From Bacilli bacterium (GTDB taxonomy: Bacteria; Bacillota_I; Bacilli_A; RF39; UBA660): a stretch of 64,000 nucleotides of DNA. Below the pieces are notes generated by a model. That model searched no databases and was not told the origin of the DNA. It worked only from the letters and a program-made list of their open reading frames with translations. Of the stretch, positions 1 through 64,000 are shown in pieces. The stretch is from the NCBI GenBank assembly GCA_017542465.1, contig JAFXXB010000032.1, positions 10,086 through 74,085 of the forward strand, read 5' to 3'. Positions within the stretch are counted from its first letter, which is position 1; the number at the start of each line of letters is the position of its first letter. The translations under genes were made by a program, and so were the position numbers.

Positions 1-2
1 TA

Positions 3-416
3 ATTGTTGGTTATAATAATTCAACATTCAGTCCATTCTTCAATATATATGAAATTGATCAAGATAAATTTAAAGAAGCATATAATATATTAAATAAGAA
101 TAAACTAGATATTACTAATTTTAAAGAAGATAAAATAGAAGCAAATATCACAACTGATAAAAATTACGTTTATACTTCTATTCCTTATGATGAAGGATGG
201 AAAGTATATGTTGATGATAAAGAAGTAGAAACGCATAAATTAGCTAATACATTATTAACATTTAACGTAGAACCTGGAACACATAAAGTTAAGTTTATCT
301 ATAGACCTAAAGGTATGAAAACAGGTATATTATTATCAGCAATAGGTATATGTTTATTATTTATAGATAACATTTTTAAATTAATAATTAAACAAATAAA
401 AAAGAAACATAAATAA
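3..416 (+). CDS. YfhO-family membrane protein, C-terminal fragment (5' end outside window)
   Basis: The frame is open from the window edge to the TAA at 414-416. SIPYDEGWKVYVDDKEV...GTHKVKFIYRPKG plus a terminal TM helix resembles the conserved YfhO C-terminus. Confidence 0.55.
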   Translation: MVGYNNSTFSPFFNIYEIDQDKFKEAYNILNKNKLDITNFKEDKIEANITTDKNYVYTSIPYDEGWKVYVDDKEVETHKLANTLLTFNVEPGTHKVKFIYRPKGMKTGILLSAIGICLLFIDNIFKLIIKQIKKKHK

Positions 417-433
417 TATGTTTCTTTTATTTT
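402..433. terminator. bidirectional rho-independent terminator between convergent genes
   Basis: Hairpin aagaaacat/atgtttctt flanked by an A-run and a T-run. Both stop codons lie in or beside it. Confidence 0.6.
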
Positions 434-1344
434 GTAAATAACTTACTAACATTCTTTTTAGGTACCATTAATCTAATTGATTGGGTATTTCTTATATCAT
501 ATGTATATGTATTAATTTCTAGTTTTTCTCCATCAATACACCAATTCTTTTTTAATCTTTCTTTAAACTTTAATTTTATATTATTAGTTCTAAAAGATAT
601 TACATCTTGTACATTTTTAGGTCCACTGAAAGCAGATAGACCTAAAGCTCTTAATATATCCAATCTCTTTTTAGCTGTAACAATATATACTTCAAATAAA
701 TCATCATCTAATTTAACATTCTTAAAGAATGAATTCATTCCAGCTATTCTTGTGGCATTACAGATCATCATCATTGATGCATCAATCTTATGTGATTCAC
801 CATCTACAGTATAAGTTATTTCATAAGATTTTGTTTGAGTGAAGAAGTCTTTTATTCCACTCATAACATATGCTAAATAACCATATTTTTTCTTATTTTC
901 TCTAGTAGTATCATAAGCAATACTTAAGAACTTACCAAATCCGCCAACATATACAAAAGGCCTTTTATTTATTGTTGGTATATCAATAGTTTTAATTTCA
1001 CCTTTTAAACAAGCATCTATATTTTTATCAGTATTATCAGTATAACCAAACATTCTACCAATATCATTTGTAGTACCTATAGGTACATGAGCAAGTAATA
1101 ATTGATTCTTTCTTAAAGAATTACCATATACTATCTCATTAAAAGTTCCATCTCCACCCATAGACATAACCAAATCAACATAACCAATATGTTGAACTAT
1201 TTCCTTAGCATGTCCTTTGTATTGAGTAGCTATAAATTGTACGTTATAATCATGTTTTTCTATTAAAGCTTTATAACGAGGTATTAATTTTTTCTTGATT
1301 GTGTGCCCAGATGTAGGGTTATATATAACAATACACTTTTTCAC
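427..1344 (-). CDS. diacylglycerol/lipid kinase family protein (DagK/YegS-like)
   Basis: 305 aa. IVIYNPTSG and GGDGTFNE are DAGK catalytic-domain motifs. Confidence 0.75.
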   Translation of the reverse strand: MKKCIVIYNPTSGHTIKKKLIPRYKALIEKHDYNVQFIATQYKGHAKEIVQHIGYVDLVMSMGGDGTFNEIVYGNSLRKNQLLLAHVPIGTTNDIGRMFGYTDNTDKNIDACLKGEIKTIDIPTINKRPFVYVGGFGKFLSIAYDTTRENKKKYGYLAYVMSGIKDFFTQTKSYEITYTVDGESHKIDASMMMICNATRIAGMNSFFKNVKLDDDLFEVYIVTAKKRLDILRALGLSAFSGPKNVQDVISFRTNNIKLKFKERLKKNWCIDGEKLEINTYTYDIRNTQSIRLMVPKKNVSKLFTK

Positions 1345-1444
1345 CTTTAATACCTCCTAACACTCCTATATTATAAAAGTATTTCACTTAAATATCAATG
1401 AAAAATTATATATGGTATAATATAAATATAATCAGGAGGGCAAC

Positions 1445-3364
1445 ATGGAAGACTATTATTCAGAAAACTTAAAGGATCAACTTTTTTTATACAAATTTAA
1501 TCCAGAAAAAAGAGATGAATTATACGATGTAATAATGCTTCGTAATAAGAATAAATTATTTAGAAGTATGTTAGAGATGTTTGAAGAGGATGTAGATAAT
1601 TTTAAGTATGATTCAAACACTAATATCCTATATATATTTGCTTTATTAGATTTAATACCAGATGTAATAGGTAATAATAAATATCTGCAACAAACTTGCT
1701 CATATAAGTTCACTGAAATACATGGAAAACTAAAGGATATAATACATTCTAAACCTGAAAACTTAAATAAAGAGGAAACAGGAAACTATAAAACTATAAA
1801 GAATATTCTTTCAAAACTTGAAAATACAATTATTAAACTTGAATGGGATATACCTCAAGATTATGATCCAAATAAAGAAGAATTTATATCTTATATTATC
1901 TTTAATAGTAAAAACTTAAATATATTAGAGAATTCAGTTAAACAATTCCCGCATATAGTTAATACTAGAGATGAGCAAGAAACACCTTTATTATTCAAAG
2001 TGTTAGATAAATATATAGAATCATTAAATATATATGCCTCTAATCCTAATCTAGGTCCTATAGATGATTTAATATATTATAAGAAAGTAATTAAGATATT
2101 ATTATCATCAGAAAAACTATCTATAAATGATGAAGATAAGAAAAACATATTAATTAAACTACAAAACGAATTAAAAAACTTTAAGTATGATGTTACAAGA
2201 CAAAAAGAAAAATATACATACTTTATTAATTCAGTATTAATGATGATATTAGGTGAAGAAGAAACTAACACTATATCAAATTTAAATTATGAATATGAAG
2301 TGCATGAGGATTTTAAAGCAACTCATAATCTAGAAGCCAAAAGAATATATATATTAAACAAAAATATTGTACAACCAAAACAAAAAAGACATATTTATTC
2401 ATTTGATGGCGAAGATGCAAAAGAATTAGATGATGCTTTATCAATCATACATGAGGATGGTATATATCATTTAGGTGTGCATATAGCTAATCCATATAAA
2501 TATATTGGTAATAAATCTATTTTATATGATGAAGCAAGAAAAAGAACAAGATCATTATACTTTAATAATGATTGTATTCCTATGTATCCTATAAATCTAT
2601 CTGGAGATTTAATGAGTTTAAATGAAGGAGAAACAAGATATGCCATGAACCATCTATTTGATATAGATGATAGAACAGGTGAATTAATTAGTTATAAGAT
2701 TACTGATGATCCTATTAAAGTAACAAAGAATTGTACTTATAAACAATTTAATGAAGATATTCAAAAAGGATCAGATGATGAAGATTATTACGAAACATTA
2801 TTGGAGTTGTGTGATGTAGCTCCTATATTAGGAAGAGTATATGATGAAGAAACAACATATAAAGAATTCCATAATGATAATGCTAAAACACTTTCTACAT
2901 CAGTTGTTGAAAAATGTATGATTTATACAAACTATCAATTAGCTAAGTTATTCTCAGATAAAGGATTACCATACATCTATAGATGTCATATGATAGATCC
3001 TGAAACAACAAAAAAGATTGAAGATATGACAGAAAGAATGAGATTAAGAGATCCTAATAATCAAAATAAAGAATATATTAAGAATTTAGAATTAATTAAA
3101 GGTATATTCCCAAGAGCATATTATACAAATAAGAATGTAGGACATATGGGACTTGGAACAACATACTATTCACATGTTACTTCTCCATTAAGAAGATATG
3201 CGGATAATATTGCTTCTGAATGTATATATAAGTTTATATTAGGAGAATATACAGAAGATGATATAAAAGCCTATAATGAATATATTCAAATGATATCTGA
3301 GGAAATAAATGCTAAAAGAAGAACTTTAGATTCATATGAAATTGAAAGAATGCATATAAAATAA
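1445..3364 (+). CDS. RNB-domain exoribonuclease (RNase II/R family) with an unrecognised N-terminal half
   Basis: 639 aa. The C-terminal half has RNB motifs (HIANP..., GHMGLG..YSHVTSPLRRYADN). An aggaggg RBS lies upstream. Confidence 0.65.
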   Translation: MEDYYSENLKDQLFLYKFNPEKRDELYDVIMLRNKNKLFRSMLEMFEEDVDNFKYDSNTNILYIFALLDLIPDVIGNNKYLQQTCSYKFTEIHGKLKDIIHSKPENLNKEETGNYKTIKNILSKLENTIIKLEWDIPQDYDPNKEEFISYIIFNSKNLNILENSVKQFPHIVNTRDEQETPLLFKVLDKYIESLNIYASNPNLGPIDDLIYYKKVIKILLSSEKLSINDEDKKNILIKLQNELKNFKYDVTRQKEKYTYFINSVLMMILGEEETNTISNLNYEYEVHEDFKATHNLEAKRIYILNKNIVQPKQKRHIYSFDGEDAKELDDALSIIHEDGIYHLGVHIANPYKYIGNKSILYDEARKRTRSLYFNNDCIPMYPINLSGDLMSLNEGETRYAMNHLFDIDDRTGELISYKITDDPIKVTKNCTYKQFNEDIQKGSDDEDYYETLLELCDVAPILGRVYDEETTYKEFHNDNAKTLSTSVVEKCMIYTNYQLAKLFSDKGLPYIYRCHMIDPETTKKIEDMTERMRLRDPNNQNKEYIKNLELIKGIFPRAYYTNKNVGHMGLGTTYYSHVTSPLRRYADNIASECIYKFILGEYTEDDIKAYNEYIQMISEEINAKRRTLDSYEIERMHIK

Positions 3365-3393
3365 AAAACTAGTCATAAGACTAGTTTTATTTA
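3365..3393 (+). terminator. rho-independent terminator
   Basis: aaaactagtc-ataa-gactagtttt hairpin followed by a T-run, directly after the stop codon. Confidence 0.7.
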
Positions 3394-3398
3394 TTAAT

Positions 3399-3472
3399 TG
3401 GAGGAGCCAGCAGGATTCGAACCAGCGCTCGGGGAGTTGCAGTCCCATGCCTTACCACTTGGCTATGGCTCC
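3399..3472 (-). tRNA. tRNA-Cys (anticodon GCA), CCA encoded
   Basis: The reverse complement folds as a cloverleaf: acceptor GGAGCCA/TGGCTCC, anticodon loop CUGCAAC, T-loop TTCGAAT, discriminator U73 typical of tRNA-Cys, and a 3' CCA. Confidence 0.85.
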
Positions 3473-3523
3473 ATTACAAAAAAGATTATACCATAACAGA
3501 TATAATCTTTTCAACATTAAATT

Positions 3524-5131
3524 TTATCCTTTAAGTTGTACTATATAAGTGTTATTTCTGAATTTAAAGAATAACTTAATAGCACTAGCATCCAATATCT
3601 TTCTATCAACAAGGAAGAAAGCTTTATCTTCAACATTACTATTTGGTACAATTGTTACCTTATCAGTATATATTCTACCATTCAATACATATTCTACATA
3701 TGCATAATTACTTAATATTTTATTATAGGTATTAAATGTTTGTACAAACTTAGCATCATCATATTTATTTGCATTATAACCAACAACCAACATAGTCATT
3801 TTATTATAATTATTGGCTGTAATTAATGTATTGTACTTTTGACATTTTAAATCTCTACCACATACAACATATTTATCTAAATAGTTTTCTTGTATTGAAT
3901 AATCATTAATTGTAATATCAAATTGATTTTCATTATTAACATTTGTACTAATAATTTCATTGATATTAACATCAATATTCTTATCTTCAACATCAACATT
4001 AATAGGATTAATATTAAATTTAATAAAATTAGATATTATATTCTTTGATTGAGATGTAATACCATATTCAATTTCCAGTATAAAATTACTTAGATCTGTA
4101 GATTTAGGTATTTCAAATATAACTAATCTTTCAACTGCTTCTTGAGGATGAAGGACTGAATCCTTCTCATATCCAACACCCATATCATAGAATTTTGAAT
4201 TATATGTTAATGTTGGAGAATATCTTATTTGATTATCTGCTAAGAAGATAGTATCAATATCTAATTTCTTTTCATTTTGAGTAGTGTTATTAAATAACAT
4301 ATTAATAACTACAAATTTTGATCCATCTTTAATAGTTTCACCATTATAATCTTCTTCAGTTACATAAGCTTTATTAACCGCATAATCAATACCATTAATT
4401 GAGGTAACTTGTTGAGCTTGAACCTTCTTCATAAATTGAAGATAATATCTGACTCCAAAATAACCTAAAGCTAAAGCACCAATTACTATTAAAGCCATTA
4501 AGGCTAATCTATTCTCTAATATATAATACTTCATTTCTCTAAATGATCTTCTGATAAATCTCATATACTTATAGTTATTTTGACCTACCATTACTTCGAA
4601 CTCTTCTGAGTCTTTATCAACAATCTTTAATTCTTCAATATCTTTAGAGAAGTTAAATTGTTTAAGGTTAAATCCAATACCACGAATAAGAGTTATAACT
4701 ATAAATATATATCCTGGAATTCTTACAATAAATAAGAAATCTCTCATAAGAGTTAAAGTATCAGGTTCAATACTAGAAGTAATTAATTTATTTAAGTTAA
4801 TATAAAAATATATATAAGCAACAGTAGTTACCACTATATATATAATTAACCATAAATATGAAGCAGAAGGCTTATTCTTGATTCTTAATAACCAATATAA
4901 AGCTCCACCAAGAAACAAGGCAACAGCTATAAATAAGAATACAGTCATATTCATGTATACATCTGCACCAGAATATGTATATGTTCTAGAATTAATAAGA
5001 GTTTTAACAAGTGATGCAATACCAGCAAAGTTGTATTCTATAAATAATAAACATCCGAGTATGACTAAGTGAATAATCTTAAAGTACTTAATCATTAAGG
5101 CATAAGGTTTTCTTAATATCACTTTAATCAA
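3524..5131 (-). CDS. hypothetical multi-pass membrane protein with a large C-terminal extracytoplasmic domain
   Basis: 535-aa ORF with several N-terminal hydrophobic helices. No family recognised. Confidence 0.5.
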   Translation of the reverse strand: MIKVILRKPYALMIKYFKIIHLVILGCLLFIEYNFAGIASLVKTLINSRTYTYSGADVYMNMTVFLFIAVALFLGGALYWLLRIKNKPSASYLWLIIYIVVTTVAYIYFYINLNKLITSSIEPDTLTLMRDFLFIVRIPGYIFIVITLIRGIGFNLKQFNFSKDIEELKIVDKDSEEFEVMVGQNNYKYMRFIRRSFREMKYYILENRLALMALIVIGALALGYFGVRYYLQFMKKVQAQQVTSINGIDYAVNKAYVTEEDYNGETIKDGSKFVVINMLFNNTTQNEKKLDIDTIFLADNQIRYSPTLTYNSKFYDMGVGYEKDSVLHPQEAVERLVIFEIPKSTDLSNFILEIEYGITSQSKNIISNFIKFNINPINVDVEDKNIDVNINEIISTNVNNENQFDITINDYSIQENYLDKYVVCGRDLKCQKYNTLITANNYNKMTMLVVGYNANKYDDAKFVQTFNTYNKILSNYAYVEYVLNGRIYTDKVTIVPNSNVEDKAFFLVDRKILDASAIKLFFKFRNNTYIVQLKG

Positions 5132-5187
5132 CTCCTATTCTACAATTAATTATAGCATAAAAAAAAGATAAAATATATTACTATATC

Positions 5188-6273
5188 TTATCTTGAAAAT
5201 ACAAATATTTTATTCATGTAATTAAAGTTCCATTCAAATGATTCAGCTATTTTTGTTTCACCTTTGCTAGGATTATAATTGTATAATGAAGTTCCACTTA
5301 TATAATATACATCATCATTTGATTTATAGATTATATCTTTAATATCATGATTACTTATTCTTACATATTTATCTGACTTATAATATCTATAATAAATCTT
5401 ATTATTAAATACTAAATAGTTGTATAAATTATCATAGCTAAATAATATTTTATTGTATATCAATTTGTTTTTATTGATAGTAGTTCTTTTCTTATCATAG
5501 AATATGACCATTTCTTTACTTGTTGCAACCTTAATCTTTTTTCTCTTAATATTCATTCTATATTCTACTTTATTAGACACATCAAATAAATATAAATCTT
5601 CTCCAATATTACCTAAGAAATATGAATCATAAGATATATCAACATTTAATCTCCATTCTTCAATAGTATGTTTATCATTATTATAAATATACATCTTATT
5701 AAATGAATGTTCTTGATCATAATTAGGAGTAATAATATACTCATTAAATTGATATGCTAGGTCATTAGAATATGACTCTTTAGATAAGAAATTGTAATCT
5801 TTATTATTATTCTTATCAGTATAACCATATCCATTCCATACCAAATATGAATAATCATAGTTATATATTTTAAATTGTTCATCAGATTTATTATTATCAT
5901 CACTTTCAATTAAATTATGATCATAATAATCTTTACCGTTTGAACATATAGAGTTTGTTGTAATATTACCTACTTTAATAGCTAAGCATTTATAATCATC
6001 ATTTGTAGCATCTGTTATAAATTCAGTTATTAATTTTCTTTTTCTACTATATTTATGATTAATAGCATAATCATAAGTATAATCATCTTTAGATACATTA
6101 AATGTATACATGTTATCATCTTTATAATAAGATTCAATAACATGATATTCATTTAAATCGTACTCTAATTTGTATTCTACTTCTTTATTAAAGAATCCTA
6201 AGAATAATACAATTAAGACAATAAGTACTATTAAAAAAATAATTAATTTAAAATTATCTTTTATAAACTTCAT
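5188..6273 (-). CDS. hypothetical membrane-anchored protein (Asn/Tyr-rich)
   Basis: 361-aa ORF with a single N-terminal TM helix (LIIFLIVLIVLIVLFLGFF). No family recognised. Confidence 0.5.
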   Translation of the reverse strand: MKFIKDNFKLIIFLIVLIVLIVLFLGFFNKEVEYKLEYDLNEYHVIESYYKDDNMYTFNVSKDDYTYDYAINHKYSRKRKLITEFITDATNDDYKCLAIKVGNITTNSICSNGKDYYDHNLIESDDNNKSDEQFKIYNYDYSYLVWNGYGYTDKNNNKDYNFLSKESYSNDLAYQFNEYIITPNYDQEHSFNKMYIYNNDKHTIEEWRLNVDISYDSYFLGNIGEDLYLFDVSNKVEYRMNIKRKKIKVATSKEMVIFYDKKRTTINKNKLIYNKILFSYDNLYNYLVFNNKIYYRYYKSDKYVRISNHDIKDIIYKSNDDVYYISGTSLYNYNPSKGETKIAESFEWNFNYMNKIFVFSR

Positions 6274-6274
6274 A

Positions 6275-6712
6275 CTAATCTTCTTCTCTATCAGGATATC
6301 TCTTCTTCATTTCTTGCATGAATGTTGTAATAATTGTTTCTATCTCTGGCATAGCTTTTTTAGATAGATCTGATATCCATACAGTTTCTTTAATTGTATC
6401 AATACCAATTGTTCCCCATATAATACCAGATTTGACAGTACAATCGTTATACATATCTGGAGTAATTGAAACAAACTTATAACCTGGCCAAATAAAATTT
6501 TGACCTACAATTAATCTCTCAGATGTAACAGCTACAACACCTGTTTCAATTATATTTAATGGACTATCATTTAATTGTCCACAGAAAGCATATAATAATT
6601 CTTCATTAGGATTTAAATGCTTATCAATAACAGCACAATGTTTTTTTAGTCTCCAAGAAACTGTTCCTGGAAATTTTTGTTTAAATGCTTTTACTTTATC
6701 ATAAGTTCTCAT
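6275..6712 (-). CDS. hypothetical protein, possibly a bacterial PH (YokE-like) domain
   Basis: 145 aa, tightly packed with its neighbours (1-nt spacers). The ...VVAVTSERLIVGQ pattern is reminiscent of bPH domains. This is a weak call. Confidence 0.35.
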   Translation of the reverse strand: MRTYDKVKAFKQKFPGTVSWRLKKHCAVIDKHLNPNEELLYAFCGQLNDSPLNIIETGVVAVTSERLIVGQNFIWPGYKFVSITPDMYNDCTVKSGIIWGTIGIDTIKETVWISDLSKKAMPEIETIITTFMQEMKKRYPDREED

Positions 6713-6713
6713 A

Positions 6714-7502
6714 TTATCCCTCCATGATTTCTTTTAATTTTTCTACATATGTAGCATAATCATAATATCCTTTAATACAACCTATTACTTTACCTTTTTT
6801 ACTTACAATAGTCATTGGTTTTGCATATCCTTCAGACATTGTTTGTTCCTTTTCCATTGAATTACATTTAGCAGGAACTGTAATCTTCATATCCATTAAT
6901 GAATTATATTCAGTTTCACTCATCTCTTTTGTATCAAAATAGTATATATCATATACTTTGTTTTTAACTACATTATTTATAACGTTTTGTAATCTCTCAC
7001 AATAACTACAAGTATAATCACCAAATACTGCAATTGTAGTATTTTTAGAATTAAACAATTGATTATAATCATTAACACTTGTTACATTATATACTCTTTC
7101 AGCTTTAGGTAAATATCCATATAAATACTTCTTTAAATATTCATCTTTATCTTTAGTATTATCTATATAACCTAAATAACTCTTGCTATCAAATAATAAA
7201 TATATATTACCTTCAACATTTTCCGCATTTTCTTTTGATTTAATATAGTTTATTACTTCTTCATTACTATCAGTCAATTGATATATTTTAATATCATTTT
7301 CATCTCTTATACTCTTTAACTTTTTCTTTTCTTCTTTAGTTAAATCACCCGAGAAAAATAAAGTATAGTTATTTTCATTTATAATTGAATCAATATCTGC
7401 GATTCTTGCTTTCTTTATACTTAATGATCTAATAAACACAAACATTAAGATAACTACAATAATAACACCAATCACAATATATATTTGTTTGTTCTTTCCC
7501 AT
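6714..7502 (-). CDS. membrane-anchored thioredoxin-fold protein (CxxC)
   Basis: 262 aa with an N-terminal TM helix. The FGDYTCSYCERL motif lies in a thioredoxin-like context. Confidence 0.5.
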   Translation of the reverse strand: MGKNKQIYIVIGVIIVVILMFVFIRSLSIKKARIADIDSIINENNYTLFFSGDLTKEEKKKLKSIRDENDIKIYQLTDSNEEVINYIKSKENAENVEGNIYLLFDSKSYLGYIDNTKDKDEYLKKYLYGYLPKAERVYNVTSVNDYNQLFNSKNTTIAVFGDYTCSYCERLQNVINNVVKNKVYDIYYFDTKEMSETEYNSLMDMKITVPAKCNSMEKEQTMSEGYAKPMTIVSKKGKVIGCIKGYYDYATYVEKLKEIMEG

Positions 7503-7561
7503 ATTTTCCTCCTATTAATATTGTACAATATATATCTAAAAATATCAAAAAAATCAGTAGA

Positions 7562-7999
7562 TTACACTGATTTCTTATTTTCTAAATATTCTTTTATTAT
7601 TCTTATCTTTTCTTTATCTTTGTCTCTATTATTAGTAATCATCCATTCAAGATTAATTTCTAACTTTTCTACGGGATAATCATCAACTATTTCTATATTA
7701 TCTTTATTAAAGTTCTTACAATTAACATCTATATTATCAGATAATTCATATACATAGTCATATCTATCTGATTGTCTCATGTGATATTTATCCATCAATT
7801 TATCAAATAGTTCTTTAGATACTCTAATATCAACATCATTACAAGAATCAGTTAAACCATGCATTAATAATGATCCACTTGCAATAATACAATATTCATG
7901 CTTATCTAATTTTAAATTATCAACAATTCTTAAGTATTCTTCTTTGTTCACATTACTTCCTACTTTACTATATTTTTCTTCTTTGTATTTTTTATCCAC
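7562..7999 (-). CDS. hypothetical protein, possible nucleotidyltransferase fold
   Basis: 145 aa. The ASGSLLMHGL...DVDI pattern (GS...D.D) suggests this fold. Its 5' end overlaps pnuC by 40 nt, so the true start is uncertain. Confidence 0.35.
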   Translation of the reverse strand: MDKKYKEEKYSKVGSNVNKEEYLRIVDNLKLDKHEYCIIASGSLLMHGLTDSCNDVDIRVSKELFDKLMDKYHMRQSDRYDYVYELSDNIDVNCKNFNKDNIEIVDDYPVEKLEINLEWMITNNRDKDKEKIRIIKEYLENKKSV

Positions 8000-8637
8000 A
8001 TATATAATCCATAGAAATTAATAACCATAAATCCAATAGATACAAGTAACATCATAATTGAATTAGGTGTTCCTTGAACAGTATTAATAATCCATATTAT
8101 TAGATCTATTGTATTATTAAATAACCATATCATCCAAGCTTCTCTATATCTAAAGTTCATTAATATAACAGCACATAAATTAATAATATTACTACTTGAA
8201 TCTAAAAAGGCTAGACGCTGTCCTGGTATTAAACTTAATAAATAACCAAATATAAATGATCCTACTATACATGAAATAATAATTATAACAGCCTTTTTAA
8301 AAGTAAATGCTTTAGCTTCAACTTCATCATCATTCATATGTTTCTTCCAACTAATATATCCCATTATTTGAGAAGGAAAATATACAAGTATAGATAATCC
8401 TGCTAATCCATATAATCCATTTACAAATGATACATAAGCAACAAATAGACAATATATTGCTCCAAATACATAGTTTATTATTCTTCCATTACTAGCATAA
8501 TATGAATTTAATAATCCTGTAGCTAATATAATTGTTCCTATAATATAATCATTTGATATAATTCCACATGTTATGGAAAAAATAACTATAACAATAGTAT
8601 ATATTACATCCTTAAGTTTCATTATTATCACATCCAT
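7960..8637 (-). CDS. pnuC: nicotinamide riboside transporter PnuC family
   Basis: 225 aa with about 7 TM helices and a PnuC-like layout (YFPSQIMGYISW, W..FNNTIDLIIW). Confidence 0.7.
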   Translation of the reverse strand: MDVIIMKLKDVIYTIVIVIFSITCGIISNDYIIGTIILATGLLNSYYASNGRIINYVFGAIYCLFVAYVSFVNGLYGLAGLSILVYFPSQIMGYISWKKHMNDDEVEAKAFTFKKAVIIIISCIVGSFIFGYLLSLIPGQRLAFLDSSSNIINLCAVILMNFRYREAWMIWLFNNTIDLIIWIINTVQGTPNSIMMLLVSIGFMVINFYGLYMWIKNTKKKNIVK

Positions 8638-8650
8638 TTTAATTATATCA

Positions 8651-8673
8651 AAAAAGAACCATTATTGGTTCTT
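8651..8673 (-). terminator. rho-independent terminator downstream of ssrA
   Basis: On the minus strand: AAGAACC-AAUAAU-GGUUCUU followed by UUUUU. Confidence 0.65.
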
Positions 8674-8684
8674 AAAAATCTCAA

Positions 8685-9045
8685 TGGTGGAGCCGAGGAG
8701 AGTTGAACTCCTGTCCAAACTACTCTTATATACAGCATCTACAGGTTTATTTAGATCAAAATTTCATAAACACTAGGAATCTAACAACCATATGTTTACT
8801 ATCCTAATAAGTATTCATTCATATTATCTAGGAAAATAATATAAATATATTCTATATATATGAACCTTTTAATAAACTATAGAAAATCTATTAATCGGTG
8901 CCTCATTGCCAATCTTAGGCAAAAGCTAAGGCAGTATTATAATTATTGTTGTCAGTTATATTTAACTGTGTTGGAAGATTAGGTCTTACCTTACCACCTG
9001 CAACCATATCAAGACTGTAATCTGTCGAAACCAGAAAACGGCCCC
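8685..9045 (-). ncRNA. ssrA: tmRNA (ssrA)
   Basis: On the minus strand the 5' end is GGGGCCGTTTTCTGGTTTCGACAG and the 3' end is GGACAGGAGTTCAACTCTCCTCGGCTCCACCA (tRNA-Ala-like T-arm, acceptor and CCA). An internal tag frame reads GAC AAC AAT AAT TAT AAT ACT GCC TTA GCT TTT GCC TAA (DNNNYNTALAFA*). Confidence 0.9.
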
Positions 9046-9095
9046 ATATAAATAGATGTGATATAAATATACCACATCTATACTATATATTCAAA

Positions 9096-9377
9096 TTAAT
9101 TATTAGAAACATCAATGATTAATTCACCATCTTTTGTATATAAGTATTTTTCTCTAGCATACTTAGCTACATATTCAGGATCTTGAAGTTTATTTACTTC
9201 ATCATTAAGTTCATCTTCTTTATTCATTAATTGATTATATTGTTGTTCTAATTCTATCTTTTTATTCTTATTAGAGATTATTGTTTTCCAACTATTAAAA
9301 CATGTAAACCCAACAAAGCCTACAATTAAACCTAATATCACGAAATAAATTGTCATTCTCAAATGATATCTCTTCAT
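9096..9377 (-). CDS. divIC: septum formation initiator family protein (FtsB/DivIC-like)
   Basis: 93 aa with an N-terminal TM helix and a coiled coil (ELEQQYNQLMNKEDELNDEVNKLQDPEYVAKYAREKY). Confidence 0.65.
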   Translation of the reverse strand: MKRYHLRMTIYFVILGLIVGFVGFTCFNSWKTIISNKNKKIELEQQYNQLMNKEDELNDEVNKLQDPEYVAKYAREKYLYTKDGELIIDVSNN

Positions 9378-9465
9378 AATAATCTCCTATACTAATTATA
9401 AACTAAAATGTAAATCGATATTGCATTTACACAGTAATTTATATCTAGTTTACGTGAGATTTTAC

Positions 9466-9492
9466 GCAAAATAAAAGAACCATTTAGGTTCT
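9466..9492 (-). terminator. rho-independent terminator after spoVG
   Basis: On the minus strand: AGAACC-UAAAU-GGUUCU followed by UUUAUUUU. Confidence 0.6.
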
Positions 9493-9493
9493 A

Positions 9494-9793
9494 TTATTCT
9501 TCATCATCTGTTTCTTCTTCTGTGTCAGCTTTAGCTAAAGCTTCTTCATAAACAGGATAAATTGCATCTTCAAAAATCTTTCTTGCATCAGCACTTATAG
9601 GATGAGCTATATCTCTATGTTCTCCTGGTGCAATTTGTTTAGAAGGCATAGCTAAGAATAAACCATTACTTCCTTCTAAGATTCTTATATCATGTACTAC
9701 AAACAAACCATCTATAGTAACAGTGACATAAGCTCTCATTTTTGAATTGTCGCGCTTAACGATATGAACATCTACATCTGTAATCTTCATCAT
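9494..9793 (-). CDS. spoVG: septation/regulatory protein SpoVG
   Basis: MKITDVDVHIV...FVVHDIRILEGSNGLFLAMPSK...HRDIAHPI is a near-canonical SpoVG sequence with an acidic tail. Confidence 0.9.
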   Translation of the reverse strand: MMKITDVDVHIVKRDNSKMRAYVTVTIDGLFVVHDIRILEGSNGLFLAMPSKQIAPGEHRDIAHPISADARKIFEDAIYPVYEEALAKADTEEETDDEE

Positions 9794-9854
9794 GTCACCT
9801 CTCCACTATTCTATTATCATTATATAACAAATATATGTTAAAAATCAATAAATA

Positions 9855-10634
9855 TTATTTTTGAGAAGCAACTATATCTACAAATACTTCATAAGGAATA
9901 TCTTCAGCTCTATTATTTAAATCGTAATTATATTTATTTAATATCTTATTAATATAATCTAAATCATAATTCTTTAAGTTATTTCTAATATTCTTTCTCT
10001 TAAATTGAAAAGCATCTCTTACTAGCTTTTTATATAACTTAACATCAATATCTTTCTTATCTTCCTTATTGGTAAAACTTAATATACATGAATCTACCTT
10101 AGGTTTAGGGTTAAACTTTTCTTTAGGAACGATAAATTCTTGTTTAATATCATAAAAATAATTCATTAATACAGTAATAGATCCATATTCTCTATTTCTT
10201 GGTTTAGCTATTAATCTATCACCAAATTCCTTTTGAACCATGAATACATTCTTATAAGAATCAATTTCATCATCTATTAATTTCATCATTATTGGTGTGG
10301 TTATATAGTATGGTAGGTTACCTACAACAAATAATCTATTATATTTAATATCTTTGATATCTTTCTTAATATCTCTTTTTAGGAAATCATCATATATAAT
10401 TTTAAACTTACTTGATGAATATCTAGATAAATACTCATCTAACTCTGTATCAATCTCATAAGCTAAATAATATGAATTTAATTGAGTTAGTTTAGATGTT
10501 AAAGCACCAGCACCTGGGCCTATTTCAATTATTAAATCATCTTCTTTAGCATCAATAAGTAAACTTATCTTATTAATAAGTGCCTTATCACTTATGAAGT
10601 TTTGACCATATTTTTTCTTAAAATTGAAGTTCAT
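9855..10634 (-). CDS. rsmA: 16S rRNA (adenine1518/1519-N6)-dimethyltransferase RsmA/KsgA
   Basis: KKYGQNF..D, EIGPGAGALT and GNLPYYITTPI motifs. Confidence 0.9.
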   Translation of the reverse strand: MNFNFKKKYGQNFISDKALINKISLLIDAKEDDLIIEIGPGAGALTSKLTQLNSYYLAYEIDTELDEYLSRYSSSKFKIIYDDFLKRDIKKDIKDIKYNRLFVVGNLPYYITTPIMMKLIDDEIDSYKNVFMVQKEFGDRLIAKPRNREYGSITVLMNYFYDIKQEFIVPKEKFNPKPKVDSCILSFTNKEDKKDIDVKLYKKLVRDAFQFKRKNIRNNLKNYDLDYINKILNKYNYDLNNRAEDIPYEVFVDIVASQK

Positions 10635-10682
10635 ATAACCACCTACTTAATTATATCAAATAAAAACAGGTAAATATACCTG

Positions 10683-11225
10683 TTATCTAGACCATCCAAA
10701 TCTTAATACATCATATGTAATTTTATGTCTTCCAACATGTTGAGATGCATAAGCTTCACTTGGTGATAATAAATCAATATCTGTTCCTAAAACACCTCTA
10801 TCTAAAACGATAGCTGTCATCTTAGTTCCATGATTATCCCAAGTAATAATTGATCCACATTTTAAGTTTTTAGATGATGCAACTATATTAACTGTTCCAT
10901 ATGTTGGATCGTTATAAGTTGTAGTACCATCTCTTACATCTTGACCAGTACATCCAAGTCTTCCTGAACATAAAGCACAGTCAGCACCATATCCAGTTAA
11001 GTCTCCAGTGAATCTATCTAGTGGATACCAAGCATCTGTATAATGTATTTCATCATATTTTGTAGCCATAGCAGTTAAGTCTAATGTCTTATTCATTGAA
11101 TCATTAGTTATCTTACCATTAACAGTATAAGTATTAACCTTTGTCATACAAAATACTAAAGCAAGTAATAATAAAATCTTAGTTGCTTTAAATATGTTGT
11201 TAAATACTCTTTTCATTATCCTCAC
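10683..11225 (-). CDS. secreted 3D-domain protein (cell-wall-associated, YabE/Rpf-like C-terminus)
   Basis: 180 aa with a signal or TM segment. The C-terminal ...IVASS..LKCGS......AIVLDRG..G.DIDLL pattern is typical of 3D domains. Confidence 0.55.
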   Translation of the reverse strand: MRIMKRVFNNIFKATKILLLLALVFCMTKVNTYTVNGKITNDSMNKTLDLTAMATKYDEIHYTDAWYPLDRFTGDLTGYGADCALCSGRLGCTGQDVRDGTTTYNDPTYGTVNIVASSKNLKCGSIITWDNHGTKMTAIVLDRGVLGTDIDLLSPSEAYASQHVGRHKITYDVLRFGWSR

Positions 11226-11251
11226 CTTAAATTGATTATATCATAAAGGTG

Positions 11252-12001
11252 TCAAATAGAAAATATTTTTGTTGCATTTTGAGAAGTTTTTTGTTCTACT
11301 TCTTCAATACTTACTCCTTTTAAATTAGCTAAGAATTTAGCAACCTCATAAACATGCGAAGAATCGTTACTTTCACCTCTATAAGGTTCTGGAGTAAGAA
11401 ATGGAGAATCTGTTTCTAATAATAAATTTTCTAGTGGAACATCTTTAATTACATCCTTTAAATTAGCATTTTTGAATGTAATTACTCCTCCAATTCCTAA
11501 ATAATAACCCTTTTTAGTGTAAATCTCTGCAGTTTCTTTTGACCCAGAGAAACAATGAATATCAACAGTTAATTTATACTTATCTAATATATCTATTGTA
11601 TCCTTTGTTGCTTCTCTTGAATGAACTACTACAGGTTTATTATATTGTTCAGCTATTTTTAATTGTTCTTCAAATAATTCTTTTTGTTTTTCTTTATTAT
11701 CTTTAGTCCAATAATAATCTAATCCTATCTCTCCAATACCTACAAATTTAGGATTATCTTTATTATCTTCTATTATTTGTTTTAATTCATCTATACTATC
11801 ATCTACATTTTCAGGATGAATACCCAAACAAAAATAATAATTATCATAATCCTTAGCATGTTCTATTACTTCATAACAAGTCTTAATATTATCTGCAGCT
11901 ACAATAACCTTATCTATACCTTTAGATTTAGCTTTATCTAATATTCCTTGTATATCATCATAATATTCGTTAAATAAATGTGCATGTGTATCTACTAACA
12001 T
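11252..12001 (-). CDS. tatD: TatD-family metal-dependent hydrolase (YabD-like)
   Basis: MLVDTHAHL..., GEIGLDY, HSR and ETDSPFL motifs. The track ORF extends 23 codons further upstream over the tRNA-like element. The ATG at 12001 has an aggagg RBS. Confidence 0.85.
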   Translation of the reverse strand: MLVDTHAHLFNEYYDDIQGILDKAKSKGIDKVIVAADNIKTCYEVIEHAKDYDNYYFCLGIHPENVDDSIDELKQIIEDNKDNPKFVGIGEIGLDYYWTKDNKEKQKELFEEQLKIAEQYNKPVVVHSREATKDTIDILDKYKLTVDIHCFSGSKETAEIYTKKGYYLGIGGVITFKNANLKDVIKDVPLENLLLETDSPFLTPEPYRGESNDSSHVYEVAKFLANLKGVSIEEVEQKTSQNATKIFSI

Positions 12002-12043
12002 ATTATACCTCCTAATAAAAAAAACTATCAATATGATAGGTAC

Positions 12044-12114
12044 TGTGGTAGGCAGGATTTCAACCTGCATCTCTTTGAATTATCAAAGTGTTTTCACTCT
12101 TAAACTACTTCCCC
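12044..12114 (-). tRNA. non-canonical tRNA-like element (pseudo-tRNA; identity undeterminable)
   Basis: The minus strand folds as a cloverleaf. It has a D-arm GTTT/AAAC and a T-arm GCAGG-TTGAAAT-CCTGC. The acceptor GGGGAAG/CTACCAC has 2 mismatches. The 'anticodon' arm CTTTG-ATAATT-CAAAG has a 6-nt loop. No CCA is encoded. Confidence 0.4.
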
Positions 12115-12162
12115 ACAAAAAGAATTCTATCATATATTATTTTTTATATCAAATTAGTTATT

Positions 12163-15100
12163 CTATATCATATTTATTATCTCATCTAATAACTTAACTT
12201 CATAATAAATAAAGTGTTTATCTAAGTTAATTGTAGGTAAAGATATATATATTCTCTTATTTTGATATTTTAATCTAAATTTAGGATTAATATTATATGT
12301 AATTAAGAATAACTTCTCACCATCTACTTTATCTGATATTTCTTGTGGTATTTCAATAGTGATTTCATTTTCTCTTCTATCTACTCTAGTTATAAGTAGT
12401 TTATTAGCTAGTTTTTCAAACCACTCTTCATACATATATACTTCCATATCAGAATTAATCTTACCAAATCTATCTTCTATTTGCTCTCTAATACTATTTA
12501 ATGTATCTTCATCTTTAATTTCATTTATCATCTTATGTATCTCAATCTTAACTGATTCATCAGATACATATTCATCAGATATATGGTTAGATACTTCAAT
12601 TAATGGATTACTTTGTTCATCTTCAGCATCTATTTCTTCACCATTTAGTTTCTTTATTTCTTCATTTACCATTTGAGTATATAATTCAATACCTACTGAA
12701 TCTATAAATCCTGCTTGTTCAGAACCTAATATATCTCCAGCACCTCTTATTGATAAATCTCTCATAGCTATCTTATAACCAGATCCTAATTCAGTAAAAT
12801 CTTTAATAGATTGTAATCTCTTAATAGCTGTATCAGTTAATACTTTAGCTGGTTTATACATAAGATATGCATAGGCTATCTTATCAGCACGACCAACTCT
12901 ACCTCTTAACTGATATAATTGAGCTAACCCAAATTGGTCAGCATCTATTACTATTAATGTATTAACATTAGGTATATCTATACCTGTTTCAATTATAGTT
13001 GTACAAATAAGAACATTAAACTTATTATCTACAAAGTCAGTTACGACGTTTTCAAGTTCTTGTTTATCCATCTTACCATGAGCTATAGCAATACTAGCTT
13101 CAGGTATTAATAATTGAATTCTAGTTTTAAAGTCTTCTATATCTTGTACTCTATTGTATAGAATAAATACTTGTCCTTCTCTAGATAATTCTTTATACAC
13201 TGCATCTTTAATTAATACATCGTTTTCTTCCAACACATATGTTTGAACAGGATATCTATTAACAGGTGCAGTATCTATAATAGATAAATCTCTTAAACCA
13301 GACATAGCCATCTTTAATGTTCTTGGTATTGGAGTTGCAGATAAAGTTAATACATTAACATCATTCTTTATCTCTTTTATTTCTTCTTTTTGAGCTACTC
13401 CAAATCTTTGTTCCTCATCTATAATTAATAAACCTAGATTCTTATATTCTAACTTTTTATTGAATAATTTATGAGTACCAAATAAGATATCTATTTTACC
13501 TTCAGATAAATCTTTAATAATTCTATTTTGTTCTTTAGTAGAAGTAAATCTATTTATTAAAGCTATATTAATAGGAAAATCTTTAAATCTTTGTATTGCA
13601 TTGTTGTATTGTTGTCTTGATAATAATGTAGTTGGACAAAGATATGCTACTTGATATCCATTCATAACAGCTTTGAATATTCCACGGAAAGCTACTTCAG
13701 TCTTACCAAATCCTACATCACCACATAATAATCTATCCATTGGAATAGGTGATTTTAAATCATTATCAACTTCTTTAATACTTTTTAACTGATCTGATGT
13801 TTCATCATATTCAAAATAATCACCAAATATTACTTCATCTTCAAAAGTCTTAAATACTGGACCTTTCAAATTAGCTCTTGCTGCATATAGTTTAATTAAT
13901 TCTTCTGATATATCGTGTATTCTAGTTCTAACTCTTAGTTTAGTCTTAGCCCATGATGTAGAATTAAGTTTATTAATATGTGGTGCTACTCCATCAGCAT
14001 CTGAATATTTATAGATAGTACTAATCTTTTCTACAGGAAGATATATTTTATCATTACCTTGATAATTTATTAAGATATAATCTCTTACCATATCTCCTTT
14101 AGTTAAACATGTAATACCACCATAAATACCTATACCATGTTGAGTATGTACTACATAATCACCTACTTTAATATCATTAAAGTCTTGTATCTTTTTACCC
14201 ATCTTATAAGTATTCTTATAATTTGTATAAACTCTTTCATCATCTATATCATATTCACTTATATAAATATAATTATTAATAATAAATCCATCATTAATCT
14301 TCTTTTTAATTACATTTATTTTTCCTGGTTGAATAGATCCTACATTAACATCTTTAATATATTCTTGTATTCTTTCTATTTGTTTATCTTTAGATAAACA
14401 TATAACTAATTCATTATTTTTATAATTATCTAAACAATAATCTTTTAGTTTTTCATAGTCACCTTTAAACTTAAGTACTGGTTTACTATTATAATTATCT
14501 GAATATTCTAGATTATTAATAGTTTCTACCTTTATGTATTTATTTACTTCTATTTCATCAAATAAATACATATATTTATATTCATTATCAATATGTTTAG
14601 ATTCTTTAAAAGCTTTAATATCATCACATATTTTATTATAACCATTTAATATTTGATTATAATCAACATAGAATACATTAGGATTATCTAAATAATCATA
14701 TAAACTATTATGTTCATCACTTATTACTTCTTGGAATGGTTTAATAGTATATTCATTTAATTCATTTAAACTTAACTGAGTAGATTCATCAAATACTCTT
14801 ATACTATCTATTTCATCACCAAAGAATTCTATTCTAATCGGATGTTCTTCTTCTATAGGAAATATATCTACTATATATCCTCTTACAGCATATTCACCTG
14901 TCGCTGTAACTATTGAATCTTGTTTATATCCTAGAGTTAATAATCTATCAATTATTTCATCACGATTAATTTCTAAACCTTTTTTTAACTCTATAATTGT
15001 ATTATCTTGTTCTTTAATAGATGGTAAATATCTTAAATATCCCATCAAGTTAGTTACTATAATAGATTTCTTATTCTTTTTTATTCCATCAAGAGTATCT

Positions 15101-15363
15101 AATCTTTTAACCTTTAAGTCTGGTGATAAAGCAACAGCTACTGATGCTAAAAAATCATCCATAGGAAAAAGAAAAACATCGTCTACATATGTTTTTAACT
15201 TTTGATAGATCTTATTGGAATCATATAAGCTATTAGTTACAATCAATACATTATCATCATATCTATTAAAATATGTTAAGTAATAAAGTATTTGTAATTC
15301 ATCACATAAGCCACATACAGTTCCATGATCCTTAAATTGAAATATATCATTTAAGAAATCCAT
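12163..15363 (-). CDS. mfd: transcription-repair coupling factor Mfd
   Basis: 1066 aa with CarD-like, DEAD/helicase (GDVGFGKTEVA, DEEQRFG) and TRG motifs. Confidence 0.92.
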   Translation of the reverse strand: MDFLNDIFQFKDHGTVCGLCDELQILYYLTYFNRYDDNVLIVTNSLYDSNKIYQKLKTYVDDVFLFPMDDFLASVAVALSPDLKVKRLDTLDGIKKNKKSIIVTNLMGYLRYLPSIKEQDNTIIELKKGLEINRDEIIDRLLTLGYKQDSIVTATGEYAVRGYIVDIFPIEEEHPIRIEFFGDEIDSIRVFDESTQLSLNELNEYTIKPFQEVISDEHNSLYDYLDNPNVFYVDYNQILNGYNKICDDIKAFKESKHIDNEYKYMYLFDEIEVNKYIKVETINNLEYSDNYNSKPVLKFKGDYEKLKDYCLDNYKNNELVICLSKDKQIERIQEYIKDVNVGSIQPGKINVIKKKINDGFIINNYIYISEYDIDDERVYTNYKNTYKMGKKIQDFNDIKVGDYVVHTQHGIGIYGGITCLTKGDMVRDYILINYQGNDKIYLPVEKISTIYKYSDADGVAPHINKLNSTSWAKTKLRVRTRIHDISEELIKLYAARANLKGPVFKTFEDEVIFGDYFEYDETSDQLKSIKEVDNDLKSPIPMDRLLCGDVGFGKTEVAFRGIFKAVMNGYQVAYLCPTTLLSRQQYNNAIQRFKDFPINIALINRFTSTKEQNRIIKDLSEGKIDILFGTHKLFNKKLEYKNLGLLIIDEEQRFGVAQKEEIKEIKNDVNVLTLSATPIPRTLKMAMSGLRDLSIIDTAPVNRYPVQTYVLEENDVLIKDAVYKELSREGQVFILYNRVQDIEDFKTRIQLLIPEASIAIAHGKMDKQELENVVTDFVDNKFNVLICTTIIETGIDIPNVNTLIVIDADQFGLAQLYQLRGRVGRADKIAYAYLMYKPAKVLTDTAIKRLQSIKDFTELGSGYKIAMRDLSIRGAGDILGSEQAGFIDSVGIELYTQMVNEEIKKLNGEEIDAEDEQSNPLIEVSNHISDEYVSDESVKIEIHKMINEIKDEDTLNSIREQIEDRFGKINSDMEVYMYEEWFEKLANKLLITRVDRRENEITIEIPQEISDKVDGEKLFLITYNINPKFRLKYQNKRIYISLPTINLDKHFIYYEVKLLDEIINMI

Positions 15364-15372
15364 ATTATCCCC

Positions 15373-15918
15373 TTAATTATATTTACCCATTAATTCATTT
15401 ATTTGATTATAATCAAATTCTTCTATTATTTTGTTAATATCTTTAAATTTATCAACAATTAATTTCATATCTTCTTTACCTATTTTACCAAGTACATAAT
15501 CTTTGGTATCAATAGATCTATCTTGAGATACACCTACTTTTATTCGTGCAAACGCATCAGTTCCAAGATTAGCTATTATATCTTTGATTCCATTATGCCC
15601 ACCTGCAGTAGAATTAATCTTTAATCTAATTTTACCTACAGGTAAATCTAAGTCATCTTGTATAACTAAGATATCTTCAATATCTAAATCAAAATAATCT
15701 TTGTATTGTCTTACAACGCCACCTGATAAATTCATATATGATTGAGGCTTAACAAATATGTATTTTTCACCTTTAATATTAGTCTCATAGTATAATCCAT
15801 TAAATTTAGAAGACCATTTAACATCACCTAAATAGTTATCTAATACCATAAAACCAATATTATGTCTTGTTTTTTCATATTCTTTACCTGGATTACCTAA
15901 TCCTACTACTAGTTTCAT
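15373..15918 (-). CDS. pth: peptidyl-tRNA hydrolase
   Basis: MKLVVGLGNPG..Y..TRHNIGF...GGHNG are canonical Pth motifs. Confidence 0.92.
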   Translation of the reverse strand: MKLVVGLGNPGKEYEKTRHNIGFMVLDNYLGDVKWSSKFNGLYYETNIKGEKYIFVKPQSYMNLSGGVVRQYKDYFDLDIEDILVIQDDLDLPVGKIRLKINSTAGGHNGIKDIIANLGTDAFARIKVGVSQDRSIDTKDYVLGKIGKEDMKLIVDKFKDINKIIEEFDYNQINELMGKYN

Positions 15919-15920
15919 AT

Positions 15921-16685
15921 TTATCCCTCCTTAAACATATCTTTATAACTCTTATCATCATGATGAAGTATTATAGGATTTAATACTTTAACATAATCTT
16001 CACCTTTAAACATAGCTTCAAATAATATATATACACATCTAGATTGATCATCATTATATACTGGAACTACTCTTTTAAGTCCAAATCCATATTTATGTAA
16101 TTCAATGATTACATCTGATAATCTTTCTGGTCTATGTACCATATATAAATATCCACCTGTATTTAATAACTTAGATGATATTTTAATAATATCTTCTAGT
16201 TTTAATTTTATTTCATGTCTTGCAATAGCTTTAATCTCTTCATCATTAGTTCTTGTTTCATCATGTTTAAAATACGGAGGATTACAAGTTATTACATCAA
16301 AATGTTTATTTCTAAATAGTTTTAAACAATTATTTACATCTTCATTAATAATATCAACATTAGTTATTTTATTATATTCTAATGATTCTATAGCTAAATC
16401 ATATATCTCTTTTTGTAGTTCAACACCAGTTATATGTATATTATTCCCATATCTTTTAGTTAATATCATAGGTATTGGTGCATTACCAGTACATAAATCT
16501 AGTATTTCTTTATCTTTCTTCTTTAACTTAATAAATTCAGATAATAATACAGAATCTGATGCAAACTTAAAATAATCTTTTATTTGATATATTTTATAAT
16601 CATAATCAAATAAATCATTAAGCTCTTTTATCTTTTCCTGCATTCTTAGGACACTCTCCTGCTTCATATGTTTTAATATCTCCAT
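15921..16685 (-). CDS. SAM-dependent methyltransferase, tRNA (adenine-N6) TrmN6/YabB-like
   Basis: ILDLCTGNA SAM motif and NPPYF catalytic motif. Synteny with ricT matches Bacillus yabB. The start is uncertain (M1, M7 or M15) and the ORF overlaps the ricT 3' end. Confidence 0.7.
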   Translation of the reverse strand: MEILKHMKQESVLRMQEKIKELNDLFDYDYKIYQIKDYFKFASDSVLLSEFIKLKKKDKEILDLCTGNAPIPMILTKRYGNNIHITGVELQKEIYDLAIESLEYNKITNVDIINEDVNNCLKLFRNKHFDVITCNPPYFKHDETRTNDEEIKAIARHEIKLKLEDIIKISSKLLNTGGYLYMVHRPERLSDVIIELHKYGFGLKRVVPVYNDDQSRCVYILFEAMFKGEDYVKVLNPIILHHDDKSYKDMFKEG

Positions 16686-17430
16686 TTATATCAACAGAAT
16701 ACTTCTTATTTAATACATCTAAAGATACTACTTTACCTTCACCATCTTTAGTTTTAATCTTTTGACCTATAGAAGGTAATTCTTTTCTATGACATGTATA
16801 TACATCATCTTCATAAGCTAAACAACATAATAATCTACCACATAATCCATTTATCTTTGTAGGATTTAATGCTAACCCTTGATTCTTAGCCATATTGATA
16901 GATATTGTTTCCATACCAGTTAAAAATGATCCACAACATAAAGGTCTACCACATTGTCCTAAACCACCAATTAACTTAGATTTATCTCTTACACCTATTT
17001 GATGTAATTCAATTCTAGTTTTAAATGAGGATGCTAAACTCTTAACTAATTCTCTAAAATCTACTCTATCATCAGCAATAAAGTTAAATGATAGTTGTTT
17101 TCTATCTAATGTATAAGAAGCATCTAATAATCTCATCTCTAAACCTAATTCTTTAGCTTCTTTTCTAGCATACTCTAATGCTTCCTTAGCTTTCTTTATA
17201 TTACTTTCATATTGTTTAATATCTTTATCATTAGCAATACGTAATACTTTCTTCATTTTATTTAAATCTAATTTCTTATTGTTTTCTATATCTAAATCAG
17301 TTACTCTAGCATATTGTTCACCATTTTCAGTATCAACAACAACATATGTACCTACATTTAAATCTAAATCATCATTTAAGAAGAAATATGTATTACCTGT
17401 ACTTTTAAATTTAACACCTACCATATTCAT
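16618..17430 (-). CDS. ricT: PSP1-domain regulatory iron-sulfur protein RicT/YaaT
   Basis: The likely start is MNMVGVKF at 17430 (ggaggt RBS). Cys-rich GQCGRPLCC...GLCGRLLCC motif. Confidence 0.85.
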   Translation of the reverse strand: MNMVGVKFKSTGNTYFFLNDDLDLNVGTYVVVDTENGEQYARVTDLDIENNKKLDLNKMKKVLRIANDKDIKQYESNIKKAKEALEYARKEAKELGLEMRLLDASYTLDRKQLSFNFIADDRVDFRELVKSLASSFKTRIELHQIGVRDKSKLIGGLGQCGRPLCCGSFLTGMETISINMAKNQGLALNPTKINGLCGRLLCCLAYEDDVYTCHRKELPSIGQKIKTKDGEGKVVSLDVLNKKYSVDINGDIKTYEAGECPKNAGKDKRA

Positions 17431-17434
17431 ACAA

Positions 17435-18295
17435 TTACCTCCATTCAATACATAATTTGTTAATAAATAAATCTTTATTAACATTATATTTATAATCATT
17501 TAAGAATGATTCTAATAATTTGATTCTACTTGTTAATAATTCAATATCACTTATATCTATTAAATCTAATACATTTCGTGCATATTCGAGATTATTATAT
17601 AGATTATTAGCAATATTTTCAAACTTTATAACATATGTTCTATATACTAGTTTAAATATTCTTAATATATCTTCTCTTTCTTTATTACTTAAATAACTAA
17701 TCTTAGCTAATCTTTCATATTCATGGGACATATTTAAAATATCTATTACCTTCTTAGCTTCATTATAGTATTTCTCATAATCATCTTCATTTATATCTAA
17801 TAAATCTAATACTGTATTACTACCATATCTTATATTTATTACATCACATCTAGATGTAATAGTAGGTAACATAGCAGATAATCTATTTGTTATAAAGAAT
17901 CCTACTATACCTTCTTCAGGTTCCTCTAAGAACTTAAGTATTTTATTAGCTGCAGATAAACTTAATAAATCTGCTTCATATATAACATACATAGAATACT
18001 TATTTATTAAAGGTTGTGTAGCAAATACATGTATTATATTTTCAATAGGATCTACACCTATTTCTTTCTTCTCTGGTTTAACCACGATAACATCAGGATT
18101 TGTACCAGCCTCAATTGTATGACATATATTACAATCATCAATTGTTTCATTCTTACAATTAAGTCTTTTAATCATATTTAAGATGTCTTTATAACAGGCA
18201 TCTAAATTATTCGTTTCAAGCAAAAAAGCATGAGAATTGTTTTTCTCATGGAATGAATTAATAATAGAATTTATTATCTCTTCATTACTTTTCAT
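17435..18295 (-). CDS. holB: DNA polymerase III delta' subunit
   Basis: 286 aa. HAFLL, the zinc-module-like C..C...C and LKFLEEP / SRC motifs. Synteny between recR and ricT. Confidence 0.75.
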   Translation of the reverse strand: MKSNEEIINSIINSFHEKNNSHAFLLETNNLDACYKDILNMIKRLNCKNETIDDCNICHTIEAGTNPDVIVVKPEKKEIGVDPIENIIHVFATQPLINKYSMYVIYEADLLSLSAANKILKFLEEPEEGIVGFFITNRLSAMLPTITSRCDVINIRYGSNTVLDLLDINEDDYEKYYNEAKKVIDILNMSHEYERLAKISYLSNKEREDILRIFKLVYRTYVIKFENIANNLYNNLEYARNVLDLIDISDIELLTSRIKLLESFLNDYKYNVNKDLFINKLCIEWR

Positions 18296-18303
18296 GCTTT
18301 CAC

Positions 18304-18897
18304 CTATACTTCTTTTCTATCTAGTAAAGCCCTATCAAGAGTAATTGAATCTAAATAATCTATATCTACACCCATAGGTATACCATATGATAATCTAGTG
18401 ACTTTAATATTCTTATTTTCAAATATTTTCTTAATGTATAAGGTAGTAGTTTCACCTTCTATTGTAGGTTTTAAAGCTACAATAATTTCAGCATCTTCTT
18501 TACCTTCAATTCTTGATAATAAATTATTAATATTAATATCTTCAGGATATATTCCATCCATAGGAGATATAAGACCATTTAATACATGATATTTACCAGA
18601 GAATATACCTGATTTTTCAAACATAAATACAGATTTATAATCTTCAACAACACATATTACATTATCTTTTCTATTAGTATCAATACATATTGAACATTCA
18701 TCTTTATCTGTAAGATGTCCACATGTCTTACATCTATGTAGTTTTTCCTTACAAGTTTTAATAGATTTAGAGAATTCTTCTATTTCTTCTTCATCTAAAT
18801 CCAATATAGATAAAGCAAAACGCTCTGCACTCTTTTCTCCTATACCTGGAAGCCTCTTAAATGAATTAATTACATTACTAAGTGACTCTGGATACAT
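18304..18897 (-). CDS. recR: recombination protein RecR
   Basis: LPGIGEKSAERFA HhH, a C4 zinc finger (CKTCGH..C.IC) and a Toprim region. Confidence 0.92.
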   Translation of the reverse strand: MYPESLSNVINSFKRLPGIGEKSAERFALSILDLDEEEIEEFSKSIKTCKEKLHRCKTCGHLTDKDECSICIDTNRKDNVICVVEDYKSVFMFEKSGIFSGKYHVLNGLISPMDGIYPEDININNLLSRIEGKEDAEIIVALKPTIEGETTTLYIKKIFENKNIKVTRLSYGIPMGVDIDYLDSITLDRALLDRKEV

Positions 18898-18898
18898 A

Positions 18899-19195
18899 TT
18901 ACATCAATCCGCCTAATTGTTTACTGTATGCACCTAATTTAGCTTCTGTATCTTTTTCTACCTTAGATATTGCATCATTCATAGCTATTTTAATCATATC
19001 TTCTAATACTTCAACATCTTCTTCATCTAATTGTTTAATCTTGATATTAACAGATTTAACTTTCTTAGATCCATATATAGTAATATCTACCATTTCAGAT
19101 GTTCCTGTGTATTCAGAATTATTGATTATTTCTTGTTTAGCTTGAATATCTTTTTGCATTCTTTGTGCTTGTTGTAACATTGCTTGCATATTCAT
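18899..19195 (-). CDS. ybaB: YbaB/EbfC-family nucleoid-associated protein
   Basis: 98 aa. MLQQAQRMQKD... family signature and the conserved dnaX-ybaB-recR order. Confidence 0.88.
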   Translation of the reverse strand: MNMQAMLQQAQRMQKDIQAKQEIINNSEYTGTSEMVDITIYGSKKVKSVNIKIKQLDEEDVEVLEDMIKIAMNDAISKVEKDTEAKLGAYSKQLGGLM

Positions 19196-19292
19196 AGTAT
19201 CACTCCTATTCTACATTTATATCTTTTCCAAATAATTCTTCTGCTAATCCTTGAGAACCAGCATTATTTATATATTCATCATCATTTATATA

Positions 19293-20762
19293 TTAATATT
19301 TCTTATTTTTATCAAATGATGAAGCTTGTTTCTTCCATTCAGATTCTGTTAAGAATAACATCTTATATTTAGTATTAAATGCATTGTTATAGTTATTTTC
19401 AACTATATCTAATCTTGAGTTTCCTAATGTCTTTATAGCTTCTCTTTTTGTTGAAAATATAACATTTGTTGGAGATACAACATTAGGTATAGAATCTTTA
19501 ATTATATTTAATAATTCCTTATTATCTTCATTTCTTATATCTTCAATAAATTTATTCCAATTCTCTATAAATTCGTTTTTTAATTCTTTAGTAGCTCCTG
19601 TAAAAGCATTATTAACACGAATATTAATAAATTCATCACATACTCTATAATATGCATCTTGTGTATTAGAATAAATATCATTCTTAACTATTTCTTTAGA
19701 TACTATTTGATCTATTTCTCTACTACTCATCTTGTTTTCATCAGCATTTATAAATGATAGTAAATTAAGTTGTAACATTAAATAACCATTTGTAGTATTA
19801 TTAATGTTCATTAGTAAATCATTTAATATCTTAATAATCTCTTTTATATGATTAAATAAGGCACTAGACATGTTCTTTTTCTTCATATCTATAGCTTTAT
19901 TTATAAAGTTTTCTATCATTTTGTTGATAAATATTTTGATATCAACACCAGATTCTTTAATATTATTGATATTTAGTATTAGATTATCTAAATCATTTCT
20001 AACGATATTTTGATATATAGCATCAATATCTTCATCAGTAACTGTACCATAATTTTGTTTTAATACATCCATATTAATTTCATCAGATACCTTAGATAAT
20101 TGATCTAATATACTTAAAGCATCTCTCATACAACCATCTGATAAATAAGATATTTCAGTAACTGCATCATCTTGATACTTAATATCTTCTTTTTTACAAA
20201 TATCTTTGATTTGTTTTTGTATTAACTCTCTATCAATACGATTAAAATCAAATCTTTGACATCTAGATAATACAGTAATTGGCACTTTTTGTATTTCTGT
20301 TGTTGCAAGAATAAATATAACATTTTGAGGAGGTTCCTCAAGTGTTTTTAAGAATGCATTCCAAGCTGAATTAGATAACATGTGTACCTCATCAATGATA
20401 TATATCTTATATTTTGATGATGTTGGAGCTATAAGAACTGAATCTTTAATATCTCTTATGTTATCTACACCATTGTTGGAAGCTGCATCCAATTCAATAA
20501 TATCTGGTGATGTTGCAAAATTAATACAATTTTCACATTCTTCACAAGGAATACCATCTTTTGCATTAGGACAATTAAGTGCTTTAGCAAATATTTTAGC
20601 TGTACTAGTTTTACCAGTACCTCTAGGTCCTGTGAAGATATAAGCATGAGCTATTTTATCTTCAATTATAGAGTTTTTTAATATTCTGACTATACTATCT
20701 TGACCGACTAATTGATCAAAGTTAGATGGTCTATATTTTCTATATAATACCTTATAGTTCAT
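19293..20762 (-). CDS. dnaX: DNA polymerase III subunit gamma/tau
   Basis: YRKYRP..F..LVGQ, GPRGTGKTS, the zinc module C..C..C and IIDEVHMLS. The likely start is the ATG at 20762 (ggtgagagg RBS). The track ORF begins 3 codons earlier. Confidence 0.9.
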   Translation of the reverse strand: MNYKVLYRKYRPSNFDQLVGQDSIVRILKNSIIEDKIAHAYIFTGPRGTGKTSTAKIFAKALNCPNAKDGIPCEECENCINFATSPDIIELDAASNNGVDNIRDIKDSVLIAPTSSKYKIYIIDEVHMLSNSAWNAFLKTLEEPPQNVIFILATTEIQKVPITVLSRCQRFDFNRIDRELIQKQIKDICKKEDIKYQDDAVTEISYLSDGCMRDALSILDQLSKVSDEINMDVLKQNYGTVTDEDIDAIYQNIVRNDLDNLILNINNIKESGVDIKIFINKMIENFINKAIDMKKKNMSSALFNHIKEIIKILNDLLMNINNTTNGYLMLQLNLLSFINADENKMSSREIDQIVSKEIVKNDIYSNTQDAYYRVCDEFINIRVNNAFTGATKELKNEFIENWNKFIEDIRNEDNKELLNIIKDSIPNVVSPTNVIFSTKREAIKTLGNSRLDIVENNYNNAFNTKYKMLFLTESEWKKQASSFDKNKKY

Positions 20763-20798
20763 ACCTCTCACCTACTTATAATTATACCATATAATAAG

Positions 20799-21218
20799 TT
20801 ATCTATTTAAGTTTTTATCAAAGAAATTACTTAATTTTTCTTTATATTTTTCTTTATAATTATCTACATCATTTAATATATATACATTAGTACGTTTATA
20901 CTTATGTTTTTCCTTATTTTCTAGGAGATAATAAACATTTTGAATTCTTGATTCCTGTATTATTTCCATACACATATCACATGGTTCAAGAGTAACATAA
21001 AGGTCACAGTCAGATAATCTCCAATCGCCTAATTTATTACATGCATCTTTTATAGCATTTACCTCTGCATGACCAGTAGGATCATTAGTAATTATTCTAT
21101 TATTAAAACCTTCACCAATTATTTCATTATTTTTAACTACTATAGCACCAATAGGTATATCACCTACTTGTTCTGCACTTTTAGCTAATTCAATTAATAC
21201 ATCTATATATTTATTCAT
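20799..21218 (-). CDS. tadA: tRNA-specific adenosine deaminase TadA
   Basis: HAEVNAI and TLEPCDMC deaminase zinc motifs. The likely start is MNKYIDV at 21218. Confidence 0.88.
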   Translation of the reverse strand: MNKYIDVLIELAKSAEQVGDIPIGAIVVKNNEIIGEGFNNRIITNDPTGHAEVNAIKDACNKLGDWRLSDCDLYVTLEPCDMCMEIIQESRIQNVYYLLENKEKHKYKRTNVYILNDVDNYKEKYKEKLSNFFDKNLNR

Positions 21219-21237
21219 ATAATCACCCAATAAAAAA

Positions 21238-21308
21238 GCACACACGAATAGGGATTAATATGGCTGCTACATTCCTGTCCTGACCAATTTATAATATATT
21301 CGTTGTGC
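21238..21308 (-). ncRNA. ffs: signal recognition particle RNA, short 4.5S-type
   Basis: The minus strand reads GCACAACGAAT...TTGGTCAGGACAGGAATGTAGCAGCCATA...ATTCGTGTGTGC followed by TTTTTT. A long closing helix surrounds the conserved GGUCAGG.C.GGAA..AGCAGCC domain IV motif. Confidence 0.8.
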
Positions 21309-21354
21309 TATAAGTATTATAACATACATATTAATTAATACAAATAGTTTTATA

Positions 21355-21370
21355 TATTTCACGTGAAACA
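21355..21370. promoter_or_regulatory. parS-like site (15/16 match to TGTTTCACGTGAAACA)
   Basis: TATTTCACGTGAAACA, with one mismatch in the left arm. Confidence 0.6.
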
Positions 21371-21376
21371 TTAACA

Positions 21377-21589
21377 TTAACAACAATCACAGTAACCATC
21401 AAAGAAATTAAATAAATCTTCAATTATTGATATATTATTAATTTTAGAAAAATCTAAAGACTTTAAATGACTTAAATAGTCATAATATTGTTCATCCTCT
21501 TCATCAAAAACTAATAATATATAAATTATGTTCATTAAAGATATATGTTTTACTTTAATTAAATATTTAATTAACTTAAATCTATACAT
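21377..21589 (-). CDS. small hypothetical protein (70 aa, C-terminal CDCC)
   Basis: aggtga RBS 6 nt before the ATG. No family recognised. Lies between two parS-like sites. Confidence 0.35.
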   Translation of the reverse strand: MYRFKLIKYLIKVKHISLMNIIYILLVFDEEDEQYYDYLSHLKSLDFSKINNISIIEDLFNFFDGYCDCC

Positions 21590-21622
21590 ATTATCACCTA
21601 TAACAATTTTATCATTACTTTA

Positions 21623-21638
21623 TGTTTCACGTGAAATA
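21623..21638. promoter_or_regulatory. parS-like site (15/16)
   Basis: TGTTTCACGTGAAATA, with one mismatch in the right arm. Confidence 0.6.
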
Positions 21639-21668
21639 TATATTTCAAAAATTTACACACTTATACAA

Positions 21669-21684
21669 TGTTTCACGTGAAACA
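21669..21684. promoter_or_regulatory. parS site (16/16), core of a 26-bp perfect palindrome
   Basis: TGTTTCACGTGAAACA lies inside TACAATGTTTCACGTGAAACATTGTA (21664-21689). Confidence 0.8.
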
Positions 21685-21689
21685 TTGTA

Positions 21690-21720
21690 ATAAAAAGAAG
21701 AGATTATTTAGTCTCTTCTT
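21690..21720 (-). terminator. rho-independent terminator of gyrA
   Basis: On the minus strand: AAGAAGAGA-CUAAAUAA-UCUCUUCUU followed by UUUAUU. The stop codon sits in the loop. Confidence 0.7.
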
Positions 21721-24295
21721 TTACTTCTTCAGCAGTTTCTACTGTTTCTTCAGTTATTTCTTCATCAGATTCATCATCATCTTTAGTTATAACTGATACT
21801 GTAGATACACATTGTTCATCTTTAAGGTTAATTAATCTTACACCTTGAGTCACTCTATTTAATTGAGATATTGAACTAATAGGTATTCTAATAATCATAC
21901 CTTGTTCTGTAACAATTAATAATGATTTATCATCATCAACTATCTTATGAGCAATCATACCACCAGTTTTATCAGTAGCTTTAATACTTAATACACCTTT
22001 AGATCCACGTTTTGTCTTTCTATAGTCTTTAACGAATGTTCTCTTACCATATCCATTCTTAGATATTACTAGTAAGTTATCATCATCAGTACCAACTTCC
22101 ATACCAGTACATTCACCACCATCAAGGTTTATACCCTTAACACCAGTAGCAGTTCTACCCATTGGTCTAATTTCAGATTCATCGAATACTACAATCTTAC
22201 CAGATGTAGATCCTAAGATTATATTCATATTACCATCAGTTAATTTAACATCTATTAATTCATCATCATCGTGTAATGTAATAGCTATCTTACCTGATTT
22301 TCTAATACTTTCATACTCTTCTATAGGTGTTTTCTTGATAATGCCTTGTTTAGTAGCAAATACTACATACTTCATTGATGTTTCACGTGAAACATTGATT
22401 ATTGCATTTACCTTTTCATCTTTATCTATTTGAATAAGATTTATAATTGGTAATCCTTTAGCATTTCTACCATATTCAGGTATTTCATATCCTTTTAATC
22501 TATATATTCTTCCTTTATTTGTGAATATACATACATAATCATGTGTTGATGAATTAATTAAGAATTTAACATAATCATCTTCATTAGTACTCATTCCTTT
22601 AACTCCTACACCACCACGATTTTGTTCACGATATGTGTTAGCAGATAAACGTTTAATATATCCTTTATCAGTTAAAGTAATTATAATATTTTCTTCTGGT
22701 ATTAAAGATTCATCCTCAATAAAATCTATAGCAGTCATATCAATATGAGTTCTTCTTTCATCACCAAATCTATTAGCTACATCTAATAATTCTTTCTTAA
22801 CTATATCTCTAACCATTTCGTCAGAGTTAAGAATAGAATTATAGTATTCTATATCTTTTAATAATCCATCACGTTCTTCTGTAACCTTATCTAATTCAAG
22901 TCCAGTTAACTTTCTTAAACGCATTTGTAGGATATCTTCAGATTGAATATCATCTAAACCATACTTTTCTTCAAGTTTAGTTTTAGCTTCAATATCAGTT
23001 CTAGATCCACGTATTATCTTAACAAAATCATCAATATTATTTATTGCTATGATTTCACCATCTAAGATATGTACTCTATTTTCAGCTTGTCCTAAATCAT
23101 ATCTAGTACGTCTAATTAATACTTCTTTTTAATAATCAGTATATTTAATTAAGATATCTCTTAAACCTAGAGTTCTAGGTATACCATTATCTAACATAAG
23201 TAAATTAATACCATATGTCATTTGTAATGGAGTTGATTTATATAAGTTATTTAAAATAACATTAGGGTTTGCATCTTTCTTACATGTAACAACTATTTTA
23301 ATACCATTTTCAATATTAGTTTCTTCATGTAAGTCTGCAATACCATCTATTACTTTATCTCTAACTAATTCAGCAATCTTAGTTTGTAATTCTTTTTTAT
23401 TAACTCCATAAGGAATTTCAGTAATAACAATTAAACTATGATTTTGTTTTTCTTGTATTTCTACTTTACCTCTTATAGTTATAGATCCTTTTCCAGTTCC
23501 ATATGCTTGTCTAATACCTGAATTTCCAAGGATTATAGCACCTGTAGGAAAATCTGGACCTTTAACATGAGTCATTAATTCATCTAATTCAATTTCAGGA
23601 TTATCTAGTACAGCTACACATCCATTAACTACTTCTCTTAAGTTATGTGGAGGTATATTTGTTGCCATACCTACTGCGATACCCATTGTTCCATTAACTA
23701 AAATATTAGGAAACTTAGATGGTAATACACTAGGTTCTTTTCTTGTTGCATCGAAGTTATCAACAAAATCTACTGTATCTTTCTTAATATCTCTAGTCAT
23801 TTCTAGTGAAATCTTAGAAAGTCTAGCTTCAGTATAACGCATGGCAGCAGCGCCATCACCATCCATAGAACCAAAGTTACCATGTCCATCAACTAAAGGA
23901 TATCTATATGAGAAATCTTGAGCCATACGAACCATAGCTTCATATATAGATGAATCACCATGTGGATGGTAAACACCCATTACGTTACCAACAGTTCTAG
24001 CTGATTTAACATGTGGTTTATCTGGAGTAATACCACTTTCATACATTGAATATAAAATTCTTCTATGTACTGGCTTTAAACCATCTCTTAGATCAGGTAA
24101 AGCACGGGCAACTATAACTGACATTGAATAATCTAGGAATGAATCCTTAATTTCTTTAACAATATCATTTTCAATCATTTGATCAGCAGGAAGAGTTGTT
24201 TCGATACCTTCAGGTATTTCTTCATCATCTTCGATATCTTCTATCTCTTCTTCAACTACTTTTTCTTCAATCATATCTAAATCTCTTTCGTCCAT
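21704..24295 (-). CDS. gyrA: DNA gyrase subunit A, one continuous frame interrupted by a single in-frame TAA at 23129-23131
   Basis: The track splits it into 23129..24295 (N-terminal part, with the active-site AAMRYTE) and 21704..22924 (CTD beta-pinwheel). The 68 codons between them are open in the same frame. They read [24 protein letters not shown]..., the conserved GyrA coiled-coil region. Confidence 0.85.
22379..22394. promoter_or_regulatory. parS site (16/16) inside the gyrA coding sequence
   Basis: TGTTTCACGTGAAACA (18-bp palindrome 22378-22395), encoding ..NVSRETS.. of the GyrA CTD. Confidence 0.75.
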
Positions 24296-24306
24296 ACCTT
24301 CACCTC

Positions 24307-26259
24307 CTAAATATCTATATTCTTAACATATCCAGCATTTTCAACTATGAAATTACGTCTAGGTTCAACATTATCAGACATTAATAAACTAAATGCTTCA
24401 TCTGCAGCCATTGCATCTTCAACAGTTATCTTACGTAATACTCTATTTTGTTTAGACATTGTTGTATCTCTTAATTCAGATGCATCCATCTCTCCTAAAC
24501 CTTTGAATCTGTTAACTATCTTACTATTTTGATATTTCTCAGGTATTTGCTCTAATACCTTTTGTAAATCATCATCACTTTGAACTAATACTGTCTTCTT
24601 ACCATATGTAACCTTATATAAAGGAGGTTGCGCAGCATATACATATCCACCTTCTACTATAGGTCTAAAGAATCTATAGAATAATGTTAATAATAATGTT
24701 CTAATATGTGCACCATCAACATCGGCATCAGTCATGATAATGATTTTATGATATCTTAACTTTTCAACATCAAAATCTTCACCAATACCAGTACCAAAAG
24801 CAGTTATCATTGATTTTATTTCTTCATTATTTAATGCTCTATCAAGTCTTGCCTTTTCTACATTTAATATCTTACCTCTTAAAGGTAATACAGCTTGAGT
24901 TAAGTAGTCTCTTCCCATCTTAGCTGATCCACCGGCTGAATCACCCTCGACTATGAATATTTCACACTCTTCAGCATTTTTAGACTTACAATCAGTTAAT
25001 TTACCCATGAAATTAATATTATCTAATCCTGTTTTTCTTCTAGTATTTTCTCTAGCTTTCTTTGCAGCAAGTCTTGCTTGTGATGCTAAAGCACATTTAC
25101 TTACTATAACTTTAGCTGCATCAGGATTTTCCATTAAATATCTTTCAAAACCTTCACTGAAAACATCACTTGCAATCTTTTTAACTTCAGAATTACCTAA
25201 TTTAGTCTTTGTTTGTCCTTCAAACTGAGGATCTGGATGTTTACAAGATATAACCATTGTTAAACCTTCTCTTACATCATCACCAGTTAAGGCTTCATCT
25301 TTTTCTTTTAAGATATTCTTAGCTCTTGCATATTTATTAATAATACGAGTTAATGCGGCTTTTACACCATCTTCATGTGTTCCACCTTCATGAGTTCTAA
25401 TATTATTAGTAAATGAATATATAGCTGAATTATAATCTTCATTATATTGCATAGCTACTTCTATAGATATATCATCTTCCATACCTTCAAAAGCTACTAC
25501 ATCATGTAATACTGTCTTATTTTTATTTAATAAATCTACATATTCAGATATACCACCTTCATAGTAGAAATTATCTCTTTTAACTGTTTCTTCTCTTTCA
25601 TCAACTAAAGCTATTCTTAAACCTTTATTTAAAAATGCTAACTCTCTTAATCTTTGTTTTAAAGTATCATAATTATATACTGTAGTTTCAGTAAATATTG
25701 TAGCATCTGCTTTAAATCTTACTTCTGTACCATGTATATCATTATCACATGATGATATAACAGCTAAATCTCCAACTGGTTTTCCACCATGCTCAAATCT
25801 TTGGAAATATACTTTTTCATCACGTGAAACTTTAACTTCTAGCCAATCAGACAATGCATTAACGACTGATGCACCTACTCCATGAAGACCACCAGAAACT
25901 TTGTAGCCTCCACCACCAAATTTTCCACCTGCATGTAATACAGTAAAAATTGTTTCAATAGTAGATTTACCAGTCTTTTCATTCATACCTGTAGGCATTC
26001 CACGTCCATTATCTCTTACTGATATGATATTACCCTTCTCTATTGTAACTAAAATATCAGTACAAAAACCTGCTAAAGCTTCATCTATTGAGTTATCTAC
26101 AATTTCCCATACAAGATGATGTAGACCTCTTTCACTTGTAGTACCAATGTACATACCAGGTCTTTTACGAACTGCTTCTAGCCCTTCAAGTACTTGAATC
26201 TCACTGTCATCATATTCATCAATTTTCTTATTTAATTCAGCTAATTCCTTATCATTCAT
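24307..26259 (-). CDS. gyrB: DNA gyrase subunit B
   Basis: 650 aa. [36 protein letters not shown] and PL.GKILNVE motifs. Confidence 0.95.
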
Positions 26260-27349
26260 AATATTCCTCCTTGATGTTTCCGTTCTTTATCTTAAATATC
26301 TTACTTCCTACTTTTAATCTCTTATCTACCTTAGTTAATTCAGTAGTTGTAACAAAAGTTTGAATATCGTCAGATATAAAATCTAATATGTTATTTATCT
26401 TTTTCTTATCTAATTCAGAAAATAAATCATCTAATATTAATATAGGTATAATATTTAAATCTTCTCTAAATATATCTATTTCAGCCATTTTTAATGATAT
26501 AATGGCATTTTTTTGTTCACCTTCTGATCCAAAATCTCTTAAATTATTACCATTAAGTTCAAATACATAATCATCATGGTGAATTCCTATATTAGTTTTA
26601 CCTTGTTGAATATCTTTTTTAACATTCTTATTAAATGCTTTTAATAATTCATCTTTAGTCTTATCACTAAAGTCTGATTTATAAGAAAGCACTAATCCAT
26701 GTTTCTTAGCTATTCTATAGTAGTTATTTTCTATATATTTACTGATATTATTAATAAAATCTATACGATATTTATTAATCTTCATACCTAAATCAATTAT
26801 TTGTTCAGTTAATATATCTAAATAACTTCTAGATGTATTAGCATTAAACATCATCATCTTAAGATATGCGTTTCTTTGTTTTAATATCTTATTATACATA
26901 GATAATAACTTAAGATATTCATTAGAATACTGACTTAATTCTATATTAATAAGTTTTCTTCTTGTATTAGGTGTATCTTTAATTAATTTAAGATCTTCAG
27001 ATGTAAATAATACTATATTTATCTTAGATATATAATCAGATATCTTATCTATCTTGTTATTGTTGATAAATACTCTCTTACCCTCTTTAGATAAAACTAA
27101 CTTATATTTATCTTTATGTTTATCTTTAACTGTACCTTCAATAGTAGTTGATTCACACCCATTTTTAATGATTACATCTTCATGTGAACCCCTGAAGGAT
27201 TTAGATAATGATAATACATATAGACTCTCTACAATATTAGTCTTACCTTCTCCATTTTCACCTATAATAATATTTTTAGTTGGATTAAAGTCAAGATTAA
27301 GTCTTTCATAGTTACGAAAATTTACTAACCTTATATTTATAATTTTCAT
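26252..27349 (-). CDS. recF: DNA replication/repair protein RecF
   Basis: FRNY and GENGEGKTN Walker A, an SMC-like signature SEGEQK, and LILDD Walker B. Confidence 0.9.
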
Positions 27350-27451
27350 AAAAATCCCCCTAAAATTATTTTTAAGGCTAAATTAGACCTTTTATGTGTA
27401 CCTATATACAAATATATTATATCACATTAAAAACATATTAAAAACAATTTA

Positions 27452-27904
27452 TTACACTTTTTGCCCTTTATTTTTGATTATTTTAGCACTTAAAAGAGTA
27501 GATTTTAGTAATTGATTATTTAAGATGTTAAAAGAAGTGTGAAATTCTATATTTTTATTATTTATGAAGTTGATAACTGAACATTTATTAACTTTATTGT
27601 AATTAATAGTTATTATGTTATCTAAATTAATCCATGAACACTTCTTTAATCTAGGTGAAGTAGTGGGGAAGAATATAATGTTATCATCTATAATTACAGG
27701 TGATTTATAATATGTACCTATTAGATTATATGTACCATCTATTCTACCTTTATAAGATGATCCATGTATTCTGCAATTATAATTAATAATATTTAATGGT
27801 ATATTCTTAATTATTTTTATTTTATCTACTTCATATACAATAGAGTAGTGTAGTAAATAAGGTATTATAGCTAATGTATTATTACTAATAACATAATTAT
27901 TCAT
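27452..27904 (-). CDS. ComK-family competence transcription factor-like protein
   Basis: PLNIINYNCRIHGSSYKGRIDGTY...KSPVII....IIFFPTTSP...C.WI aligns well with the B. subtilis ComK core. Confidence 0.75.
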   Translation of the reverse strand: MNNYVISNNTLAIIPYLLHYSIVYEVDKIKIIKNIPLNIINYNCRIHGSSYKGRIDGTYNLIGTYYKSPVIIDDNIIFFPTTSPRLKKCSWINLDNIITINYNKVNKCSVINFINNKNIEFHTSFNILNNQLLKSTLLSAKIIKNKGQKV

Positions 27905-27995
27905 ATATTATCTCCTTTCAAATGAGTAGAGTAATATAATTATGCTATCTAAAAATGTCATAATAAAAATAAAAAAAGAAGATATAATCTTCCTT

Positions 27996-29111
27996 TTAAT
28001 ATGTTTTAATAGGTAATATTAATTGTATTAATGAATCATCATCTTTAGTCTTTAAAATAATAGGTTTAGAATCAGTATTCATATTAATTAATATTTCTTC
28101 TGAATCAAATGTTTTTAAAGCATCCATCATATATTTAGATGAATAAGATATACTCATATCATCTTTAATATTTCTATCTACTTTAATCTTATCTTCAACT
28201 TTACCAATTTCAGATGCAAATGAACTTAATATTAATTCATCATCTTTTAATTCCATCTTAATTACATTCTTTTCTTTACTTTGAGCAAGTAGGGCAGCTC
28301 TATCAATTGATCCATAGAAATCATTTAAATTAGCTGTAACTATATGAGTAAATTCAGTTGGAATGAAACTAGAAGTATTTGGATATTCACCATTTAATAG
28401 ATTTGTTTGGAATATAATGTTGTTATATTTAAACATAATCTTCTTAGCAAATACATGTATTTCTACATTATCTTCATTATCATTTAAGATTTTATCTAAT
28501 TCAGATACATTTCTACCAGGAATAATAATATTAACATTATCGTCATATGGTTGATCTAATTTAACTATCTTCTTAGCTAATCTATAAGAGTCTGTAGCAA
28601 CACATTCTAATAAATCACCATTAATCTTAACATTTAATCCATCTAATAATGGTCTAGATTGAGATACAGCAAATATAGTTTGAGATATTGTCTTCTTTAA
28701 TACACTTGATTGCATATTAATATGTGTTTTATTATCTTCTAATTGTATTTCTGGATAATCTAAACTATTTAAACAATTTAAATTATATTCAGAATTATCA
28801 GAATAAATAATTATTTTATAATCATCTACACCTTCAAAGTTAACTATATCACTAGGCATCTTTTTAATAATATCTAATAGATATTTAGATTGAATGATTA
28901 CAACTCCTTCTTTTTCAACACTTTCTATTTTATCAGTAGGTATAAAAGATTTAATTGTAAGATCTGAATCAGATGCAGTTAAATATAATCCTTCACTTTT
29001 TAATTCAAATTTAATACCATTTAATATAGGTATAATATTTCTTGTTGATATTGCTCTTGATACATTTATTAATTCATTTAAGATTGTGTTTTTATTAATT
29101 GAAAATTTCAT
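27996..29111 (-). CDS. dnaN: DNA polymerase III beta subunit (sliding clamp)
   Basis: 371 aa with a three-domain clamp pattern. Position is immediately downstream of dnaA. Confidence 0.9.
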   Translation of the reverse strand: MKFSINKNTILNELINVSRAISTRNIIPILNGIKFELKSEGLYLTASDSDLTIKSFIPTDKIESVEKEGVVIIQSKYLLDIIKKMPSDIVNFEGVDDYKIIIYSDNSEYNLNCLNSLDYPEIQLEDNKTHINMQSSVLKKTISQTIFAVSQSRPLLDGLNVKINGDLLECVATDSYRLAKKIVKLDQPYDDNVNIIIPGRNVSELDKILNDNEDNVEIHVFAKKIMFKYNNIIFQTNLLNGEYPNTSSFIPTEFTHIVTANLNDFYGSIDRAALLAQSKEKNVIKMELKDDELILSSFASEIGKVEDKIKVDRNIKDDMSISYSSKYMMDALKTFDSEEILINMNTDSKPIILKTKDDDSLIQLILPIKTY

Positions 29112-29234
29112 TTTAATTCCTTCTTTCTTTTTATTTTTTAAGTAGTATTAATATAGGTGTTGATAATGTTTAAAAGTATGATATTGTCCACAAATACGTT
29201 TATTTTTCATTGTTTATTACTTTTTAGTTTTAAA
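29112..29234. promoter_or_regulatory. oriC segment between dnaA and dnaN (DnaA boxes plus an AT-rich stretch)
   Basis: TGTTGATAA (29158-29166) and TTGTCCACA (29184-29192) are flanked by long A/T runs. Confidence 0.6.
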
Positions 29235-30677
29235 CTATTCTATCAATCTATCTTTAATATTTTTAATTTCTTCATTTAATTGAGGATCTTCTGCTATATC
29301 ATTTCTAATCTTTTCTACACCATGTAATACTGTTGCATGATCTCTATTATATTCTAGACCTATCTTAGTAATAGTTTCTTCAGTTACTATACTGCTTATA
29401 TACCAAGCTACTTGTCTAGCTTTATTAATATTTGCTGTTCTCTTCTTACTCTTTAAGGATTCTTCAGTAACATCATAATATTCTGCTACTGTTTTTCTTA
29501 TTCTTAATAAGTTATTAGTTATATACTGTGTACTATTAAACTCTGAATCTAAAGCATTTATAGCAAATTGTATATCTATAACTGTTGGATTCCACATTGA
29601 TGTTTCAAGTAATAACTTATTAATTATTCCATCTAAACTTCTGTTATCAGCAGGGGAGTTAGATGCTATATAATCATATACTTCTTCTTGCATCATTGAA
29701 TATGCAAGTGTTCCTAATAATCTATTTTTTAATATTTTAATTTTTAATTCTTTATCAGGTGGTTTAATATCTAACGCTATACCTGCAGAGAATCTTGTTA
29801 TTAATCTAGGTTCAAATTTATTTAATTCACTAGGTTTTTTATCAGATGATATTATTATTTGTTTATTTAATCTATGCATACTATCGATAATATTAAATAA
29901 TTCATTTTGAGTAGCTTTTGCTTCAGCCATCATTTGTATATCATCTAGTAATAATACATCTATATTTCTATATTTTTCTTTAAAATGTTCTACTAAAGTA
30001 TAATCTGAATTAGCTGACTTTCTAGTCATATCGATAAATTCATTTATAAAATCACCAGAACTAATATATAAAACCGTTTTATTACTATTTTTAACTATAT
30101 AATTACCTATAGCCATCATAAGGTGAGTTTTACCTGTTCCAGAGTTACCATATAAAAAGAATGGATTATATGAACAACCTGGGTTTTTAGCTACCTCTAA
30201 GGCTACTATTTGAGCTGCTTTATTAACATCACTTATCATATAGTTATCAAAAGTATGATTTGGATTTAAATTACTATCGATTTTTATAAGTTCTTTTTTT
30301 AATTCCTCAGGATCATCATTAGAATTATCTACTATTTCCTGTTTAATTATCTCAAAAGTAGGGGTTAATGAACTTTTATCTTCATAATTAGCATTAATAA
30401 GTTCATTCTTTATAGTATCTGTTTGTAATTCAAAATCATAATTTTTACCAGTAACTTCTTTTAAAGTTTCTTCTATTATATTCTTATAATCTTGATTATC
30501 TAATATTTTTTTCTTTTTAAAGTCTGAGTCTATATATAGAATAGCAGTGGTATCAAGGTCAAGTATTTGCATATTCTTGAACCATGCATTATATAATGCA
30601 GTAGAAACTTTTGCTTGTATTGATTGTAAAAATAATGATGTAGCTTTGTCTAAAGAAAGCGTTTCTTCCACATTCAT
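29235..30677 (-). CDS. dnaA: chromosomal replication initiator protein DnaA
   Basis: 480 aa. NPFFLYGNSGTGKTHL, LLLDDIQ and the domain IV DHATVLHG motif. Confidence 0.95.
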   Translation of the reverse strand: MNVEETLSLDKATSLFLQSIQAKVSTALYNAWFKNMQILDLDTTAILYIDSDFKKKKILDNQDYKNIIEETLKEVTGKNYDFELQTDTIKNELINANYEDKSSLTPTFEIIKQEIVDNSNDDPEELKKELIKIDSNLNPNHTFDNYMISDVNKAAQIVALEVAKNPGCSYNPFFLYGNSGTGKTHLMMAIGNYIVKNSNKTVLYISSGDFINEFIDMTRKSANSDYTLVEHFKEKYRNIDVLLLDDIQMMAEAKATQNELFNIIDSMHRLNKQIIISSDKKPSELNKFEPRLITRFSAGIALDIKPPDKELKIKILKNRLLGTLAYSMMQEEVYDYIASNSPADNRSLDGIINKLLLETSMWNPTVIDIQFAINALDSEFNSTQYITNNLLRIRKTVAEYYDVTEESLKSKKRTANINKARQVAWYISSIVTEETITKIGLEYNRDHATVLHGVEKIRNDIAEDPQLNEEIKNIKDRLIE

Positions 30678-30739
30678 ATAACCACCCTGTTCTATTTTTC
30701 TAACACTAAAAACATTATAATAACTCCTTGTTCAAAAAG

Positions 30740-30935
30740 TAAATAGTTGAAAACATTTCTTTACTTTTCAATAAGTTATCAACCTAATTATCAACGTTTA
30801 ATGTCCTATTATAACGTGTCAAATCATACTTTTCAACGTTTTCAACAAATTTTAATTAACTTTTCAACGTATATGTGGAAAACCTCATTGTTGAAAGTGT
30901 TAATATCGTTTAAAAGTCTTATTATCTACGAAAAT
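30740..30935. promoter_or_regulatory. oriC segment upstream of dnaA: cluster of DnaA-box variants TTWTCAACN/TTTTCCACA
   Basis: At least 9 boxes in both orientations start at 30746, 30765, 30776, 30788, 30830, 30839, 30861, 30874 and 30889. The region lies between divergent dnaA and rpmH. Confidence 0.75.
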
Positions 30936-30938
30936 TGG

Positions 30939-30967
30939 TTGACTTGATTATATTAATATAATATAAT
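30939..30967 (+). promoter_or_regulatory. sigma-70-type promoter of rpmH
   Basis: TTGACT, a 17-nt spacer, then TATAAT. Confidence 0.6.
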
Positions 30968-30999
30968 AACCTTGCATTTGAGATGTGGAGGTGTAATTT

Positions 31000-31125
31000 A
31001 TGAAGAGACCATTTCAACCAAATAATAGAAAAAAAGCTAAAAAACATGGATTCTTTGCACGTAAAGGTACAAACGTTTTAAAGACTAGAAGAGCAAAAGG
31101 AAGAAAAAATTTAATAACTAAATAA
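31000..31125 (+). CDS. rpmH: 50S ribosomal protein L34
   Basis: Not in the ORF track because it is under 60 aa. It reads [41 protein letters not shown] and has a ggaggtg RBS. Confidence 0.92.
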
Positions 31126-31165
31126 TCCACTTTATAAGTGGTTTTTATTTTATGGAGGTGTATTA

Positions 31166-31486
31166 ATGAAGAAATATGAAATAGTAAAAGAACATAAAGA
31201 TTTTGATGATATCATTAATACAGGTAAATATAAAAAGGGTAATTATTTTGTTATATATAATAAGGAAAAGGAAAATAACAAAAGATTTGGTATAGCTGTA
31301 TCTAAGAAATGTGGTCATGCAGTTGTACGTAATAGATTAAAAAGGGTTACTCGTATGATACTAGAGACTAATAAAAATATGTTTAAAAATAACAACGATT
31401 ATATTATAATAGTGAAGACGAGTGCAGTAGATATTCCATATGCTGCATTGGAGAAAGATATATTAAATATAATAAAGGGTGATTAA
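31166..31486 (+). CDS. rnpA: ribonuclease P protein component
   Basis: 106 aa. FGIAVSKK.G.AV.RNR.KR motif. Position is after rpmH. Confidence 0.9.
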   Translation: MKKYEIVKEHKDFDDIINTGKYKKGNYFVIYNKEKENNKRFGIAVSKKCGHAVVRNRLKRVTRMILETNKNMFKNNNDYIIIVKTSAVDIPYAALEKDILNIIKGD

Positions 31487-32429
31487 ATTGAAGAATACTA
31501 AAAAAGTATTATTAGTGCTTCTAGTAGTTATTATTACCATGACTGGATGTACTAAACAAATACAAACAGAGGATAAAAAGAGAGTACAAAATGATCAAAC
31601 AGGACAAACATTAACATCTAACATTTTATGTTTACCTAAAGATGAACAATTATTAAATAAATATACTGAATATAAAGATAGATTAGATGTTGATATGGAT
31701 AAATTAGTTACATGTGATCGAATGAGTGCATGGAAAACTGATAAATATGATGGTATTTGGACTCAAATATTTGTTCAACCATTATCATGGCTAATCTTAT
31801 ATGTAGGTCAACTTGTTGGTAACTATGGTATTTCAGTAATGATAATTGGTGCTTTAATAAGAGTATTAATACTACCATTTACTATTAAATCAACAAAACA
31901 AACTGAAGCTATGAAGAAGATTCAACCAGAAATGGAAAGACTTGAAAGAAAATATGCTGGTAAAGATGATCAACAAAGTCAAATGGCTAAATCACAAGAA
32001 ATGATGATGATTTATAAGAAACATAATGTTAATCCATTAGGATCATGTTTAATTATGTTAATTCAATTACCTGTATTCTTTGCTTTCTTAGAGGCAATCA
32101 ATAGAACTCCAGCAATATTTGAAAATAGTTTATGGAAGTTCCAATTAGGTACAACACCATTATTTGGTATACAACATGGTAATTATTGGTATATACTATT
32201 ACTTATATTAATTATGTTATTTACAATTTTAACATTCATGCAATCACAAGCAAGCATGGGAAATAGTAAAGAACAAAAAGGACAACAAAGAATGATGACA
32301 ATCATGATGATAGGTTTCATTGGAATTGCTTCAATTAACTTACCATCAGCAATTGCATTATATTGGGTGGTAACAAATGTTTTCTCTGTAGTACAAACAT
32401 TTATTATAAAGAAAGTAGGTAATAAGTAA
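31479..32429 (+). CDS. yidC: membrane protein insertase YidC (lipoprotein type)
   Basis: Lipobox ITMTGC and the conserved YidC core (PLS..LI, MK.IQPEM, NP..GCL..L.Q.P). The real start is probably TTG at 31488, after the aagggtga RBS. Confidence 0.9.
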   Translation: MIKLKNTKKVLLVLLVVIITMTGCTKQIQTEDKKRVQNDQTGQTLTSNILCLPKDEQLLNKYTEYKDRLDVDMDKLVTCDRMSAWKTDKYDGIWTQIFVQPLSWLILYVGQLVGNYGISVMIIGALIRVLILPFTIKSTKQTEAMKKIQPEMERLERKYAGKDDQQSQMAKSQEMMMIYKKHNVNPLGSCLIMLIQLPVFFAFLEAINRTPAIFENSLWKFQLGTTPLFGIQHGNYWYILLLILIMLFTILTFMQSQASMGNSKEQKGQQRMMTIMMIGFIGIASINLPSAIALYWVVTNVFSVVQTFIIKKVGNK

Positions 32430-33043
32430 TGGAAGAAAAGTTATACGAAGGCCAAGATAAACAAGAATTAATTAACAAGGCTTTAGAAGAACTAGAATGC
32501 ACTGAAGATGATATATTATATTCAGTAACAAAGGATAAAGTAGGGTTATTTAAGAAAGAAGTAGTTAAACTTCATGTGTTTAAGATGACTGATGTAGTTG
32601 AATTCGTAAAGAATTACTTAGAAGACTTAACTAAAGATATGGGTTTAGATGTACAATTTGAAACTAAAGTAAGGGAAAAACAAATAACAGTTAGAATGTT
32701 CTCAGACAATAATAACATTTTAATTGGTAAACAAGGTAAAACATTACAAGCATTAACTACAGTAGTTAAACAAGTAGTTAAGAATAAAACTGGTTGTTAT
32801 CCATATATATTATTAGATGTATCTAATTATAAAGAAAATCAAGAAAAATATTTAATTAGAGCAGCTAAGAATATAGCTAAAGAAGTTGAAGAAACTAAAG
32901 TTCCTGTAACAATGGAAAACATGAACTCATATGAAAGAAGAATAATACATAATTATATATCTGAAAAGTTCAGTACAGTTTATACTGAATCTGAAGGTGA
33001 AGAACCTAATAGACATATAGTTGTAAAACCAAAAGAGGATTAG
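32429..33043 (+). CDS. jag: RNA-binding protein Jag/KhpB (Jag-N, KH, R3H)
   Basis: IGKQGKTLQAL (KH) and ERRIIHN (R3H). TAATG overlap with yidC. Confidence 0.88.
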   Translation: MEEKLYEGQDKQELINKALEELECTEDDILYSVTKDKVGLFKKEVVKLHVFKMTDVVEFVKNYLEDLTKDMGLDVQFETKVREKQITVRMFSDNNNILIGKQGKTLQALTTVVKQVVKNKTGCYPYILLDVSNYKENQEKYLIRAAKNIAKEVEETKVPVTMENMNSYERRIIHNYISEKFSTVYTESEGEEPNRHIVVKPKED

Positions 33044-33058
33044 TCCTCTTTTTATTTT
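33033..33058 (+). terminator. rho-independent terminator after jag
   Basis: aagagga-ttag-tcctctt followed by tttatttt. Confidence 0.6.
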
Positions 33059-33109
33059 GTAATAAGGCATTAAAGTGTTATAATACAATTGCTTATTGGG
33101 GTGAATTAC

Positions 33110-34456
33110 ATGAATGAAAATATATGTGCAATCTCAACTGCATTAGGAGTAGGTGCTATTTCTATTATTAGAGCATCTGGACCTGATGTTATTAATATAG
33201 TAAATGAAATATGTGATATAGATTTATCTAGTAAGACATCACATACTATTTCGTATGCACATATATTAAATAATAAAGAAGTAATAGATGAAGTATTAAT
33301 CATGTTAATGAAAGCTCCTAAGACATTTACTAAGGAAGATGTTATAGAAATTAATTCACATGGAGGTATATCTACAACAAATAAAATACTAGAGTTATTA
33401 TTAACTCATGGATGTAGATTAGCAGAACCTGGTGAATTTACTAAAAAAGCTTACCTTAATGGAAGAATAGATTTACTTGAAGCTGAAGGTATAAATGATT
33501 TAATTGTAGCTGAAACTGAAAAATCACGTAAGTTAGCTATGAATAGAGTAGAAGGTAACTTATCTAAATTAATTAAGAAACATAGAAAAGAACTTGTATC
33601 ATTACAAGCTGAGCTTGAAGTAATATTTGATTATCCAGATGAAATAGAAGAAGAAATATCATATGATAAGATCTTAGATGGATTAAATAATATAAAGAAT
33701 GATTTAGATAAACTAGTAGATAGTTATTCATCATCTCAAATAATTAAAGATGGTATTGATGTAGCTTTAGTAGGTAAACCTAATGTAGGTAAGAGTTCTA
33801 TACTTAATCATTTATTAAATGAAGATAAAGCTATAGTAACTAATATAGCTGGTACTACAAGAGATATTGTCGAAGGATCAATTACTTTAAATGGTATTAA
33901 AATAAACCTAATTGATACTGCAGGTATCAGAGAAACTGATGATGTAGTTGAGAAAATTGGTGTAGATAAATCTAAAGATATTATTAATAAGGCTAATTTA
34001 GTTATATTTATATTAGATAATAATACAGAGTTAACTAATGATGAAAAAGAATTATTAGATTCTTTAAATGATGTTAAAAAGATAATATTTATTAACAAGA
34101 ATGATTTAGATCAAAAGATAGATATATCTAATATTAAAGAAGAAATAGTATATGGTAATACTACAACTCCTGAAGGATTAGATAATCTTAAGAATAAAAT
34201 AATAGAATTATTTAATTTAAATGAATTAGATAGTAATAATTATAATTATTTAACTAATGCAAGAGAATTATCACTTGTTAAACAAGCAGTAGAACATATA
34301 ACTGATGCTATTAAGAATACAAAGGATGAATTACCTTTTGAAATAATAGCAGATGATATTAAAGTAACATATGAATTATTAGGTGAAGTAATAGGTGAAA
34401 CATACACTGAAGACTTACTTGATGAGATATTTACTAAGTTCTGTGTAGGAAAGTAG
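33110..34456 (+). CDS. mnmE: tRNA modification GTPase MnmE
   Basis: GKPNVGKSS, DTAGIR and the C-terminal FCVGK. The start is taken at MNENICAIST (ggggtga RBS). Confidence 0.93.
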   Translation: MNENICAISTALGVGAISIIRASGPDVINIVNEICDIDLSSKTSHTISYAHILNNKEVIDEVLIMLMKAPKTFTKEDVIEINSHGGISTTNKILELLLTHGCRLAEPGEFTKKAYLNGRIDLLEAEGINDLIVAETEKSRKLAMNRVEGNLSKLIKKHRKELVSLQAELEVIFDYPDEIEEEISYDKILDGLNNIKNDLDKLVDSYSSSQIIKDGIDVALVGKPNVGKSSILNHLLNEDKAIVTNIAGTTRDIVEGSITLNGIKINLIDTAGIRETDDVVEKIGVDKSKDIINKANLVIFILDNNTELTNDEKELLDSLNDVKKIIFINKNDLDQKIDISNIKEEIVYGNTTTPEGLDNLKNKIIELFNLNELDSNNYNYLTNARELSLVKQAVEHITDAIKNTKDELPFEIIADDIKVTYELLGEVIGETYTEDLLDEIFTKFCVGK

Positions 34457-34464
34457 GTGATTAT

Positions 34465-36318
34465 ATGGAATATGACGTAATAGTTGTAGGTGCAGGACAT
34501 GCAGGATGTGAAGCAGCTAATGCACCAGCTAAAATGGGATTAAAAGTATTACTTATAACATCTAATCTTAAAAATATTGCTGATATGCCATGTAATCCAT
34601 CTATAGGTGGTACTGCTAAAGGTATAGTTGTAAGAGAAATAGATGCTCTAGGTGGTCTAATGGGACGTGTAGCTGATATTTCACATCTACAAATAAAGAT
34701 GTTAAATTCAGGTAAGGGTCCAGCAGTTAAATCATTAAGAGCACAAGGTGATAAAGTAGTATATCCTCAAAATATGGTTAAAGAATTAAAGAAATTAGAT
34801 AATTTAACTATTGAAGAGGGAATGGTAGAAGATTTAATAGTTGAAGATAATACTATTAAAGGTATTATTACAGCTGATGGAAGAAAATTTAAATGTAAGA
34901 CTTTAGTTCTTACAACAGGAACTTATCTTAAATCTAAGATACTTGTAGGTGATACACATAAGTTTGAAGGTCCACATGGTGAAGAATCATCTAAACATTT
35001 ATCTGATAAATTAAGAGAATTAGGATTTGAAATACAAAGACTTAAAACAGGTACTCCTCAAAGATTAGATCCTAATACAGTTGATTATACTGTTCTTGAA
35101 AGAGAAGATGGAGATTTAACTCCTTGGACTTTTTCATTTGATATAGAACCTCAATATGATGTTAATAATCAAGTACCTTGTTATATAGTTTATACAAATG
35201 AAAATACACATAAGATTATCATGGATAATCTAGATAAATCTGCTATGTATGGTGGATATGCTGAAGGTATAGGACCTAGATATTGTCCTTCTATAGAAGA
35301 TAAAGTAGTAAGATTTAAAGATAAAGAAAGACATCAATTATTCTTAGAGCCTGAATCAGCTTATTATCCAGATCTTTATTTACAAGGATTTTCAACATCT
35401 ATGCCTGTAGATGTACAAGATAAGATGGTACATTCATTAAAAGGTTTAGAGAATGTTAAAATACTTAAATATGCATATGCTATTGAATATGATGCTATTA
35501 ATCCATTACAAATGTATCCAAGTGAAGAATCTAAGATAATTAAGAACTTATATACTGCAGGCCAAATAAATGGTACTTCAGGATATGAAGAAGCTGCAGG
35601 ACAAGGGTTAATTGCTGGTATAAATGCAGGATTAAAGTGTCTTGGTAAAGAACCACTAATATTAAAAAGGAATGAATCTTATATAGGTGTATTATTAGAT
35701 GATTTAACTACTAAAGGTACTAAAGAACCATATAGATTACTTACATCAAGAGCAGAGTATAGATTAATCTTACGTCATGACAATGCTGATCAAAGATTAA
35801 GAAAATATGGTTATGAAGTAGGTACTATCAATCAAGAACAAATGGATAGATTAAATAAGAAGTTAAATGATATAAATGATTTAATTAATGAACTTAAAGA
35901 AGTAAGAGTAACATCTAAGAATGTAACTGATACTATAAAATCAGCTATAGGTAAATTAAATAAAGGTGAATCTTTATATGAATTACTAAAAAGACCTGAA
36001 ATAAAGATAGATTATTTAAGAGAATATATTACTTCTAATTATTCAGATGAAATATTTAATATAGTCGAAATACAAGTTAAATATGAAGGTTACATTGCTA
36101 AAACTAATAAAGAAGTAGAAAGAATGTTAAAACTAGAAGAAAAAGAAATACCATCAGATATTAATTATGATGATGTTAAGAATTTAGCAAGTGAAGCAAG
36201 ACAAAAATTAAAGCAAGTATTACCTTTAACTATTGCTCAAGCATCACGTATATCTGGTGTTAATCCATCTGATATTGCGGTATTATCAGTATATTTAAAG
36301 AAAAACTATAATAAGTAG
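34465..36318 (+). CDS. mnmG: tRNA uridine 5-carboxymethylaminomethyl modification enzyme MnmG
   Basis: YDVIVVGAGHAGCEAA FAD motif and full-length GidA similarity. Confidence 0.95.
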   Translation: MEYDVIVVGAGHAGCEAANAPAKMGLKVLLITSNLKNIADMPCNPSIGGTAKGIVVREIDALGGLMGRVADISHLQIKMLNSGKGPAVKSLRAQGDKVVYPQNMVKELKKLDNLTIEEGMVEDLIVEDNTIKGIITADGRKFKCKTLVLTTGTYLKSKILVGDTHKFEGPHGEESSKHLSDKLRELGFEIQRLKTGTPQRLDPNTVDYTVLEREDGDLTPWTFSFDIEPQYDVNNQVPCYIVYTNENTHKIIMDNLDKSAMYGGYAEGIGPRYCPSIEDKVVRFKDKERHQLFLEPESAYYPDLYLQGFSTSMPVDVQDKMVHSLKGLENVKILKYAYAIEYDAINPLQMYPSEESKIIKNLYTAGQINGTSGYEEAAGQGLIAGINAGLKCLGKEPLILKRNESYIGVLLDDLTTKGTKEPYRLLTSRAEYRLILRHDNADQRLRKYGYEVGTINQEQMDRLNKKLNDINDLINELKEVRVTSKNVTDTIKSAIGKLNKGESLYELLKRPEIKIDYLREYITSNYSDEIFNIVEIQVKYEGYIAKTNKEVERMLKLEEKEIPSDINYDDVKNLASEARQKLKQVLPLTIAQASRISGVNPSDIAVLSVYLKKNYNK

Positions 36319-36325
36319 GTATTAT

Positions 36326-37027
36326 ATGAATAAAGAAGAATTTGTTAATAAGTTAAAAGATTTAAACATTGAAATTAATGATGATATATTAAATAAACTA
36401 GATATATATTATAATTTCTTAGTTGAATATAATAGTCATACAAACTTAACTAGTATAACTGATGAAGATGATGTTTATTTAAAACATTTTTATGATTCAC
36501 TTACAATAGTTAAAAGTATAGACTTATCAACAGTAGAATCATTAATAGATGTAGGTACAGGAGCTGGTTTTCCAGGGATGGTACTTGCTATAGTTTATCC
36601 TAATTTAAAGGTTACTTTATTAGATAGTAATAATAAAAGAATTAATTTTTTAAATGAATTAAAAGATAAATTAGGTATAACTAATGTAACTACAATTCAT
36701 GATAGATCTGAAATATATTCAAAGAATCATAAAGATATGTATGATATAGTCACTGCTAGGGCAGTTAAGAACATGAAAGAGTTAACTGAGTTATGTTTAC
36801 CTTTAGTTAAAGTAAATGGCTATTTTATACCTTTAAAAGGCATTATAGAGGATGAATTAGATAATGCTAAAGACATAATAACAAAGATAAATGGTAATAT
36901 AGAAGATATAATATCATTTGAATTACCTAATGGTGATAAAAGAAATATTATAAAAATCAAAAAAATAGATAAGTGTCCTGATAAATATCCAAGAGAATAT
37001 AAAGAGATAGTAAAGGACAATAAATAA
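36326..37027 (+). CDS. rsmG: 16S rRNA (guanine527-N7)-methyltransferase RsmG
   Basis: DVGTGAGFPG motif. Position is after mnmG. Confidence 0.9.
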   Translation: MNKEEFVNKLKDLNIEINDDILNKLDIYYNFLVEYNSHTNLTSITDEDDVYLKHFYDSLTIVKSIDLSTVESLIDVGTGAGFPGMVLAIVYPNLKVTLLDSNNKRINFLNELKDKLGITNVTTIHDRSEIYSKNHKDMYDIVTARAVKNMKELTELCLPLVKVNGYFIPLKGIIEDELDNAKDIITKINGNIEDIISFELPNGDKRNIIKIKKIDKCPDKYPREYKEIVKDNK

Positions 37028-37074
37028 TATATTAAATTATAAGTATAAATAATATAATTAAAGTAGGTGATAAT

Positions 37075-38103
37075 ATGGATTATTTAGATAATATTGATTA
37101 TGAATTTTTATTAGATTTTATGATTGAAAATTATGATGGTATTGGTTTTGATTATGAAGACGTAGTATATAAGCCAGTACAAAAAAAGAATATGTTAGAT
37201 AGAGGATATCAAGAATTTGATGATCGCATATTAAGTAACATGGCATATCTAAATAATAAAAAGAATACAATCAAATATAATGAACAAGATGATTCACATA
37301 GAACTTTTAGATTCATTAAACTAAATTTACCTGATGAAAAACAAGATTTTAAATATAGATTATATTTATGTCCACAAGAACAAAGATTACATGAACTAGT
37401 TAATGAAATAATGACTAGAGGACATGAAAAAGATTTACCATTATATTTAAAATATAGTAGAGAAAATAGATATGATAAATTAATATTCTATATAAGCACA
37501 GATGAACAATATAAAACTATTATTAGTTTATTAGAAGAAATTAAAAAAGCAAAACCATATTTATTTGAATATATGAGCAAAGGACCATCATTCTTATTCC
37601 CAAGTAGATTTGAAGGAGCATATTTAACAGCTAATAAGTTTCCTGCAAATTATAATGGAAAGAAATTCTCATCATATAATAAAGCTTTTACTAATATGTT
37701 AGAAACTATATATAATAAGATGTTATATTTTTATGGTGTTCAAAACTTAAAAGATGTTGAAAATATAGATATGGATGTTTTCAAATCAAAAGTTAAAAAT
37801 GCTGTAATGGAATATGGGTTCTGTTATACTCAAGATAAAGATGGTAATATGAAACGACTAGTAAATGATAATTATCCAGGTGTTGATCAACCATTAAGAT
37901 TTATTTTAACAAAGATAGATGATTATTTAGTATTTGGTAAATTAATAGGTAATAGTAAATATGAATTCAAAGTAACTAAGTATGAAAAAGGTAAGTATAA
38001 ATATCATCCAGAATATACTTTTGAAGAAGATTATAATAATATTACACATGTATTGTATAATAGGCAATTATTCAATAATTATATAGAAACTAATAAAAAA
38101 TAA
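37075..38103 (+). CDS. hypothetical protein (342 aa)
   Basis: aggtga RBS. No confident family. The pattern YRLYLCP....LYLKYS...RYDKLIFY is faintly reminiscent of HopA1/lanthipeptide-lyase-like proteins. This is a very weak call. Confidence 0.45.
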   Translation: MDYLDNIDYEFLLDFMIENYDGIGFDYEDVVYKPVQKKNMLDRGYQEFDDRILSNMAYLNNKKNTIKYNEQDDSHRTFRFIKLNLPDEKQDFKYRLYLCPQEQRLHELVNEIMTRGHEKDLPLYLKYSRENRYDKLIFYISTDEQYKTIISLLEEIKKAKPYLFEYMSKGPSFLFPSRFEGAYLTANKFPANYNGKKFSSYNKAFTNMLETIYNKMLYFYGVQNLKDVENIDMDVFKSKVKNAVMEYGFCYTQDKDGNMKRLVNDNYPGVDQPLRFILTKIDDYLVFGKLIGNSKYEFKVTKYEKGKYKYHPEYTFEEDYNNITHVLYNRQLFNNYIETNKK

Positions 38104-38127
38104 TGTATAATTAAAATAGGTGATAAT

Positions 38128-38613
38128 ATGAAATATTGTAATAAGTGTGGAGCACCTTTAGGTGAAGGTGTTAAATTTTGTACTGGATGTGGTAACAAAA
38201 TTGAAGAACAAAAAGAAATGAAAGTAACAGTATCTAATTCAGATGGTTTATCTGAAGAGGATAATAAAAAAGCTACAAAACTAGGTGTAATATCAATATG
38301 TATGTACTTTGGAGGACCAATTCTATCATATATAGTTAGTTTATTCATAAATATATTTATGGCTGCTATATCATCATCAGCTAATGAAGCTGCAGTTATA
38401 GGTGTTGCTGGGTTCTCATTAATTATAGGCATTATTACATTTGGTATAAGAATAGCATCTTGGGTATTAATGATCATAATGAGAATTAAATATCCTAAGA
38501 ATACATTTGGTAAGATCTTAATGTGGATATATATTGCACTATTAGTATTAAGAATTATATTAATAGTAATAATAATAGCATTCTTTGGTATGTTAATAGC
38601 TGCATATATGTAA
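38128..38613 (+). CDS. zinc-ribbon domain membrane protein
   Basis: N-terminal CNKCGAPL....FCTGCG zinc ribbon followed by 4 TM helices. Confidence 0.6.
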   Translation: MKYCNKCGAPLGEGVKFCTGCGNKIEEQKEMKVTVSNSDGLSEEDNKKATKLGVISICMYFGGPILSYIVSLFINIFMAAISSSANEAAVIGVAGFSLIIGIITFGIRIASWVLMIIMRIKYPKNTFGKILMWIYIALLVLRIILIVIIIAFFGMLIAAYM

Positions 38614-38618
38614 TGTTA

Positions 38619-38647
38619 AACAATAGAGTAATCTATTGTTTTTTTAT
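38619..38647 (+). terminator. rho-independent terminator
   Basis: aacaataga-gtaa-tctattgtt followed by ttttttt. Confidence 0.7.
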
Positions 38648-38690
38648 TATTTAAATAATATAATTATTATTAGAATAGGAGAGGGTTGCT

Positions 38691-39761
38691 ATGAAGATGG
38701 AAGCACAAATTCAAATGATTCCACTTGATCAATTATTACCTAATAGTTTTCAACCAAGAATTGAATTTGATCAAGAATCTATTGAAAGACTTTCAAATTC
38801 AATAAAAGTACATGGTATTATTCTTCCATTAACAGTTAAGAGAGTTAATAATAAGTTTGAGATAATATCAGGTGAAAGAAGATTAAAAGCAGCTCAAATG
38901 GCAGGTTTAACAGCTGTTCCTTGTATTATATGTGCTATTGATGAAAATGAATCAGCAGAGGTATCTATAATTGAAAAATTACATTCACAAGAATTAACAG
39001 CTATTGAAGAAGCTAAGTGTTATAAAAAACTATTAGATAAAGGATATATTAATCAAGACCAATTATTACAACGTATGGGAATTGATGCAGCTAAGTTTGA
39101 AGGTAAATTAAGATTACTTAATTTAGCACAACCTGTTCAAGATGCTTTATTAAAGAATAAGATATCTGAAAAGCATGCAAGATCATTACTTAAGGTATTA
39201 GATCCTAATCAACAAGTAGAATTATTAAATGATGTTATTAATAGTAGATTAACTGTTAAACAACTAGATGATAAAATTGATATATTATTAGGTAATAAAA
39301 CATTAGAAGACTTTGGTGATGAATTAAATATAAATGAAACTAAACCAGAGTTTAGACCTGAAGAATATCAATATAACTCATCTATTAAAGATACAGGAAG
39401 TAATAATCCGTTCTTTAATAATTTAGAGAATGCACCTGTAAGTATGGATGATCCTACGTTATCTATGGGTGAAAATCCATTCTTGGGTGAACAAAGATTT
39501 AAAGAATCAGGCATCATTGATATAGATGGTGATTTAGATGATGATATAGATGTTCCTGGAGAAGAAGTAACAAAGAAAGATGAAATAAATCTTGAGATAT
39601 TCACTCCAAAAGATCTAATGAATGCTATTAAGAAAGTAATAGAAAAGGCTAAAGAAAACGATTTAGATATTAAGATTGAAGAATTTGATTTTACTGATAT
39701 AAATCAAATGATTATTAAAGTAGCTAAAGAGAAAAAAGAAGAAACTGAAGAAACTGCATAA
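38691..39761 (+). CDS. parB: ParB/Spo0J-family chromosome partitioning protein with a long acidic C-terminal extension
   Basis: IPLDQLLPNSFQPR and ISGERRLKAAQMAGL ParB-box motifs, plus an HTH region. Confidence 0.85.
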   Translation: MKMEAQIQMIPLDQLLPNSFQPRIEFDQESIERLSNSIKVHGIILPLTVKRVNNKFEIISGERRLKAAQMAGLTAVPCIICAIDENESAEVSIIEKLHSQELTAIEEAKCYKKLLDKGYINQDQLLQRMGIDAAKFEGKLRLLNLAQPVQDALLKNKISEKHARSLLKVLDPNQQVELLNDVINSRLTVKQLDDKIDILLGNKTLEDFGDELNINETKPEFRPEEYQYNSSIKDTGSNNPFFNNLENAPVSMDDPTLSMGENPFLGEQRFKESGIIDIDGDLDDDIDVPGEEVTKKDEINLEIFTPKDLMNAIKKVIEKAKENDLDIKIEEFDFTDINQMIIKVAKEKKEETEETA

Positions 39762-39787
39762 AAAGACTATTGAAATAGTCTTTTTTT
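39762..39787 (+). terminator. rho-independent terminator after parB
   Basis: aagactat-tgaa-atagtctt followed by tttttt. Confidence 0.7.
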
Positions 39788-39816
39788 ATGCTATAATCAT
39801 GCACGAGTGATGTTAT

Positions 39817-40152
39817 ATGGAGAAATTGAAGTTTAAATTAACTACCAATAATGATGTAGTTATGGATATGGAAAGAGATTATTTTATTAAAGATGATGTT
39901 ATTAACTTTTCTGATGAAATAAATATATATAGATATAATAAAACTAAACATATATTTAATAAGGAAAATGAAGAATCAATTATGAATATTGATATGGATA
40001 ATAATGTAATTAAATTCTATAATAAAGAATTGAAAAAAGAAGTAGAATTACCATTAGATAATAATGATTTATTAATTAATGATAATTATATTAAATATAC
40101 ATATGAAATAAATGATAATGACATTGTTAATATAATTGAAATATCATATTGA
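39817..40152 (+). CDS. hypothetical protein (111 aa)
   Basis: ORF only. Asn/Asp-rich, no family recognised. Confidence 0.4.
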   Translation: MEKLKFKLTTNNDVVMDMERDYFIKDDVINFSDEINIYRYNKTKHIFNKENEESIMNIDMDNNVIKFYNKELKKEVELPLDNNDLLINDNYIKYTYEINDNDIVNIIEISY

Positions 40153-40219
40153 CATCACACATATTTATGATAATATTATTATTGTTTTAGACCGATGGTC
40201 TAATGAAAGGATGATTAAT

Positions 40220-40663
40220 ATGGCAATAGCTAAATTAACTAATGAACAACTTGAAACTATGTCTTATACTGATATAGCAGAGTATGTACTTGAACAAAAA
40301 GGTAAGAAAATGAAAATTGCTGATTTATTTATGGAAGTAATTAAATTAAGAGGCGATGATCCAGATAAAATATTTGAAGCTAAGATTGGAGATTTCTTTG
40401 GTTTAGTTTCTACAGATAAAAGATTTGTTATGTTAGATAAAGGTTTATTTGATTTATCTAAGAAACATAAACATAAAGGTGATTTAAATATTGATGAAGA
40501 AGAAGATGAAGAAATCACTATTGAAGAGGAAACTGAAGAAGAAGACGAAGAAGATGTAATTGATTATGATGAAGCTATCGATGTAGATGATGATACTGAA
40601 GATGATGATTACAAAGACTTAGTTGTATTTGATCCAGATGAAGAAGGTTCTATAGACTTATAG
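40220..40663 (+). CDS. rpoE: RNA polymerase delta subunit RpoE
   Basis: MAIAKLTNEQLETMSYTDIAEYVL... is a HARE-HTH N-domain, followed by a poly-acidic C-terminal tail. The start is at 40220 after an aaagga RBS. The track ORF starts 28 codons earlier. Confidence 0.85.
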   Translation: MAIAKLTNEQLETMSYTDIAEYVLEQKGKKMKIADLFMEVIKLRGDDPDKIFEAKIGDFFGLVSTDKRFVMLDKGLFDLSKKHKHKGDLNIDEEEDEEITIEEETEEEDEEDVIDYDEAIDVDDDTEDDDYKDLVVFDPDEEGSIDL

Positions 40664-40705
40664 CTACATATCCTAATTATTAATAAAATAGAAAGGATGT
40701 TAGTT

Positions 40706-41770
40706 ATGGAGGAAAGACTAAATATAATAGAACAAAGATATGATGAACTAGAAAAGGAATTATCTAGTGAAGAAGTATTATCTGATTATAATAAAATGAG
40801 TAAATTAAATAAGGAAAAATCAGATATTGAAGAAACAGTTATTAAATATAGAGAATATAAGAAATTAATTGAAGATGTTGATGGATTAAAAGAAATGTTA
40901 AATGATCCTGAGATGAAAGATATAGCTGAAGCAGAACTTGAAGAAAATAATAAAAGACAAGAAGAATTAAAACATCAATTAGAATTATTATTAGTTCCTA
41001 AAGATGAAAATGATGGTAAAGATATCATTGTTGAAATAAGAGGAGCTGCAGGTGGAGATGAAGCTAACATCTTTGCTGGTGATTTATTTAGAATGTATCA
41101 ACATTATGCTGATAAAAATGGTTGGAAGACTGAAATATTAGATGCCAATGAAGGAGAAGCTGGAGGATACTCTCAAATTGAATTCTCAATCAAAGGTAAT
41201 AATGTATATTCTAAGATGAAATATGAATCAGGTGCTCATAGAGTACAAAGAATACCTGTAACTGAATCAAATGGTAGAATTCAAACATCTACAGCAACAG
41301 TTGCAGTTATGCCTGAAGCAGAAGAAGTAGATTATGAATTAAATATGGATGAGATAAGAGTAGATATTACTAGAGCCTCAGGTAATGGTGGTCAAGGGGT
41401 AAATACTACAGACTCAGCTGTAAGATTAACTCATATACCTACAGGTATAATTGTTTACCAACAAACTGAAAGATCTCAAATAAGAAATAAAGAAAAAGCT
41501 ATGGAAATCATGAGAGCTAGACTTTATGATTTAAAATTAAGAGAAGCTCAAGAAAAAGAAGGTAATTTAAGAAGAAGTCAAATTGGAACTGGTGATAGAT
41601 CAGAGAAGATTAGAACTTATAATTATCCTCAAAATAGAGTAACAGACCATAGAATTAACTTCTCAGTTATGAACTTAGAAAAAGTAATGAATGGAGATTT
41701 AGATCCAATCATTGATGAATTAATAACTGAAGATACAAAAAGAAAATTACAAGCTGAACAAGAAGGTTAA
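40706..41770 (+). CDS. prfA: peptide chain release factor 1
   Basis: [12 protein letters not shown] (PxT-type stop recognition) and the GGQ motif [16 protein letters not shown]. Confidence 0.95.
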
Positions 41771-41788
41771 TAAACCTTCTTATTTTTT
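41761..41788 (+). terminator. rho-independent terminator after prfA
   Basis: agaaggtt-aata-aaccttct followed by tatttttt. Confidence 0.65.
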
Positions 41789-41842
41789 GACTTTTATTAT
41801 CTATATAGTTATAATAATTCCTTGTCAAAAGGAGAAATTTAT

Positions 41843-42682
41843 ATGATGGATTTTGAAAATATCAATAAACTAACTAATAAGCAAGATATAAGTAGAATTG
41901 ATGATGAATTAAATACTGAAAAAGTGAATGATTATAAAGCATCATATGTTGATTATGATTTTGTTAAAAGTATATCAGATAAAAAAGACAAATATGGTGA
42001 TAGATTTTTAAAATATAAATTTGACTATGATTTTATTATGAATTGTGATCTAAATGAATATATAAAAGATATTAAATCATTCCATGTTATTAATGATTTA
42101 AGATATATTTTTGCTGATTATGCTCATGTATTGAACGAATTAGATAGACAATACTTACAATCAATAGGATATGATAATTATAAACATGAATTATTACTTA
42201 ATCATCAATATGAAGATTTTGATTGGATGGATTATTTATCTGAGGTTAAGTATGGTAAAAGTGCTAGATTAAATTTAAGTTCATGTTTTAGTTGTTTTGA
42301 TCGATTATGGTATACATTATTATGTACTGAAGAACAATTAAAAATGATTGGTATTGAAGATAATAGTTTGGAATTCTTAAAAGATTATTTAAAACTATTA
42401 GGTTTTGAATTAAGAAAGAAATCTTACAAAGAGTTAGGTATTGTTGGTGAGAAACCAAGAATGTATAAGGTAATTTACTTTGATAATGGTAAGAAATATA
42501 TGTTAAAAAAAGAATTAATTGAAGAATTACAAAAGGAACCAATGCATGAAGAGTATACTTTAGATAAAAGTAAGGTATATGATAATCCTATCTTAAAAAA
42601 AGAAAAACTATTAAAAGAAATTGCAGAAAAAGAACAACAATTATCAACACTAGATGAACAAGTAAGAAAGTTTCAAAGGTAA
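41843..42682 (+). CDS. hypothetical protein with a region resembling the RNA polymerase alpha C-terminal domain (HhH) and a C-terminal coiled coil
   Basis: aaaggag RBS, then the ATG at 41843. LNLSSCFSCFDRLWYTLLCTEEQLKMIGIEDNSLEFLKDYLKLLGFEL follows the alpha-CTD pattern. Distant paralog of the next gene. Confidence 0.45.
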   Translation: MMDFENINKLTNKQDISRIDDELNTEKVNDYKASYVDYDFVKSISDKKDKYGDRFLKYKFDYDFIMNCDLNEYIKDIKSFHVINDLRYIFADYAHVLNELDRQYLQSIGYDNYKHELLLNHQYEDFDWMDYLSEVKYGKSARLNLSSCFSCFDRLWYTLLCTEEQLKMIGIEDNSLEFLKDYLKLLGFELRKKSYKELGIVGEKPRMYKVIYFDNGKKYMLKKELIEELQKEPMHEEYTLDKSKVYDNPILKKEKLLKEIAEKEQQLSTLDEQVRKFQR

Positions 42683-42687
42683 TTATT

Positions 42688-43320
42688 ATGGAAAATGAAA
42701 GTTTATATTTTGTAATAATTGGTGAATATTTATACTATGGTACTGAAGATGTAATAAAAAAATTAGATGATACATCTGTTAAAGAACATCCAAATAAGAT
42801 TTGGTACTATGGATTACATGATAGATTACCATTAATAATGTATAAAGTATATCCAATTGAAAAACTAACTGAATTAGATTTAGGACAAAATGTTAATAAT
42901 ACAAGACATATAAGACAATTATTATATAAAGTAGGTTTATTTAATAATATAGATAAAGAATATTTAGATTCTATTGAATTTAAAGATGAAGATTATGATA
43001 TAACAATTAATACTATGGATTTACCTACAAGAATGATTAATTCATTTACTACTACATATAAATTAAAATATATGTGGGAATTATTATTAATAGATGAATA
43101 TGAAATATTTTGTTTAAATAATATTGGTACAAAATCTATAGAAGAATTAAATATATTATTAAGTCAAAAAGGATACAGTTTAAGAAATAGTTCTTTTGAT
43201 ATTAATAAGGCAGATATAATGGATATAAATAGTAATATAGAACGAATTAAAGCAACTAGAAAAATATATATGGATAAGATAACTCAACTTGATAAAGAGT
43301 TAGATTGTGAAGTAAAATAA
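42688..43320 (+). CDS. protein resembling the RNA polymerase alpha C-terminal domain (HhH), with a C-terminal coiled coil
   Basis: DLPTRMINSF....YMWELLLIDEYEIFCLNNIGTKSIEELNILLSQKGYSL matches the L..R..N.L.....L.....E......N.G.KS..E....L...G..L alpha-CTD signature. Confidence 0.5.
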   Translation: MENESLYFVIIGEYLYYGTEDVIKKLDDTSVKEHPNKIWYYGLHDRLPLIMYKVYPIEKLTELDLGQNVNNTRHIRQLLYKVGLFNNIDKEYLDSIEFKDEDYDITINTMDLPTRMINSFTTTYKLKYMWELLLIDEYEIFCLNNIGTKSIEELNILLSQKGYSLRNSSFDINKADIMDINSNIERIKATRKIYMDKITQLDKELDCEVK

Positions 43321-43333
43321 TTATTGTTAATTA

Positions 43334-43366
43334 AAAGGGATAATAAATAATATTATCCTTTTATTA
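43334..43366 (+). terminator. rho-independent terminator (one bulge)
   Basis: aagggataata-aataa-tattatcctt followed by ttatt. Confidence 0.5.
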
Positions 43367-43390
43367 TGCTATAATATGGGTGTGATTAAT

Positions 43391-44104
43391 ATGAATGAAT
43401 TAGATAAACAATTATTAATTGATAAATATGGATCTTTAGATGTTATTAAGGATAAATTAGATAATAATTATCCTATACAATATCTAATAGGATATGTAGA
43501 TTTCTATGGCTATAAGATTAATGTAGATGAAAGAGCGTTAATACCTAGATATGAAACAGAAGGGTTATTAGAAATAGTTATTAATAAGTTAAAGAATAAA
43601 GCTAATTTAAATATATTAGATATAGGTACAGGAACAGGATGTATAGATATAGTATTATCTAAAAAGTTAAATAATCCTAATATTTCAACAATAGATATAT
43701 CATCTGATGCATTAGAATTAGCTAAAGAGAATTATAAATTAAATGATGTTAATAATGTAACAATTATTAACAATGATATATTTAAATATCATACAGATGA
43801 TAAGTATGATCTAATCATATCTAATCCTCCATATGTAGATATAAATGAAGAGGTTTCACCTGAAACAAAGTATGAACCAGAGAACGCTATATTTGCAGAT
43901 AATAAGGGTTTAATCTTTTATGAGTATATAATTAAGGAATCTATTAATTGGATAAAAGATGAATACTTAATAGCTTTTGAAATAGGATATGAACAAGGAG
44001 AGTATTTAAAAGAATATGCATCTAATTATTATCCTAATGCTAATATAGAAATACATAAAGATTTATCAGGAAGAGATAGATATTTATTGATATATAATAA
44101 ATAA
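43391..44104 (+). CDS. prmC: release factor glutamine methyltransferase PrmC
   Basis: LIPRYETE, DIGTGTGCI and NPPY motifs. The start is taken at MNELDKQ. The track ORF starts 5 codons earlier. Confidence 0.88.
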   Translation: MNELDKQLLIDKYGSLDVIKDKLDNNYPIQYLIGYVDFYGYKINVDERALIPRYETEGLLEIVINKLKNKANLNILDIGTGTGCIDIVLSKKLNNPNISTIDISSDALELAKENYKLNDVNNVTIINNDIFKYHTDDKYDLIISNPPYVDINEEVSPETKYEPENAIFADNKGLIFYEYIIKESINWIKDEYLIAFEIGYEQGEYLKEYASNYYPNANIEIHKDLSGRDRYLLIYNK

Positions 44105-44113
44105 GGAGTATAT

Positions 44114-44797
44114 ATGAAGAGTATATTATTATTACATGGATGGAATGATGAAAACTATACATCTCAAACTGATAGTAAAGATGCATGGGATAATAGAAAA
44201 GTATTTGTAGATAAATTATCTAAAGACTACAAAATATATAAACTAAATTTTCCAGGTTTCTGTGGACAACCAGAACCAGATAAAGCATGGTACTTAAAAG
44301 ATTATGTAGAATATGTATTTAAATATATTAAAGATAATAATCTTAAAGTAGATTATATATTAGGATATTCATTTGGAGGAGCTGTTGCAACACTTTATAA
44401 TGTAATGAAGGATCCTACACAAAAGATAATACTTATATCTCCTGCTATAGCAAGAAATGGTGTAACAACTAAAATACATAACAATCCATTAAGAAATAAA
44501 CTAAGAAACATATATTTAAAATATATAGTTAAGAATAAATATATGATACATGGAACTAAATTCTTAAATGATTCTTATCAAAATATATTAAGAATAGAAT
44601 TAATCAAGGAAGTAAATTTAATAAAACCAGACTTATTAACAATTATATATGGAAGTGAGGATAATATGGTTAATCCTAACTATGTTATTAACAATCTTGA
44701 TGAAGAACATAAAAAGAGAGTATATATGGTAGATGGTGGTTCACATGATATTGCCAATTCACATCCAGATGACATAATTTCTATCTTAACAAGATAA
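44114..44797 (+). CDS. alpha/beta hydrolase family protein
   Basis: LLLHGW, the nucleophile elbow GYSFGG, and a C-terminal GGSHD. Confidence 0.65.
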   Translation: MKSILLLHGWNDENYTSQTDSKDAWDNRKVFVDKLSKDYKIYKLNFPGFCGQPEPDKAWYLKDYVEYVFKYIKDNNLKVDYILGYSFGGAVATLYNVMKDPTQKIILISPAIARNGVTTKIHNNPLRNKLRNIYLKYIVKNKYMIHGTKFLNDSYQNILRIELIKEVNLIKPDLLTIIYGSEDNMVNPNYVINNLDEEHKKRVYMVDGGSHDIANSHPDDIISILTR

Positions 44798-44830
44798 ATA
44801 AATGATATAATATATATACAAGGTGATTAT

Positions 44831-46084
44831 ATGAAAAAACTAATAATTAAAGGCAGCAAAGAATTAACCGGAGAAATTCATATTGGAGGAGCAAAGAACT
44901 CAGTAGTAGCTTTAATACCAGCTACATGTTTAACTAAAGGTAAATGTGTTATTCACAATGTACCTAATATATCTGATGTTGCTATGCTTATTCAAATGAT
45001 GGAATACTTAGGATCAAAAGTAACTTATGAAAATGAAGTATTAACTATAGATAATAAAGATTTAAAGGAAAAGCCAATTCCAACTGAATTCTCATCATGT
45101 TTAAGAGCATCATATTATTTCATGGGTTCATTAGGTGGACACTTCAAACATGCTGAAATATCATTCCCAGGTGGATGTACAATAGGCGCTAGACCAATAG
45201 ATATCCATTTAGATTCATTTAAGAAACAAGGATTTAAAGTTGTTGAAAAAGATGGAACTTATACTATGAGTGCATTAAAGATTAAAGGAAAAGATATATT
45301 CTTTGATTTCCCATCTGTAGGAGCAACAATAAATGTTATGTTATCAGCTGTATTAGCTGAAGGAACTACAAGAATTATAAATGCAGCTAGAGAACCTGAA
45401 ATAGGTAATGTAGCTGAATTCTTAAATAATATGGGTGCTATGATTACAGGTGCTGGATCTGCTGAAATAGTGATTGAAGGAGTTAAAGAACTTCATGGAG
45501 CAGAGGTAACAGTTATACCTGATAGAATTGAAGCAGGTACTTACATTATAATTGGTTCTTTATTAGGCAGAAATTTAAAAATATCAGGAATAAATAAAGA
45601 TCATTTAATCTCATTAACATCTAAATTAACAGATGCAGGAGTTAAATTAAAGTTAAATAAAGATAGTATAGTTGTAAGTAAATCTAAAAACTTAAAAGCT
45701 ATTAATGTTAAAACAACATTCTATCCAGGATTCCCTACAGACTTAGGACAACCTATGAGTGCATTCTTAACTCAATGCAAGGGTGAATCTTTATTTGAAG
45801 AAACAATATATGAAAATAGATTAAGACATATACCATATTTAACTACCATGGGAGCTAATATCCAATCATTAGAGAAGAAAGCAGTTATAATTGGTCCATC
45901 ACAATTAAGAGGTAGAAAAGTTAAAGCTACAGACTTAAGAGCTGGCGCGTCATTATTAGTTGCTGGTATGATAGCAAATGGTACTACAGAAGTATTTAAT
46001 GTTGAACATTTATTAAGAGGATATGAAAATGTAGTAGATAAACTTAATGATTGTGGTGCTGATATTAAATTAATTGATGATTAA
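44831..46084 (+). CDS. murA: UDP-N-acetylglucosamine 1-carboxyvinyltransferase
   Basis: 417 aa. GAKNS, the active-site loop FPGGCTIGARPID, and LRGYE. Confidence 0.93.
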   Translation: MKKLIIKGSKELTGEIHIGGAKNSVVALIPATCLTKGKCVIHNVPNISDVAMLIQMMEYLGSKVTYENEVLTIDNKDLKEKPIPTEFSSCLRASYYFMGSLGGHFKHAEISFPGGCTIGARPIDIHLDSFKKQGFKVVEKDGTYTMSALKIKGKDIFFDFPSVGATINVMLSAVLAEGTTRIINAAREPEIGNVAEFLNNMGAMITGAGSAEIVIEGVKELHGAEVTVIPDRIEAGTYIIIGSLLGRNLKISGINKDHLISLTSKLTDAGVKLKLNKDSIVVSKSKNLKAINVKTTFYPGFPTDLGQPMSAFLTQCKGESLFEETIYENRLRHIPYLTTMGANIQSLEKKAVIIGPSQLRGRKVKATDLRAGASLLVAGMIANGTTEVFNVEHLLRGYENVVDKLNDCGADIKLIDD

Positions 46085-46170
46085 ACTTGATTTTAAGGAA
46101 AATAAATGATATATTAATCAAGTAATTATTTCTAAGGCATGAATGTGTCTTGGCGGAAGGAGAGTAATTT

Positions 46171-46374
46171 ATGAAGAAAAATTTACATCCAGAAACAGTA
46201 GAATGTACTTTTAAATGTGCATGCGGAGCTACTTTTAAGGCTATGAGTAATAAGCCAGAACAAAACATTGAAGTTTGTTCAGAATGTCATCCATTCTATA
46301 CTGGTGCTCAAGGTAAGAAGAAAAAAACTGGTAGTATTGAAAAATTCAATAAAAAATATAATCTTGGAGAATAA
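46171..46374 (+). CDS. rpmE: 50S ribosomal protein L31
   Basis: MKKNLHPE...C.C......VCSECHPFYTG. Confidence 0.92.
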   Translation: MKKNLHPETVECTFKCACGATFKAMSNKPEQNIEVCSECHPFYTGAQGKKKKTGSIEKFNKKYNLGE

Positions 46375-46375
46375 T

Positions 46376-46406
46376 AAAAAGACCTTTATACAAGGTCTTT
46401 TATTAT
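46376..46406. terminator. bidirectional terminator between convergent genes
   Basis: aaagacctt-tataca-aaggtcttt flanked by A- and T-runs. Confidence 0.7.
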
Positions 46407-46409
46407 GTC

Positions 46410-47585
46410 TTAATTATTGTGAAAGTCAGGAGTTGTTGTTTCTAAACATTTATTCTTACTCTTATCAAGAGTTCCTTTTTCACAAGTTAATTCATAACTT
46501 TTAATAGTGTAGCATCCGTTATTAGCTGTGTTTCCTAATTCAGAAGCACCAGTGTATTTAGTTCCATCAGGACAAGTATAATCTAGTATTGAATCAACAG
46601 CTAAATCAACTCTCTTGAAACAACGTCCATCATTTTGAATTGTTTGTCCACCCCAAGCTGAGCATCCAGTAGGATTACCATCATATGACTTATTTCTATC
46701 ATATCCGCATAAATTGTCTGCATGATCTCTTTCAATGTAAGTTCCATCGTTTTTACATGTTACGCTTGTTGGATTGCTTGCCCAAGTATAACATTTATCT
46801 GCTTTTTCAGAATATTTAGTTCCATCAGGACAAGTTTTAGTTGGATTTGTATATTTCATACATATTGTATCAGTTGCTCCTAATTCATATCCATCAGGAC
46901 AAGTAGGTAATTGATCGTATGCAGCATATAAAGTTAAATCTTCACAAGTTAATTTAGCTCCAACAAGAATAGCTTTACCATTTTTATCTTCCCATGCTCT
47001 AAATGAATATCCAGATTTTGTTGGATTCTTAGGGAATGATTTAATAGTAACACCATCATTATCACAAGTATAAGTTGTAGTTGATACTTTAGATCCGCCT
47101 TTTGAATCAAATGTAATTTTCATAGTCTTAGCTGTTTTATCTTTCCAATTAGCTGTTAAATTAGTATCTTTATCAAATGTTGTTGTTTCATTATATTGAA
47201 CATCTTCTTCATCAGACCAATATAAGAATTCAGCTCCTTCTTTTTTAGGAGTAGGTAAAGTTACTTTTTCATCCTTTTTAACTTCTATATCTTGGATTGA
47301 ATCTCCTCCGTTAGAATTAAATGTTACTTTAAATACAGTTTTTTCAGTAGTAGTAATTGTAGTAGTAGTAGTTGTATTATTTTTATTCTTATCGTTATTA
47401 ATTAATATTAAAGCAACAACTACATTGATTGCTATCAATAATATGATTCCTATTACTATAATAGCAATTAGTCCTCCTTTTCCTTTCTTTGGAGTTTTAG
47501 GTTCTTCTTTAATCTCTTCAACCTTTACCTCTTCAGCAGGAACTTCTTCTTTTACTTCCTCAACTTTTATTTCCTCGTTTTCCAT
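46410..47585 (-). CDS. membrane-anchored surface protein: two Listeria-Bacteroides (Flg_new) repeats plus a Cys-rich CPDG repeat region
   Basis: N-terminal acidic/KE region, a TM helix and a poly-Thr linker. VTFNSNGG...LTANW and ITFDSKGG...GYSFRAWED..LTLYAAY repeats. Three TCPDG(T/Y) modules. Confidence 0.7.
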   Translation of the reverse strand: MENEEIKVEEVKEEVPAEEVKVEEIKEEPKTPKKGKGGLIAIIVIGIILLIAINVVVALILINNDKNKNNTTTTTTITTTEKTVFKVTFNSNGGDSIQDIEVKKDEKVTLPTPKKEGAEFLYWSDEEDVQYNETTTFDKDTNLTANWKDKTAKTMKITFDSKGGSKVSTTTYTCDNDGVTIKSFPKNPTKSGYSFRAWEDKNGKAILVGAKLTCEDLTLYAAYDQLPTCPDGYELGATDTICMKYTNPTKTCPDGTKYSEKADKCYTWASNPTSVTCKNDGTYIERDHADNLCGYDRNKSYDGNPTGCSAWGGQTIQNDGRCFKRVDLAVDSILDYTCPDGTKYTGASELGNTANNGCYTIKSYELTCEKGTLDKSKNKCLETTTPDFHNN

Positions 47586-47633
47586 TTCTTTCTCCTTTCC
47601 TATTATATATATTAATTATATTTTATATTTATA

Positions 47634-47662
47634 ATTAAAAAAAGTCTATTGTTTAGACTTTT
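47634..47662 (-). terminator. rho-independent terminator after the glycosyltransferase gene
   Basis: On the minus strand: AAAGUCUA-AACA-AUAGACUUU followed by UUUU. Confidence 0.6.
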
Positions 47663-48824
47663 TATTAATTTCATCAATATATAGATTATAAGTTTCTTTA
47701 GCTATCTTATCCCATGGTTTACCAAGCATTTCTTTAGCATTCTTCGATACTTCTTTTAAATGTTTAGGATTATCTAATATTTCTTTAATCTTTTCTTTAT
47801 AAACATGTTCATCTAATTCACATGTGAATCCTGATATATCATTTTCTACTGTATCAGATGTAACTGATCCATCAATAAATAATCCTGGTGTCTCATTTAT
47901 AGCAGCTTCTATTTGAACAAGAGATGATGCATCAAATAATGATGGGAATAAGAATAAATCTGCCCTTGCATATATTGCAGATAGATGAGTTCTATCATCT
48001 ATTCTACCAGTTGTGATTACACAGTCTTCCATTTCATATTCTTTTATTTTATTTGTAAGCTTCTTTAAGTCTTCACCTTCACCTACATATATCATCTTAA
48101 ATTTATATCCATCTTCTTTTAATAGTTTAAGAGAATCTAATATAAAGAATATATTCTTAATTGATGTAATTCTACCGACAAACAATAATACTTTATCGTC
48201 TTTCTTTAAATCATATATCTCGTTTATCTTTTTAATATTTTCTTCTTTATTCTCTAAAGGTTTAAGATCTGTTCCATTATAGATGACTACAGGTTCTCCT
48301 GTATATCCATAATCTCTAAATACTTTAATCATAGCATTATTGATTGCAATACATCTATCAGCTTCATTATAAGGTTTAATAATTTGTCTTATAACTGTAT
48401 CTGATACTAATCTACTATTAATCTTCTTTCTAAATTCTATATCAAATCTAGTATGTATTGTAGCTATACAAGGAATATTACATTCTTTAGCTACTTTTAA
48501 TCCTAAAGCACCAACAGTAAATGGTGAATGAATATGAATTACATCAAAATTCATATCTACTAGTTTCTTAAAGTCTTTTGATATTAACTTGAATTGAGGT
48601 AATCCTATATTATATTCTGTTGTTGGTACAGGAATACTCTTAATTCTTACTATATTATATGGTTTTTTACCATCATCAGCTCTACTCTTAGTATTTGGTA
48701 CAACTACAGTAACATCATTATCTTTAGATAATTCTCTAGCTAAATTATCAATAACTACTATTACTCCATTTATATTTGGATAATAATCATCCATAAATAT
48801 ACCAATATTTAATCTTTTTTTCAT
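47646..48824 (-). CDS. family 4 glycosyltransferase (glycolipid synthase-like)
   Basis: 392 aa. GT-B/GT4 features: N-terminal GI....YYPNINGV and a C-terminal E(x7)E-type SLVQIEAAINETPG. Confidence 0.75.
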   Translation of the reverse strand: MKKRLNIGIFMDDYYPNINGVIVVIDNLARELSKDNDVTVVVPNTKSRADDGKKPYNIVRIKSIPVPTTEYNIGLPQFKLISKDFKKLVDMNFDVIHIHSPFTVGALGLKVAKECNIPCIATIHTRFDIEFRKKINSRLVSDTVIRQIIKPYNEADRCIAINNAMIKVFRDYGYTGEPVVIYNGTDLKPLENKEENIKKINEIYDLKKDDKVLLFVGRITSIKNIFFILDSLKLLKEDGYKFKMIYVGEGEDLKKLTNKIKEYEMEDCVITTGRIDDRTHLSAIYARADLFLFPSLFDASSLVQIEAAINETPGLFIDGSVTSDTVENDISGFTCELDEHVYKEKIKEILDNPKHLKEVSKNAKEMLGKPWDKIAKETYNLYIDEINKKSKQ

Positions 48825-48929
48825 ATTATCACCTTATATATCTATTATATTATAAAAATGTATAGTAAAATATATTTTTACCAATTATTATGTCTATTAA
48901 TGATATAATATAATTAGGGATGAGTGCAT

Positions 48930-49925
48930 ATGGGAAAGATTGGATATATATTTCAACGTATAATTCATTTAAACTATGGTAACATGTTTAAGACTATTAA
49001 CATGGTGCATGATATTAATCATAAGAATAGAATAGGTATATTCTTTGATTGGGTTCATTGTGCACGTAAATATGGAGCAGGCTATGTTGATTATTATCAA
49101 TTTAGAATGTTTGATATGAATGAAGATGAAAGAAAAACAATTATTACTCGTGGAATCAATAATGACATCGTAAAAAGATTTAATGATCCAACAAAGATAA
49201 ACATATTTGAAGATAAAGCTTTATTTAATAAACTATTTGATAAATACCTTAATAGAGAATGGATTTATCTAAAAGAAGCTTCTGTAGATGACTTTAAGAA
49301 ATACCTTAAGGGTAAAAAAGAAGTAGTAGTTAAACCTTTAGATTTATCCTGTGGTAAAGGTGTAGATAAAATTAAAGTACCAAAAGATGTTGAAAAGTTA
49401 TATAATAAGTTAATCGAATCTGGACAAACATTGGTAGAAGATGTTGCTGAACAACATCATTTACTTAATGAAGTTTATCCACATTCAGTTAATACATTAA
49501 GAATAGTTACATTAAATAAGAAAGTAGTTACAGCTTATCTTAGAATAGGTAATCATGGTAATGTAGTAGATAATTTTAATCATGGTGGTATGGTTACAGC
49601 TATTGATGTAGATACAGGTATGATTAATTATCCAGCTATAGATAAGGATACAAATGTATTTGAAGTACATCCTGAAACTAAATATAAGATCGTAGGTATT
49701 AAAATACCTATGTGGGATAAGGTTAAACAAATATGTATAGATGCATGTGATGTTGTACCTGAAGTTGGATATATTGCATGGGATGTATGTTTAGGAGAGA
49801 AAAAGCCATGTCTTATTGAGGGAAATGATTTCCCAGGACATGATTTATATGAACTTCCAGTTCATAAAAAAGATAAATATGGTTTGTTACCAAGATTTGA
49901 AGAAGCTATGAAGGAGGAAAAATAA
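48930..49925 (+). CDS. sugar-transfer-associated ATP-grasp family protein
   Basis: VVKP...CGKGV, VEDV..QH and LIEGNDFPGHDLY patterns of ATPgrasp_ST/TupA-like proteins. The start is taken at the ATG at 48930. Confidence 0.5.
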   Translation: MGKIGYIFQRIIHLNYGNMFKTINMVHDINHKNRIGIFFDWVHCARKYGAGYVDYYQFRMFDMNEDERKTIITRGINNDIVKRFNDPTKINIFEDKALFNKLFDKYLNREWIYLKEASVDDFKKYLKGKKEVVVKPLDLSCGKGVDKIKVPKDVEKLYNKLIESGQTLVEDVAEQHHLLNEVYPHSVNTLRIVTLNKKVVTAYLRIGNHGNVVDNFNHGGMVTAIDVDTGMINYPAIDKDTNVFEVHPETKYKIVGIKIPMWDKVKQICIDACDVVPEVGYIAWDVCLGEKKPCLIEGNDFPGHDLYELPVHKKDKYGLLPRFEEAMKEEK

Positions 49926-50368
49926 TGAAGATAGGAATAGCAACTGATCATAACGGGGTTAATGAAAAAAAGATATTAATTGAATATCTAACTAAGAAGG
50001 GATATGAGATGGTTGATTATTCACCTAAGAATGATCCTCTAGATGATTATCCAAAGTTTGCACATAAAGTATGTAAGGCAATTCAAAAGCATGAAGTAGA
50101 TTTAGGTATCTTATTATGTGGTACAGGTATTGGTATGGCAATAGCTGCAAATAAACATAGAGGTATTAGATGTGGTTTAGCATCTACAGTAGATGAAGCC
50201 AGACTTGCAAGAGGTCATAATAACGCTCAAATACTTGCTATGTCTCATAAAGAAGATATTGATTTATTAAGAGCAATGGCTTTAACATTTATAGAAGAAC
50301 ACTTCTATGCTGATGAAAGACATGTAAGAAGATTAAAAGAAATAGAAGAATACGAAGATGAGTATTAA
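49925..50368 (+). CDS. rpiB: ribose-5-phosphate isomerase B
   Basis: MKIGIATDHNG, ILLCGTGIGMAIAANK and ARGHNNAQILAM motifs. Confidence 0.9.
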   Translation: MKIGIATDHNGVNEKKILIEYLTKKGYEMVDYSPKNDPLDDYPKFAHKVCKAIQKHEVDLGILLCGTGIGMAIAANKHRGIRCGLASTVDEARLARGHNNAQILAMSHKEDIDLLRAMALTFIEEHFYADERHVRRLKEIEEYEDEY

Positions 50369-50561
50369 GATTTTAGTATATGGAATAATGTTATTAGTTT
50401 CTACATTTGCAGTATCAGGAATTAAGATAAATGGTATATTTAAAACTAATCATATCTGGGAAGCTAGATTCTTCACAGGATTATTGATTATGAGCATAAC
50501 TTATCTATCTGGTTCATTAATACTACAAATAATAGATGTATTTACTAATATTAATTTATAA
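50358..50561 (+). CDS. small integral membrane protein (possibly DUF1146/YwzB-like)
   Basis: 67 aa with two TM helices. Overlaps the rpiB end by 11 nt. Confidence 0.45.
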   Translation: MSIKILVYGIMLLVSTFAVSGIKINGIFKTNHIWEARFFTGLLIMSITYLSGSLILQIIDVFTNINL

Positions 50562-50564
50562 GAA

Positions 50565-50596
50565 AAAGAGACTTTTAGGTCTCTTTTATTTTCTAA
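50565..50596 (+). terminator. rho-independent terminator
   Basis: aaagagac-ttttag-gtctcttt followed by tatttt. Confidence 0.7.
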
Positions 50597-50745
50597 GAAA
50601 AAGAAAGGCGCCCCCTGAGGCACCTTCCAAAGAATAAAAAGGGGTTGGCTAGTGTGATACTAGCACCAATTCGCCTGTAAGTGAATTGGTACTATGTATA
50701 CTAATCGATTAGTACATAAAAGTCAACTCAAAAACCCCCTTTTCA
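50597..50745 (-). ncRNA. candidate structured small RNA 'A' (unknown family) with its own GC-rich terminator
   Basis: This is a GC-rich island in AT-rich DNA. On the minus strand a closing helix AAAAGGGG/CCCCUUUU encloses three hairpins. Next comes AGGUGCC-UCAGGG-GGCGCCU plus UUCUUUUU. On the plus strand the same stem has a C-A mismatch and no U-run. Confidence 0.5.
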
Positions 50746-50873
50746 AGCAATTTATTAAAAAAAATTATATATGCTATAACTTTAAGTTATATATCAATAT
50801 TATGTTATAATTTTAAGTTATAAATTACCTATTTTTTAATAAATGTTATAATATATTTGAGAGGAAGATATAT

Positions 50874-52865
50874 ATGGAATTATCTAATATAAAAGGTGTT
50901 GGACCTAAGACACTTGAGTATTTAAATAAACTTAATATATATGATTTAAATGATCTAATTAGATATTATCCATATAGATATAATATCTATAGACCTATTA
51001 ATATAGATACAATAGATGATGATAATACATATGTAATAGTGGGTAAGATTATATCTAATCCATCTATCTTCTTTATTAAGAAAGGATTAAATAGAATATC
51101 TTTTAACTTTGAAACCAATGGTAAGATAGTTAAGATAACTATATTTAATAGACAATTTATTAAACAATACTTATCTATTGGTAAAGAAATAACTCTAATA
51201 GGTAAATATGATAAATTAAAGAATTCTTTTGTAGCGTCAGATATTAAATTATATCCTATAAAGAATACTGAAGTAGAACCTGTTTATCATATGGTACAAG
51301 GACTTAAAAGAAAGTCTTTAAGAACCCTAATTAATAATGCACTTTCAGTTGGTGATATAGAAGATGTATTACCATCATACTTAAATGATAGATATGAGCT
51401 TATTGATACCTTTAAAGCTATTAAAGAAGTACATAATCCAACTTCTACAGATTTATTAAAGAAATCTAAATTAAAACTTAAATATGATGAATTATTTGAA
51501 TTTATGTTTAAGATAAATTTACTTAAGTTTAAATCTAGAGTTTTTAATGATTTTTATATTAAAGAAGTAGATGATAAAGTATTACCTAATATATTAGATA
51601 AGATTCCATTTAATCTTACAGAAGATCAAATAAGTGCTATAGATGATATTATAAATGATTTTAAAGATGAAAAGAGAATGAATAGACTAGTATTAGGTGA
51701 TGTTGGATCAGGTAAGACAATAGTATCCTTTATTGCTTGTTTAATTAATAAAGAATGTGGATATCAATCAGCTATACTTGCACCTACAGAAGTATTAGCT
51801 AATCAACATTATGATAATTTCACTAAATTATTTCCTGATATAAGTGTTAGGTTATTAACAAGTAGTACAAGTGCTAAAGATAAAAAGTTAATAATGGACG
51901 AGTTATCAACAGGCAAAATAGATATCTTAATTGGTACTCATGCAATTATATCTGATAACATTGAGTTTATGAACATTGGTTTAGTTGTAACTGATGAACA
52001 ACATAGATTTGGAGTTAATCAAAGAAAAGCCTTACAAAACAAAGGTATGAATGTAGATGTATTATATATGTCTGCTACACCAATACCAAGAACTTATGCT
52101 TTAACTATATATGGTGATATGGATATATCTATGATTAAATCTAAACCAGCGGGTAGAAAAGAAATAATTACTAATCTATATGATATGAAACATATTAAAG
52201 ATGTATGTGATGTTATTACTGAACAAATAAATGATAATCATCAAGTGTATGTAGTTGCTCCTTTAATAGATGATGAAGAAGATAGGGAAGAACTTCAAGA
52301 CTTAAAGAAGATAAAAGAATTATTAGTAAATAACTTATCTATTAAACCATCTATTGAAATATTACATGGTAAAATGAAACAAGTTGATAAAGATATAGTA
52401 ATGAATAAGTTTAAAGAAGGTGAAATAGATATATTAATATCTACAACTGTTATTGAAGTAGGAGTAGATGTTAAAAACTCTACAGTCATGACAATCTTTA
52501 ATGCTGAAAGATTTGGTTTAGCTACACTTCATCAGTTAAGAGGAAGAGTAGGAAGAAATGAATTACAATCATACTGTTTATTAATATCAGATAAAGAAAC
52601 AGATAGATTAAAAGTAATGTGTGAATCTAATGATGGATTCTACATAGCAGAAAAAGATTTTGAGCTAAGAGGATCTGGAGATTTATTTGGTACTAAACAA
52701 CATGGTGATATGGTATTTAAAATAGCTGATATTAGAACAGATATGAAAATATTATTACAATGTAAGAAGGATACTGAAGAGTTTATAAATAATAATATAG
52801 ATATAGGATTTAGAGATTATCCATATTATAAAGTAATAGAAGAAAAACTATTAAATAACGATTAA
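50874..52865 (+). CDS. recG: ATP-dependent DNA helicase RecG
   Basis: 663 aa. GDVGSGKT, TDEQHRFG and QLRGRVGR helicase motifs plus an N-terminal wedge/OB region. Confidence 0.92.
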   Translation: MELSNIKGVGPKTLEYLNKLNIYDLNDLIRYYPYRYNIYRPINIDTIDDDNTYVIVGKIISNPSIFFIKKGLNRISFNFETNGKIVKITIFNRQFIKQYLSIGKEITLIGKYDKLKNSFVASDIKLYPIKNTEVEPVYHMVQGLKRKSLRTLINNALSVGDIEDVLPSYLNDRYELIDTFKAIKEVHNPTSTDLLKKSKLKLKYDELFEFMFKINLLKFKSRVFNDFYIKEVDDKVLPNILDKIPFNLTEDQISAIDDIINDFKDEKRMNRLVLGDVGSGKTIVSFIACLINKECGYQSAILAPTEVLANQHYDNFTKLFPDISVRLLTSSTSAKDKKLIMDELSTGKIDILIGTHAIISDNIEFMNIGLVVTDEQHRFGVNQRKALQNKGMNVDVLYMSATPIPRTYALTIYGDMDISMIKSKPAGRKEIITNLYDMKHIKDVCDVITEQINDNHQVYVVAPLIDDEEDREELQDLKKIKELLVNNLSIKPSIEILHGKMKQVDKDIVMNKFKEGEIDILISTTVIEVGVDVKNSTVMTIFNAERFGLATLHQLRGRVGRNELQSYCLLISDKETDRLKVMCESNDGFYIAEKDFELRGSGDLFGTKQHGDMVFKIADIRTDMKILLQCKKDTEEFINNNIDIGFRDYPYYKVIEEKLLNND

Positions 52866-52890
52866 AAAAGAGACTTTATAGTCTCTTATT
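52866..52890. terminator. bidirectional terminator between recG and the paralog array
   Basis: aagagact-ttat-agtctctt flanked by A- and T-runs. Confidence 0.7.
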
Positions 52891-53661
52891 TTATTTAGTT
52901 TTTTTCTTACTGAAATCTGCACTAATTATGTACTTTCTTTTCCAAGAAGATGGATGTAGTATAGTATCAAAAGTATCATCAGTGAAATCTCTACCAGGAT
53001 AATATCTTGATTTAGATAGTTTATAACCAAGATCCTTTATAGAGCTAGCAAAATCAATAATATCTACAGTAATAATATTTTTATCAATATTAATTTCTTT
53101 TGGAAAATAATGTATGCTTTCTAGTTCGTCCGTGTCATATTCCTTATTAATATCTCTTCTTGTTTCATATATCCCATCTACTAATATAGAAGATGTATAT
53201 AATGTAGCATTTGTATATTCAATTGGTAAATAATTAAATATTAATTGTCCGTTCCAAAGTAATCTGGATAGTTAATTAGTAAATTCATCATCCAATTTTT
53301 TTTGTATTGTATAATTACAGTTATTTGTTTTTAAGTATTTATAGTTTAATATCAGTTCATCTAAATGAGCCACTTCACAGTAGAATTTAGGTTTAAAGTA
53401 TAATTCGATTTCGTCGAAAACATAATTTAAATCTCCTGACTTATCCACTATATCTTTCATAGTGCTCTCAAATTCTTTAACCCCTTCTTCAGTGTTAACG
53501 GAATTAACAATCTCTTTTTTGGTGATTGGTTTTCCTTCGATTTTAAATAATTTGGTTATGTCTTCTTCATCCTTATCGTAATTAATACTTACTAACACAT
53601 ATTTTTTTTCATGAGTTTTAATTAATTCATCTCTATATTTTTTTAATTCTTCAATATTCAT
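52891..53661 (-). pseudogene. array paralog 3, full-length frame interrupted by one in-frame TAA (53272-53274)
   Basis: The track ORF 53272..53661 (129 aa) continues in the same frame for 126 more codons without a stop. It ends ...SADFSKKKTK*, matching the ADFRNLKKTKK tails of paralogs 1 and 2. The total length of 256 codons equals that of the intact copies. Confidence 0.7.
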
Positions 53662-53683
53662 AAAAATCCCCCTTTTTTTAATA

Positions 53684-54454
53684 TTAATTATTCTTTTTAG
53701 TTTTCTTAAGATTTCTGAAATCTGCTAGAGCTATTCTTCTACCACAAGTATAATCATATGAATTAATAATTGAATGAATAAAGTTTTCATCATTATCCAT
53801 ATCAGGATTTATACTAATTCGTGAATAATAACCTCGGCTTTCTATAATTCTATTAAATTCTTCAATATTTACAATAATGTTCTTACTTTCTGTTTTTATA
53901 TTAGTACATTCTTTCCATTCACAATAATCTTCTTCGTTATATTCTTGAGTTATGGTATTTATATCTCTTTCAATTTCATTGTTATCATCATCTAATATTT
54001 CATATGCAACTACATCTGCATCATTAAAATTAATAGGTACATTACTAATAATTATGTTACCGTTTTTTATTAATGATCTTAAAAAATAATACATAGCTTT
54101 CTCATTTATTATTTTATTTGCTAGTTTATAAAACATATCAAATAAATCTCTGGCATAAGATATATTACAGTAGAATTTATAATTTGAATATAAATAAATT
54201 AAATCAAAATCATAACTACGCTCTACAGATTTATCCACTATATCAGCCATAACTCTTTCGAACTCTTTAACCCCTTCTTCAGTATTAGTGTTATTCATTA
54301 TTTCTTCTCTGGTCATTGGTTTACCTTCTATTTTAATAAATTCATCCCAATCTATATCTTCGTCTTCAGTAAAATCAATATTTATACAGATATATTTATT
54401 ATCTTTATTTCTTAATAATTTATTTCTATATTGTTTTAATTCTTCAACATTCAT
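53684..54454 (-). CDS. array paralog 2 (256 aa), unknown function
   Basis: MNVEELKQYRNKLL...NTNTEEGVKEFE...FYC N-domain shared with the neighbours. AGGGGGA RBS. Confidence 0.65.
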   Translation of the reverse strand: MNVEELKQYRNKLLRNKDNKYICINIDFTEDEDIDWDEFIKIEGKPMTREEIMNNTNTEEGVKEFERVMADIVDKSVERSYDFDLIYLYSNYKFYCNISYARDLFDMFYKLANKIINEKAMYYFLRSLIKNGNIIISNVPINFNDADVVAYEILDDDNNEIERDINTITQEYNEEDYCEWKECTNIKTESKNIIVNIEEFNRIIESRGYYSRISINPDMDNDENFIHSIINSYDYTCGRRIALADFRNLKKTKKNN

Positions 54455-54468
54455 AATAATCCCCCTAA

Positions 54469-55212
54469 TTATCTCTTTTTTGTTTTCTTAAGATTTCTAA
54501 GATCGGCAGTAAATGTTCGTCTTGTTACGTCTTCTCCCTCTTCCAGAATAGCCTCTTTAATTTGACAAATTATATCTACTTCTTGCCAATCCCAGTCAAT
54601 TGTTTTATATCCTAAGTCAGCAATTGCTTTATTATAATCTTCTAAATTAACTATTATTTCTTTACTTTTTAAAAACATTTCCTTGAATTCTTCCCAGTTT
54701 TCATCGCCATAATCATCTATGTTATATTGTTTAGTAATATCAGTATCATCAATATCATTATAGTATGATATTAATCTTGCATAATTAAACATAATTGGAA
54801 CATAATTGGTAATTATATCTCCGTTCTCTATACATTCATCCAGTAAATATGGTAATTCACGTACAGCTCGTTTATATCCTTCTTTATACAATAAGTCATG
54901 TAACTCAATTATTTTGTTTACTTTGCTTACTTCACAATAAAACTTTATATTTGAATATAAATAAATTTTTTTATAATCGTAATTAAATATTTTACTTTGA
55001 TTTATTACATCTACCATTGTTTTTTCGAATTCCCTAATACCTTCTTCGGTATTAGTGTTATTCATTATTTCAGTCTTAGTAAGTGGTTTACCATCAGTTT
55101 TGATGTAGTGTTTATGCTTTTTTAAATCATATCCTACTTTAACACAAATATATTGTTTTTCATGATTTTTTAATAACTCATTTCTATATTGTTTTAATTC
55201 TTCAATATTCAT
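54469..55212 (-). CDS. array paralog 1 (247 aa), unknown function
   Basis: MNIEELKQYRNELL...NTNTEEGIREFE...FYC N-domain. AGGGGGA RBS. Confidence 0.65.
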   Translation of the reverse strand: MNIEELKQYRNELLKNHEKQYICVKVGYDLKKHKHYIKTDGKPLTKTEIMNNTNTEEGIREFEKTMVDVINQSKIFNYDYKKIYLYSNIKFYCEVSKVNKIIELHDLLYKEGYKRAVRELPYLLDECIENGDIITNYVPIMFNYARLISYYNDIDDTDITKQYNIDDYGDENWEEFKEMFLKSKEIIVNLEDYNKAIADLGYKTIDWDWQEVDIICQIKEAILEEGEDVTRRTFTADLRNLKKTKKR

Positions 55213-55226
55213 AAAAATCCCCCTAA

Positions 55227-56225
55227 TTATTTCTTTTTCTTTTTATCTTCTTCATTTGGTTGAAATTTTCTTGATGTAATTACTTTATATTTTATGTTAA
55301 TTGTTTTTTTGTATAATGCTTCAAATAATCTTCTTTTAAATCTAATTAAGAATTGTTGATCATCTATTGGTATATTAGTAAATTTCAATTTATATTCATG
55401 TTCCATTATTTCTTGTTTGTTTTCTTTGTTTTCTTTTCTTATATCGTTTAATTCTTTATGATATTTAAATATTTCATATAACTCTTCATCAGAAAGATCA
55501 GCATAATCATCTAAATAACTATAATCAACGTTTCCATTTCCATCACGATGTATTTCTTCTTCATCAAATAAGAAGTCATCGTCATCATCATCCATACAAT
55601 CTACACCTAATAGTTTAGTTGCATACATACATAAGTCACGACCATCATAGTTACTATAATCTTTATCTGCTTCCATATCTTCAAATATCTTATGCACTAA
55701 CATCCATAGTTCATAAGAGTTTCCAATTAGATCCCCCTCATATTTATCCCAATCTTTAATATAAGAATCTATTTGTTTTTTTATAAAATCTATAAGATAT
55801 ATTCTTCCACTTACGTAATCAGCAAGATATTTGTCATAGACAGCAATTATATTACATATATATTGATTTATATCTACGTCTTTTAAATCTTCTTTATTCT
55901 CATAATCAATATGTAATTTGTCTTCTAGGTTAATTCTATATTTATCATTAAATATACTTATAACCATTTGCTTTGCAATAAAGTCTGTTATGATGCTGTC
56001 TTGTTTAAACTCATATTTTGCTAATGCGAAACCTAACCCCATATCTTTTTTGATTTCATCACTTTCTTGATTAAGTATTAATTGATAATCCATCATCTTT
56101 TTAAGATATAAATATTCTGCTCTAAGATAATCATTCTTTTCTCCAGTAGAAACATATTTTAATATAGTGTTTCTAAGTAGTACTTCATTTTTACTTGAAA
56201 TACATAAGTTGTCAAAATCAATCAT
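55227..56225 (-). CDS. hypothetical protein (332 aa) with a poly-Asp patch and a Lys-rich tail
   Basis: Long ORF 14 nt upstream of paralog 1. No family recognised. Confidence 0.55.
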   Translation of the reverse strand: MIDFDNLCISSKNEVLLRNTILKYVSTGEKNDYLRAEYLYLKKMMDYQLILNQESDEIKKDMGLGFALAKYEFKQDSIITDFIAKQMVISIFNDKYRINLEDKLHIDYENKEDLKDVDINQYICNIIAVYDKYLADYVSGRIYLIDFIKKQIDSYIKDWDKYEGDLIGNSYELWMLVHKIFEDMEADKDYSNYDGRDLCMYATKLLGVDCMDDDDDDFLFDEEEIHRDGNGNVDYSYLDDYADLSDEELYEIFKYHKELNDIRKENKENKQEIMEHEYKLKFTNIPIDDQQFLIRFKRRLFEALYKKTINIKYKVITSRKFQPNEEDKKKKK

Positions 56226-56427
56226 TTCATTTCATTCTTTCTAATTTGTATCAACGAATTGCCTTGTACTATAATCGAACTATTACTTATAGCTCCCCTT
56301 GATACATCTTTATATATTAGTAAATATATTTGTTGGCATCAGTATTTTTATTTATTTTTCCTTTCTTTAAATACTGCCCCTGTACAAAGGCAACAGATAA
56401 GAATATCACTTTAAATATATTTTGTCA

Positions 56428-56456
56428 AATTAAAAAACAAGGATTATTTCCTTGTT
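56428..56456 (-). terminator. rho-independent terminator of the 535-aa ORF
   Basis: On the minus strand: AACAAGGA-AAUAA-UCCUUGUU followed by UUUUAAUUU, overlapping the stop codon. Confidence 0.7.
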
Positions 56457-58042
56457 TTAATATCTGGTGTTTTTTCATCAGTTAATACTGAATCATAAGT
56501 TAATATATATCCAGCTATATCTAATCCATGTTCTTTTAAGAATTGTTTATATTCTTCACTCTTAGGATAATATATCTCTTTTTCTACTGCATCACTTACA
56601 ACTTCTTGGCTGATATTTAGTGATTTTAGGTGTTCTTTTTTATTATATACTTTGATATTATTTGTTGGAGTACTATGTGATTTCCAATCATATAATTTAC
56701 TCGGAGATATAGTCGTTAATGATCTAATAAATCCCTTACTATTATGTTCATTTAAATCATTCTCATCTCTTAATAAAACTAAATTATATCTTCTATTTGG
56801 TGATAGTAATCCATTCTTATCTTCTGTTACTATAAAACTATAATTAGGTTCAGGATCATTATTTCCTGCAAGTCTGTCTTTTTCTCGTCTAACTGATACT
56901 TCATAACCGGTTTCCATATTATATAATTCTTTAGTTGTTTCAAATGTATCTAAATATAAGAATGGTTTTACTTTAGTAAATAGTTTGGCTAAAACAACCG
57001 TATCTTCAGTTGTTAGTGTTTTATCTCCTATTGAATAATGTATATTATTTTCATGTGTATGGTAGAATAGTGAGTCCTCAATTCCAGTCGATATATTTGA
57101 AATATTTTTAATTGTAGTTATTGAATTTCTTTCTTGATTATCTAGTAAGTCAGCATAAATTGTTTTGTATAATCTATTACTTTTAATTGTTTTGTAATCT
57201 ATTCCTAATAAATGACATAACATATCTTCATCAAATTGAATATCAATGAATTTATTATTGTAATTTCCAATTAATACTTTATCATAATAAGAATTATAGT
57301 ATTTAAAGATTGCTTCTCTTACCATATCATATATTACTTGTACATCATCACTAGTGAATTCTAGATCATTATCTTTAATATAATCTTTTAAATTATATGT
57401 ATTATTATTTTCAGTTATTGTTTGACTTATTCCATTTTGACTATATGCACCAGCTAATATGCAATATTTATCATATTTATCTCTTTTAAAGAAATGAATT
57501 TTATCATATTTATATAATGAATTCTTTATATAATTTGTGATTATATTCATTTTATCTTGTGAATCTGAATCACCTATTTGGCTATTATTTATTGTAGTGA
57601 TTAATTCAGGGATTTGTATTTCATCATATAAATATTTAATAATATCATTAGTTCTTGAATCCAGATTATTTACGTTTGTAATACTTGTATCGTTAGGATT
57701 TTGTTTATATGTATTCATAGCTATTGATAATAATAAACTATCAATGTTTACTCCTAATCTCTGTTCTATTTCATCAGATATACTGTCTAAAAATAGATAC
57801 TTCTTTCTTTCAATTTCTTTAATTTTTTCTTTACTATCTATATACTGTTGAATTACTTTTTCATATTTTCTTCTATCATATTCTTTTTCAGGTGTTACAT
57901 ATAGCTCTGGGAATACTGTATAGAAGTCTCTCGTTTCTTGAGTCTCTTCTTTAATAATATCATTTATACCTTGTTGTCTGATTTTATGTGCAGCATCATT
58001 TTTTTTGATTTTGTTAATATCACCAGCAAAAACTACAGCCAT
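56444..58042 (-). CDS. hypothetical protein (about 532 aa), no recognisable domain
   Basis: Long ORF. The likely start is the ATG at 58042 (MAVVFAGD), 5 nt after a gaggtgg RBS and downstream of a TGTTATAAT extended -10. Confidence 0.6.
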   Translation of the reverse strand: MAVVFAGDINKIKKNDAAHKIRQQGINDIIKEETQETRDFYTVFPELYVTPEKEYDRRKYEKVIQQYIDSKEKIKEIERKKYLFLDSISDEIEQRLGVNIDSLLLSIAMNTYKQNPNDTSITNVNNLDSRTNDIIKYLYDEIQIPELITTINNSQIGDSDSQDKMNIITNYIKNSLYKYDKIHFFKRDKYDKYCILAGAYSQNGISQTITENNNTYNLKDYIKDNDLEFTSDDVQVIYDMVREAIFKYYNSYYDKVLIGNYNNKFIDIQFDEDMLCHLLGIDYKTIKSNRLYKTIYADLLDNQERNSITTIKNISNISTGIEDSLFYHTHENNIHYSIGDKTLTTEDTVVLAKLFTKVKPFLYLDTFETTKELYNMETGYEVSVRREKDRLAGNNDPEPNYSFIVTEDKNGLLSPNRRYNLVLLRDENDLNEHNSKGFIRSLTTISPSKLYDWKSHSTPTNNIKVYNKKEHLKSLNISQEVVSDAVEKEIYYPKSEEYKQFLKEHGLDIAGYILTYDSVLTDEKTPDIKTRK

Positions 58043-58120
58043 ACATACCACCTCTATTATAATAATTATAACATGATATTTATTTGTATTTATTTATATA
58101 ATTATTTGTTTACATTTATA

Positions 58121-58150
58121 AATAAAAAAAGGGACTCCCATAAGGGAGTC
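58121..58150 (-). terminator. orphan minus-strand rho-independent terminator upstream of the 535-aa ORF promoter
   Basis: On the minus strand: GACUCCC-UUAU-GGGAGUC then CCUUUUUUUAUUU. No U-run follows on the plus strand. Confidence 0.6.
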
Positions 58151-58261
58151 ATTCAGAGGAACAATCATAACTAGTTTTCTTGCTTTACTATTAGTGTAAA
58201 TTAATAAAAAACTCTACTCACGACTTTAAACTAAATGTTATAATTATACTAGGAGGCTGTT

Positions 58262-58747
58262 ATGGAAAAAAGACCAATAAATGGATATAGTGTAAACAAT
58301 GAACTAATTTCTGGATCAGAATTTTATGGAGAGATTGGAACATTACTTGGTGTAATTGAAAAAGATGAAAAACTTTATGCCATTATTGAAGATAAAAATG
58401 GTAGATTATTTTCTAAAAATGTTGTTATTGAGACAAATGTAGTAATGACTAAAAATGGACCTGCTGTTACTGAAACAGTATATGCCGGCGAAAAAAATAT
58501 TCCTATACCAGAAAGTACGGAAGACTATATAAGAGATGGAATAGCAAAATATAACAATTTAGATTTCTTATATGAAGGAGAGGTAAATATTGATTTGGCT
58601 TTAGCTCAAAATGATTCCTTTTTTGTAGGTGAAGATAATTTTATAGATTATTTAAGTGATTTAAAGAAAAGAAATCCTGCAACTCCATTATTAGATAGTT
58701 TAAAAGAATATCCATATGAACAAGAACAACATTTCAATCGTATATAA
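58262..58747 (+). CDS. hypothetical protein (161 aa)
   Basis: aggagg RBS and a TGTTATAAT extended -10 upstream. No family recognised. Confidence 0.55.
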   Translation: MEKRPINGYSVNNELISGSEFYGEIGTLLGVIEKDEKLYAIIEDKNGRLFSKNVVIETNVVMTKNGPAVTETVYAGEKNIPIPESTEDYIRDGIAKYNNLDFLYEGEVNIDLALAQNDSFFVGEDNFIDYLSDLKKRNPATPLLDSLKEYPYEQEQHFNRI

Positions 58748-58766
58748 TTAATTATTAAAATATTAT

Positions 58767-58796
58767 AAGGGCTTAGGCTCTTTTTTGTTTTTTATC
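58767..58796 (+). terminator. rho-independent terminator
   Basis: aagggc-ttag-gctctt followed by ttttgtttttt. Confidence 0.55.
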
Positions 58797-58797
58797 A

Positions 58798-58898
58798 TAA
58801 AAAAAGTGGAGCCTTTCGGCTCCTTCAGGGGGTTTTGGTTGATATACTCTAACATTGGTTAAATCGTTAGAGTCTACCGGCTATGTTTACCATAGCCT
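58798..58898 (-). ncRNA. candidate small RNA 'B' (about 100 nt) with a C-rich single-stranded stretch
   Basis: Minus-strand promoter TTGATT, 17 nt, TAATAT. Hairpins GGCUAUG/CAUAGCC and ACUCUAAC/GUUAGAGU. An unpaired CAACCAAAACCCCCUGAA stretch. Terminator GGAGCC-GAAA-GGCUCC followed by UUUUUUU. Confidence 0.55.
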
Positions 58899-58963
58899 AT
58901 TATAATATTACTAAATATGTTTTATAAAATCAATTATATTTTTATAAATAATAAAAGAGTAGG

Positions 58964-60103
58964 TTATTCTTTCCAGATAACCTTACTCTTTTTATTATTA
59001 ACTTCAGTCTTAAATCTAAATAACACTGGTATCAATATAAAACCAATTACAACATATAACATAATCTTAATATCACTTATAAAGAATGCACATATACCTA
59101 CTACCAATATTCTAAATATATTTTGAGTACACTCATATAATAAATTGAAGTTGTGGAATTCATAATTCTTAGATAACTTTAATAACTCCTTATTAAATGA
59201 TTGTTCATACATCTTAGTTCCTAATCCACTTATAAATGTAATCACATACAATATTATTCCATATGTATTAATCTGTAATACCTTAAATACCAACAAGAAT
59301 ATAATACTAAACACTAAATAATTCTTATCCTTATTAATTAATCTAGCATATACATATACAAATATAATAGTTGCTAACTGAGCAAGTAAATTAATTATTC
59401 CTACAGCAGTATAAGTATTCCTTACATATATAATAATATACAAAGGTAACATAAAAGTAATAACATTCTGTAATTCATAACAACCTATATTAATAATACT
59501 AGATATAGGAGTAACCTTAATAGTCTCCACTATATTGAGCTTAATATCATTTATCTCATGATTAAACTTTAACTTACATATACAATAAAGACCTACCAAC
59601 AATAACAATGTAGATATCACAGTAATAACTTGTATATTAATATATTCAAGTAAAAGAGAACCTACATATGATGATAATAATAAAGCTAATTGATTCAATA
59701 TAGAGACCCATGAATAATCTTTAGATATATTATCTTTACCTATTACTTTAAAAGTATAATACCTTCTAGACATCCAATAACTTCTTCTATATAAAGCATA
59801 TAAGAATGATAATATAAATAAATATATATGATTTAACTGAATATAATTTAAACATACTTGTACTGCTATAAATGCAATTATACCTATGAATGTTAATAAC
59901 TTATTAGAGTATTTCTTAGATATTTGTATACAAGGGAATGCTAATATAAATGAGAATATATTAATTAATAAATAATATGAGATAACACTATGAAGATTAA
60001 AGCCTGCTTTAAATAATACAGTACCTATAAATACTTCTATTAATGATCTAGCAAATGTAGATAAGAATACATACCTATTAAACTGTTTTTGATTATCTTC
60101 CAT
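58964..60103 (-). CDS. multi-pass membrane protein, MFS-transporter-like
   Basis: 379 aa with about 10-12 hydrophobic helices. The family assignment is tentative. Confidence 0.5.
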   Translation of the reverse strand: MEDNQKQFNRYVFLSTFARSLIEVFIGTVLFKAGFNLHSVISYYLLINIFSFILAFPCIQISKKYSNKLLTFIGIIAFIAVQVCLNYIQLNHIYLFILSFLYALYRRSYWMSRRYYTFKVIGKDNISKDYSWVSILNQLALLLSSYVGSLLLEYINIQVITVISTLLLLVGLYCICKLKFNHEINDIKLNIVETIKVTPISSIINIGCYELQNVITFMLPLYIIIYVRNTYTAVGIINLLAQLATIIFVYVYARLINKDKNYLVFSIIFLLVFKVLQINTYGIILYVITFISGLGTKMYEQSFNKELLKLSKNYEFHNFNLLYECTQNIFRILVVGICAFFISDIKIMLYVVIGFILIPVLFRFKTEVNNKKSKVIWKE

Positions 60104-60148
60104 ATTATCACTTCCATAAAAAAGGAGCTAGATATATTTCTATTCCCT

Positions 60149-60904
60149 CTATAATATTTCTAATATATTTAAATAATATACTATAACCTTTGAATTTTCT
60201 TTTGGTTTATTAACAAAATAATATCCTTTTATATCTTTCTTTTTCTTTACTTTTGTAGCGAGTACTTCTACATATAGTTTAAAGTTATCTTTTTCATCAA
60301 CTATTAATGCTTTATGTGGTATAAAATTACTTGCATTAAAGTGGATATAGTATTTAACTACTCTGAAATCTAATTTACCTTTTATTAGTTTATTTATGTT
60401 TCTAGAATTCATTGTAATTATTGCACATTCACTATACTTTTTATGTAGTTTATTTCTAAATCTACTATTAGATATCTTATCACTACCTAGATCTTTCATA
60501 CCTATTAGTTTTAAATAGTTTTGTATTCTTTTTAAATACTCTAATTCTTGAGTACTATAATACTTTAAATCCTTCTTTTCAATTTTAAATGATTCAGGTG
60601 AATAATATAATGCTCTAAGTACTTCTTCAAATGAATGCCCATGATTATGTCCAACTACTACAGTCCATTTTTTACCTTTTAAAGAACCTTCAACATGTTT
60701 ATCAATAAATGGATAATATAAACCAGCCAATGATATATCTTCTAATCCATAACTTATTTCCGGATATATCTCTAGTCTATCATCATTATTAAAACATACA
60801 TATTCCATTACTTGTCTTTCTTCATCCCAGAATGGTGTAGGTAAATTATTCTTTTTATATTTATCATATCTTTTATTAAAATTATTAATATCAAAATCAG
60901 CCAT
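60149..60904 (-). CDS. hypothetical protein (251 aa) with a GHNHGH His cluster
   Basis: agggtga RBS. No family recognised. Confidence 0.5.
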   Translation of the reverse strand: MADFDINNFNKRYDKYKKNNLPTPFWDEERQVMEYVCFNNDDRLEIYPEISYGLEDISLAGLYYPFIDKHVEGSLKGKKWTVVVGHNHGHSFEEVLRALYYSPESFKIEKKDLKYYSTQELEYLKRIQNYLKLIGMKDLGSDKISNSRFRNKLHKKYSECAIITMNSRNINKLIKGKLDFRVVKYYIHFNASNFIPHKALIVDEKDNFKLYVEVLATKVKKKKDIKGYYFVNKPKENSKVIVYYLNILEIL

Positions 60905-61036
60905 ATTATCACCCTGTATATATTATATCAACTATAATAATATTACTAAATATATATTATAAATCAATATACATTATTTAGTAATTATTAATTAATTGAC
61001 TATAGATAATATATATGGTATATTTTTAATACTTTT

Positions 61037-61127
61037 AACTGATCAGACCTTAAAGGAGTCGGGTTACAGAAGTAACAATGGAATTAAACATCCATGGGAC
61101 AGTTATATATGCCTAGGATGTTTTTTT
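61037..61127 (+). promoter_or_regulatory. candidate NiCo (czcD-motif) riboswitch with an expression-platform terminator
   Basis: Four-helix fold: P1 AACUG/CAGUU, P2 GACC..GGAGUC, P3 UUAC-AGAA-GUAA and P4 AUGGA/UCCAU. The junctions read GGGUUACAG and GGGACAG. An overlapping terminator ACAUCC...GGAUGU plus U7 follows. Sits directly upstream of a CDF transporter. Confidence 0.55.
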
Positions 61128-61150
61128 AATCCTTAAAAAGGAGTATTAAT

Positions 61151-62047
61151 ATGAATAAAAAGGAATTAGATTTTACTAAAGTAGCTAATAAAGTATCTAT
61201 TATAGCTATATTAGCTAATTTAATCTTAGCTATATTTAAATTATTAGCAGGTATTATAGCTCATTCGAGTGCTATGATAAGTGATGCTATTCATTCTGCT
61301 TCGGATGTATTTAGTACTATAGTTGTAATAATAGGTATTAAATTATCAGGTAAAGAAGCAGATAAAGATCATCCATATGGCCATGAGAGAATTGAATGTG
61401 TTGCTGCTATATTATTATCTATAGTATTATTTGCTACTGGATTAGGAATATTTATAAATGCTTTAAAAACAATTATAAATGGTGAATATAATAATATGGA
61501 AGTACCTGGATTACTTGCTTTAATAGCTGCTATAGTATCTATTATTATTAAAGAATTAATGTATTGGTATACAAGATATTATGCTAAACAAATTAATTCA
61601 TCCGCTTTAATGGCAGATGCATGGCATCATAGATCAGATTCTTTATCATCTATAGGCGCTTTAATAGGTATTATATTTGCTAGATTAGGTTTTCCTATCA
61701 TGGATTCAGTTGCTAGTATAATAATATTTATATTTATTATTAAAGCATCAATAGAAATATTTAATGATGCTGTTAGTAAAGTAGTAGATCATTCATGTGA
61801 TGAAGAAATAGAAAATGAAATATATAACTATGTTATTAACCATAAAGATGTTATAGATATAGATCTATTAAGAACAAGATTATTTGGTAATAAAATATAT
61901 GTTGATTTAGAGATACAATTAAAAGGTGATTTAACATTAAATAAAGCACATAAAATAGCTGAAGAAATACATGATGATATTGAAGACAAGTTTAGTGATG
62001 TTAAACATGTAATGGTACATGTTAATCCATCAAATAAAAAGAAATAA
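61151..62047 (+). CDS. cation diffusion facilitator (CDF) family metal efflux transporter
   Basis: 298 aa. HSASDVFS and DHPYGHERIE motifs, six TM helices and a cytoplasmic C-domain. Confidence 0.88.
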   Translation: MNKKELDFTKVANKVSIIAILANLILAIFKLLAGIIAHSSAMISDAIHSASDVFSTIVVIIGIKLSGKEADKDHPYGHERIECVAAILLSIVLFATGLGIFINALKTIINGEYNNMEVPGLLALIAAIVSIIIKELMYWYTRYYAKQINSSALMADAWHHRSDSLSSIGALIGIIFARLGFPIMDSVASIIIFIFIIKASIEIFNDAVSKVVDHSCDEEIENEIYNYVINHKDVIDIDLLRTRLFGNKIYVDLEIQLKGDLTLNKAHKIAEEIHDDIEDKFSDVKHVMVHVNPSNKKK

Positions 62048-62183
62048 AGTAAAAATACGTTATTTCTTTTTATTTATTAATATAATTATCATTTATTAAT
62101 GATTTTAAAAGATACTTATATGCAAAATAGTAATATTGTGATGTTTTACATTTATATAAAGTTAGTATATAATTTAGTATGAA

Positions 62184-62203
62184 AAGTATAACTAGTTATA
62201 CTT
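62184..62203. promoter_or_regulatory. 20-bp perfect palindrome (putative operator) between the -10 and the RBS of the abrB-like gene
   Basis: AAGTATAACTAGTTATACTT, immediately upstream of aaaggagg. Confidence 0.4.
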
Positions 62204-62216
62204 AAAGGAGGTAAAC

Positions 62217-62414
62217 ATGAAAGATAAGTTTGTAGGTATAGCTAAGGTTGGAGAAAAAGGACAAATAGTTATTCCAAAGGAAGCTAGAGATATGTTTGAT
62301 ATTAAACCAGGTGATTCAGTTGTTGTGTTATGTGACAAAAAGAAAGGAATGGCTATTATTAAATCTGAAGTAATAGAATATACTATGGATAAAATAATGC
62401 CTGATAAAAAATAA
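62217..62414 (+). CDS. AbrB/MazE/SpoVT-family DNA-binding protein
   Basis: 65 aa. GIAKVGEKGQIVIPKEARDMFDIKPGD is a swapped-hairpin barrel signature. Confidence 0.8.
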   Translation: MKDKFVGIAKVGEKGQIVIPKEARDMFDIKPGDSVVVLCDKKKGMAIIKSEVIEYTMDKIMPDKK

Positions 62415-63529
62415 TGAAAACAAGAAAACATTATTTAGATAATATTAGATGGATCACTTTGTGTGTTGTTATTATATATCATGTGTTTTATATTTTTAAT
62501 TCAAGTGGTGTAATATCAAATATTGGAGTAAAAGGAATTAAAGAGTTAGATACAATATGTGTTTTTACATATCCATGGATTATGTGTTTATTATTTGTTG
62601 TATCTGGTGTATCTACAAAATATTCATTAGATAATAAAACAAATAAAGAGTTTATTAAAGATAGAGCTAAAAGAATATTAGTTCCAAGTATTATTGGAAT
62701 ATTTGCATATGGTTGGATAACTGGATTGATGACTAATTATTATTCAGATATATTTGCAGGTAATGGTGCTATGATACCAGGATTTATAAAATATATTATT
62801 TGGTCATTGATAGGTATTGGACCTTTATGGTATGCTCATGTATTATTTGTAGCTTCATTATTAATTGTTTTAATTAGAAAAATTGATAATAAAAATGTTT
62901 TAGATAATCTTTTTAATAAAATTAATTTACCAATTCTATTTTTATTATTTCCATTAGTTTGGGGTTCTTCATTTATATTAAATACACCAGTTATTACAGT
63001 ATATAGATTTGGAATATATTTATTGATGTTCTTATTTGGATATTATATTTTTTCAAATGATAAGATTATAAATAAATTAGAAAGTATTTCTTTACCACTT
63101 GGAATAATTACTTTAATAACAGGTATAGTATTCACTGTAACTAATTATGGAGTTAATTTTGGATCAAATGAATTCTTAACTAATATATTTACTAATATCT
63201 ATTTATGGTTAGTTATATTATCAGCATTTGGTCTATCAAAGAAATATTTGAACTTTAATAATAAATTTACTAATTATATGAATAAGAATAATTTTAGTTT
63301 CTATGTATTACATTATACAATAGAGCTTATAATAGCATTTATCCTTGTTGAATATATTAAACTAAATAATTTTATATTTAATTATATTATTCTATTATTA
63401 GGAACAATAATTTTATTACCTTTAATAACTGAAATTTTAAAAAGAATTCCAATCGTAAATAGATTATTACTTGGTATAGTAAAGCAACAGAAGATAGATA
63501 TGGATACTAGTTTAAAAGTTAATGAATAA
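62414..63529 (+). CDS. acyltransferase-3 family integral membrane protein
   Basis: 371 aa. N-terminal YLDNIRWITLCVVIIYHVF motif and about 10 TM helices. TAATG overlap with the abrB-like gene. Confidence 0.7.
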   Translation: MKTRKHYLDNIRWITLCVVIIYHVFYIFNSSGVISNIGVKGIKELDTICVFTYPWIMCLLFVVSGVSTKYSLDNKTNKEFIKDRAKRILVPSIIGIFAYGWITGLMTNYYSDIFAGNGAMIPGFIKYIIWSLIGIGPLWYAHVLFVASLLIVLIRKIDNKNVLDNLFNKINLPILFLLFPLVWGSSFILNTPVITVYRFGIYLLMFLFGYYIFSNDKIINKLESISLPLGIITLITGIVFTVTNYGVNFGSNEFLTNIFTNIYLWLVILSAFGLSKKYLNFNNKFTNYMNKNNFSFYVLHYTIELIIAFILVEYIKLNNFIFNYIILLLGTIILLPLITEILKRIPIVNRLLLGIVKQQKIDMDTSLKVNE

Positions 63530-63590
63530 AGAAGATTATTATCTTCTTTTTTTATGTGTATTAAAAGGAAGAGAAGGTGCACTTCTCTTT

Positions 63591-64000
63591 TTATTTGTTT
63601 TCAATTAATGATTTGGTATTTGATATTTTCATATCTTTCTTTAATTGTTTAATGCTTTTATCTGGAGTAGGTAAGTCTTCTGGCATAGTGCCTCCAAGAT
63701 CTTTAATAGTCTTTCTGACTTTTTTGCCTACCTCATAATGAACACTGTTAGCTGTATATTCATTATCAACTTTTTCTCGTTTTAATTTTGCTTCAGTTTG
63801 AGCTGACATGAATATGTTAGCAGCTAATTCTTCGCTACCCATGTAATCAAGAATTTCTTCTCTATATCTAATTCCTTTTCTTTTAGCTATATCATCTGCT
63901 GTTTCACCATTATATAAACCTTTATAACCAGCATTATAGAAAACGTCCATTCGTTTAACTCCGGCTTCACGTGCAGCCTTATTTAATCTATTATTATGTC
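63591..64000 (-). CDS. DNA damage-inducible protein D (DinD)-like, 5' end outside window
   Basis: The frame is open to the window edge. The C-terminal ...ELAANIFMSAQTEAKLKRE...HYEVGKKVRKTIKDLGGTMPEDLPTP resembles DinD-family proteins. Confidence 0.55.
   Translation of the reverse strand, partial: HNNRLNKAAREAGVKRMDVFYNAGYKGLYNGETADDIAKRKGIRYREEILDYMGSEELAANIFMSAQTEAKLKREKVDNEYTANSVHYEVGKKVRKTIKDLGGTMPEDLPTPDKSIKQLKKDMKISNTKSLIENK

Follow-up and report, generated by a model that had tools for sequence, protein, structure and literature searches.

The classical ochre (UAA) suppressors of E. coli are mutant tRNAs. Programmed stop-codon read-through, exemplified by the coat-protein extension of the RNA phage Qbeta, takes place at conserved sites and extends a complete protein. 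Stop codons can also be reassigned, with UAA and UAG read as Gln in ciliates and UGA read as Trp or Gly in some bacteria; the known bacterial reassignments are all of UGA (Shulgina and Eddy 2021, PMC8629427). Furthermore, errors of assembly, linked to coverage and to the assembler, are frequently the source of 'pseudogenes' with an internal stop (Cooley and Wright 2024, BMC Genomics, PMC11017572).

We analysed a stretch of 64,000 nucleotides (G000:C1:10086-74085; the window) of a rumen metagenome-assembled genome (MAG), G000, whose relatives are uncultured Bacilli MAGs from rumen and gut. The assembly measures 1.085 Mb in 46 contigs, has a G+C content of ~26% and is 87% complete. The original prediction, made from the letters of the window, was that the essential gene gyrA is interrupted by one in-frame TAA in an otherwise intact frame.

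The locus shares several traits with error-born internal stops as described in PMC11017572: a lone stop breaks an otherwise perfect gene that is essential and highly conserved, only one draft shows it, near-identical genomes are intact, and the same assembly holds further such stops. It differs in that the error in gyrA is something we infer, and in that the assembly otherwise looks very accurate wherever it was compared. Ochre suppression would let TAA nonsense alleles in essential genes be tolerated, but here no UUA-anticodon tRNA was found, TAA predominates among the terminators, and the stops are few, with two of the three lying within 3.8 kb. As under a code in which UAR encodes Gln, the in-frame TAA of gyrA stands at a conserved Gln position; unlike under such a reassignment, TAA ends 70% of the genes, the other private TAAs stand at Glu, and conspecific genomes have CAA. 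The locus resembles read-through of the Qbeta type in that the frame stays open past an in-frame stop, whereas the gyrA stop lacks conservation and cuts through a catalytic domain.

Results

The gyrA gene occupies positions 21704..24295 of the minus strand and comprises 863 codons plus the terminal stop. Its identity is supported by translation, by Pfam and PDB matches, and by an 863-residue GyrA in the protein database (P0001). The frame opens with an ATG at 24295 and closes with the terminal stop at 21704 (864 codons including the stop), and the TAA of codon 389 (23129..23131, minus strand) is its sole internal stop, as the original prediction had it. On the minus strand, the surroundings of the stop read ATT AAA TAT ACT GAT TAT TAA AAA GAA GTA TTA ATT AGA CGT. 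The listing of open reading frames cuts the gene in two, a piece of 388 amino acids (23129..24295) and one of 406 amino acids (21704..22924), and the nearest in-frame ATG, GTG or TTG past the TAA is found 68 codons downstream.

When the frame is read through the stop, the product matches Pfam family PF00521 at residues 64-503, followed by six PF03989 blades. Its best PDB matches are chains of DNA gyrase subunit A, and codon 389 aligns to residue 358 of the solved 875-residue subunit (PDB 6rks). Because the stop falls inside PF00521, it interrupts the breakage-reunion domain and removes the entire C-terminal domain. The neighbourhood is the usual origin cluster, dnaA-dnaN-(comK-like)-recF-gyrB-gyrA. 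A second intact gyrA elsewhere in the genome had been named as an observation that would count against the original prediction. In a tblastn search of the 87%-complete assembly no such copy was found; the only paralogue was a ParC-like gene on contig C46, with 37% identity.

Other genomes were used to establish what codon 389 encodes when it is not a stop. In a protein search, P0001, which is encoded on five contigs, was identical to the read-through product at all 863 positions except Q389. Hence, the part of the gene downstream of the stop shows no decay. The near-identical contigs that carry P0001 came from five metagenomes (ERZ27256878, ERZ28653783, ERZ28653672, ERZ14209546 and ERZ28018973). 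They share 99.7-99.96% DNA identity with the window, and all of them have CAA at codon 389; the plus-strand base at 23131, which is A in the window, is G in five of five other conspecific samples. The aligned codon was also CAA (Gln), with conserved flanks, in 14 of the 14 genus- and family-level relatives whose loci were fetched. The placement of the TAA at a Gln position, which had been based on an alignment with B. subtilis GyrA, was therefore correct, and so was the proposal of one CAA-to-TAA change.

Among the loci inspected, an internal gyrA stop was seen in none of 40 relatives. Stops had been reported within the gyrA matches of some relatives, and inspection of these loci placed them at the edges of the matches, outside the gene. 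Exact look-ups of the truncated products (388 and 406 amino acids) retrieved no record from any other assembly. A scan of JGI metagenomes with a 35-mer across the site gave no matches for either allele, and the contigs of a Logan run that looks identical to G000 (SRR12529271) are too short to cover the nonsense site of gyrA or that of dnaX described below. At the level of nucleotide comparison, these data show the gyrA TAA to be a single C-to-T difference (coding strand) that is private to the G000 assembly.

The scan for other conserved genes with a single in-frame TAA, which had been proposed as a check, yielded two further cases that the original prediction itself had missed. One is dnaX, encoding the tau/gamma subunit of DNA polymerase III (19206..20762, minus strand). 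This gene has 518 codons in conspecific contigs, and the 518-residue product was called on contigs L016, L018 and L122. Here it encodes 489 amino acids, owing to a private TAA at codon 490 (19293..19295, minus strand). At 19295 the plus strand has A in the window, whereas five other samples have C and hence a GAA (Glu) codon. The translation of the window reads ...DKNKKY*YINDDEY... (the asterisk being the stop), and the frame runs on for 29 more codons past the TAA, so that the last 29 residues are lost. The distance between the TAAs of dnaX and gyrA is 3.8 kb. TAT precedes the TAA at both of these sites; with n = 2 sites this is too weak to interpret.

The other case is an E-rich membrane protein of 806 amino acids on another contig (G000:C36:24239-26687, minus strand). 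The gene is open as 431 and 384 codons on either side of one TAA (stop at C36:25394, residue E422). Its counterpart in three congeners is a single open reading frame of 757-779 amino acids, and the conspecific contig L103 encodes the intact 806-residue protein. Over 10,768 nt, L103 and G000 differ by one mismatch, and this is the G-to-T change that turns GAA into TAA. Exact look-ups of the truncated DnaX (489 amino acids) and of the 421-residue piece from C36 found neither of them on record elsewhere. The three private TAAs replace Gln in gyrA, Glu in dnaX and Glu in the C36 gene, and hence point to no consistent decoding.

For a broader comparison, 911 kb of the congener G011 was fetched and open reading frames were compared in both directions. 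The alignment of ~200,000 codons revealed genuine internal stops of G000 in gyrA and dnaX and nowhere else, and the reciprocal comparison showed no internal stops in G011.

A further TAA in the window, at 53272-53274, had been put forward as a reason why the gyrA stop was worth checking, and this argument did not hold. It lies in the broken third paralogue of a three-gene array (52891-53661, minus strand), where it aligns to a Tyr or Phe of the two neighbouring paralogues. Over 9.8 kb, the window shares 100% identity with contig L020 of another sample, on which the same 129-residue product with the same end was called; L021 and L022 also carry a call for this 129-residue product. Since the stop is common to near-identical contigs and the paralogue array is non-essential, we regard it as an ordinary, older, inherited pseudogene. 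It is unrelated to the gyrA case.

We then considered how the private differences are distributed, where a difference around gyrA was called private if it differed from all conspecific contigs covering the position. All eight window-private differences of the region fall within a tract of 9.7 kb (19295..28999). Five of them are synonymous, one is a missense change (dnaN T38K) and two are the nonsense changes in gyrA and dnaX. Relative to contig L016, the window shows 15 differences within 19295-28999 and a cluster of 12 differences over 0.3 kb at 32606-32911, with full identity over the remainder of the 22.6 kb. In other words, the flanks at 11704-19294 and 29000-34295, apart from the 32606-32911 cluster, do not differ from L016. 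Such a layout of divergence near oriC has the look of recombination, or of a switch between strains in the assembly. Moreover, the private synonymous changes look like real strain divergence, which makes the 19.3-29.0 kb tract probably a distinct haplotype.

Elsewhere, private differences were scarce. Three regions on C22, C28 and C11 were chosen without regard to stops, and in the ~40 kb of these that is covered by at least two contigs we found only two private differences, both synonymous. The 9.8 kb compared with L020 contained none.

Given the codon usage of this genome, random substitutions are expected to yield 74% missense, 20% synonymous and 6% nonsense changes. The known private non-synonymous changes are three nonsense and one missense, against a random expectation of ~1 nonsense per 12 missense, a ratio that is biased because nonsense changes were screened genome-wide and missense changes in only ~7% of the genome. 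The three nonsense codons look like changes unfiltered by selection, such as would arise from errors or from very recent mutations in a minor haplotype with thin coverage. Two of the three private stops lie within 3.8 kb of each other, which points to a local cause rather than to one acting throughout the cell, such as a suppressor.

TAA is the main terminator of this genome. Among 748 open reading frames of at least 150 amino acids, 523 (70%) end in TAA, 178 in TAG and 47 in TGA, and when open segments of 100 codons or more are counted, TAA closes 755 of 1161. This excludes a global reassignment of TAA, in agreement with the original prediction. TAA does not behave as a sense codon would: rather than being rarely or never used as a terminator, TAA ends 70% of the long reading frames; rather than many in-frame cases at one amino acid, there are two and one more on C36; and rather than being shared by close relatives, the gyrA TAA is CAA in the five conspecific samples and the 14 relatives. 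TGA, for its part, is a rare terminator in G000 (47 of 748 long reading frames, 6%). In some class-level relatives (G035 and G040), 6-8 TGAs stand in frame within ParC, in keeping with lineages that use code 4.

A tRNA with a UUA anticodon had been suggested as a target of search. ARAGORN identified 26 tRNAs in the 87%-complete assembly, and none of them has this anticodon. Several tRNAs are missing from the set, and the lack of a UUA tRNA is weak evidence because the set is incomplete. We did find a tRNA-like element at 12044-12114 (minus strand), which scores 38.8 bits with the Rfam tRNA model (above the gathering threshold) and 44.8 bits with SpF41_sRNA (gathering threshold 52). Together with a terminator-like hairpin that follows it, the element spans 12017-12121 (minus strand). 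Its anticodon loop comprises 6 nt (AUAAUU), its acceptor stem contains two mismatches, and CCA is not encoded. As a candidate suppressor it was rejected: the loop does not contain UUA, and the stretch has no differences from L016, whose gyrA has CAA. The element probably belongs to a family of tRNA-like sRNAs rather than to the decoding tRNAs.

Signals that could promote read-through were sought at the gyrA stop itself. No stimulatory structure was found near it, as the region 23040-23170 (minus strand) folds with -17.7 kcal/mol, a z-score of -0.43 relative to shuffled sequences. Nor is the stop conserved among orthologues or strains, as judged from 14 relatives and five conspecific samples.

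Discussion

We infer that the TAA in gyrA is probably a consensus or sequencing error, or an artefact of assembly. The variant occurs in one assembly only, near-identical genomes have a sense codon at the position, and the same assembly contains other changes that selection appears not to have filtered (dnaX, and the GAA-to-TAA change on C36). This reading fits the account of internal stops born from assembly and coverage in PMC11017572. A counterpoint is that the assembly is very accurate elsewhere, with no differences in 9.8 kb and two in ~40 kb. The assembler may have threaded a thinly covered minor haplotype through the 19.3-29.0 kb tract, which would have brought in the dnaX nonsense codon too. 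The real gyrA of the organism would then be an intact gene of 863 residues with CAA at codon 389, as in every other sample of the species.

After error, the next most likely cause would be a non-viable minority allele that was taken up by the assembler. Here the TAA would be a real but functionally meaningless nonsense allele, a very recent CAA-to-TAA change in a minor, dying or complemented sub-population (for example, one with several chromosome copies per cell) that was caught in the consensus. The five private synonymous changes in the 19.3-29.0 kb tract resemble a distinct haplotype rather than noise, and the nonsense codons of both essential genes, gyrA and dnaX, lie within this haplotype-like tract. 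Moreover, each of the three private nonsense changes runs from G or C to T, as mutations in an AT-rich genome usually do. Yet GyrA would be cut at 389, without the rest of PF00521 and without the C-terminal domain, no in-frame start follows for 68 codons, and the sole paralogue is ParC at 37% identity. A lineage that is null for both gyrA and dnaX should not reach an abundance at which it assembles, and the allele was seen in no other sample. We therefore consider a real nonsense allele unlikely. The original prediction had listed error, a very recent nonsense mutation and site-specific read-through or suppression side by side; the first two are favoured by our data, whereas the absence of the TAA from five conspecific samples at 99.7-99.96% identity argues against the third.

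Under the third, termination at UAA in this strain would be leaky, or countered by an ochre suppressor tRNA from an unassembled contig, so that part of the translation continues past UAA, full-length GyrA, DnaX and membrane protein are made, and TAA nonsense alleles are tolerated. All three private in-frame stops are indeed TAA, two of them in essential genes with otherwise perfect frames, and 26 tRNAs in an 87%-complete assembly form an incomplete set in which a suppressor could have been overlooked. Against this, none of these 26 tRNAs has a UUA anticodon, and the tRNA-like element at 12044-12114, with its AUAAUU loop lacking UUA, is the same in L016, where gyrA has CAA. Efficient suppression would be very costly when TAA ends 70% of the genes. 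Two internal stops per ~200,000 aligned codons, within 3.8 kb of each other, suggest a local rather than a cell-wide cause, no stimulatory structure follows the gyrA stop, and the stop reassignments known in bacteria all involve UGA (PMC8629427). We judge partial read-through or suppression to be highly improbable, and likewise a role of the gyrA TAA as a recoding or read-through signal to be very unlikely. Even less credence is due to the more specific version, in which the TAAs at gyrA Q389, dnaX E490 and C36 E422 are real alleles of one rumen strain, tolerated because the unassembled part of the genome encodes a tRNA that suppresses ochre codons or a cause of unusually leaky termination at UAA. 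A functional split gyrase, in which a 388-residue N-terminal piece works together with a separately initiated C-terminal piece, has in its favour that both halves are long open frames. However, the next start lies 68 codons on, which would cost the protein residues 390-456, within PF00521, and no relative or conspecific genome examined has a split here. The missing start codon and the lack of conservation effectively refute this arrangement, and we give it almost no chance of being right.

On present evidence, the gyrA TAA is not a real biological feature. If it were real, tolerance of a UAA in gyrA would mean that a bacterium naturally suppresses ochre codons or has begun to recode UAA. To our knowledge, no case of this kind has been described. 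The example also illustrates that a few isolated nonsense codons can occur in essential genes even of a MAG without a wrong base over tens of kilobases, and that such stops can be recognised quickly by comparison with near-identical contigs from other samples.

Broken reading frames were also encountered in other assemblies of this species. By the C11 locus, a gene of 454 amino acids with unknown function (L118:11077-12441) is split in other conspecific assemblies: L120 has a product of 336 amino acids and a second open reading frame of 114 amino acids, and L119 has 57 amino acids, cut by the end of the contig. Gene-breaking variation hence occurs among other samples of the species as well.

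Follow-up and report, generated by a model that had tools for sequence, protein, structure and literature searches.

Tandem T7SS immunity paralogues, namely esaG/DUF600 of Staphylococcus aureus and tipC of Streptococcus, recombine via conserved 5′ and 3′ blocks (Garrett et al. 2022, PMC9484751). The array described here, found in a 64,000-nucleotide contig stretch from an uncultured rumen bacterium of the Bacilli (hereafter the window), resembles these loci in being a string of non-identical cytoplasmic paralogues from Firmicutes with a strain-dependent copy number, in which conserved 5′ and 3′ end blocks enclose a variable middle and recombination yields cassette gain, loss, and replacement. 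Unlike EsaG and TipC, the array proteins are larger (about 250 aa), and they resemble neither in sequence or fold, an EsaG chain being retrieved by Foldseek only at E = 6.1 with the first, weaker model; furthermore, no T7SS genes or toxin were recognized in the island that holds the array, and many homologues are single-copy genes in housekeeping settings.

Polymorphic toxin loci of the Rhs and CDI types, which harbor orphan immunity or toxin-tip cassettes (PMC3150448, PMC3967940), offer another comparison. They share with this locus the serial cassettes 3′ of a larger gene, the strain-variable islands, and the exchange by homologous recombination; in contrast, neither a toxin of the Rhs, CdiA, or LXG type nor C-terminal toxin fragments separating the copies were found here, and each of the three copies has its own ribosome-binding site and start codon. 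ArdA and Ocr, on the other hand, are acidic anti-restriction DNA mimics, i.e., soluble proteins of small size and high acidity that are linked to mobile DNA. The array proteins share these properties, the association with mobile DNA for one homologue only, but they are dissimilar in sequence and predicted fold, and their family is absent from phage and plasmid collections.

Tandem paralogues and their operon beside recG

The original prediction of a minus-strand trio of paralogues was borne out at 52891-55212, where three consecutive genes are separated by gaps of 14 and 22 nt (Table 1), and their homology holds, with copy 2 matching copy 1 at E = 6e-42 in a search of 5.8 billion proteins. The predicted sizes of 247, 256, and 256 codons are correct for copies 1 and 2 but not for copy 3, which is interrupted by a TAA at codon 130. 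As claimed, the N-terminal domain is better conserved than the remainder, with 53-55% identity among copies over residues 1-96 versus 26-31% in the middle and C-terminal part, and the basic tail is shared (67-83% identity). The description of the C-half as diverged almost beyond recognition was overstated; this half is alignable along its whole length and contains the motifs NG..I...VPI.F and IIVNIE(D/E)(F/Y)N..I..LGY, which are common to the copies and also carried by the distant homologues. Consistent with the predicted lack of transmembrane helices and signal peptides, the maximal 19-residue hydropathy is below 1.6 and no signal-like stretch is present. The proposed orientation against replication was also upheld, since the minus strand carries dnaA, dnaN, and recF (26-30.7 kb), the plus strand carries yidC, mnmE, and mnmG (31.5 kb onward), and the skew reverses near 30-31 kb; the array is head-on to replication.

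In all three copies, an AGGGGGA Shine-Dalgarno sequence is positioned 5-6 nt 5′ of the start codon. This site had been called identical and unusual: it is indeed present at all three starts, but recF is also preceded by AGGGGGA (27355-27361), and in strain L006 the sequence ahead of copy 2 is AAGGGGA. The operon consists of the gene for a 332-aa orphan followed by the three tandem paralogues. The 332-aa ORF is unrelated to the paralogues (hhalign versus the family, probability 0.15), and neither it nor the 535-aa ORF farther upstream matched Pfam, NCBIfam, PHROG, PADLOC, or PDB entries. The 535-aa ORF had no phage match and retrieved itself alone among 5.8 billion proteins; we regard it as an island neighbor whose functional tie to the array is only a candidate.

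Table 1. Positions of array, operon, and island features in the window
Feature	Position	Strand	Remarks
Copy 1, 247 aa (P0003; NCBI MBR6073402.1)	54469..55212	-	Intact ORF; identical to P0003
Copy 2, 256 aa (P0001; MBR6073401.1)	53684..54454	-	Intact ORF
Copy 3, N-terminal 129-aa ORF (P0004; MBR6073400.1)	53272..53661	-	Closes at premature TAA
Copy 3, C-half remnant	52891..53271	-	126 in-frame codons plus original stop; without own start codon
AGGGGGA Shine-Dalgarno, copy 1	55218..55224	-	
AGGGGGA Shine-Dalgarno, copy 2	54460-54466	-	
AGGGGGA Shine-Dalgarno, copy 3	53667-53673	-	
332-aa acidic orphan ORF (MBR6073403.1)	55227..56225	-	First operon gene, 14 nt upstream of copy 1
Promoter-like TTGACA-17-TATTCT, extended TG	56400..56428	-	Upstream of 332-aa ORF; consensus match only
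Terminator-like bidirectional hairpin	52868..52887	.	Common to recG (+) and array (-)
535-aa orphan ORF (532 aa from ATG)	56444..58051	-	Own terminator-like hairpin, 56434-56458
Tract exchanged between strains (window versus L006)	54433..55180	-	748 nt, about one repeat period
Lineage-specific orphan-gene island	52866..58790	.	From recG to conserved sRNA-like element and MFS gene

The array lies within an island of ~5.9 kb downstream of recG. Relatives retain synteny upstream of recG, while the gene content downstream differs lineage by lineage, and no family member was present at 80 recG loci of relatives, indicating that the array belongs to a lineage-specific orphan island. The island has neither an integrase nor transfer genes, its composition shows no shift, and toxin, defense, and anti-defense domains are absent from the paralogues and from the 332-aa and 535-aa ORFs. 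The operon shared with one orphan, the adjacency of the other, and the strain variability of the locus would fit specificity subunits of an unrecognized defense system that also includes the 332-aa and/or 535-aa proteins. We consider this very improbable, because neither orphan has homologues beside family members elsewhere, effector domains such as those of nucleases or ATPases were not found, and the 535-aa gene, which occurs in this lineage alone, is followed by a terminator of its own.

As a separate observation on this region, a conserved C-rich small RNA-like element (about 58800-58892, minus strand, in the window) is found near recG across the whole clade, and its invariant single-stranded motif, AAAACCCCCUGAAG, is complementary to the AGGGGGA sites.

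Cassette exchange between strains and interruption of copy 3

The window was compared with strain L006, the strain comparison being based on one 2.2-kb contig and two contigs of less than 0.9 kb. Copy 1 and the gene at the same position in L006 (P0002) share 47% amino acid identity, with flanks that are 97-100% identical (about 98%). The mismatches are concentrated in a tract that begins at codon 11 of copy 1 and ends at codon 8 of copy 2. In this tract 40% of positions differ; the divergence drops to 1.9% in the 1371 nt that follow, and the 88 nt upstream contain 3 mismatches. The two breakpoints are separated by one repeat period, one lying in the conserved 5′ end of copy 1 and the other in that of copy 2. 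This conserved block comprises the ribosome-binding site and the first ~11 codons; within the first 12 codons, 83-100% of third positions are identical, as opposed to 39-63% elsewhere. Altogether, the results show that the array evolved by tandem duplication, by in-register recombination at near-identical 5′ ends that replaced a whole cassette, and by decay of copy 3.

The dN/dS ratio between strains is 0.26-0.41 (0.40 for copy 2 versus L006), which indicates that the genes are functional, with a less constrained C-half. In the suggested analysis of dN/dS along the alignment, the ratio is higher in the C-half (0.54-0.87) than in the N-domain (0.12-0.46); none of the comparisons by the Nei-Gojobori method gave a value above 1 that would denote positive selection, a weak test between paralogues, whose synonymous sites are near saturation.

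The in-frame TAA of copy 3 (codon 130, 53272-53274) is reproduced in five contigs from different samples and assemblers that are 100% identical to the window, and for this reason the stop is genuine. Strains L006 and L028/L029 instead have TAC (Tyr) at this codon; copy 3 of L028/L029 is an intact orthologue of the full 256 aa (P0037), and that of L006 is readable for 201 codons, up to the contig end. The family HMM still matches the remnant of copy 3 in the window at E = 5.7e-9. The nonsense codon is derived and the copy is decaying; its premature stop relative to intact orthologues, seen in independent data, marks it as a pseudogene. If the TAA were instead read through or suppressed here, all three full-length proteins would be made. 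The essential gyrA gene of the same window also has a single in-frame TAA (23129-23131), located at a conserved Gln, no other long ORF in the 64 kb is interrupted, and the 126 codons 3′ of the copy 3 stop remain open. Readthrough is nonetheless quite improbable, given that TAA is the ordinary terminator of 39 of 52 long ORFs, copies 1 and 2 included, that the residues replaced differ (Tyr in copy 3, Gln in gyrA), and that the gyrA stop, read from a single assembly, may be a consensus error. The same count of terminators ruled out a general reassignment of the codon.

A rare family of soluble acidic proteins

Searching 1.84 billion representative proteins with a profile yielded 13 matches, all of 129-256 aa, nine of which are full-length distant homologues with the shared motifs. 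The paralogues belong to a very small family without a name, whose members are soluble and acidic, are 200-256 aa long, and come from low-GC Firmicutes of the gut. Every member is acidic and devoid of transmembrane segments, with a pI of 4.6-5.3 and a net charge of -8 to -21, in a host genome of 25% GC. Across the 185,579 GTDB species genomes, a 4-member alignment detected only 2 loci, and the profile of the close family retrieved none; 10 distant members diverged too far for their alignment to serve as a query. No family homologue was detected in IMG/VR scans, in a JGI metagenome scan, or by tblastn against INPHARED phages and PLSDB plasmids.

The claim that no family is recognizable also withstood scrutiny, as no significant Pfam, NCBIfam, PADLOC, or PDB match was obtained. 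None of 12 members matched Pfam at E <= 0.001, the PDB sequence-profile search gave no family match, and seven island proteins matched no PADLOC-DB v2 model at E <= 1, i.e., no known defense system. Scans of the paralogues and their neighbors with Pfam, PHROGs, NCBIfam, and PADLOC were likewise without significant result, save for a marginal match of copy 2 to phrog_15380 (unknown function; E = 0.00055, 21 bits), which we treated as chance; copies 1 and 3 had no PHROGs match at the default cutoff of 0.001. A weak match of copy 1 to LPD14 (E = 0.12) was rejected after follow-up. The N-domain of two distant members matched Pfam PF24911 YfjL_C, the C-terminal domain of the Escherichia coli anti-phage protein AbpA/YfjL, at E of about 0.002; with a best score of 19.2 bits against a 28-bit gathering threshold, and an hhalign probability of 0.2% versus E. 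coli AbpA, this was also attributed to chance.

AlphaFold2 predicted an alpha/beta fold of two lobes (pLDDT 80.1, pTM 0.77; all five models 76-80) with a disordered acidic loop at residues 150-183. Foldseek searches against PDB (two models) and BFVD revealed no neighbor, the best E being about 1-3 with TM < 0.2; the predicted two-lobed fold is therefore without counterpart among solved or viral predicted structures.

The copy number of family genes is one at L007, L018, L019, and L020-23, two at L010-14, and three in the window and L006. Family loci share no synteny between lineages. The settings recorded are spoVT-333aa-X-metG, der-X-spoVIF, and efp-463aa-X-gerE/spoIIIAH, in spore-forming gut Firmicutes, where X is the family gene; the human-gut homologue, mostly single-copy, is 98-99% identical across more than 50 contigs between spoVT and metG. 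Upstream ORFs of similar size (312-463 aa) occur in four lineages, and by BLAST they are unlike each other and unlike the 332-aa and 535-aa ORFs of the window; a search for a conserved partner gene around family members found none. One distant homologue, P0012, lies among genes of mobile-element or T7SS type, namely DUF4176, an ADP-ribosylglycohydrolase, a WXG100-like gene, and a fragment similar to a type IV secretion coupling protein (T4CP), and its element also has HTH_3, sigma70_r4, and an excisionase-like HTH_17. The distant single-copy homologues exhibit the same gradient as the array (32% identity in the N-domain versus 22% in the C-half). By this comparison, stronger conservation of the N-domain is a family-wide feature rather than an array-specific one, and it may simply arise from differing structural constraint.

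These contexts bear on two further explanations. In one, the paralogues are ordinary lineage-restricted accessory proteins with a cellular role, e.g., in sporulation or stationary phase, that were duplicated neutrally and whose C-half is merely less constrained. The single-copy, highly conserved homologues in stable chromosomal settings of spore formers fit this explanation, as do the family-wide gradient, a dN/dS below 1 throughout, and the lack of defense, toxin, phage, or plasmid matches. Conversely, the family is patchy, being absent from the closest relatives and present at so few GTDB loci, synteny between lineages is lacking, and cassette replacement in near-identical strains together with copy-number polymorphism is not expected of a neutral housekeeping gene, so that we deem it possible but doubtful. 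In the other, the proteins are anti-defense cargo of mobile elements, perhaps DNA mimics in the manner of ArdA and Ocr, later domesticated in the chromosome. Their strongly negative charge in a low-GC genome, the predicted acidic loop, the element around P0012, and the location of the array within a variable island speak for such an origin, which is nevertheless unlikely: IMG/VR, INPHARED, and PLSDB hold no homologue, sequence and fold are unlike those of any solved anti-restriction protein, and the island bears no integrase, transfer gene, or compositional signature.

Candidate function of the cassettes

Our lead reading, held tentatively and with less than even confidence, is that the paralogues are cassettes with a binding or immunity-like role in the cytoplasm and that recombination between tandem copies diversifies them, as in esaG and tipC. 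The proteins would act as binding or neutralizing modules in the cytoplasm, akin to immunity proteins or antidotes; the better-conserved N-lobe would provide a common scaffold, and the choice of bound partner, maybe a toxin or maybe another invading protein, would fall to the C-lobe, which is less constrained and carries the disordered acidic loop. Several different cassettes in one cell would then cover several partner variants.

This reading is supported by the whole-cassette exchange, the copy number of one to three, and the absence of the island from the 80 recG loci, by the WXG100-like, DUF4176, and T4CP-like genes around P0012 and the esaG/tipC analogue, by the rarity of a family with no database match and a predicted fold with no neighbor, and by the dN/dS between strains, the acidic, transmembrane-free proteins, and the decaying copy 3. 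It is weakened by the absence of a toxin or trafficking domain beside the array, where both upstream ORFs are orphans, by the position of the family outside known immunity families, and by a dN/dS that never exceeds 1. The conservation of the human-gut homologue by spoVT and metG, the placement of others near der/spoVIF or efp, the lack of a conserved partner gene, the gradient seen in single-copy homologues as well, and the few short contigs of the strain comparison weaken it further. Compared to described immunity arrays, the locus has tandem non-identical paralogues, conserved end blocks, and a one-period cassette replacement between two strains, while no adjacent toxin with an LXG, WXG-associated, or Rhs-type domain was found (WXG100-like and DUF4176 neighbors occur only at P0012), and the Pfam, PDB profile, and fold searches assigned the proteins to no described immunity family (DUF600, TipC, Imm/SUKH, or others).

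The original prediction of a conflict locus thus survives in its indirect part, i.e., the variable island, the cassette swap, the one to three copies found across lineages and strains, the decay, and the context of P0012, whereas direct signs of conflict are missing: the locus has no toxin, defense, or anti-defense domain, no phage or plasmid homologue, and no dN/dS above 1. That prediction had also named single-copy homologues in housekeeping settings, or a match to an ordinary structural family, as findings that would speak against it; the spoVT-metG homologue is in part such a finding, and no such structural match emerged from Foldseek. A bolder proposal, which we regard as improbable, is that of a new class of cytoplasmic specificity or immunity proteins of gut Firmicutes, with a fold of its own, with cassettes shuffled in register via the ribosome-binding site and first codons, and with G-rich AGGGGGA sites that the small RNA could control.

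If the ordinary accessory role is true, this would be an unnamed family worth a DUF entry and little more, and the by-products of the analysis, i.e., the clade-wide C-rich small RNA by recG and the in-frame stop of gyrA, may be as useful as the array. If the immunity or specificity reading is true, the array would represent a protein family and a fold new to conflict between bacteria, or between element and host, in the little-studied uncultured Bacilli of rumen and gut, and a clean natural case of whole-cassette exchange among tandem paralogues beyond the known T7SS immunity families.

Organization of the array and the interrupted third copy

The original prediction had described an array of three consecutive homologous minus-strand genes beside recG; the array is real and its island is strain-variable, but the description was wrong in part. 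ORF coordinates bore out three adjacent genes spaced by 14 and 22 nt, with an ORF of 332 aa located 14 nt upstream of them, and signal scans suggest that the 332-aa gene and the three copies constitute one operon (see table). While copies 1 and 2 are intact, copy 3 is not the proposed 256-codon gene in the window; its codon 130 is TAA, leaving a 129-aa ORF and an open remnant of 126 codons without its own start codon. The AGGGGGA ribosome-binding site is present upstream of all three starts but is neither confined to the array nor identical in all strains, as recF has it too and copy 2 of another strain (L006) has AAGGGGA. As proposed, the N-domain is better conserved, with paralogue identity of 53-55% over the first 96 residues versus 26-31% in the middle and C part; identity in the basic tail is 67-83%. 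The C-half, thought to have diverged almost beyond recognition, is alignable from end to end, and its motifs NG..I...VPI.F and IIVNIE(D/E)(F/Y)N..I..LGY reappear in distant homologues.

The copy 3 stop is real for the window strain: five contigs, obtained from separate samples with different assemblers, all contain it and match the window at 100% identity along as much as 8.9 kb. Because two other strains (L006 and L028/L029) carry TAC (Tyr) at codon 130, the nonsense mutation is derived and recent; copy 3 of L028/L029 encodes a full 256-aa protein, P0037. The only other interrupted long ORF in the window is the essential gyrA, in which one in-frame TAA, flanked by open stretches of 397 and 474 codons, replaces a Gln that is conserved (its codon is CAA in relatives; the site aligns to 'AHQKEV' in the GyrA of contig L023). 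Possible explanations for the gyrA TAA are an error in the consensus, a variant within the population, or read-through of the stop. Since gyrA is also split in this way, TAA may be read through or suppressed in this organism.

The source MAG is from an uncultured organism annotated 'Bacilli bacterium' (locus tags IKP76_03675-03700, proteins MBR6073400-405), and the GC content of the window is about 25%. The replication origin lies inside the window, with a GC skew sign change near 30-31 kb; the array, on the minus strand about 22-24 kb to its right, is head-on to replication, in agreement with the original prediction. Also present are a tRNA-Cys gene, a tmRNA gene with the tag peptide DNNNYNTALAFA, and a NiCo (nickel/cobalt) riboswitch (RF02683, 55 bits) followed directly by a cation-efflux (CDF) transporter gene, an arrangement already known.

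Positions of the array, its neighbours and its homologues (window coordinates unless a contig is named)
Feature	Position	Strand	Remark
Copy 1	54469-55212	minus	247 aa, intact
Copy 2	53684-54454	minus	256 aa, intact
Copy 3 stop codon	53272-53274	minus	TAA
Promoter-like site of putative operon	56428-56400	minus
Terminator of 535-aa gene			3' of 535-aa gene
Bidirectional terminator	52868-52887		common to recG and array
535-aa ORF leader/promoter region	58059-58159		hairpin 58133-58150
161-aa orphan gene	58262-58747	plus
Small-RNA-like element	~58800-58892	minus	~93 nt
Its promoter-like site	58928-58899	minus
Its terminator hairpin	58823-58808	minus
67-aa ORF	50358-50561	plus	overlaps rpiB end
gyrA	21704-24295	minus	TAA at 23129-23131
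dnaA, dnaN, recF	26.2-30.7 kb	minus
yidC, mnmE, mnmG	from 31.5 kb	plus
NiCo riboswitch	61029-61104	plus
CDF transporter gene	61151-62047
tmRNA gene	8685-9045	minus
tRNA-Cys gene	3399-3472	minus
Homologue, L007			single copy, between der and spoVIF
Homologue, L023			single copy, 3' of efp and a 463-aa membrane-anchored orphan
Homologue, L018	292-1029		single copy, at contig end
Homologue, L019	153-866		single copy, at contig end
Homologue, L020-22 (human-gut species)			single copy, among spoVT, 333-aa orphan, metG

Protein family, predicted fold and homologues

A word-indexed search of 5.8 billion proteins matched only proteins of the window's own lineage, and a HMMER profile run exhaustively against 1.84 billion representatives gave 13 hits, 9 of which are full-length distant relatives (P0005-P0013; 201-241 aa, 20-26% identity). 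Common to these are MNIEELK.LKE.LE..KYV, ENT(E/D)E..K.(C/F)E and GIPFD.I.L.S...LC, the further motifs YVP..F and V.GIV(N/D)..EF..K...LGY, and an (A/V)DF strand with a mostly basic tail after it. The family is acidic throughout (pI 4.6-5.3, net charge -8 to -21), and no member has a hydrophobic segment. Scans of family members against Pfam, PHROGs, NCBIfam and PADLOC gave no convincing match; a sub-threshold hint of kinship to YfjL_C found no support in profile comparison with E. coli AbpA/YfjL. AlphaFold2, run on a 12-sequence alignment, predicted two alpha/beta lobes, with disorder in an acidic loop (about residues 150-183) and in the tail (pLDDT 80.1, pTM 0.77; all five models 76-80 and mutually consistent). 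Foldseek searches of PDB and BFVD with this model gave no neighbour (the best E values were about 1-3, with TM below 0.2), nor did a sequence-profile search of PDB return a match. The family is new and unnamed, and its predicted fold is unmatched in these two collections.

Family matches were obtained in only 2 of 185,579 GTDB species genomes, and none were found in IMG/VR, INPHARED phages or PLSDB plasmids. Both GTDB members lie less than 300 nt from a contig end, as might be expected if assemblies break where paralogue arrays are repeated or variable. The human-gut homologue is 98-99% identical over more than 50 contigs, and other contigs of its protein cluster (L010-14) carry a second tandem paralogue with 60% identity in the N-part and 43% in the C-part. 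The main rival to the immunity-like reading given below is that the paralogues are accessory proteins of an ordinary kind, with a C-half that is just under weaker constraint; this rival is favoured by the conserved single-copy homologues elsewhere and by a conservation gradient that is family-wide, present among distant members too (32% versus 22%).

No conserved partner gene accompanies family members across lineages; in four lineages the ORFs lying upstream (312-463 aa) resemble neither each other nor the 332-aa and 535-aa ORFs of the window. The rumen homologue P0012 has neighbours of mobile-element or T7SS type: HTH_3, a T4CP-like fragment, sigma70_r4, a WXG100-like gene, a 1722-aa transglutaminase-core protein, ADP-ribosylglycohydrolase, DUF4176 and HTH_17. 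On its contig (L025 7460-15542; L026 1-406) the WXG100-like protein is 203 aa long, and the ADP-ribosylglycohydrolase domain occurs in a 275-aa protein in L025 and a 996-aa protein in L026. This neighbourhood is possibly a T7SS or polymorphic-toxin module carried by a mobile element.

Recombination in the array and variation of the island

Nucleotide identity between L006 and the window is 97-100% at the end of the 332-aa gene and in copies 2 and 3, versus about 60% (47% at the amino-acid level) at copy 1. The divergent tract runs from ~55180 (copy 1 codon 11) to ~54433 (copy 2 codon 8) and is 748 nt long, the repeat period being 758 nt; differences occupy 40% of its positions versus 1.9% over the next 1371 nt. 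Because the tract ends at codons 11 and 8, the two breakpoints fall within the conserved 5' blocks of neighbouring copies. Third codon position identity between paralogues is 83-100% in these blocks versus 39-63% elsewhere, a pattern such as would be expected from gene conversion. Conserved 5' and 3' blocks are also the sites through which esaG and tipC, tandem T7SS immunity genes, recombine (PMC9484751), and the array shares this mechanism. Between-strain dN/dS is 0.40 for copy 2 and 0.26-0.41 for copy 3, values indicative of functional genes that are moderately constrained. Comparison of paralogues, whose synonymous sites are near saturation, gave 0.12-0.46 for the N-domain and 0.54-0.87 for the C-half; neither strain nor paralogue comparisons gave dN/dS above 1.

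Among 80 loci of RecG relatives (RecG identity 48-83%), none encodes a family member. The order murA, GT4, ATP-grasp, rpiB, 67-aa gene, recG is kept in relatives, whereas gene content 3' of recG changes from lineage to lineage: histidine-phosphatase-like and NlpC/P60-like genes in L030, and in L034 a 460-aa orphan followed by the MFS gene, which is reached after only 1.5 kb rather than the 6.1 kb of the window. Both the 332-aa and the 535-aa ORF are likewise orphans. The hydrophobic 67-aa ORF, which all close relatives retain between rpiB and recG (36-82% identity), probably encodes a real small membrane protein.

The leader or promoter region of the 535-aa ORF contains a GC-rich hairpin followed by a T-run and is 77% identical to L030 13322-13413, which abuts the small-RNA-like element; in the window the two are separated by the 161-aa orphan gene, suggesting a further insertion. 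The small-RNA-like element is conserved: dozens of related recG loci have it, usually immediately 3' of recG and in the same direction, and it has no Rfam match. Its invariant C-rich core, TATATCAACCAAAACCCCCTGAAG, is single-stranded in the predicted fold, and the hairpins on either side of it show some compensatory changes. Of the window's 63 translation-initiation regions, those of recF, copy 1 and copy 2 gave the best predicted pairing with the core, largely because their Shine-Dalgarno sites are G-rich.

Possible function of the paralogues

The layout of the array and the way it evolves are directly shown. As to function, anti-defence and defence-specificity roles are the weaker readings because no phage, plasmid or effector link was found. 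The array behaves like known immunity-cassette arrays but differs from them in that neither a toxin partner nor membership of a known family was found. We infer, with low confidence, that the paralogues are immunity-like cytoplasmic cassettes that bind or neutralise a partner; the C-lobe and the acidic loop would determine which partner is recognised.

Follow-up and report, generated by a model that had tools for sequence, protein, structure and literature searches.

A species-specific gene block in an uncultured gut Bacilli genome encodes a predicted, highly divergent relative of the PBECR4 RNase domain

What is encoded by a run of unannotated genes between recG and an MFS transporter gene of a gut bacterium, and what could these genes do for the cell? 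The window (the whole stretch of DNA that was analysed, 64,000 nucleotides) belongs to an uncultured gut/rumen Bacilli MAG of ~1.1 Mb with 25% G+C and 87% completeness. Here the recG–MFS interval is filled by a 6.1-kb block of six genes: a 532-aa gene, a 332-aa gene, a 161-aa gene and three paralogs with acidic products. In the congener G010, just 46 bp separate recG from the MFS gene, and the block is absent; the stretch downstream of recG is different in every congener, and the 532-aa protein had no match among 11 congeners. The block is a species-specific insertion and an unannotated accessory unit. Its description as a block without known annotation held up, as Pfam, PHROGs, PADLOC and NCBIfam gave nothing over threshold for any of the block proteins and a check against the PADLOC-DB 2.0 component models gave no family at E ≤ 1 for 7/7 of them. 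The recG-adjacent site was considered as the usual home of these gene families and was ruled out, since 0/80 related recG loci surveyed had any of the three families. Integrase and phage structural genes were found neither inside nor beside the block, att-like flanking repeats bounding it were looked for and not seen, and phage and plasmid collections gave no match with tblastn. Fic, Bro-N and HTH genes are located close to the block. An alternative genetic code was also considered and rejected: the ORFs of the window are intact, and where an in-frame stop was seen, in another gene, it is a TAA.

The gene for the 532-aa protein is located at 56444–58042 on the minus strand, with the ATG at 58042 as its likely start, and the same ORF extends over 56444–58051 (minus strand) when read from a GTG. 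The extended -10 element and the RBS that had been proposed for it are both present, the former as TGTTATAAT at 58073–58065 (minus strand, read from the sequence) and the latter as AGAGGTGG at 58055–58048 (minus strand), 5 nt before the ATG. Similar TGnTAnAAT elements are found upstream of relatives of the long subfamily described below. The gene had also been credited with its own terminator; a terminator-like hairpin with a T-run does overlap its stop codon (56458–56434, minus strand), but it is weak because just 3 of its 10 pairs are G–C. Compared with shuffled sequences, promoter-like matches were not enriched (37 found vs 53 expected) and terminator-like sites were (7 vs 0.7). The protein has no signal peptide and is soluble. 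It is built from a helical N-terminal extension (residues 1 to ~225), a core (~230–450) and a C-terminal tail, whose motif of ~21–35 aa, EIYYPKSEEYKQFLKEHGLDI (56516–56578, minus strand), recurs in two other proteins encoded by this genome, both large, acidic and membrane-anchored. An identical copy (100%) was found on 9 metagenome contigs.

The original prediction had seen no nuclease motif in this protein. We found, however, that it contains the F-x-H-L-x-G core known from PBECR4 (Pfam PF18813, phage Barnase-EndoU-ColicinE5/D-RelE-like nuclease 4; PMC5512222), a predicted metal-independent endoRNase of the BECR fold, for which RNase activity is a prediction even in the founding family (PMC5512222). 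Judged by sequence comparison, the 532-aa protein has at its centre a highly divergent PBECR4 relative, a predicted RNase domain (56693–57355, minus strand; residues ~230–450). The family core aligned with 12 Pfam-verified PBECR4 domains with an hhalign probability of 95.2% (E 2.7e-8), with the confident alignment limited to the N-terminal 45 columns (residues 241–285), and a second profile–profile run of the same comparison gave 87.3%. Control alignments of the 332-aa family, the paralogs and two further families (fam7, fam8) against PBECR4 stayed at ≤0.3%. When an HMM of the 12 true PBECR4 domains was run, the 532-aa protein ranked first of 403 ORFs (residues 245–323, 24.3 bits, E 6.5e-7 for 403 ORFs), and the top 13 matches all came from the 532-aa family. 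His277 (codon 57214–57212, minus strand, within FIDIQFDEDMLCHLLGI, an F-x-H-L-L-G motif) is invariant in 17/17 relatives and aligns with H42, the sole invariant residue of the PBECR4 alignment. A Thr/Ser is likewise kept in 17/17 relatives, here as Ser441 (codon 56722–56720, minus strand), at the family's invariant Thr/Ser position, which is co-linear with a PBECR4 motif, P-x-[ST]-[LF]; His plus Thr/Ser is the active-site configuration of PBECR domains (PMC5512222). The C-terminal halves of the family and of PBECR4, aligned alone, gave a probability of 1%.

The relationship is distant. Against the Pfam PBECR4 model, which has a gathering threshold of 27 bits, the 532-aa protein had no match at E ≤ 1 and the whole genome none at E ≤ 10, and the best family member reached 15.7 bits (E 0.019) over the same core, below threshold. 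The AlphaFold2 model from the single 532-aa sequence had a pLDDT of 32; its strand-strand-helix(His277)...strands pattern would be compatible with a BECR fold, in which a helix precedes a sheet of 4–5 strands, but carries no weight. The family shares with PBECR4 an N-terminal helix, a strand and the F-x-H-L-x-G core with its invariant His, and both are found as solo genes in Bacilli genomes; further motifs run co-linear in the two, among them a conserved Ser/Thr near the domain end that may correspond to the one in PBECR4. It differs from PBECR4 in falling below the Pfam threshold, in a domain of ~220 aa with inserts rather than ~190, in the embedding of that domain, which is preceded by ~225 aa of helical N-terminal sequence and followed by a ~80-aa tail, in having no phage, polyvalent-protein or conjugative context, and in its restriction to a single family of gut Bacilli with small genomes.

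Both large proteins had been regarded as orphans of no recognisable homology. This view has to be given up, as relatives of both occur in other genomes of the bacterial family. The 532-aa family was present in 32/250 genomes of that family and the 332-aa family in 24/250, the latter with 0/350 in other families of the class. A word-seeded search of 5.8 billion proteins returned the query alone for either ORF. Full phmmer against 1.84 billion representatives added one distant relative of the 532-aa protein, P0005, whose genomic context was not found in genome, viral or metagenome contigs, and sequence searches of the PDB came back empty. Relatives of this kind thus escape word-seeded searches and Pfam thresholds and are found by a profile bootstrapped from sister genomes. 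The question of clear housekeeping homologs, raised with the original prediction, was answered in the negative for both proteins: neither has homologs of known housekeeping function. Within the 532-aa family, members of a short subfamily (277–314 aa) stand beside cysS/truB or hisS–aspS at 5/8 loci in several genera, and these conserved housekeeping surroundings suggest that family members need not be toxins. The window copy and the long subfamily occupy variable, non-syntenic sites.

A 218-nt spacer separates the 532-aa ORF from the 332-aa ORF, which is located at 55227–56225 (minus strand) and ends 14 nt before the first paralog. The arrangement foreseen here, a 218-nt leader with TTGACA-17-TATTCT followed by a 332-aa ORF that abuts paralog 1, is indeed present: a sequence scan placed the promoter-like element, with a TG before the -10, at 56428–56400 (minus strand). 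The leader of ~170 nt (within 56226–56428, minus strand) has a predicted long-range closing stem and folds better than all of its shuffles (z = -3.30, 0/200 fold as well); it had no Rfam match. At other loci LysR, fam7 or fam8 genes separate the two families. The spacer was searched for a remnant of these genes or of the N-terminal domain of the 332-aa family, and gave no signal. The 332-aa protein has a helical core (residues 11–185), followed by an acidic insert and a basic tail, and the proposed Asp patch and Lys-rich C-terminus were both seen, as DDDDDD and a KKKKK tail. It is a member of a lineage-restricted helical family. AlphaFold2 with the family alignment gave a pLDDT >85 for residues 11–165, forming the helical core, and with this model Foldseek found no similar fold in PDB or BFVD. 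The core pattern, GxGF...AK...H...YD..LA.Y...W, matched no Pfam family, and a search with the profile of the family recovered just two already-known members. Most members begin with a ~100-aa segment that resembles DUF4116 (PF13475; one at E 1.5e-4). Unlike these, the window protein does not have the usual N-terminal ~100 aa and covers model positions 97–360 only, and no remnant of the segment was found in the leader.

The two families were found on the same strand 2.6 kb apart in G597 and 3.7 kb apart in G027, so that with the window their physical linkage is seen in three genera, in the other two within 5 kb. The expectation that these genes occur together elsewhere was therefore correct for the 532-aa and 332-aa genes, which lie side by side in both genomes, but it did not extend to the paralogs, whose family was not found beside any relative. 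The two families mostly occur apart: their co-occurrence at genome level was no higher than chance (4 observed vs 3.1 expected in 250 genomes), and in G758 the RNase-like gene is present without the helical family.

Downstream of the 332-aa gene are three tandem acidic paralogs (52891–55212, minus strand) of 247 aa, 256 aa and, for the third, 256 codons broken by one TAA. They share 38–44% identity over their full length. A survey of 150 genomes from this bacterial family gave nothing significantly related to them, and in the related clusters the one similarity seen, to a 182-aa protein of G027, was co-linear and non-significant (probability 6.4%). Metagenome contigs break directly after the 332-aa gene. 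The array resembles the tandem immunity arrays of Firmicutes, e.g. esaG/DUF600, in consisting of divergent tandem paralogs, one of them decayed, beside a nuclease-like gene. It differs from them in that there is no sequence relationship and no T7SS here, and in being separated from the RNase-like gene by the 332-aa gene. The block also contains a divergent acidic ORF of 161 aa (58262–58747, plus strand), for which no relatives were found. The neighbours of the 532-aa gene are acidic, with pI values of 4.6–5.3.

Directly upstream of the promoter of the 532-aa gene we identified a candidate structured RNA of ~110 nt (58121–58240, minus strand). It consists of a long imperfect hairpin followed by a strong terminator hairpin (58150–58133) and a U-run, and its fold of -29.9 kcal/mol was matched by 0/200 shuffles (z = -4.66). 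No other terminator of the region is as strong, and there is no same-strand gene upstream that would need it. The hairpin and the promoter region of the divergently oriented 161-aa gene overlap. Rfam, drum included, gave no match at E ≤ 10 in 58040–58300, no direct or tandem repeats were found within 58121–58240, and no convincing promoter was found for the RNA. In a sample of true PBECR4 genes, 3/13 were immediately preceded by a same-strand drum RNA that scored above the threshold of its Rfam model (RF02958). A terminator forms the end of drum RNAs, which are associated with a protein nearby (PMC5737381). The order of structured RNA, Rho-independent terminator and PBECR4-type gene on one strand resembles the drum/PBECR4 arrangement as well as type III systems (ToxIN, CptIN). 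The window RNA differs from both in being a single long hairpin, not drum, with no repeats and no evident promoter, and the 532-aa protein is three times larger. Other genes of the long subfamily had no comparable upstream RNA, just the terminators of their upstream genes.

BECR RNases are typical effectors of toxin–immunity and defence systems (PMC5512222; bioRxiv 10.64898/2026.08.28.747851), and the reading that we tentatively prefer is that the block encodes an intracellular RNase toxin or defence-like conflict module. The 532-aa protein would act inside the cell as an RNase effector, either of a toxin–antidote pair or of an abortive-infection-like defence, and would be restrained by one or more of its neighbours, namely the 332-aa helical protein, the acidic paralogs or the upstream structured RNA. 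The acidic paralogs may be inhibitors that mimic nucleic acid, like those of the barstar or colicin-immunity class. Upon a trigger, e.g. phage infection, the RNase could be released and cut cellular or invader RNA, and the helical extension at the N-terminus and the motif in the C-terminal tail may serve in regulation or localisation. A conflict-like character is further suggested by the array with its one pseudogene, the acidic neighbours, the Fic, Bro-N and HTH genes close by and the contig breaks behind the 332-aa gene. On the other side stand the missing Pfam and PADLOC matches, the chance-level co-occurrence of the two families and the housekeeping surroundings of the short subfamily. BECR toxin–immunity pairs (colicin D/E5, CdiA-CT, BECR-Tox2/Imm2; bioRxiv 10.64898/2026.08.28.747851) belong to the catalytic fold class predicted here and offer a parallel for small acidic proteins encoded downstream on the same strand as candidate inhibitors. 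In contrast to these pairs, a delivery domain and a secretion system are both missing here, the RNase-like domain of the 532-aa protein is not C-terminal, and its neighbours are unlike known immunity families.

Other explanations were weighed against this one. The PBECR4-like family could be an ordinary cellular RNA-processing or regulatory RNase of these reduced-genome Bacilli, with the window copy as an accessory paralog and the neighbours as unrelated, lineage-specific genes gathered in a variable spot. This would fit the short subfamily beside tRNA synthetase genes and truB, one bona fide PBECR4 gene that lies between ffh and rpsP, the separate occurrence of the two families at most loci, and a codon usage and G+C that match the host. 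We nevertheless consider it rather unlikely, because the window copy and the long subfamily are non-syntenic and absent from 11/11 congeners, because the linkage with the helical family recurs in three genera, and because a neighbouring array in which one copy decays is what conflict loci typically show. That array also bears on an explanation to which we assign a low probability, namely that the block was once carried by a mobile element or prophage, is now decaying and has no current host function: the stop codon in the third paralog, the truncated N-terminus of the 332-aa protein, the Fic, Bro-N and HTH genes nearby and the changing region downstream of recG would all be in line with it, as would the fact that PBECR domains belong to phages or conjugative elements (PMC5512222). 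Yet both large ORFs are intact with their predicted catalytic residues kept, identity across 6–9 independent metagenome contigs is 100%, and the block showed neither an integrase, flanking repeats or phage structural genes in or beside it nor matches in phage and plasmid collections.

Quite improbable, in our view, is a type III-like pair in which the ~110-nt hairpin RNA (58240–58121) neutralises the PBECR4-like RNase and the 332-aa protein and paralogs are separate. The fold of the RNA, its otherwise unneeded strong terminator and the terminator-ended, protein-associated drum RNAs of true PBECR4 loci speak for it; the missing drum match, tandem repeats and convincing promoter, the long-subfamily relatives with no comparable RNA and the overlap with the promoter region of the 161-aa gene speak against it. 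The large protein with a helical N-terminus and a nuclease-like domain, followed by small acidic paralogs on the same strand, also recalls a secreted polymorphic toxin (LXG/T7SS-like) with a cognate and orphan immunity array. We regard this as hardly credible: PF04740 (LXG) had its best match (E 0.054) elsewhere in the genome and PF06013 (WXG100) had none, in a genome that is 87% complete and ~1.1 Mb in size, and the protein has no signal peptide and a central RNase-like domain.

If the preferred reading of an intracellular RNase conflict module is extended, the block might be a multi-layer module, in which a PBECR4-like RNase is checked by both a cis-encoded RNA and an exchangeable acidic inhibitor array, with the 332-aa protein as sensor or adaptor, in an anti-phage or addiction system. 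This is speculative and we give it little probability; if true, it would for the first time give a functional setting to a protein-immunity array on a non-secreted BECR RNase, in a system specific to reduced-genome gut Bacilli. The host family consists of uncultured gut and rumen Bacilli with ~1 Mb genomes and few recognisable defence or toxin systems. The comparison adds to PBECR4 a chromosomal subfamily that is enlarged and very divergent, present in ~13% of the genomes of this bacterial family, and links the 332-aa family to it as a second family. A 5-kb block that appeared featureless has become a hypothesis with named predicted catalytic residues (His277, Ser441) and candidate inhibitors.

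The 532-aa protein had also been singled out for its richness in Asn, Tyr and Lys. This richness is present but not distinctive, as RecG has nearly the same profile, and it is explained by the 25% G+C of the genome. GC3 was 0.12 for the 532-aa gene and for recG alike.

Based on profile searches, the 532-aa protein encoded on the minus strand at 56444-58042 is, judging from its sequence, a very divergent new variant of a known predicted kind of RNase in a little-studied lineage, and its function is predicted. A word-seeded search returned the query itself as the sole match, and an exhaustive phmmer search gave one relative, the distant P0005 (E 1.9e-6, residues 210-419). A two-sequence profile detected the family in 21 of 400 sister genomes and a 17-sequence profile in 32 of 250, so the protein is not the orphan it was taken for. 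Members of a long subfamily (400-635 aa) are extended at the N terminus and occupy variable locations, and a short subfamily comprises proteins of 277-314 aa. His277 and Gly280 (within L-x-H-L-L-G-I), Phe355 and Tyr401 are invariant in the family, and a Thr/Ser position, Ser441 in the window protein, was kept in 17 of 17 relatives.

The original prediction had seen no nuclease motif here. However, Pfam PBECR4 (PF18813), a predicted RNase of the BECR fold, matched one family member exactly at the conserved core (E 0.019). The comparison set was an alignment of 12-13 domains from same-class genomes, each over the Pfam threshold for PBECR4. In hhalign the family core matched this set at 95.2% (E 2.7e-8, 45 columns), with 90% for the short and 72% for the long subfamily alone, and a second profile-profile comparison gave 87.3%. 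Control alignments (332-aa family, paralogs, two neighbour families) reached at most 0.3%. Reciprocally, an HMM of the true PBECR4 domains ranked the window protein first among the 403 ORFs of all fetched loci (24.3 bits, E 6.5e-7, residues 245-323), and the 13 best matches were all members of its family. PBECR domains are defined by an active-site His and a C-terminal Thr/Ser (PMC5512222), and the core carries the expected His and, in Ser441, a candidate for the Thr/Ser. His277 aligns with the sole invariant residue of the PBECR4 alignment and is predicted to correspond to the active-site His. We call the central domain PBECR4-like, a putative assignment, and not a PBECR4 member, because the Pfam PBECR4 model itself fails to detect the 532-aa protein, the C-terminal half of the core is co-linear with PBECR4 without significant similarity, and no reliable structure was obtained.

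The gene lies in a block that is an insertion. Between recG and the MFS gene there are 46 bp in the congener G010 and 6.1 kb in the window; G007 has a single unrelated gene there, and in other congeners the gene content downstream of recG was different each time. A search of 11 congeners and another 25 genera gave no match to the 532-aa protein, and 80 recG loci of relatives, covered to as much as 8 kb either side, contained no member of the 532-aa, 332-aa or paralog families. We found no integrase or flanking repeats around the block, and its G+C and GC3 are host-like. An identical locus occurs on nine metagenome contigs. Compared with the congener loci (L038-L044), the window region 52866-58963 is a hot spot of gene-content variation in the genus, all congeners examined being different. 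Two independent short assemblies (Logan contigs L011 and L012) stop within ~30 nt past the 332-aa gene, where the paralog array begins, which strain variation or collapsed repeats in the array could explain. The host genome comprises 1.09 Mb in 46 contigs (87% complete, ~25% G+C; the window is C1, 10086-74085). The MAGs that gave RecG relatives carry the labels Bacilli, Tenericutes or Erysipelotrichales and derive from ruminants, rabbits, humans and, as Candidatus Onthousia, chickens.

Within the block, the ATG of the 532-aa gene stands 5 nt past AGAGGTGG, and an extended -10, TGTTATAAT, was read from the sequence at 58073-58065. A terminator scan gave a weak hairpin with a T-run at 56458-56434, and a TTGACA-17-TATTCT promoter-like match is found at 56428-56400, in the 218-nt spacer before the 332-aa gene (55227-56225), all on the minus strand. 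After a 14-nt gap this gene is adjoined by an array of three acidic paralogs (52891-55212, minus strand; 247 aa, 256 aa and 256 codons), the last decayed by one in-frame TAA. The terminator at the array end is common to the array and the convergent recG. Terminator-like hairpins were above chance (7 vs 0.7 in shuffles), whereas promoter-like matches were not (37 vs 53). The ORFs, -10, ribosome-binding site, hairpin, promoter-like match and spacer described earlier are all present, and that description was largely right; the Asn/Tyr/Lys-rich composition of the 532-aa protein is real but shared by the whole genome.

The 332-aa protein, also considered an orphan, had relatives in 9 of 150 genera in a six-frame search of sister genomes. 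Its family profile matched 24 of 250 genomes of the same bacterial family and none of 350 from other families of the class. The alignment has the core motif GxGF...F.AK...IF...LH..F...YGINN...YD..LA.Y...W..Y, and AlphaFold2 predicted from it an all-helical core (residues 11-165, pLDDT >85) without a match in the PDB or BFVD. Most members carry an extra N-terminal DUF4116-like segment of ~100 aa, which the window protein lacks and of which no remnant was found in the 218-nt spacer. The leader of the gene (56226-56395, minus strand) has a predicted 12-bp long-range closing stem, UUGCCUUUGUAC...GUACAAGGCAA. Its predicted fold is more stable than those of shuffled sequences (z = -3.3), and it matched no Rfam family.

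Linkage of a PBECR4-like gene with this lineage-specific helical family recurs. In two (G597 and G027) of the four genomes with both, the families share a strand, at distances of 2.6 and 3.7 kb. Between them, in order from the PBECR4-like gene, come a divergent LysR gene, an unknown gene of ~200 aa and the gene for a ~320-aa protein with sigma-70 region 4 at its end (L062 7853-12835; L028 7977-14136). In G758 the RNase-like gene and the two middle genes occur without the helical-family gene (L056 7752-10829). The G597 cluster is just downstream of recG and continues with an unknown 685-aa protein and a Fic/DOC gene. As random placement of two genes in a 1.1-Mb genome would bring them within 5 kb with a chance of ~1%, accident is an unlikely explanation for the linkage seen in three genera, the orthologous G597 and G027 clusters counting as one event. 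The expected co-occurrence elsewhere was borne out for the two large genes side by side, but not at the genome level, where 32 and 24 of 250 sister genomes had the RNase-like and helical families and four had both against 3.1 expected if independent, which indicates no association; nor for the paralogs, which had no significant relatives. The co-linear similarity between the paralogs and a 182-aa protein from within the G027 cluster has a probability of only 6.4% and is no evidence of relationship.

The 532-aa protein may act as a cytoplasmic endoRNase effector that a neighbouring protein or RNA would keep inactive, and the block would then be a toxin-antidote or abortive-infection-like module. 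Secretion of the protein is unlikely, as it lacks a signal peptide and the genome (87% complete) has no LXG or WXG100. A housekeeping RNase is a serious rival, for which the short subfamily speaks, adjoining cysS/truB or hisS-aspS in five of eight loci. This translation-related neighbourhood is conserved in several genera (L063-L065, L069 and L070, from G707, G556, G136, G357 and G462) and may point to a part in cellular RNA processing. The earlier proposal of a candidate undescribed system is partly supported, and the block now makes a more specific, testable candidate.

A minority hypothesis takes a structured RNA as the antidote-type partner. Among 13 true PBECR4 genes of the same class, 3 are immediately preceded on their own strand by a match over the Rfam threshold to drum RNA (RF02958), a terminator-ended, protein-associated RNA according to Weinberg et al. 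(L074 2029-2134, L076 2119-2228 and L078 2083-2193, all minus). Upstream of the 532-aa promoter we found a predicted long hairpin with a terminator (58240-58121, 120 nt, minus strand; z = -4.66), the strongest terminator of the region, and no upstream same-strand gene needs one. This candidate RNA had no drum match, repeats or clear promoter, and nothing comparable stands upstream of other long-subfamily genes. Farther upstream, L078 contains two matches to 6A RNA as well, and in G683 a DUF3800-I RNA (RF02969, over threshold; L061 14361-14485) lies ~5.5 kb from a long-subfamily gene.

A ~37-aa motif without Pfam identity, WDPRLT.EQI..A.SR.IYEP.G.EYE.FLREHGLD, is partially present at the C terminus of the 532-aa protein (56516-56620). 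Two copies lie in a large acidic protein of 1178 codons encoded beside smc (C22, 33950-37486), and one copy lies in another large acidic protein (C36; L002 472-2913), which an in-frame TAA splits into 428 aa and 384 codons. In each of these two large proteins, one hydrophobic segment follows the motif.
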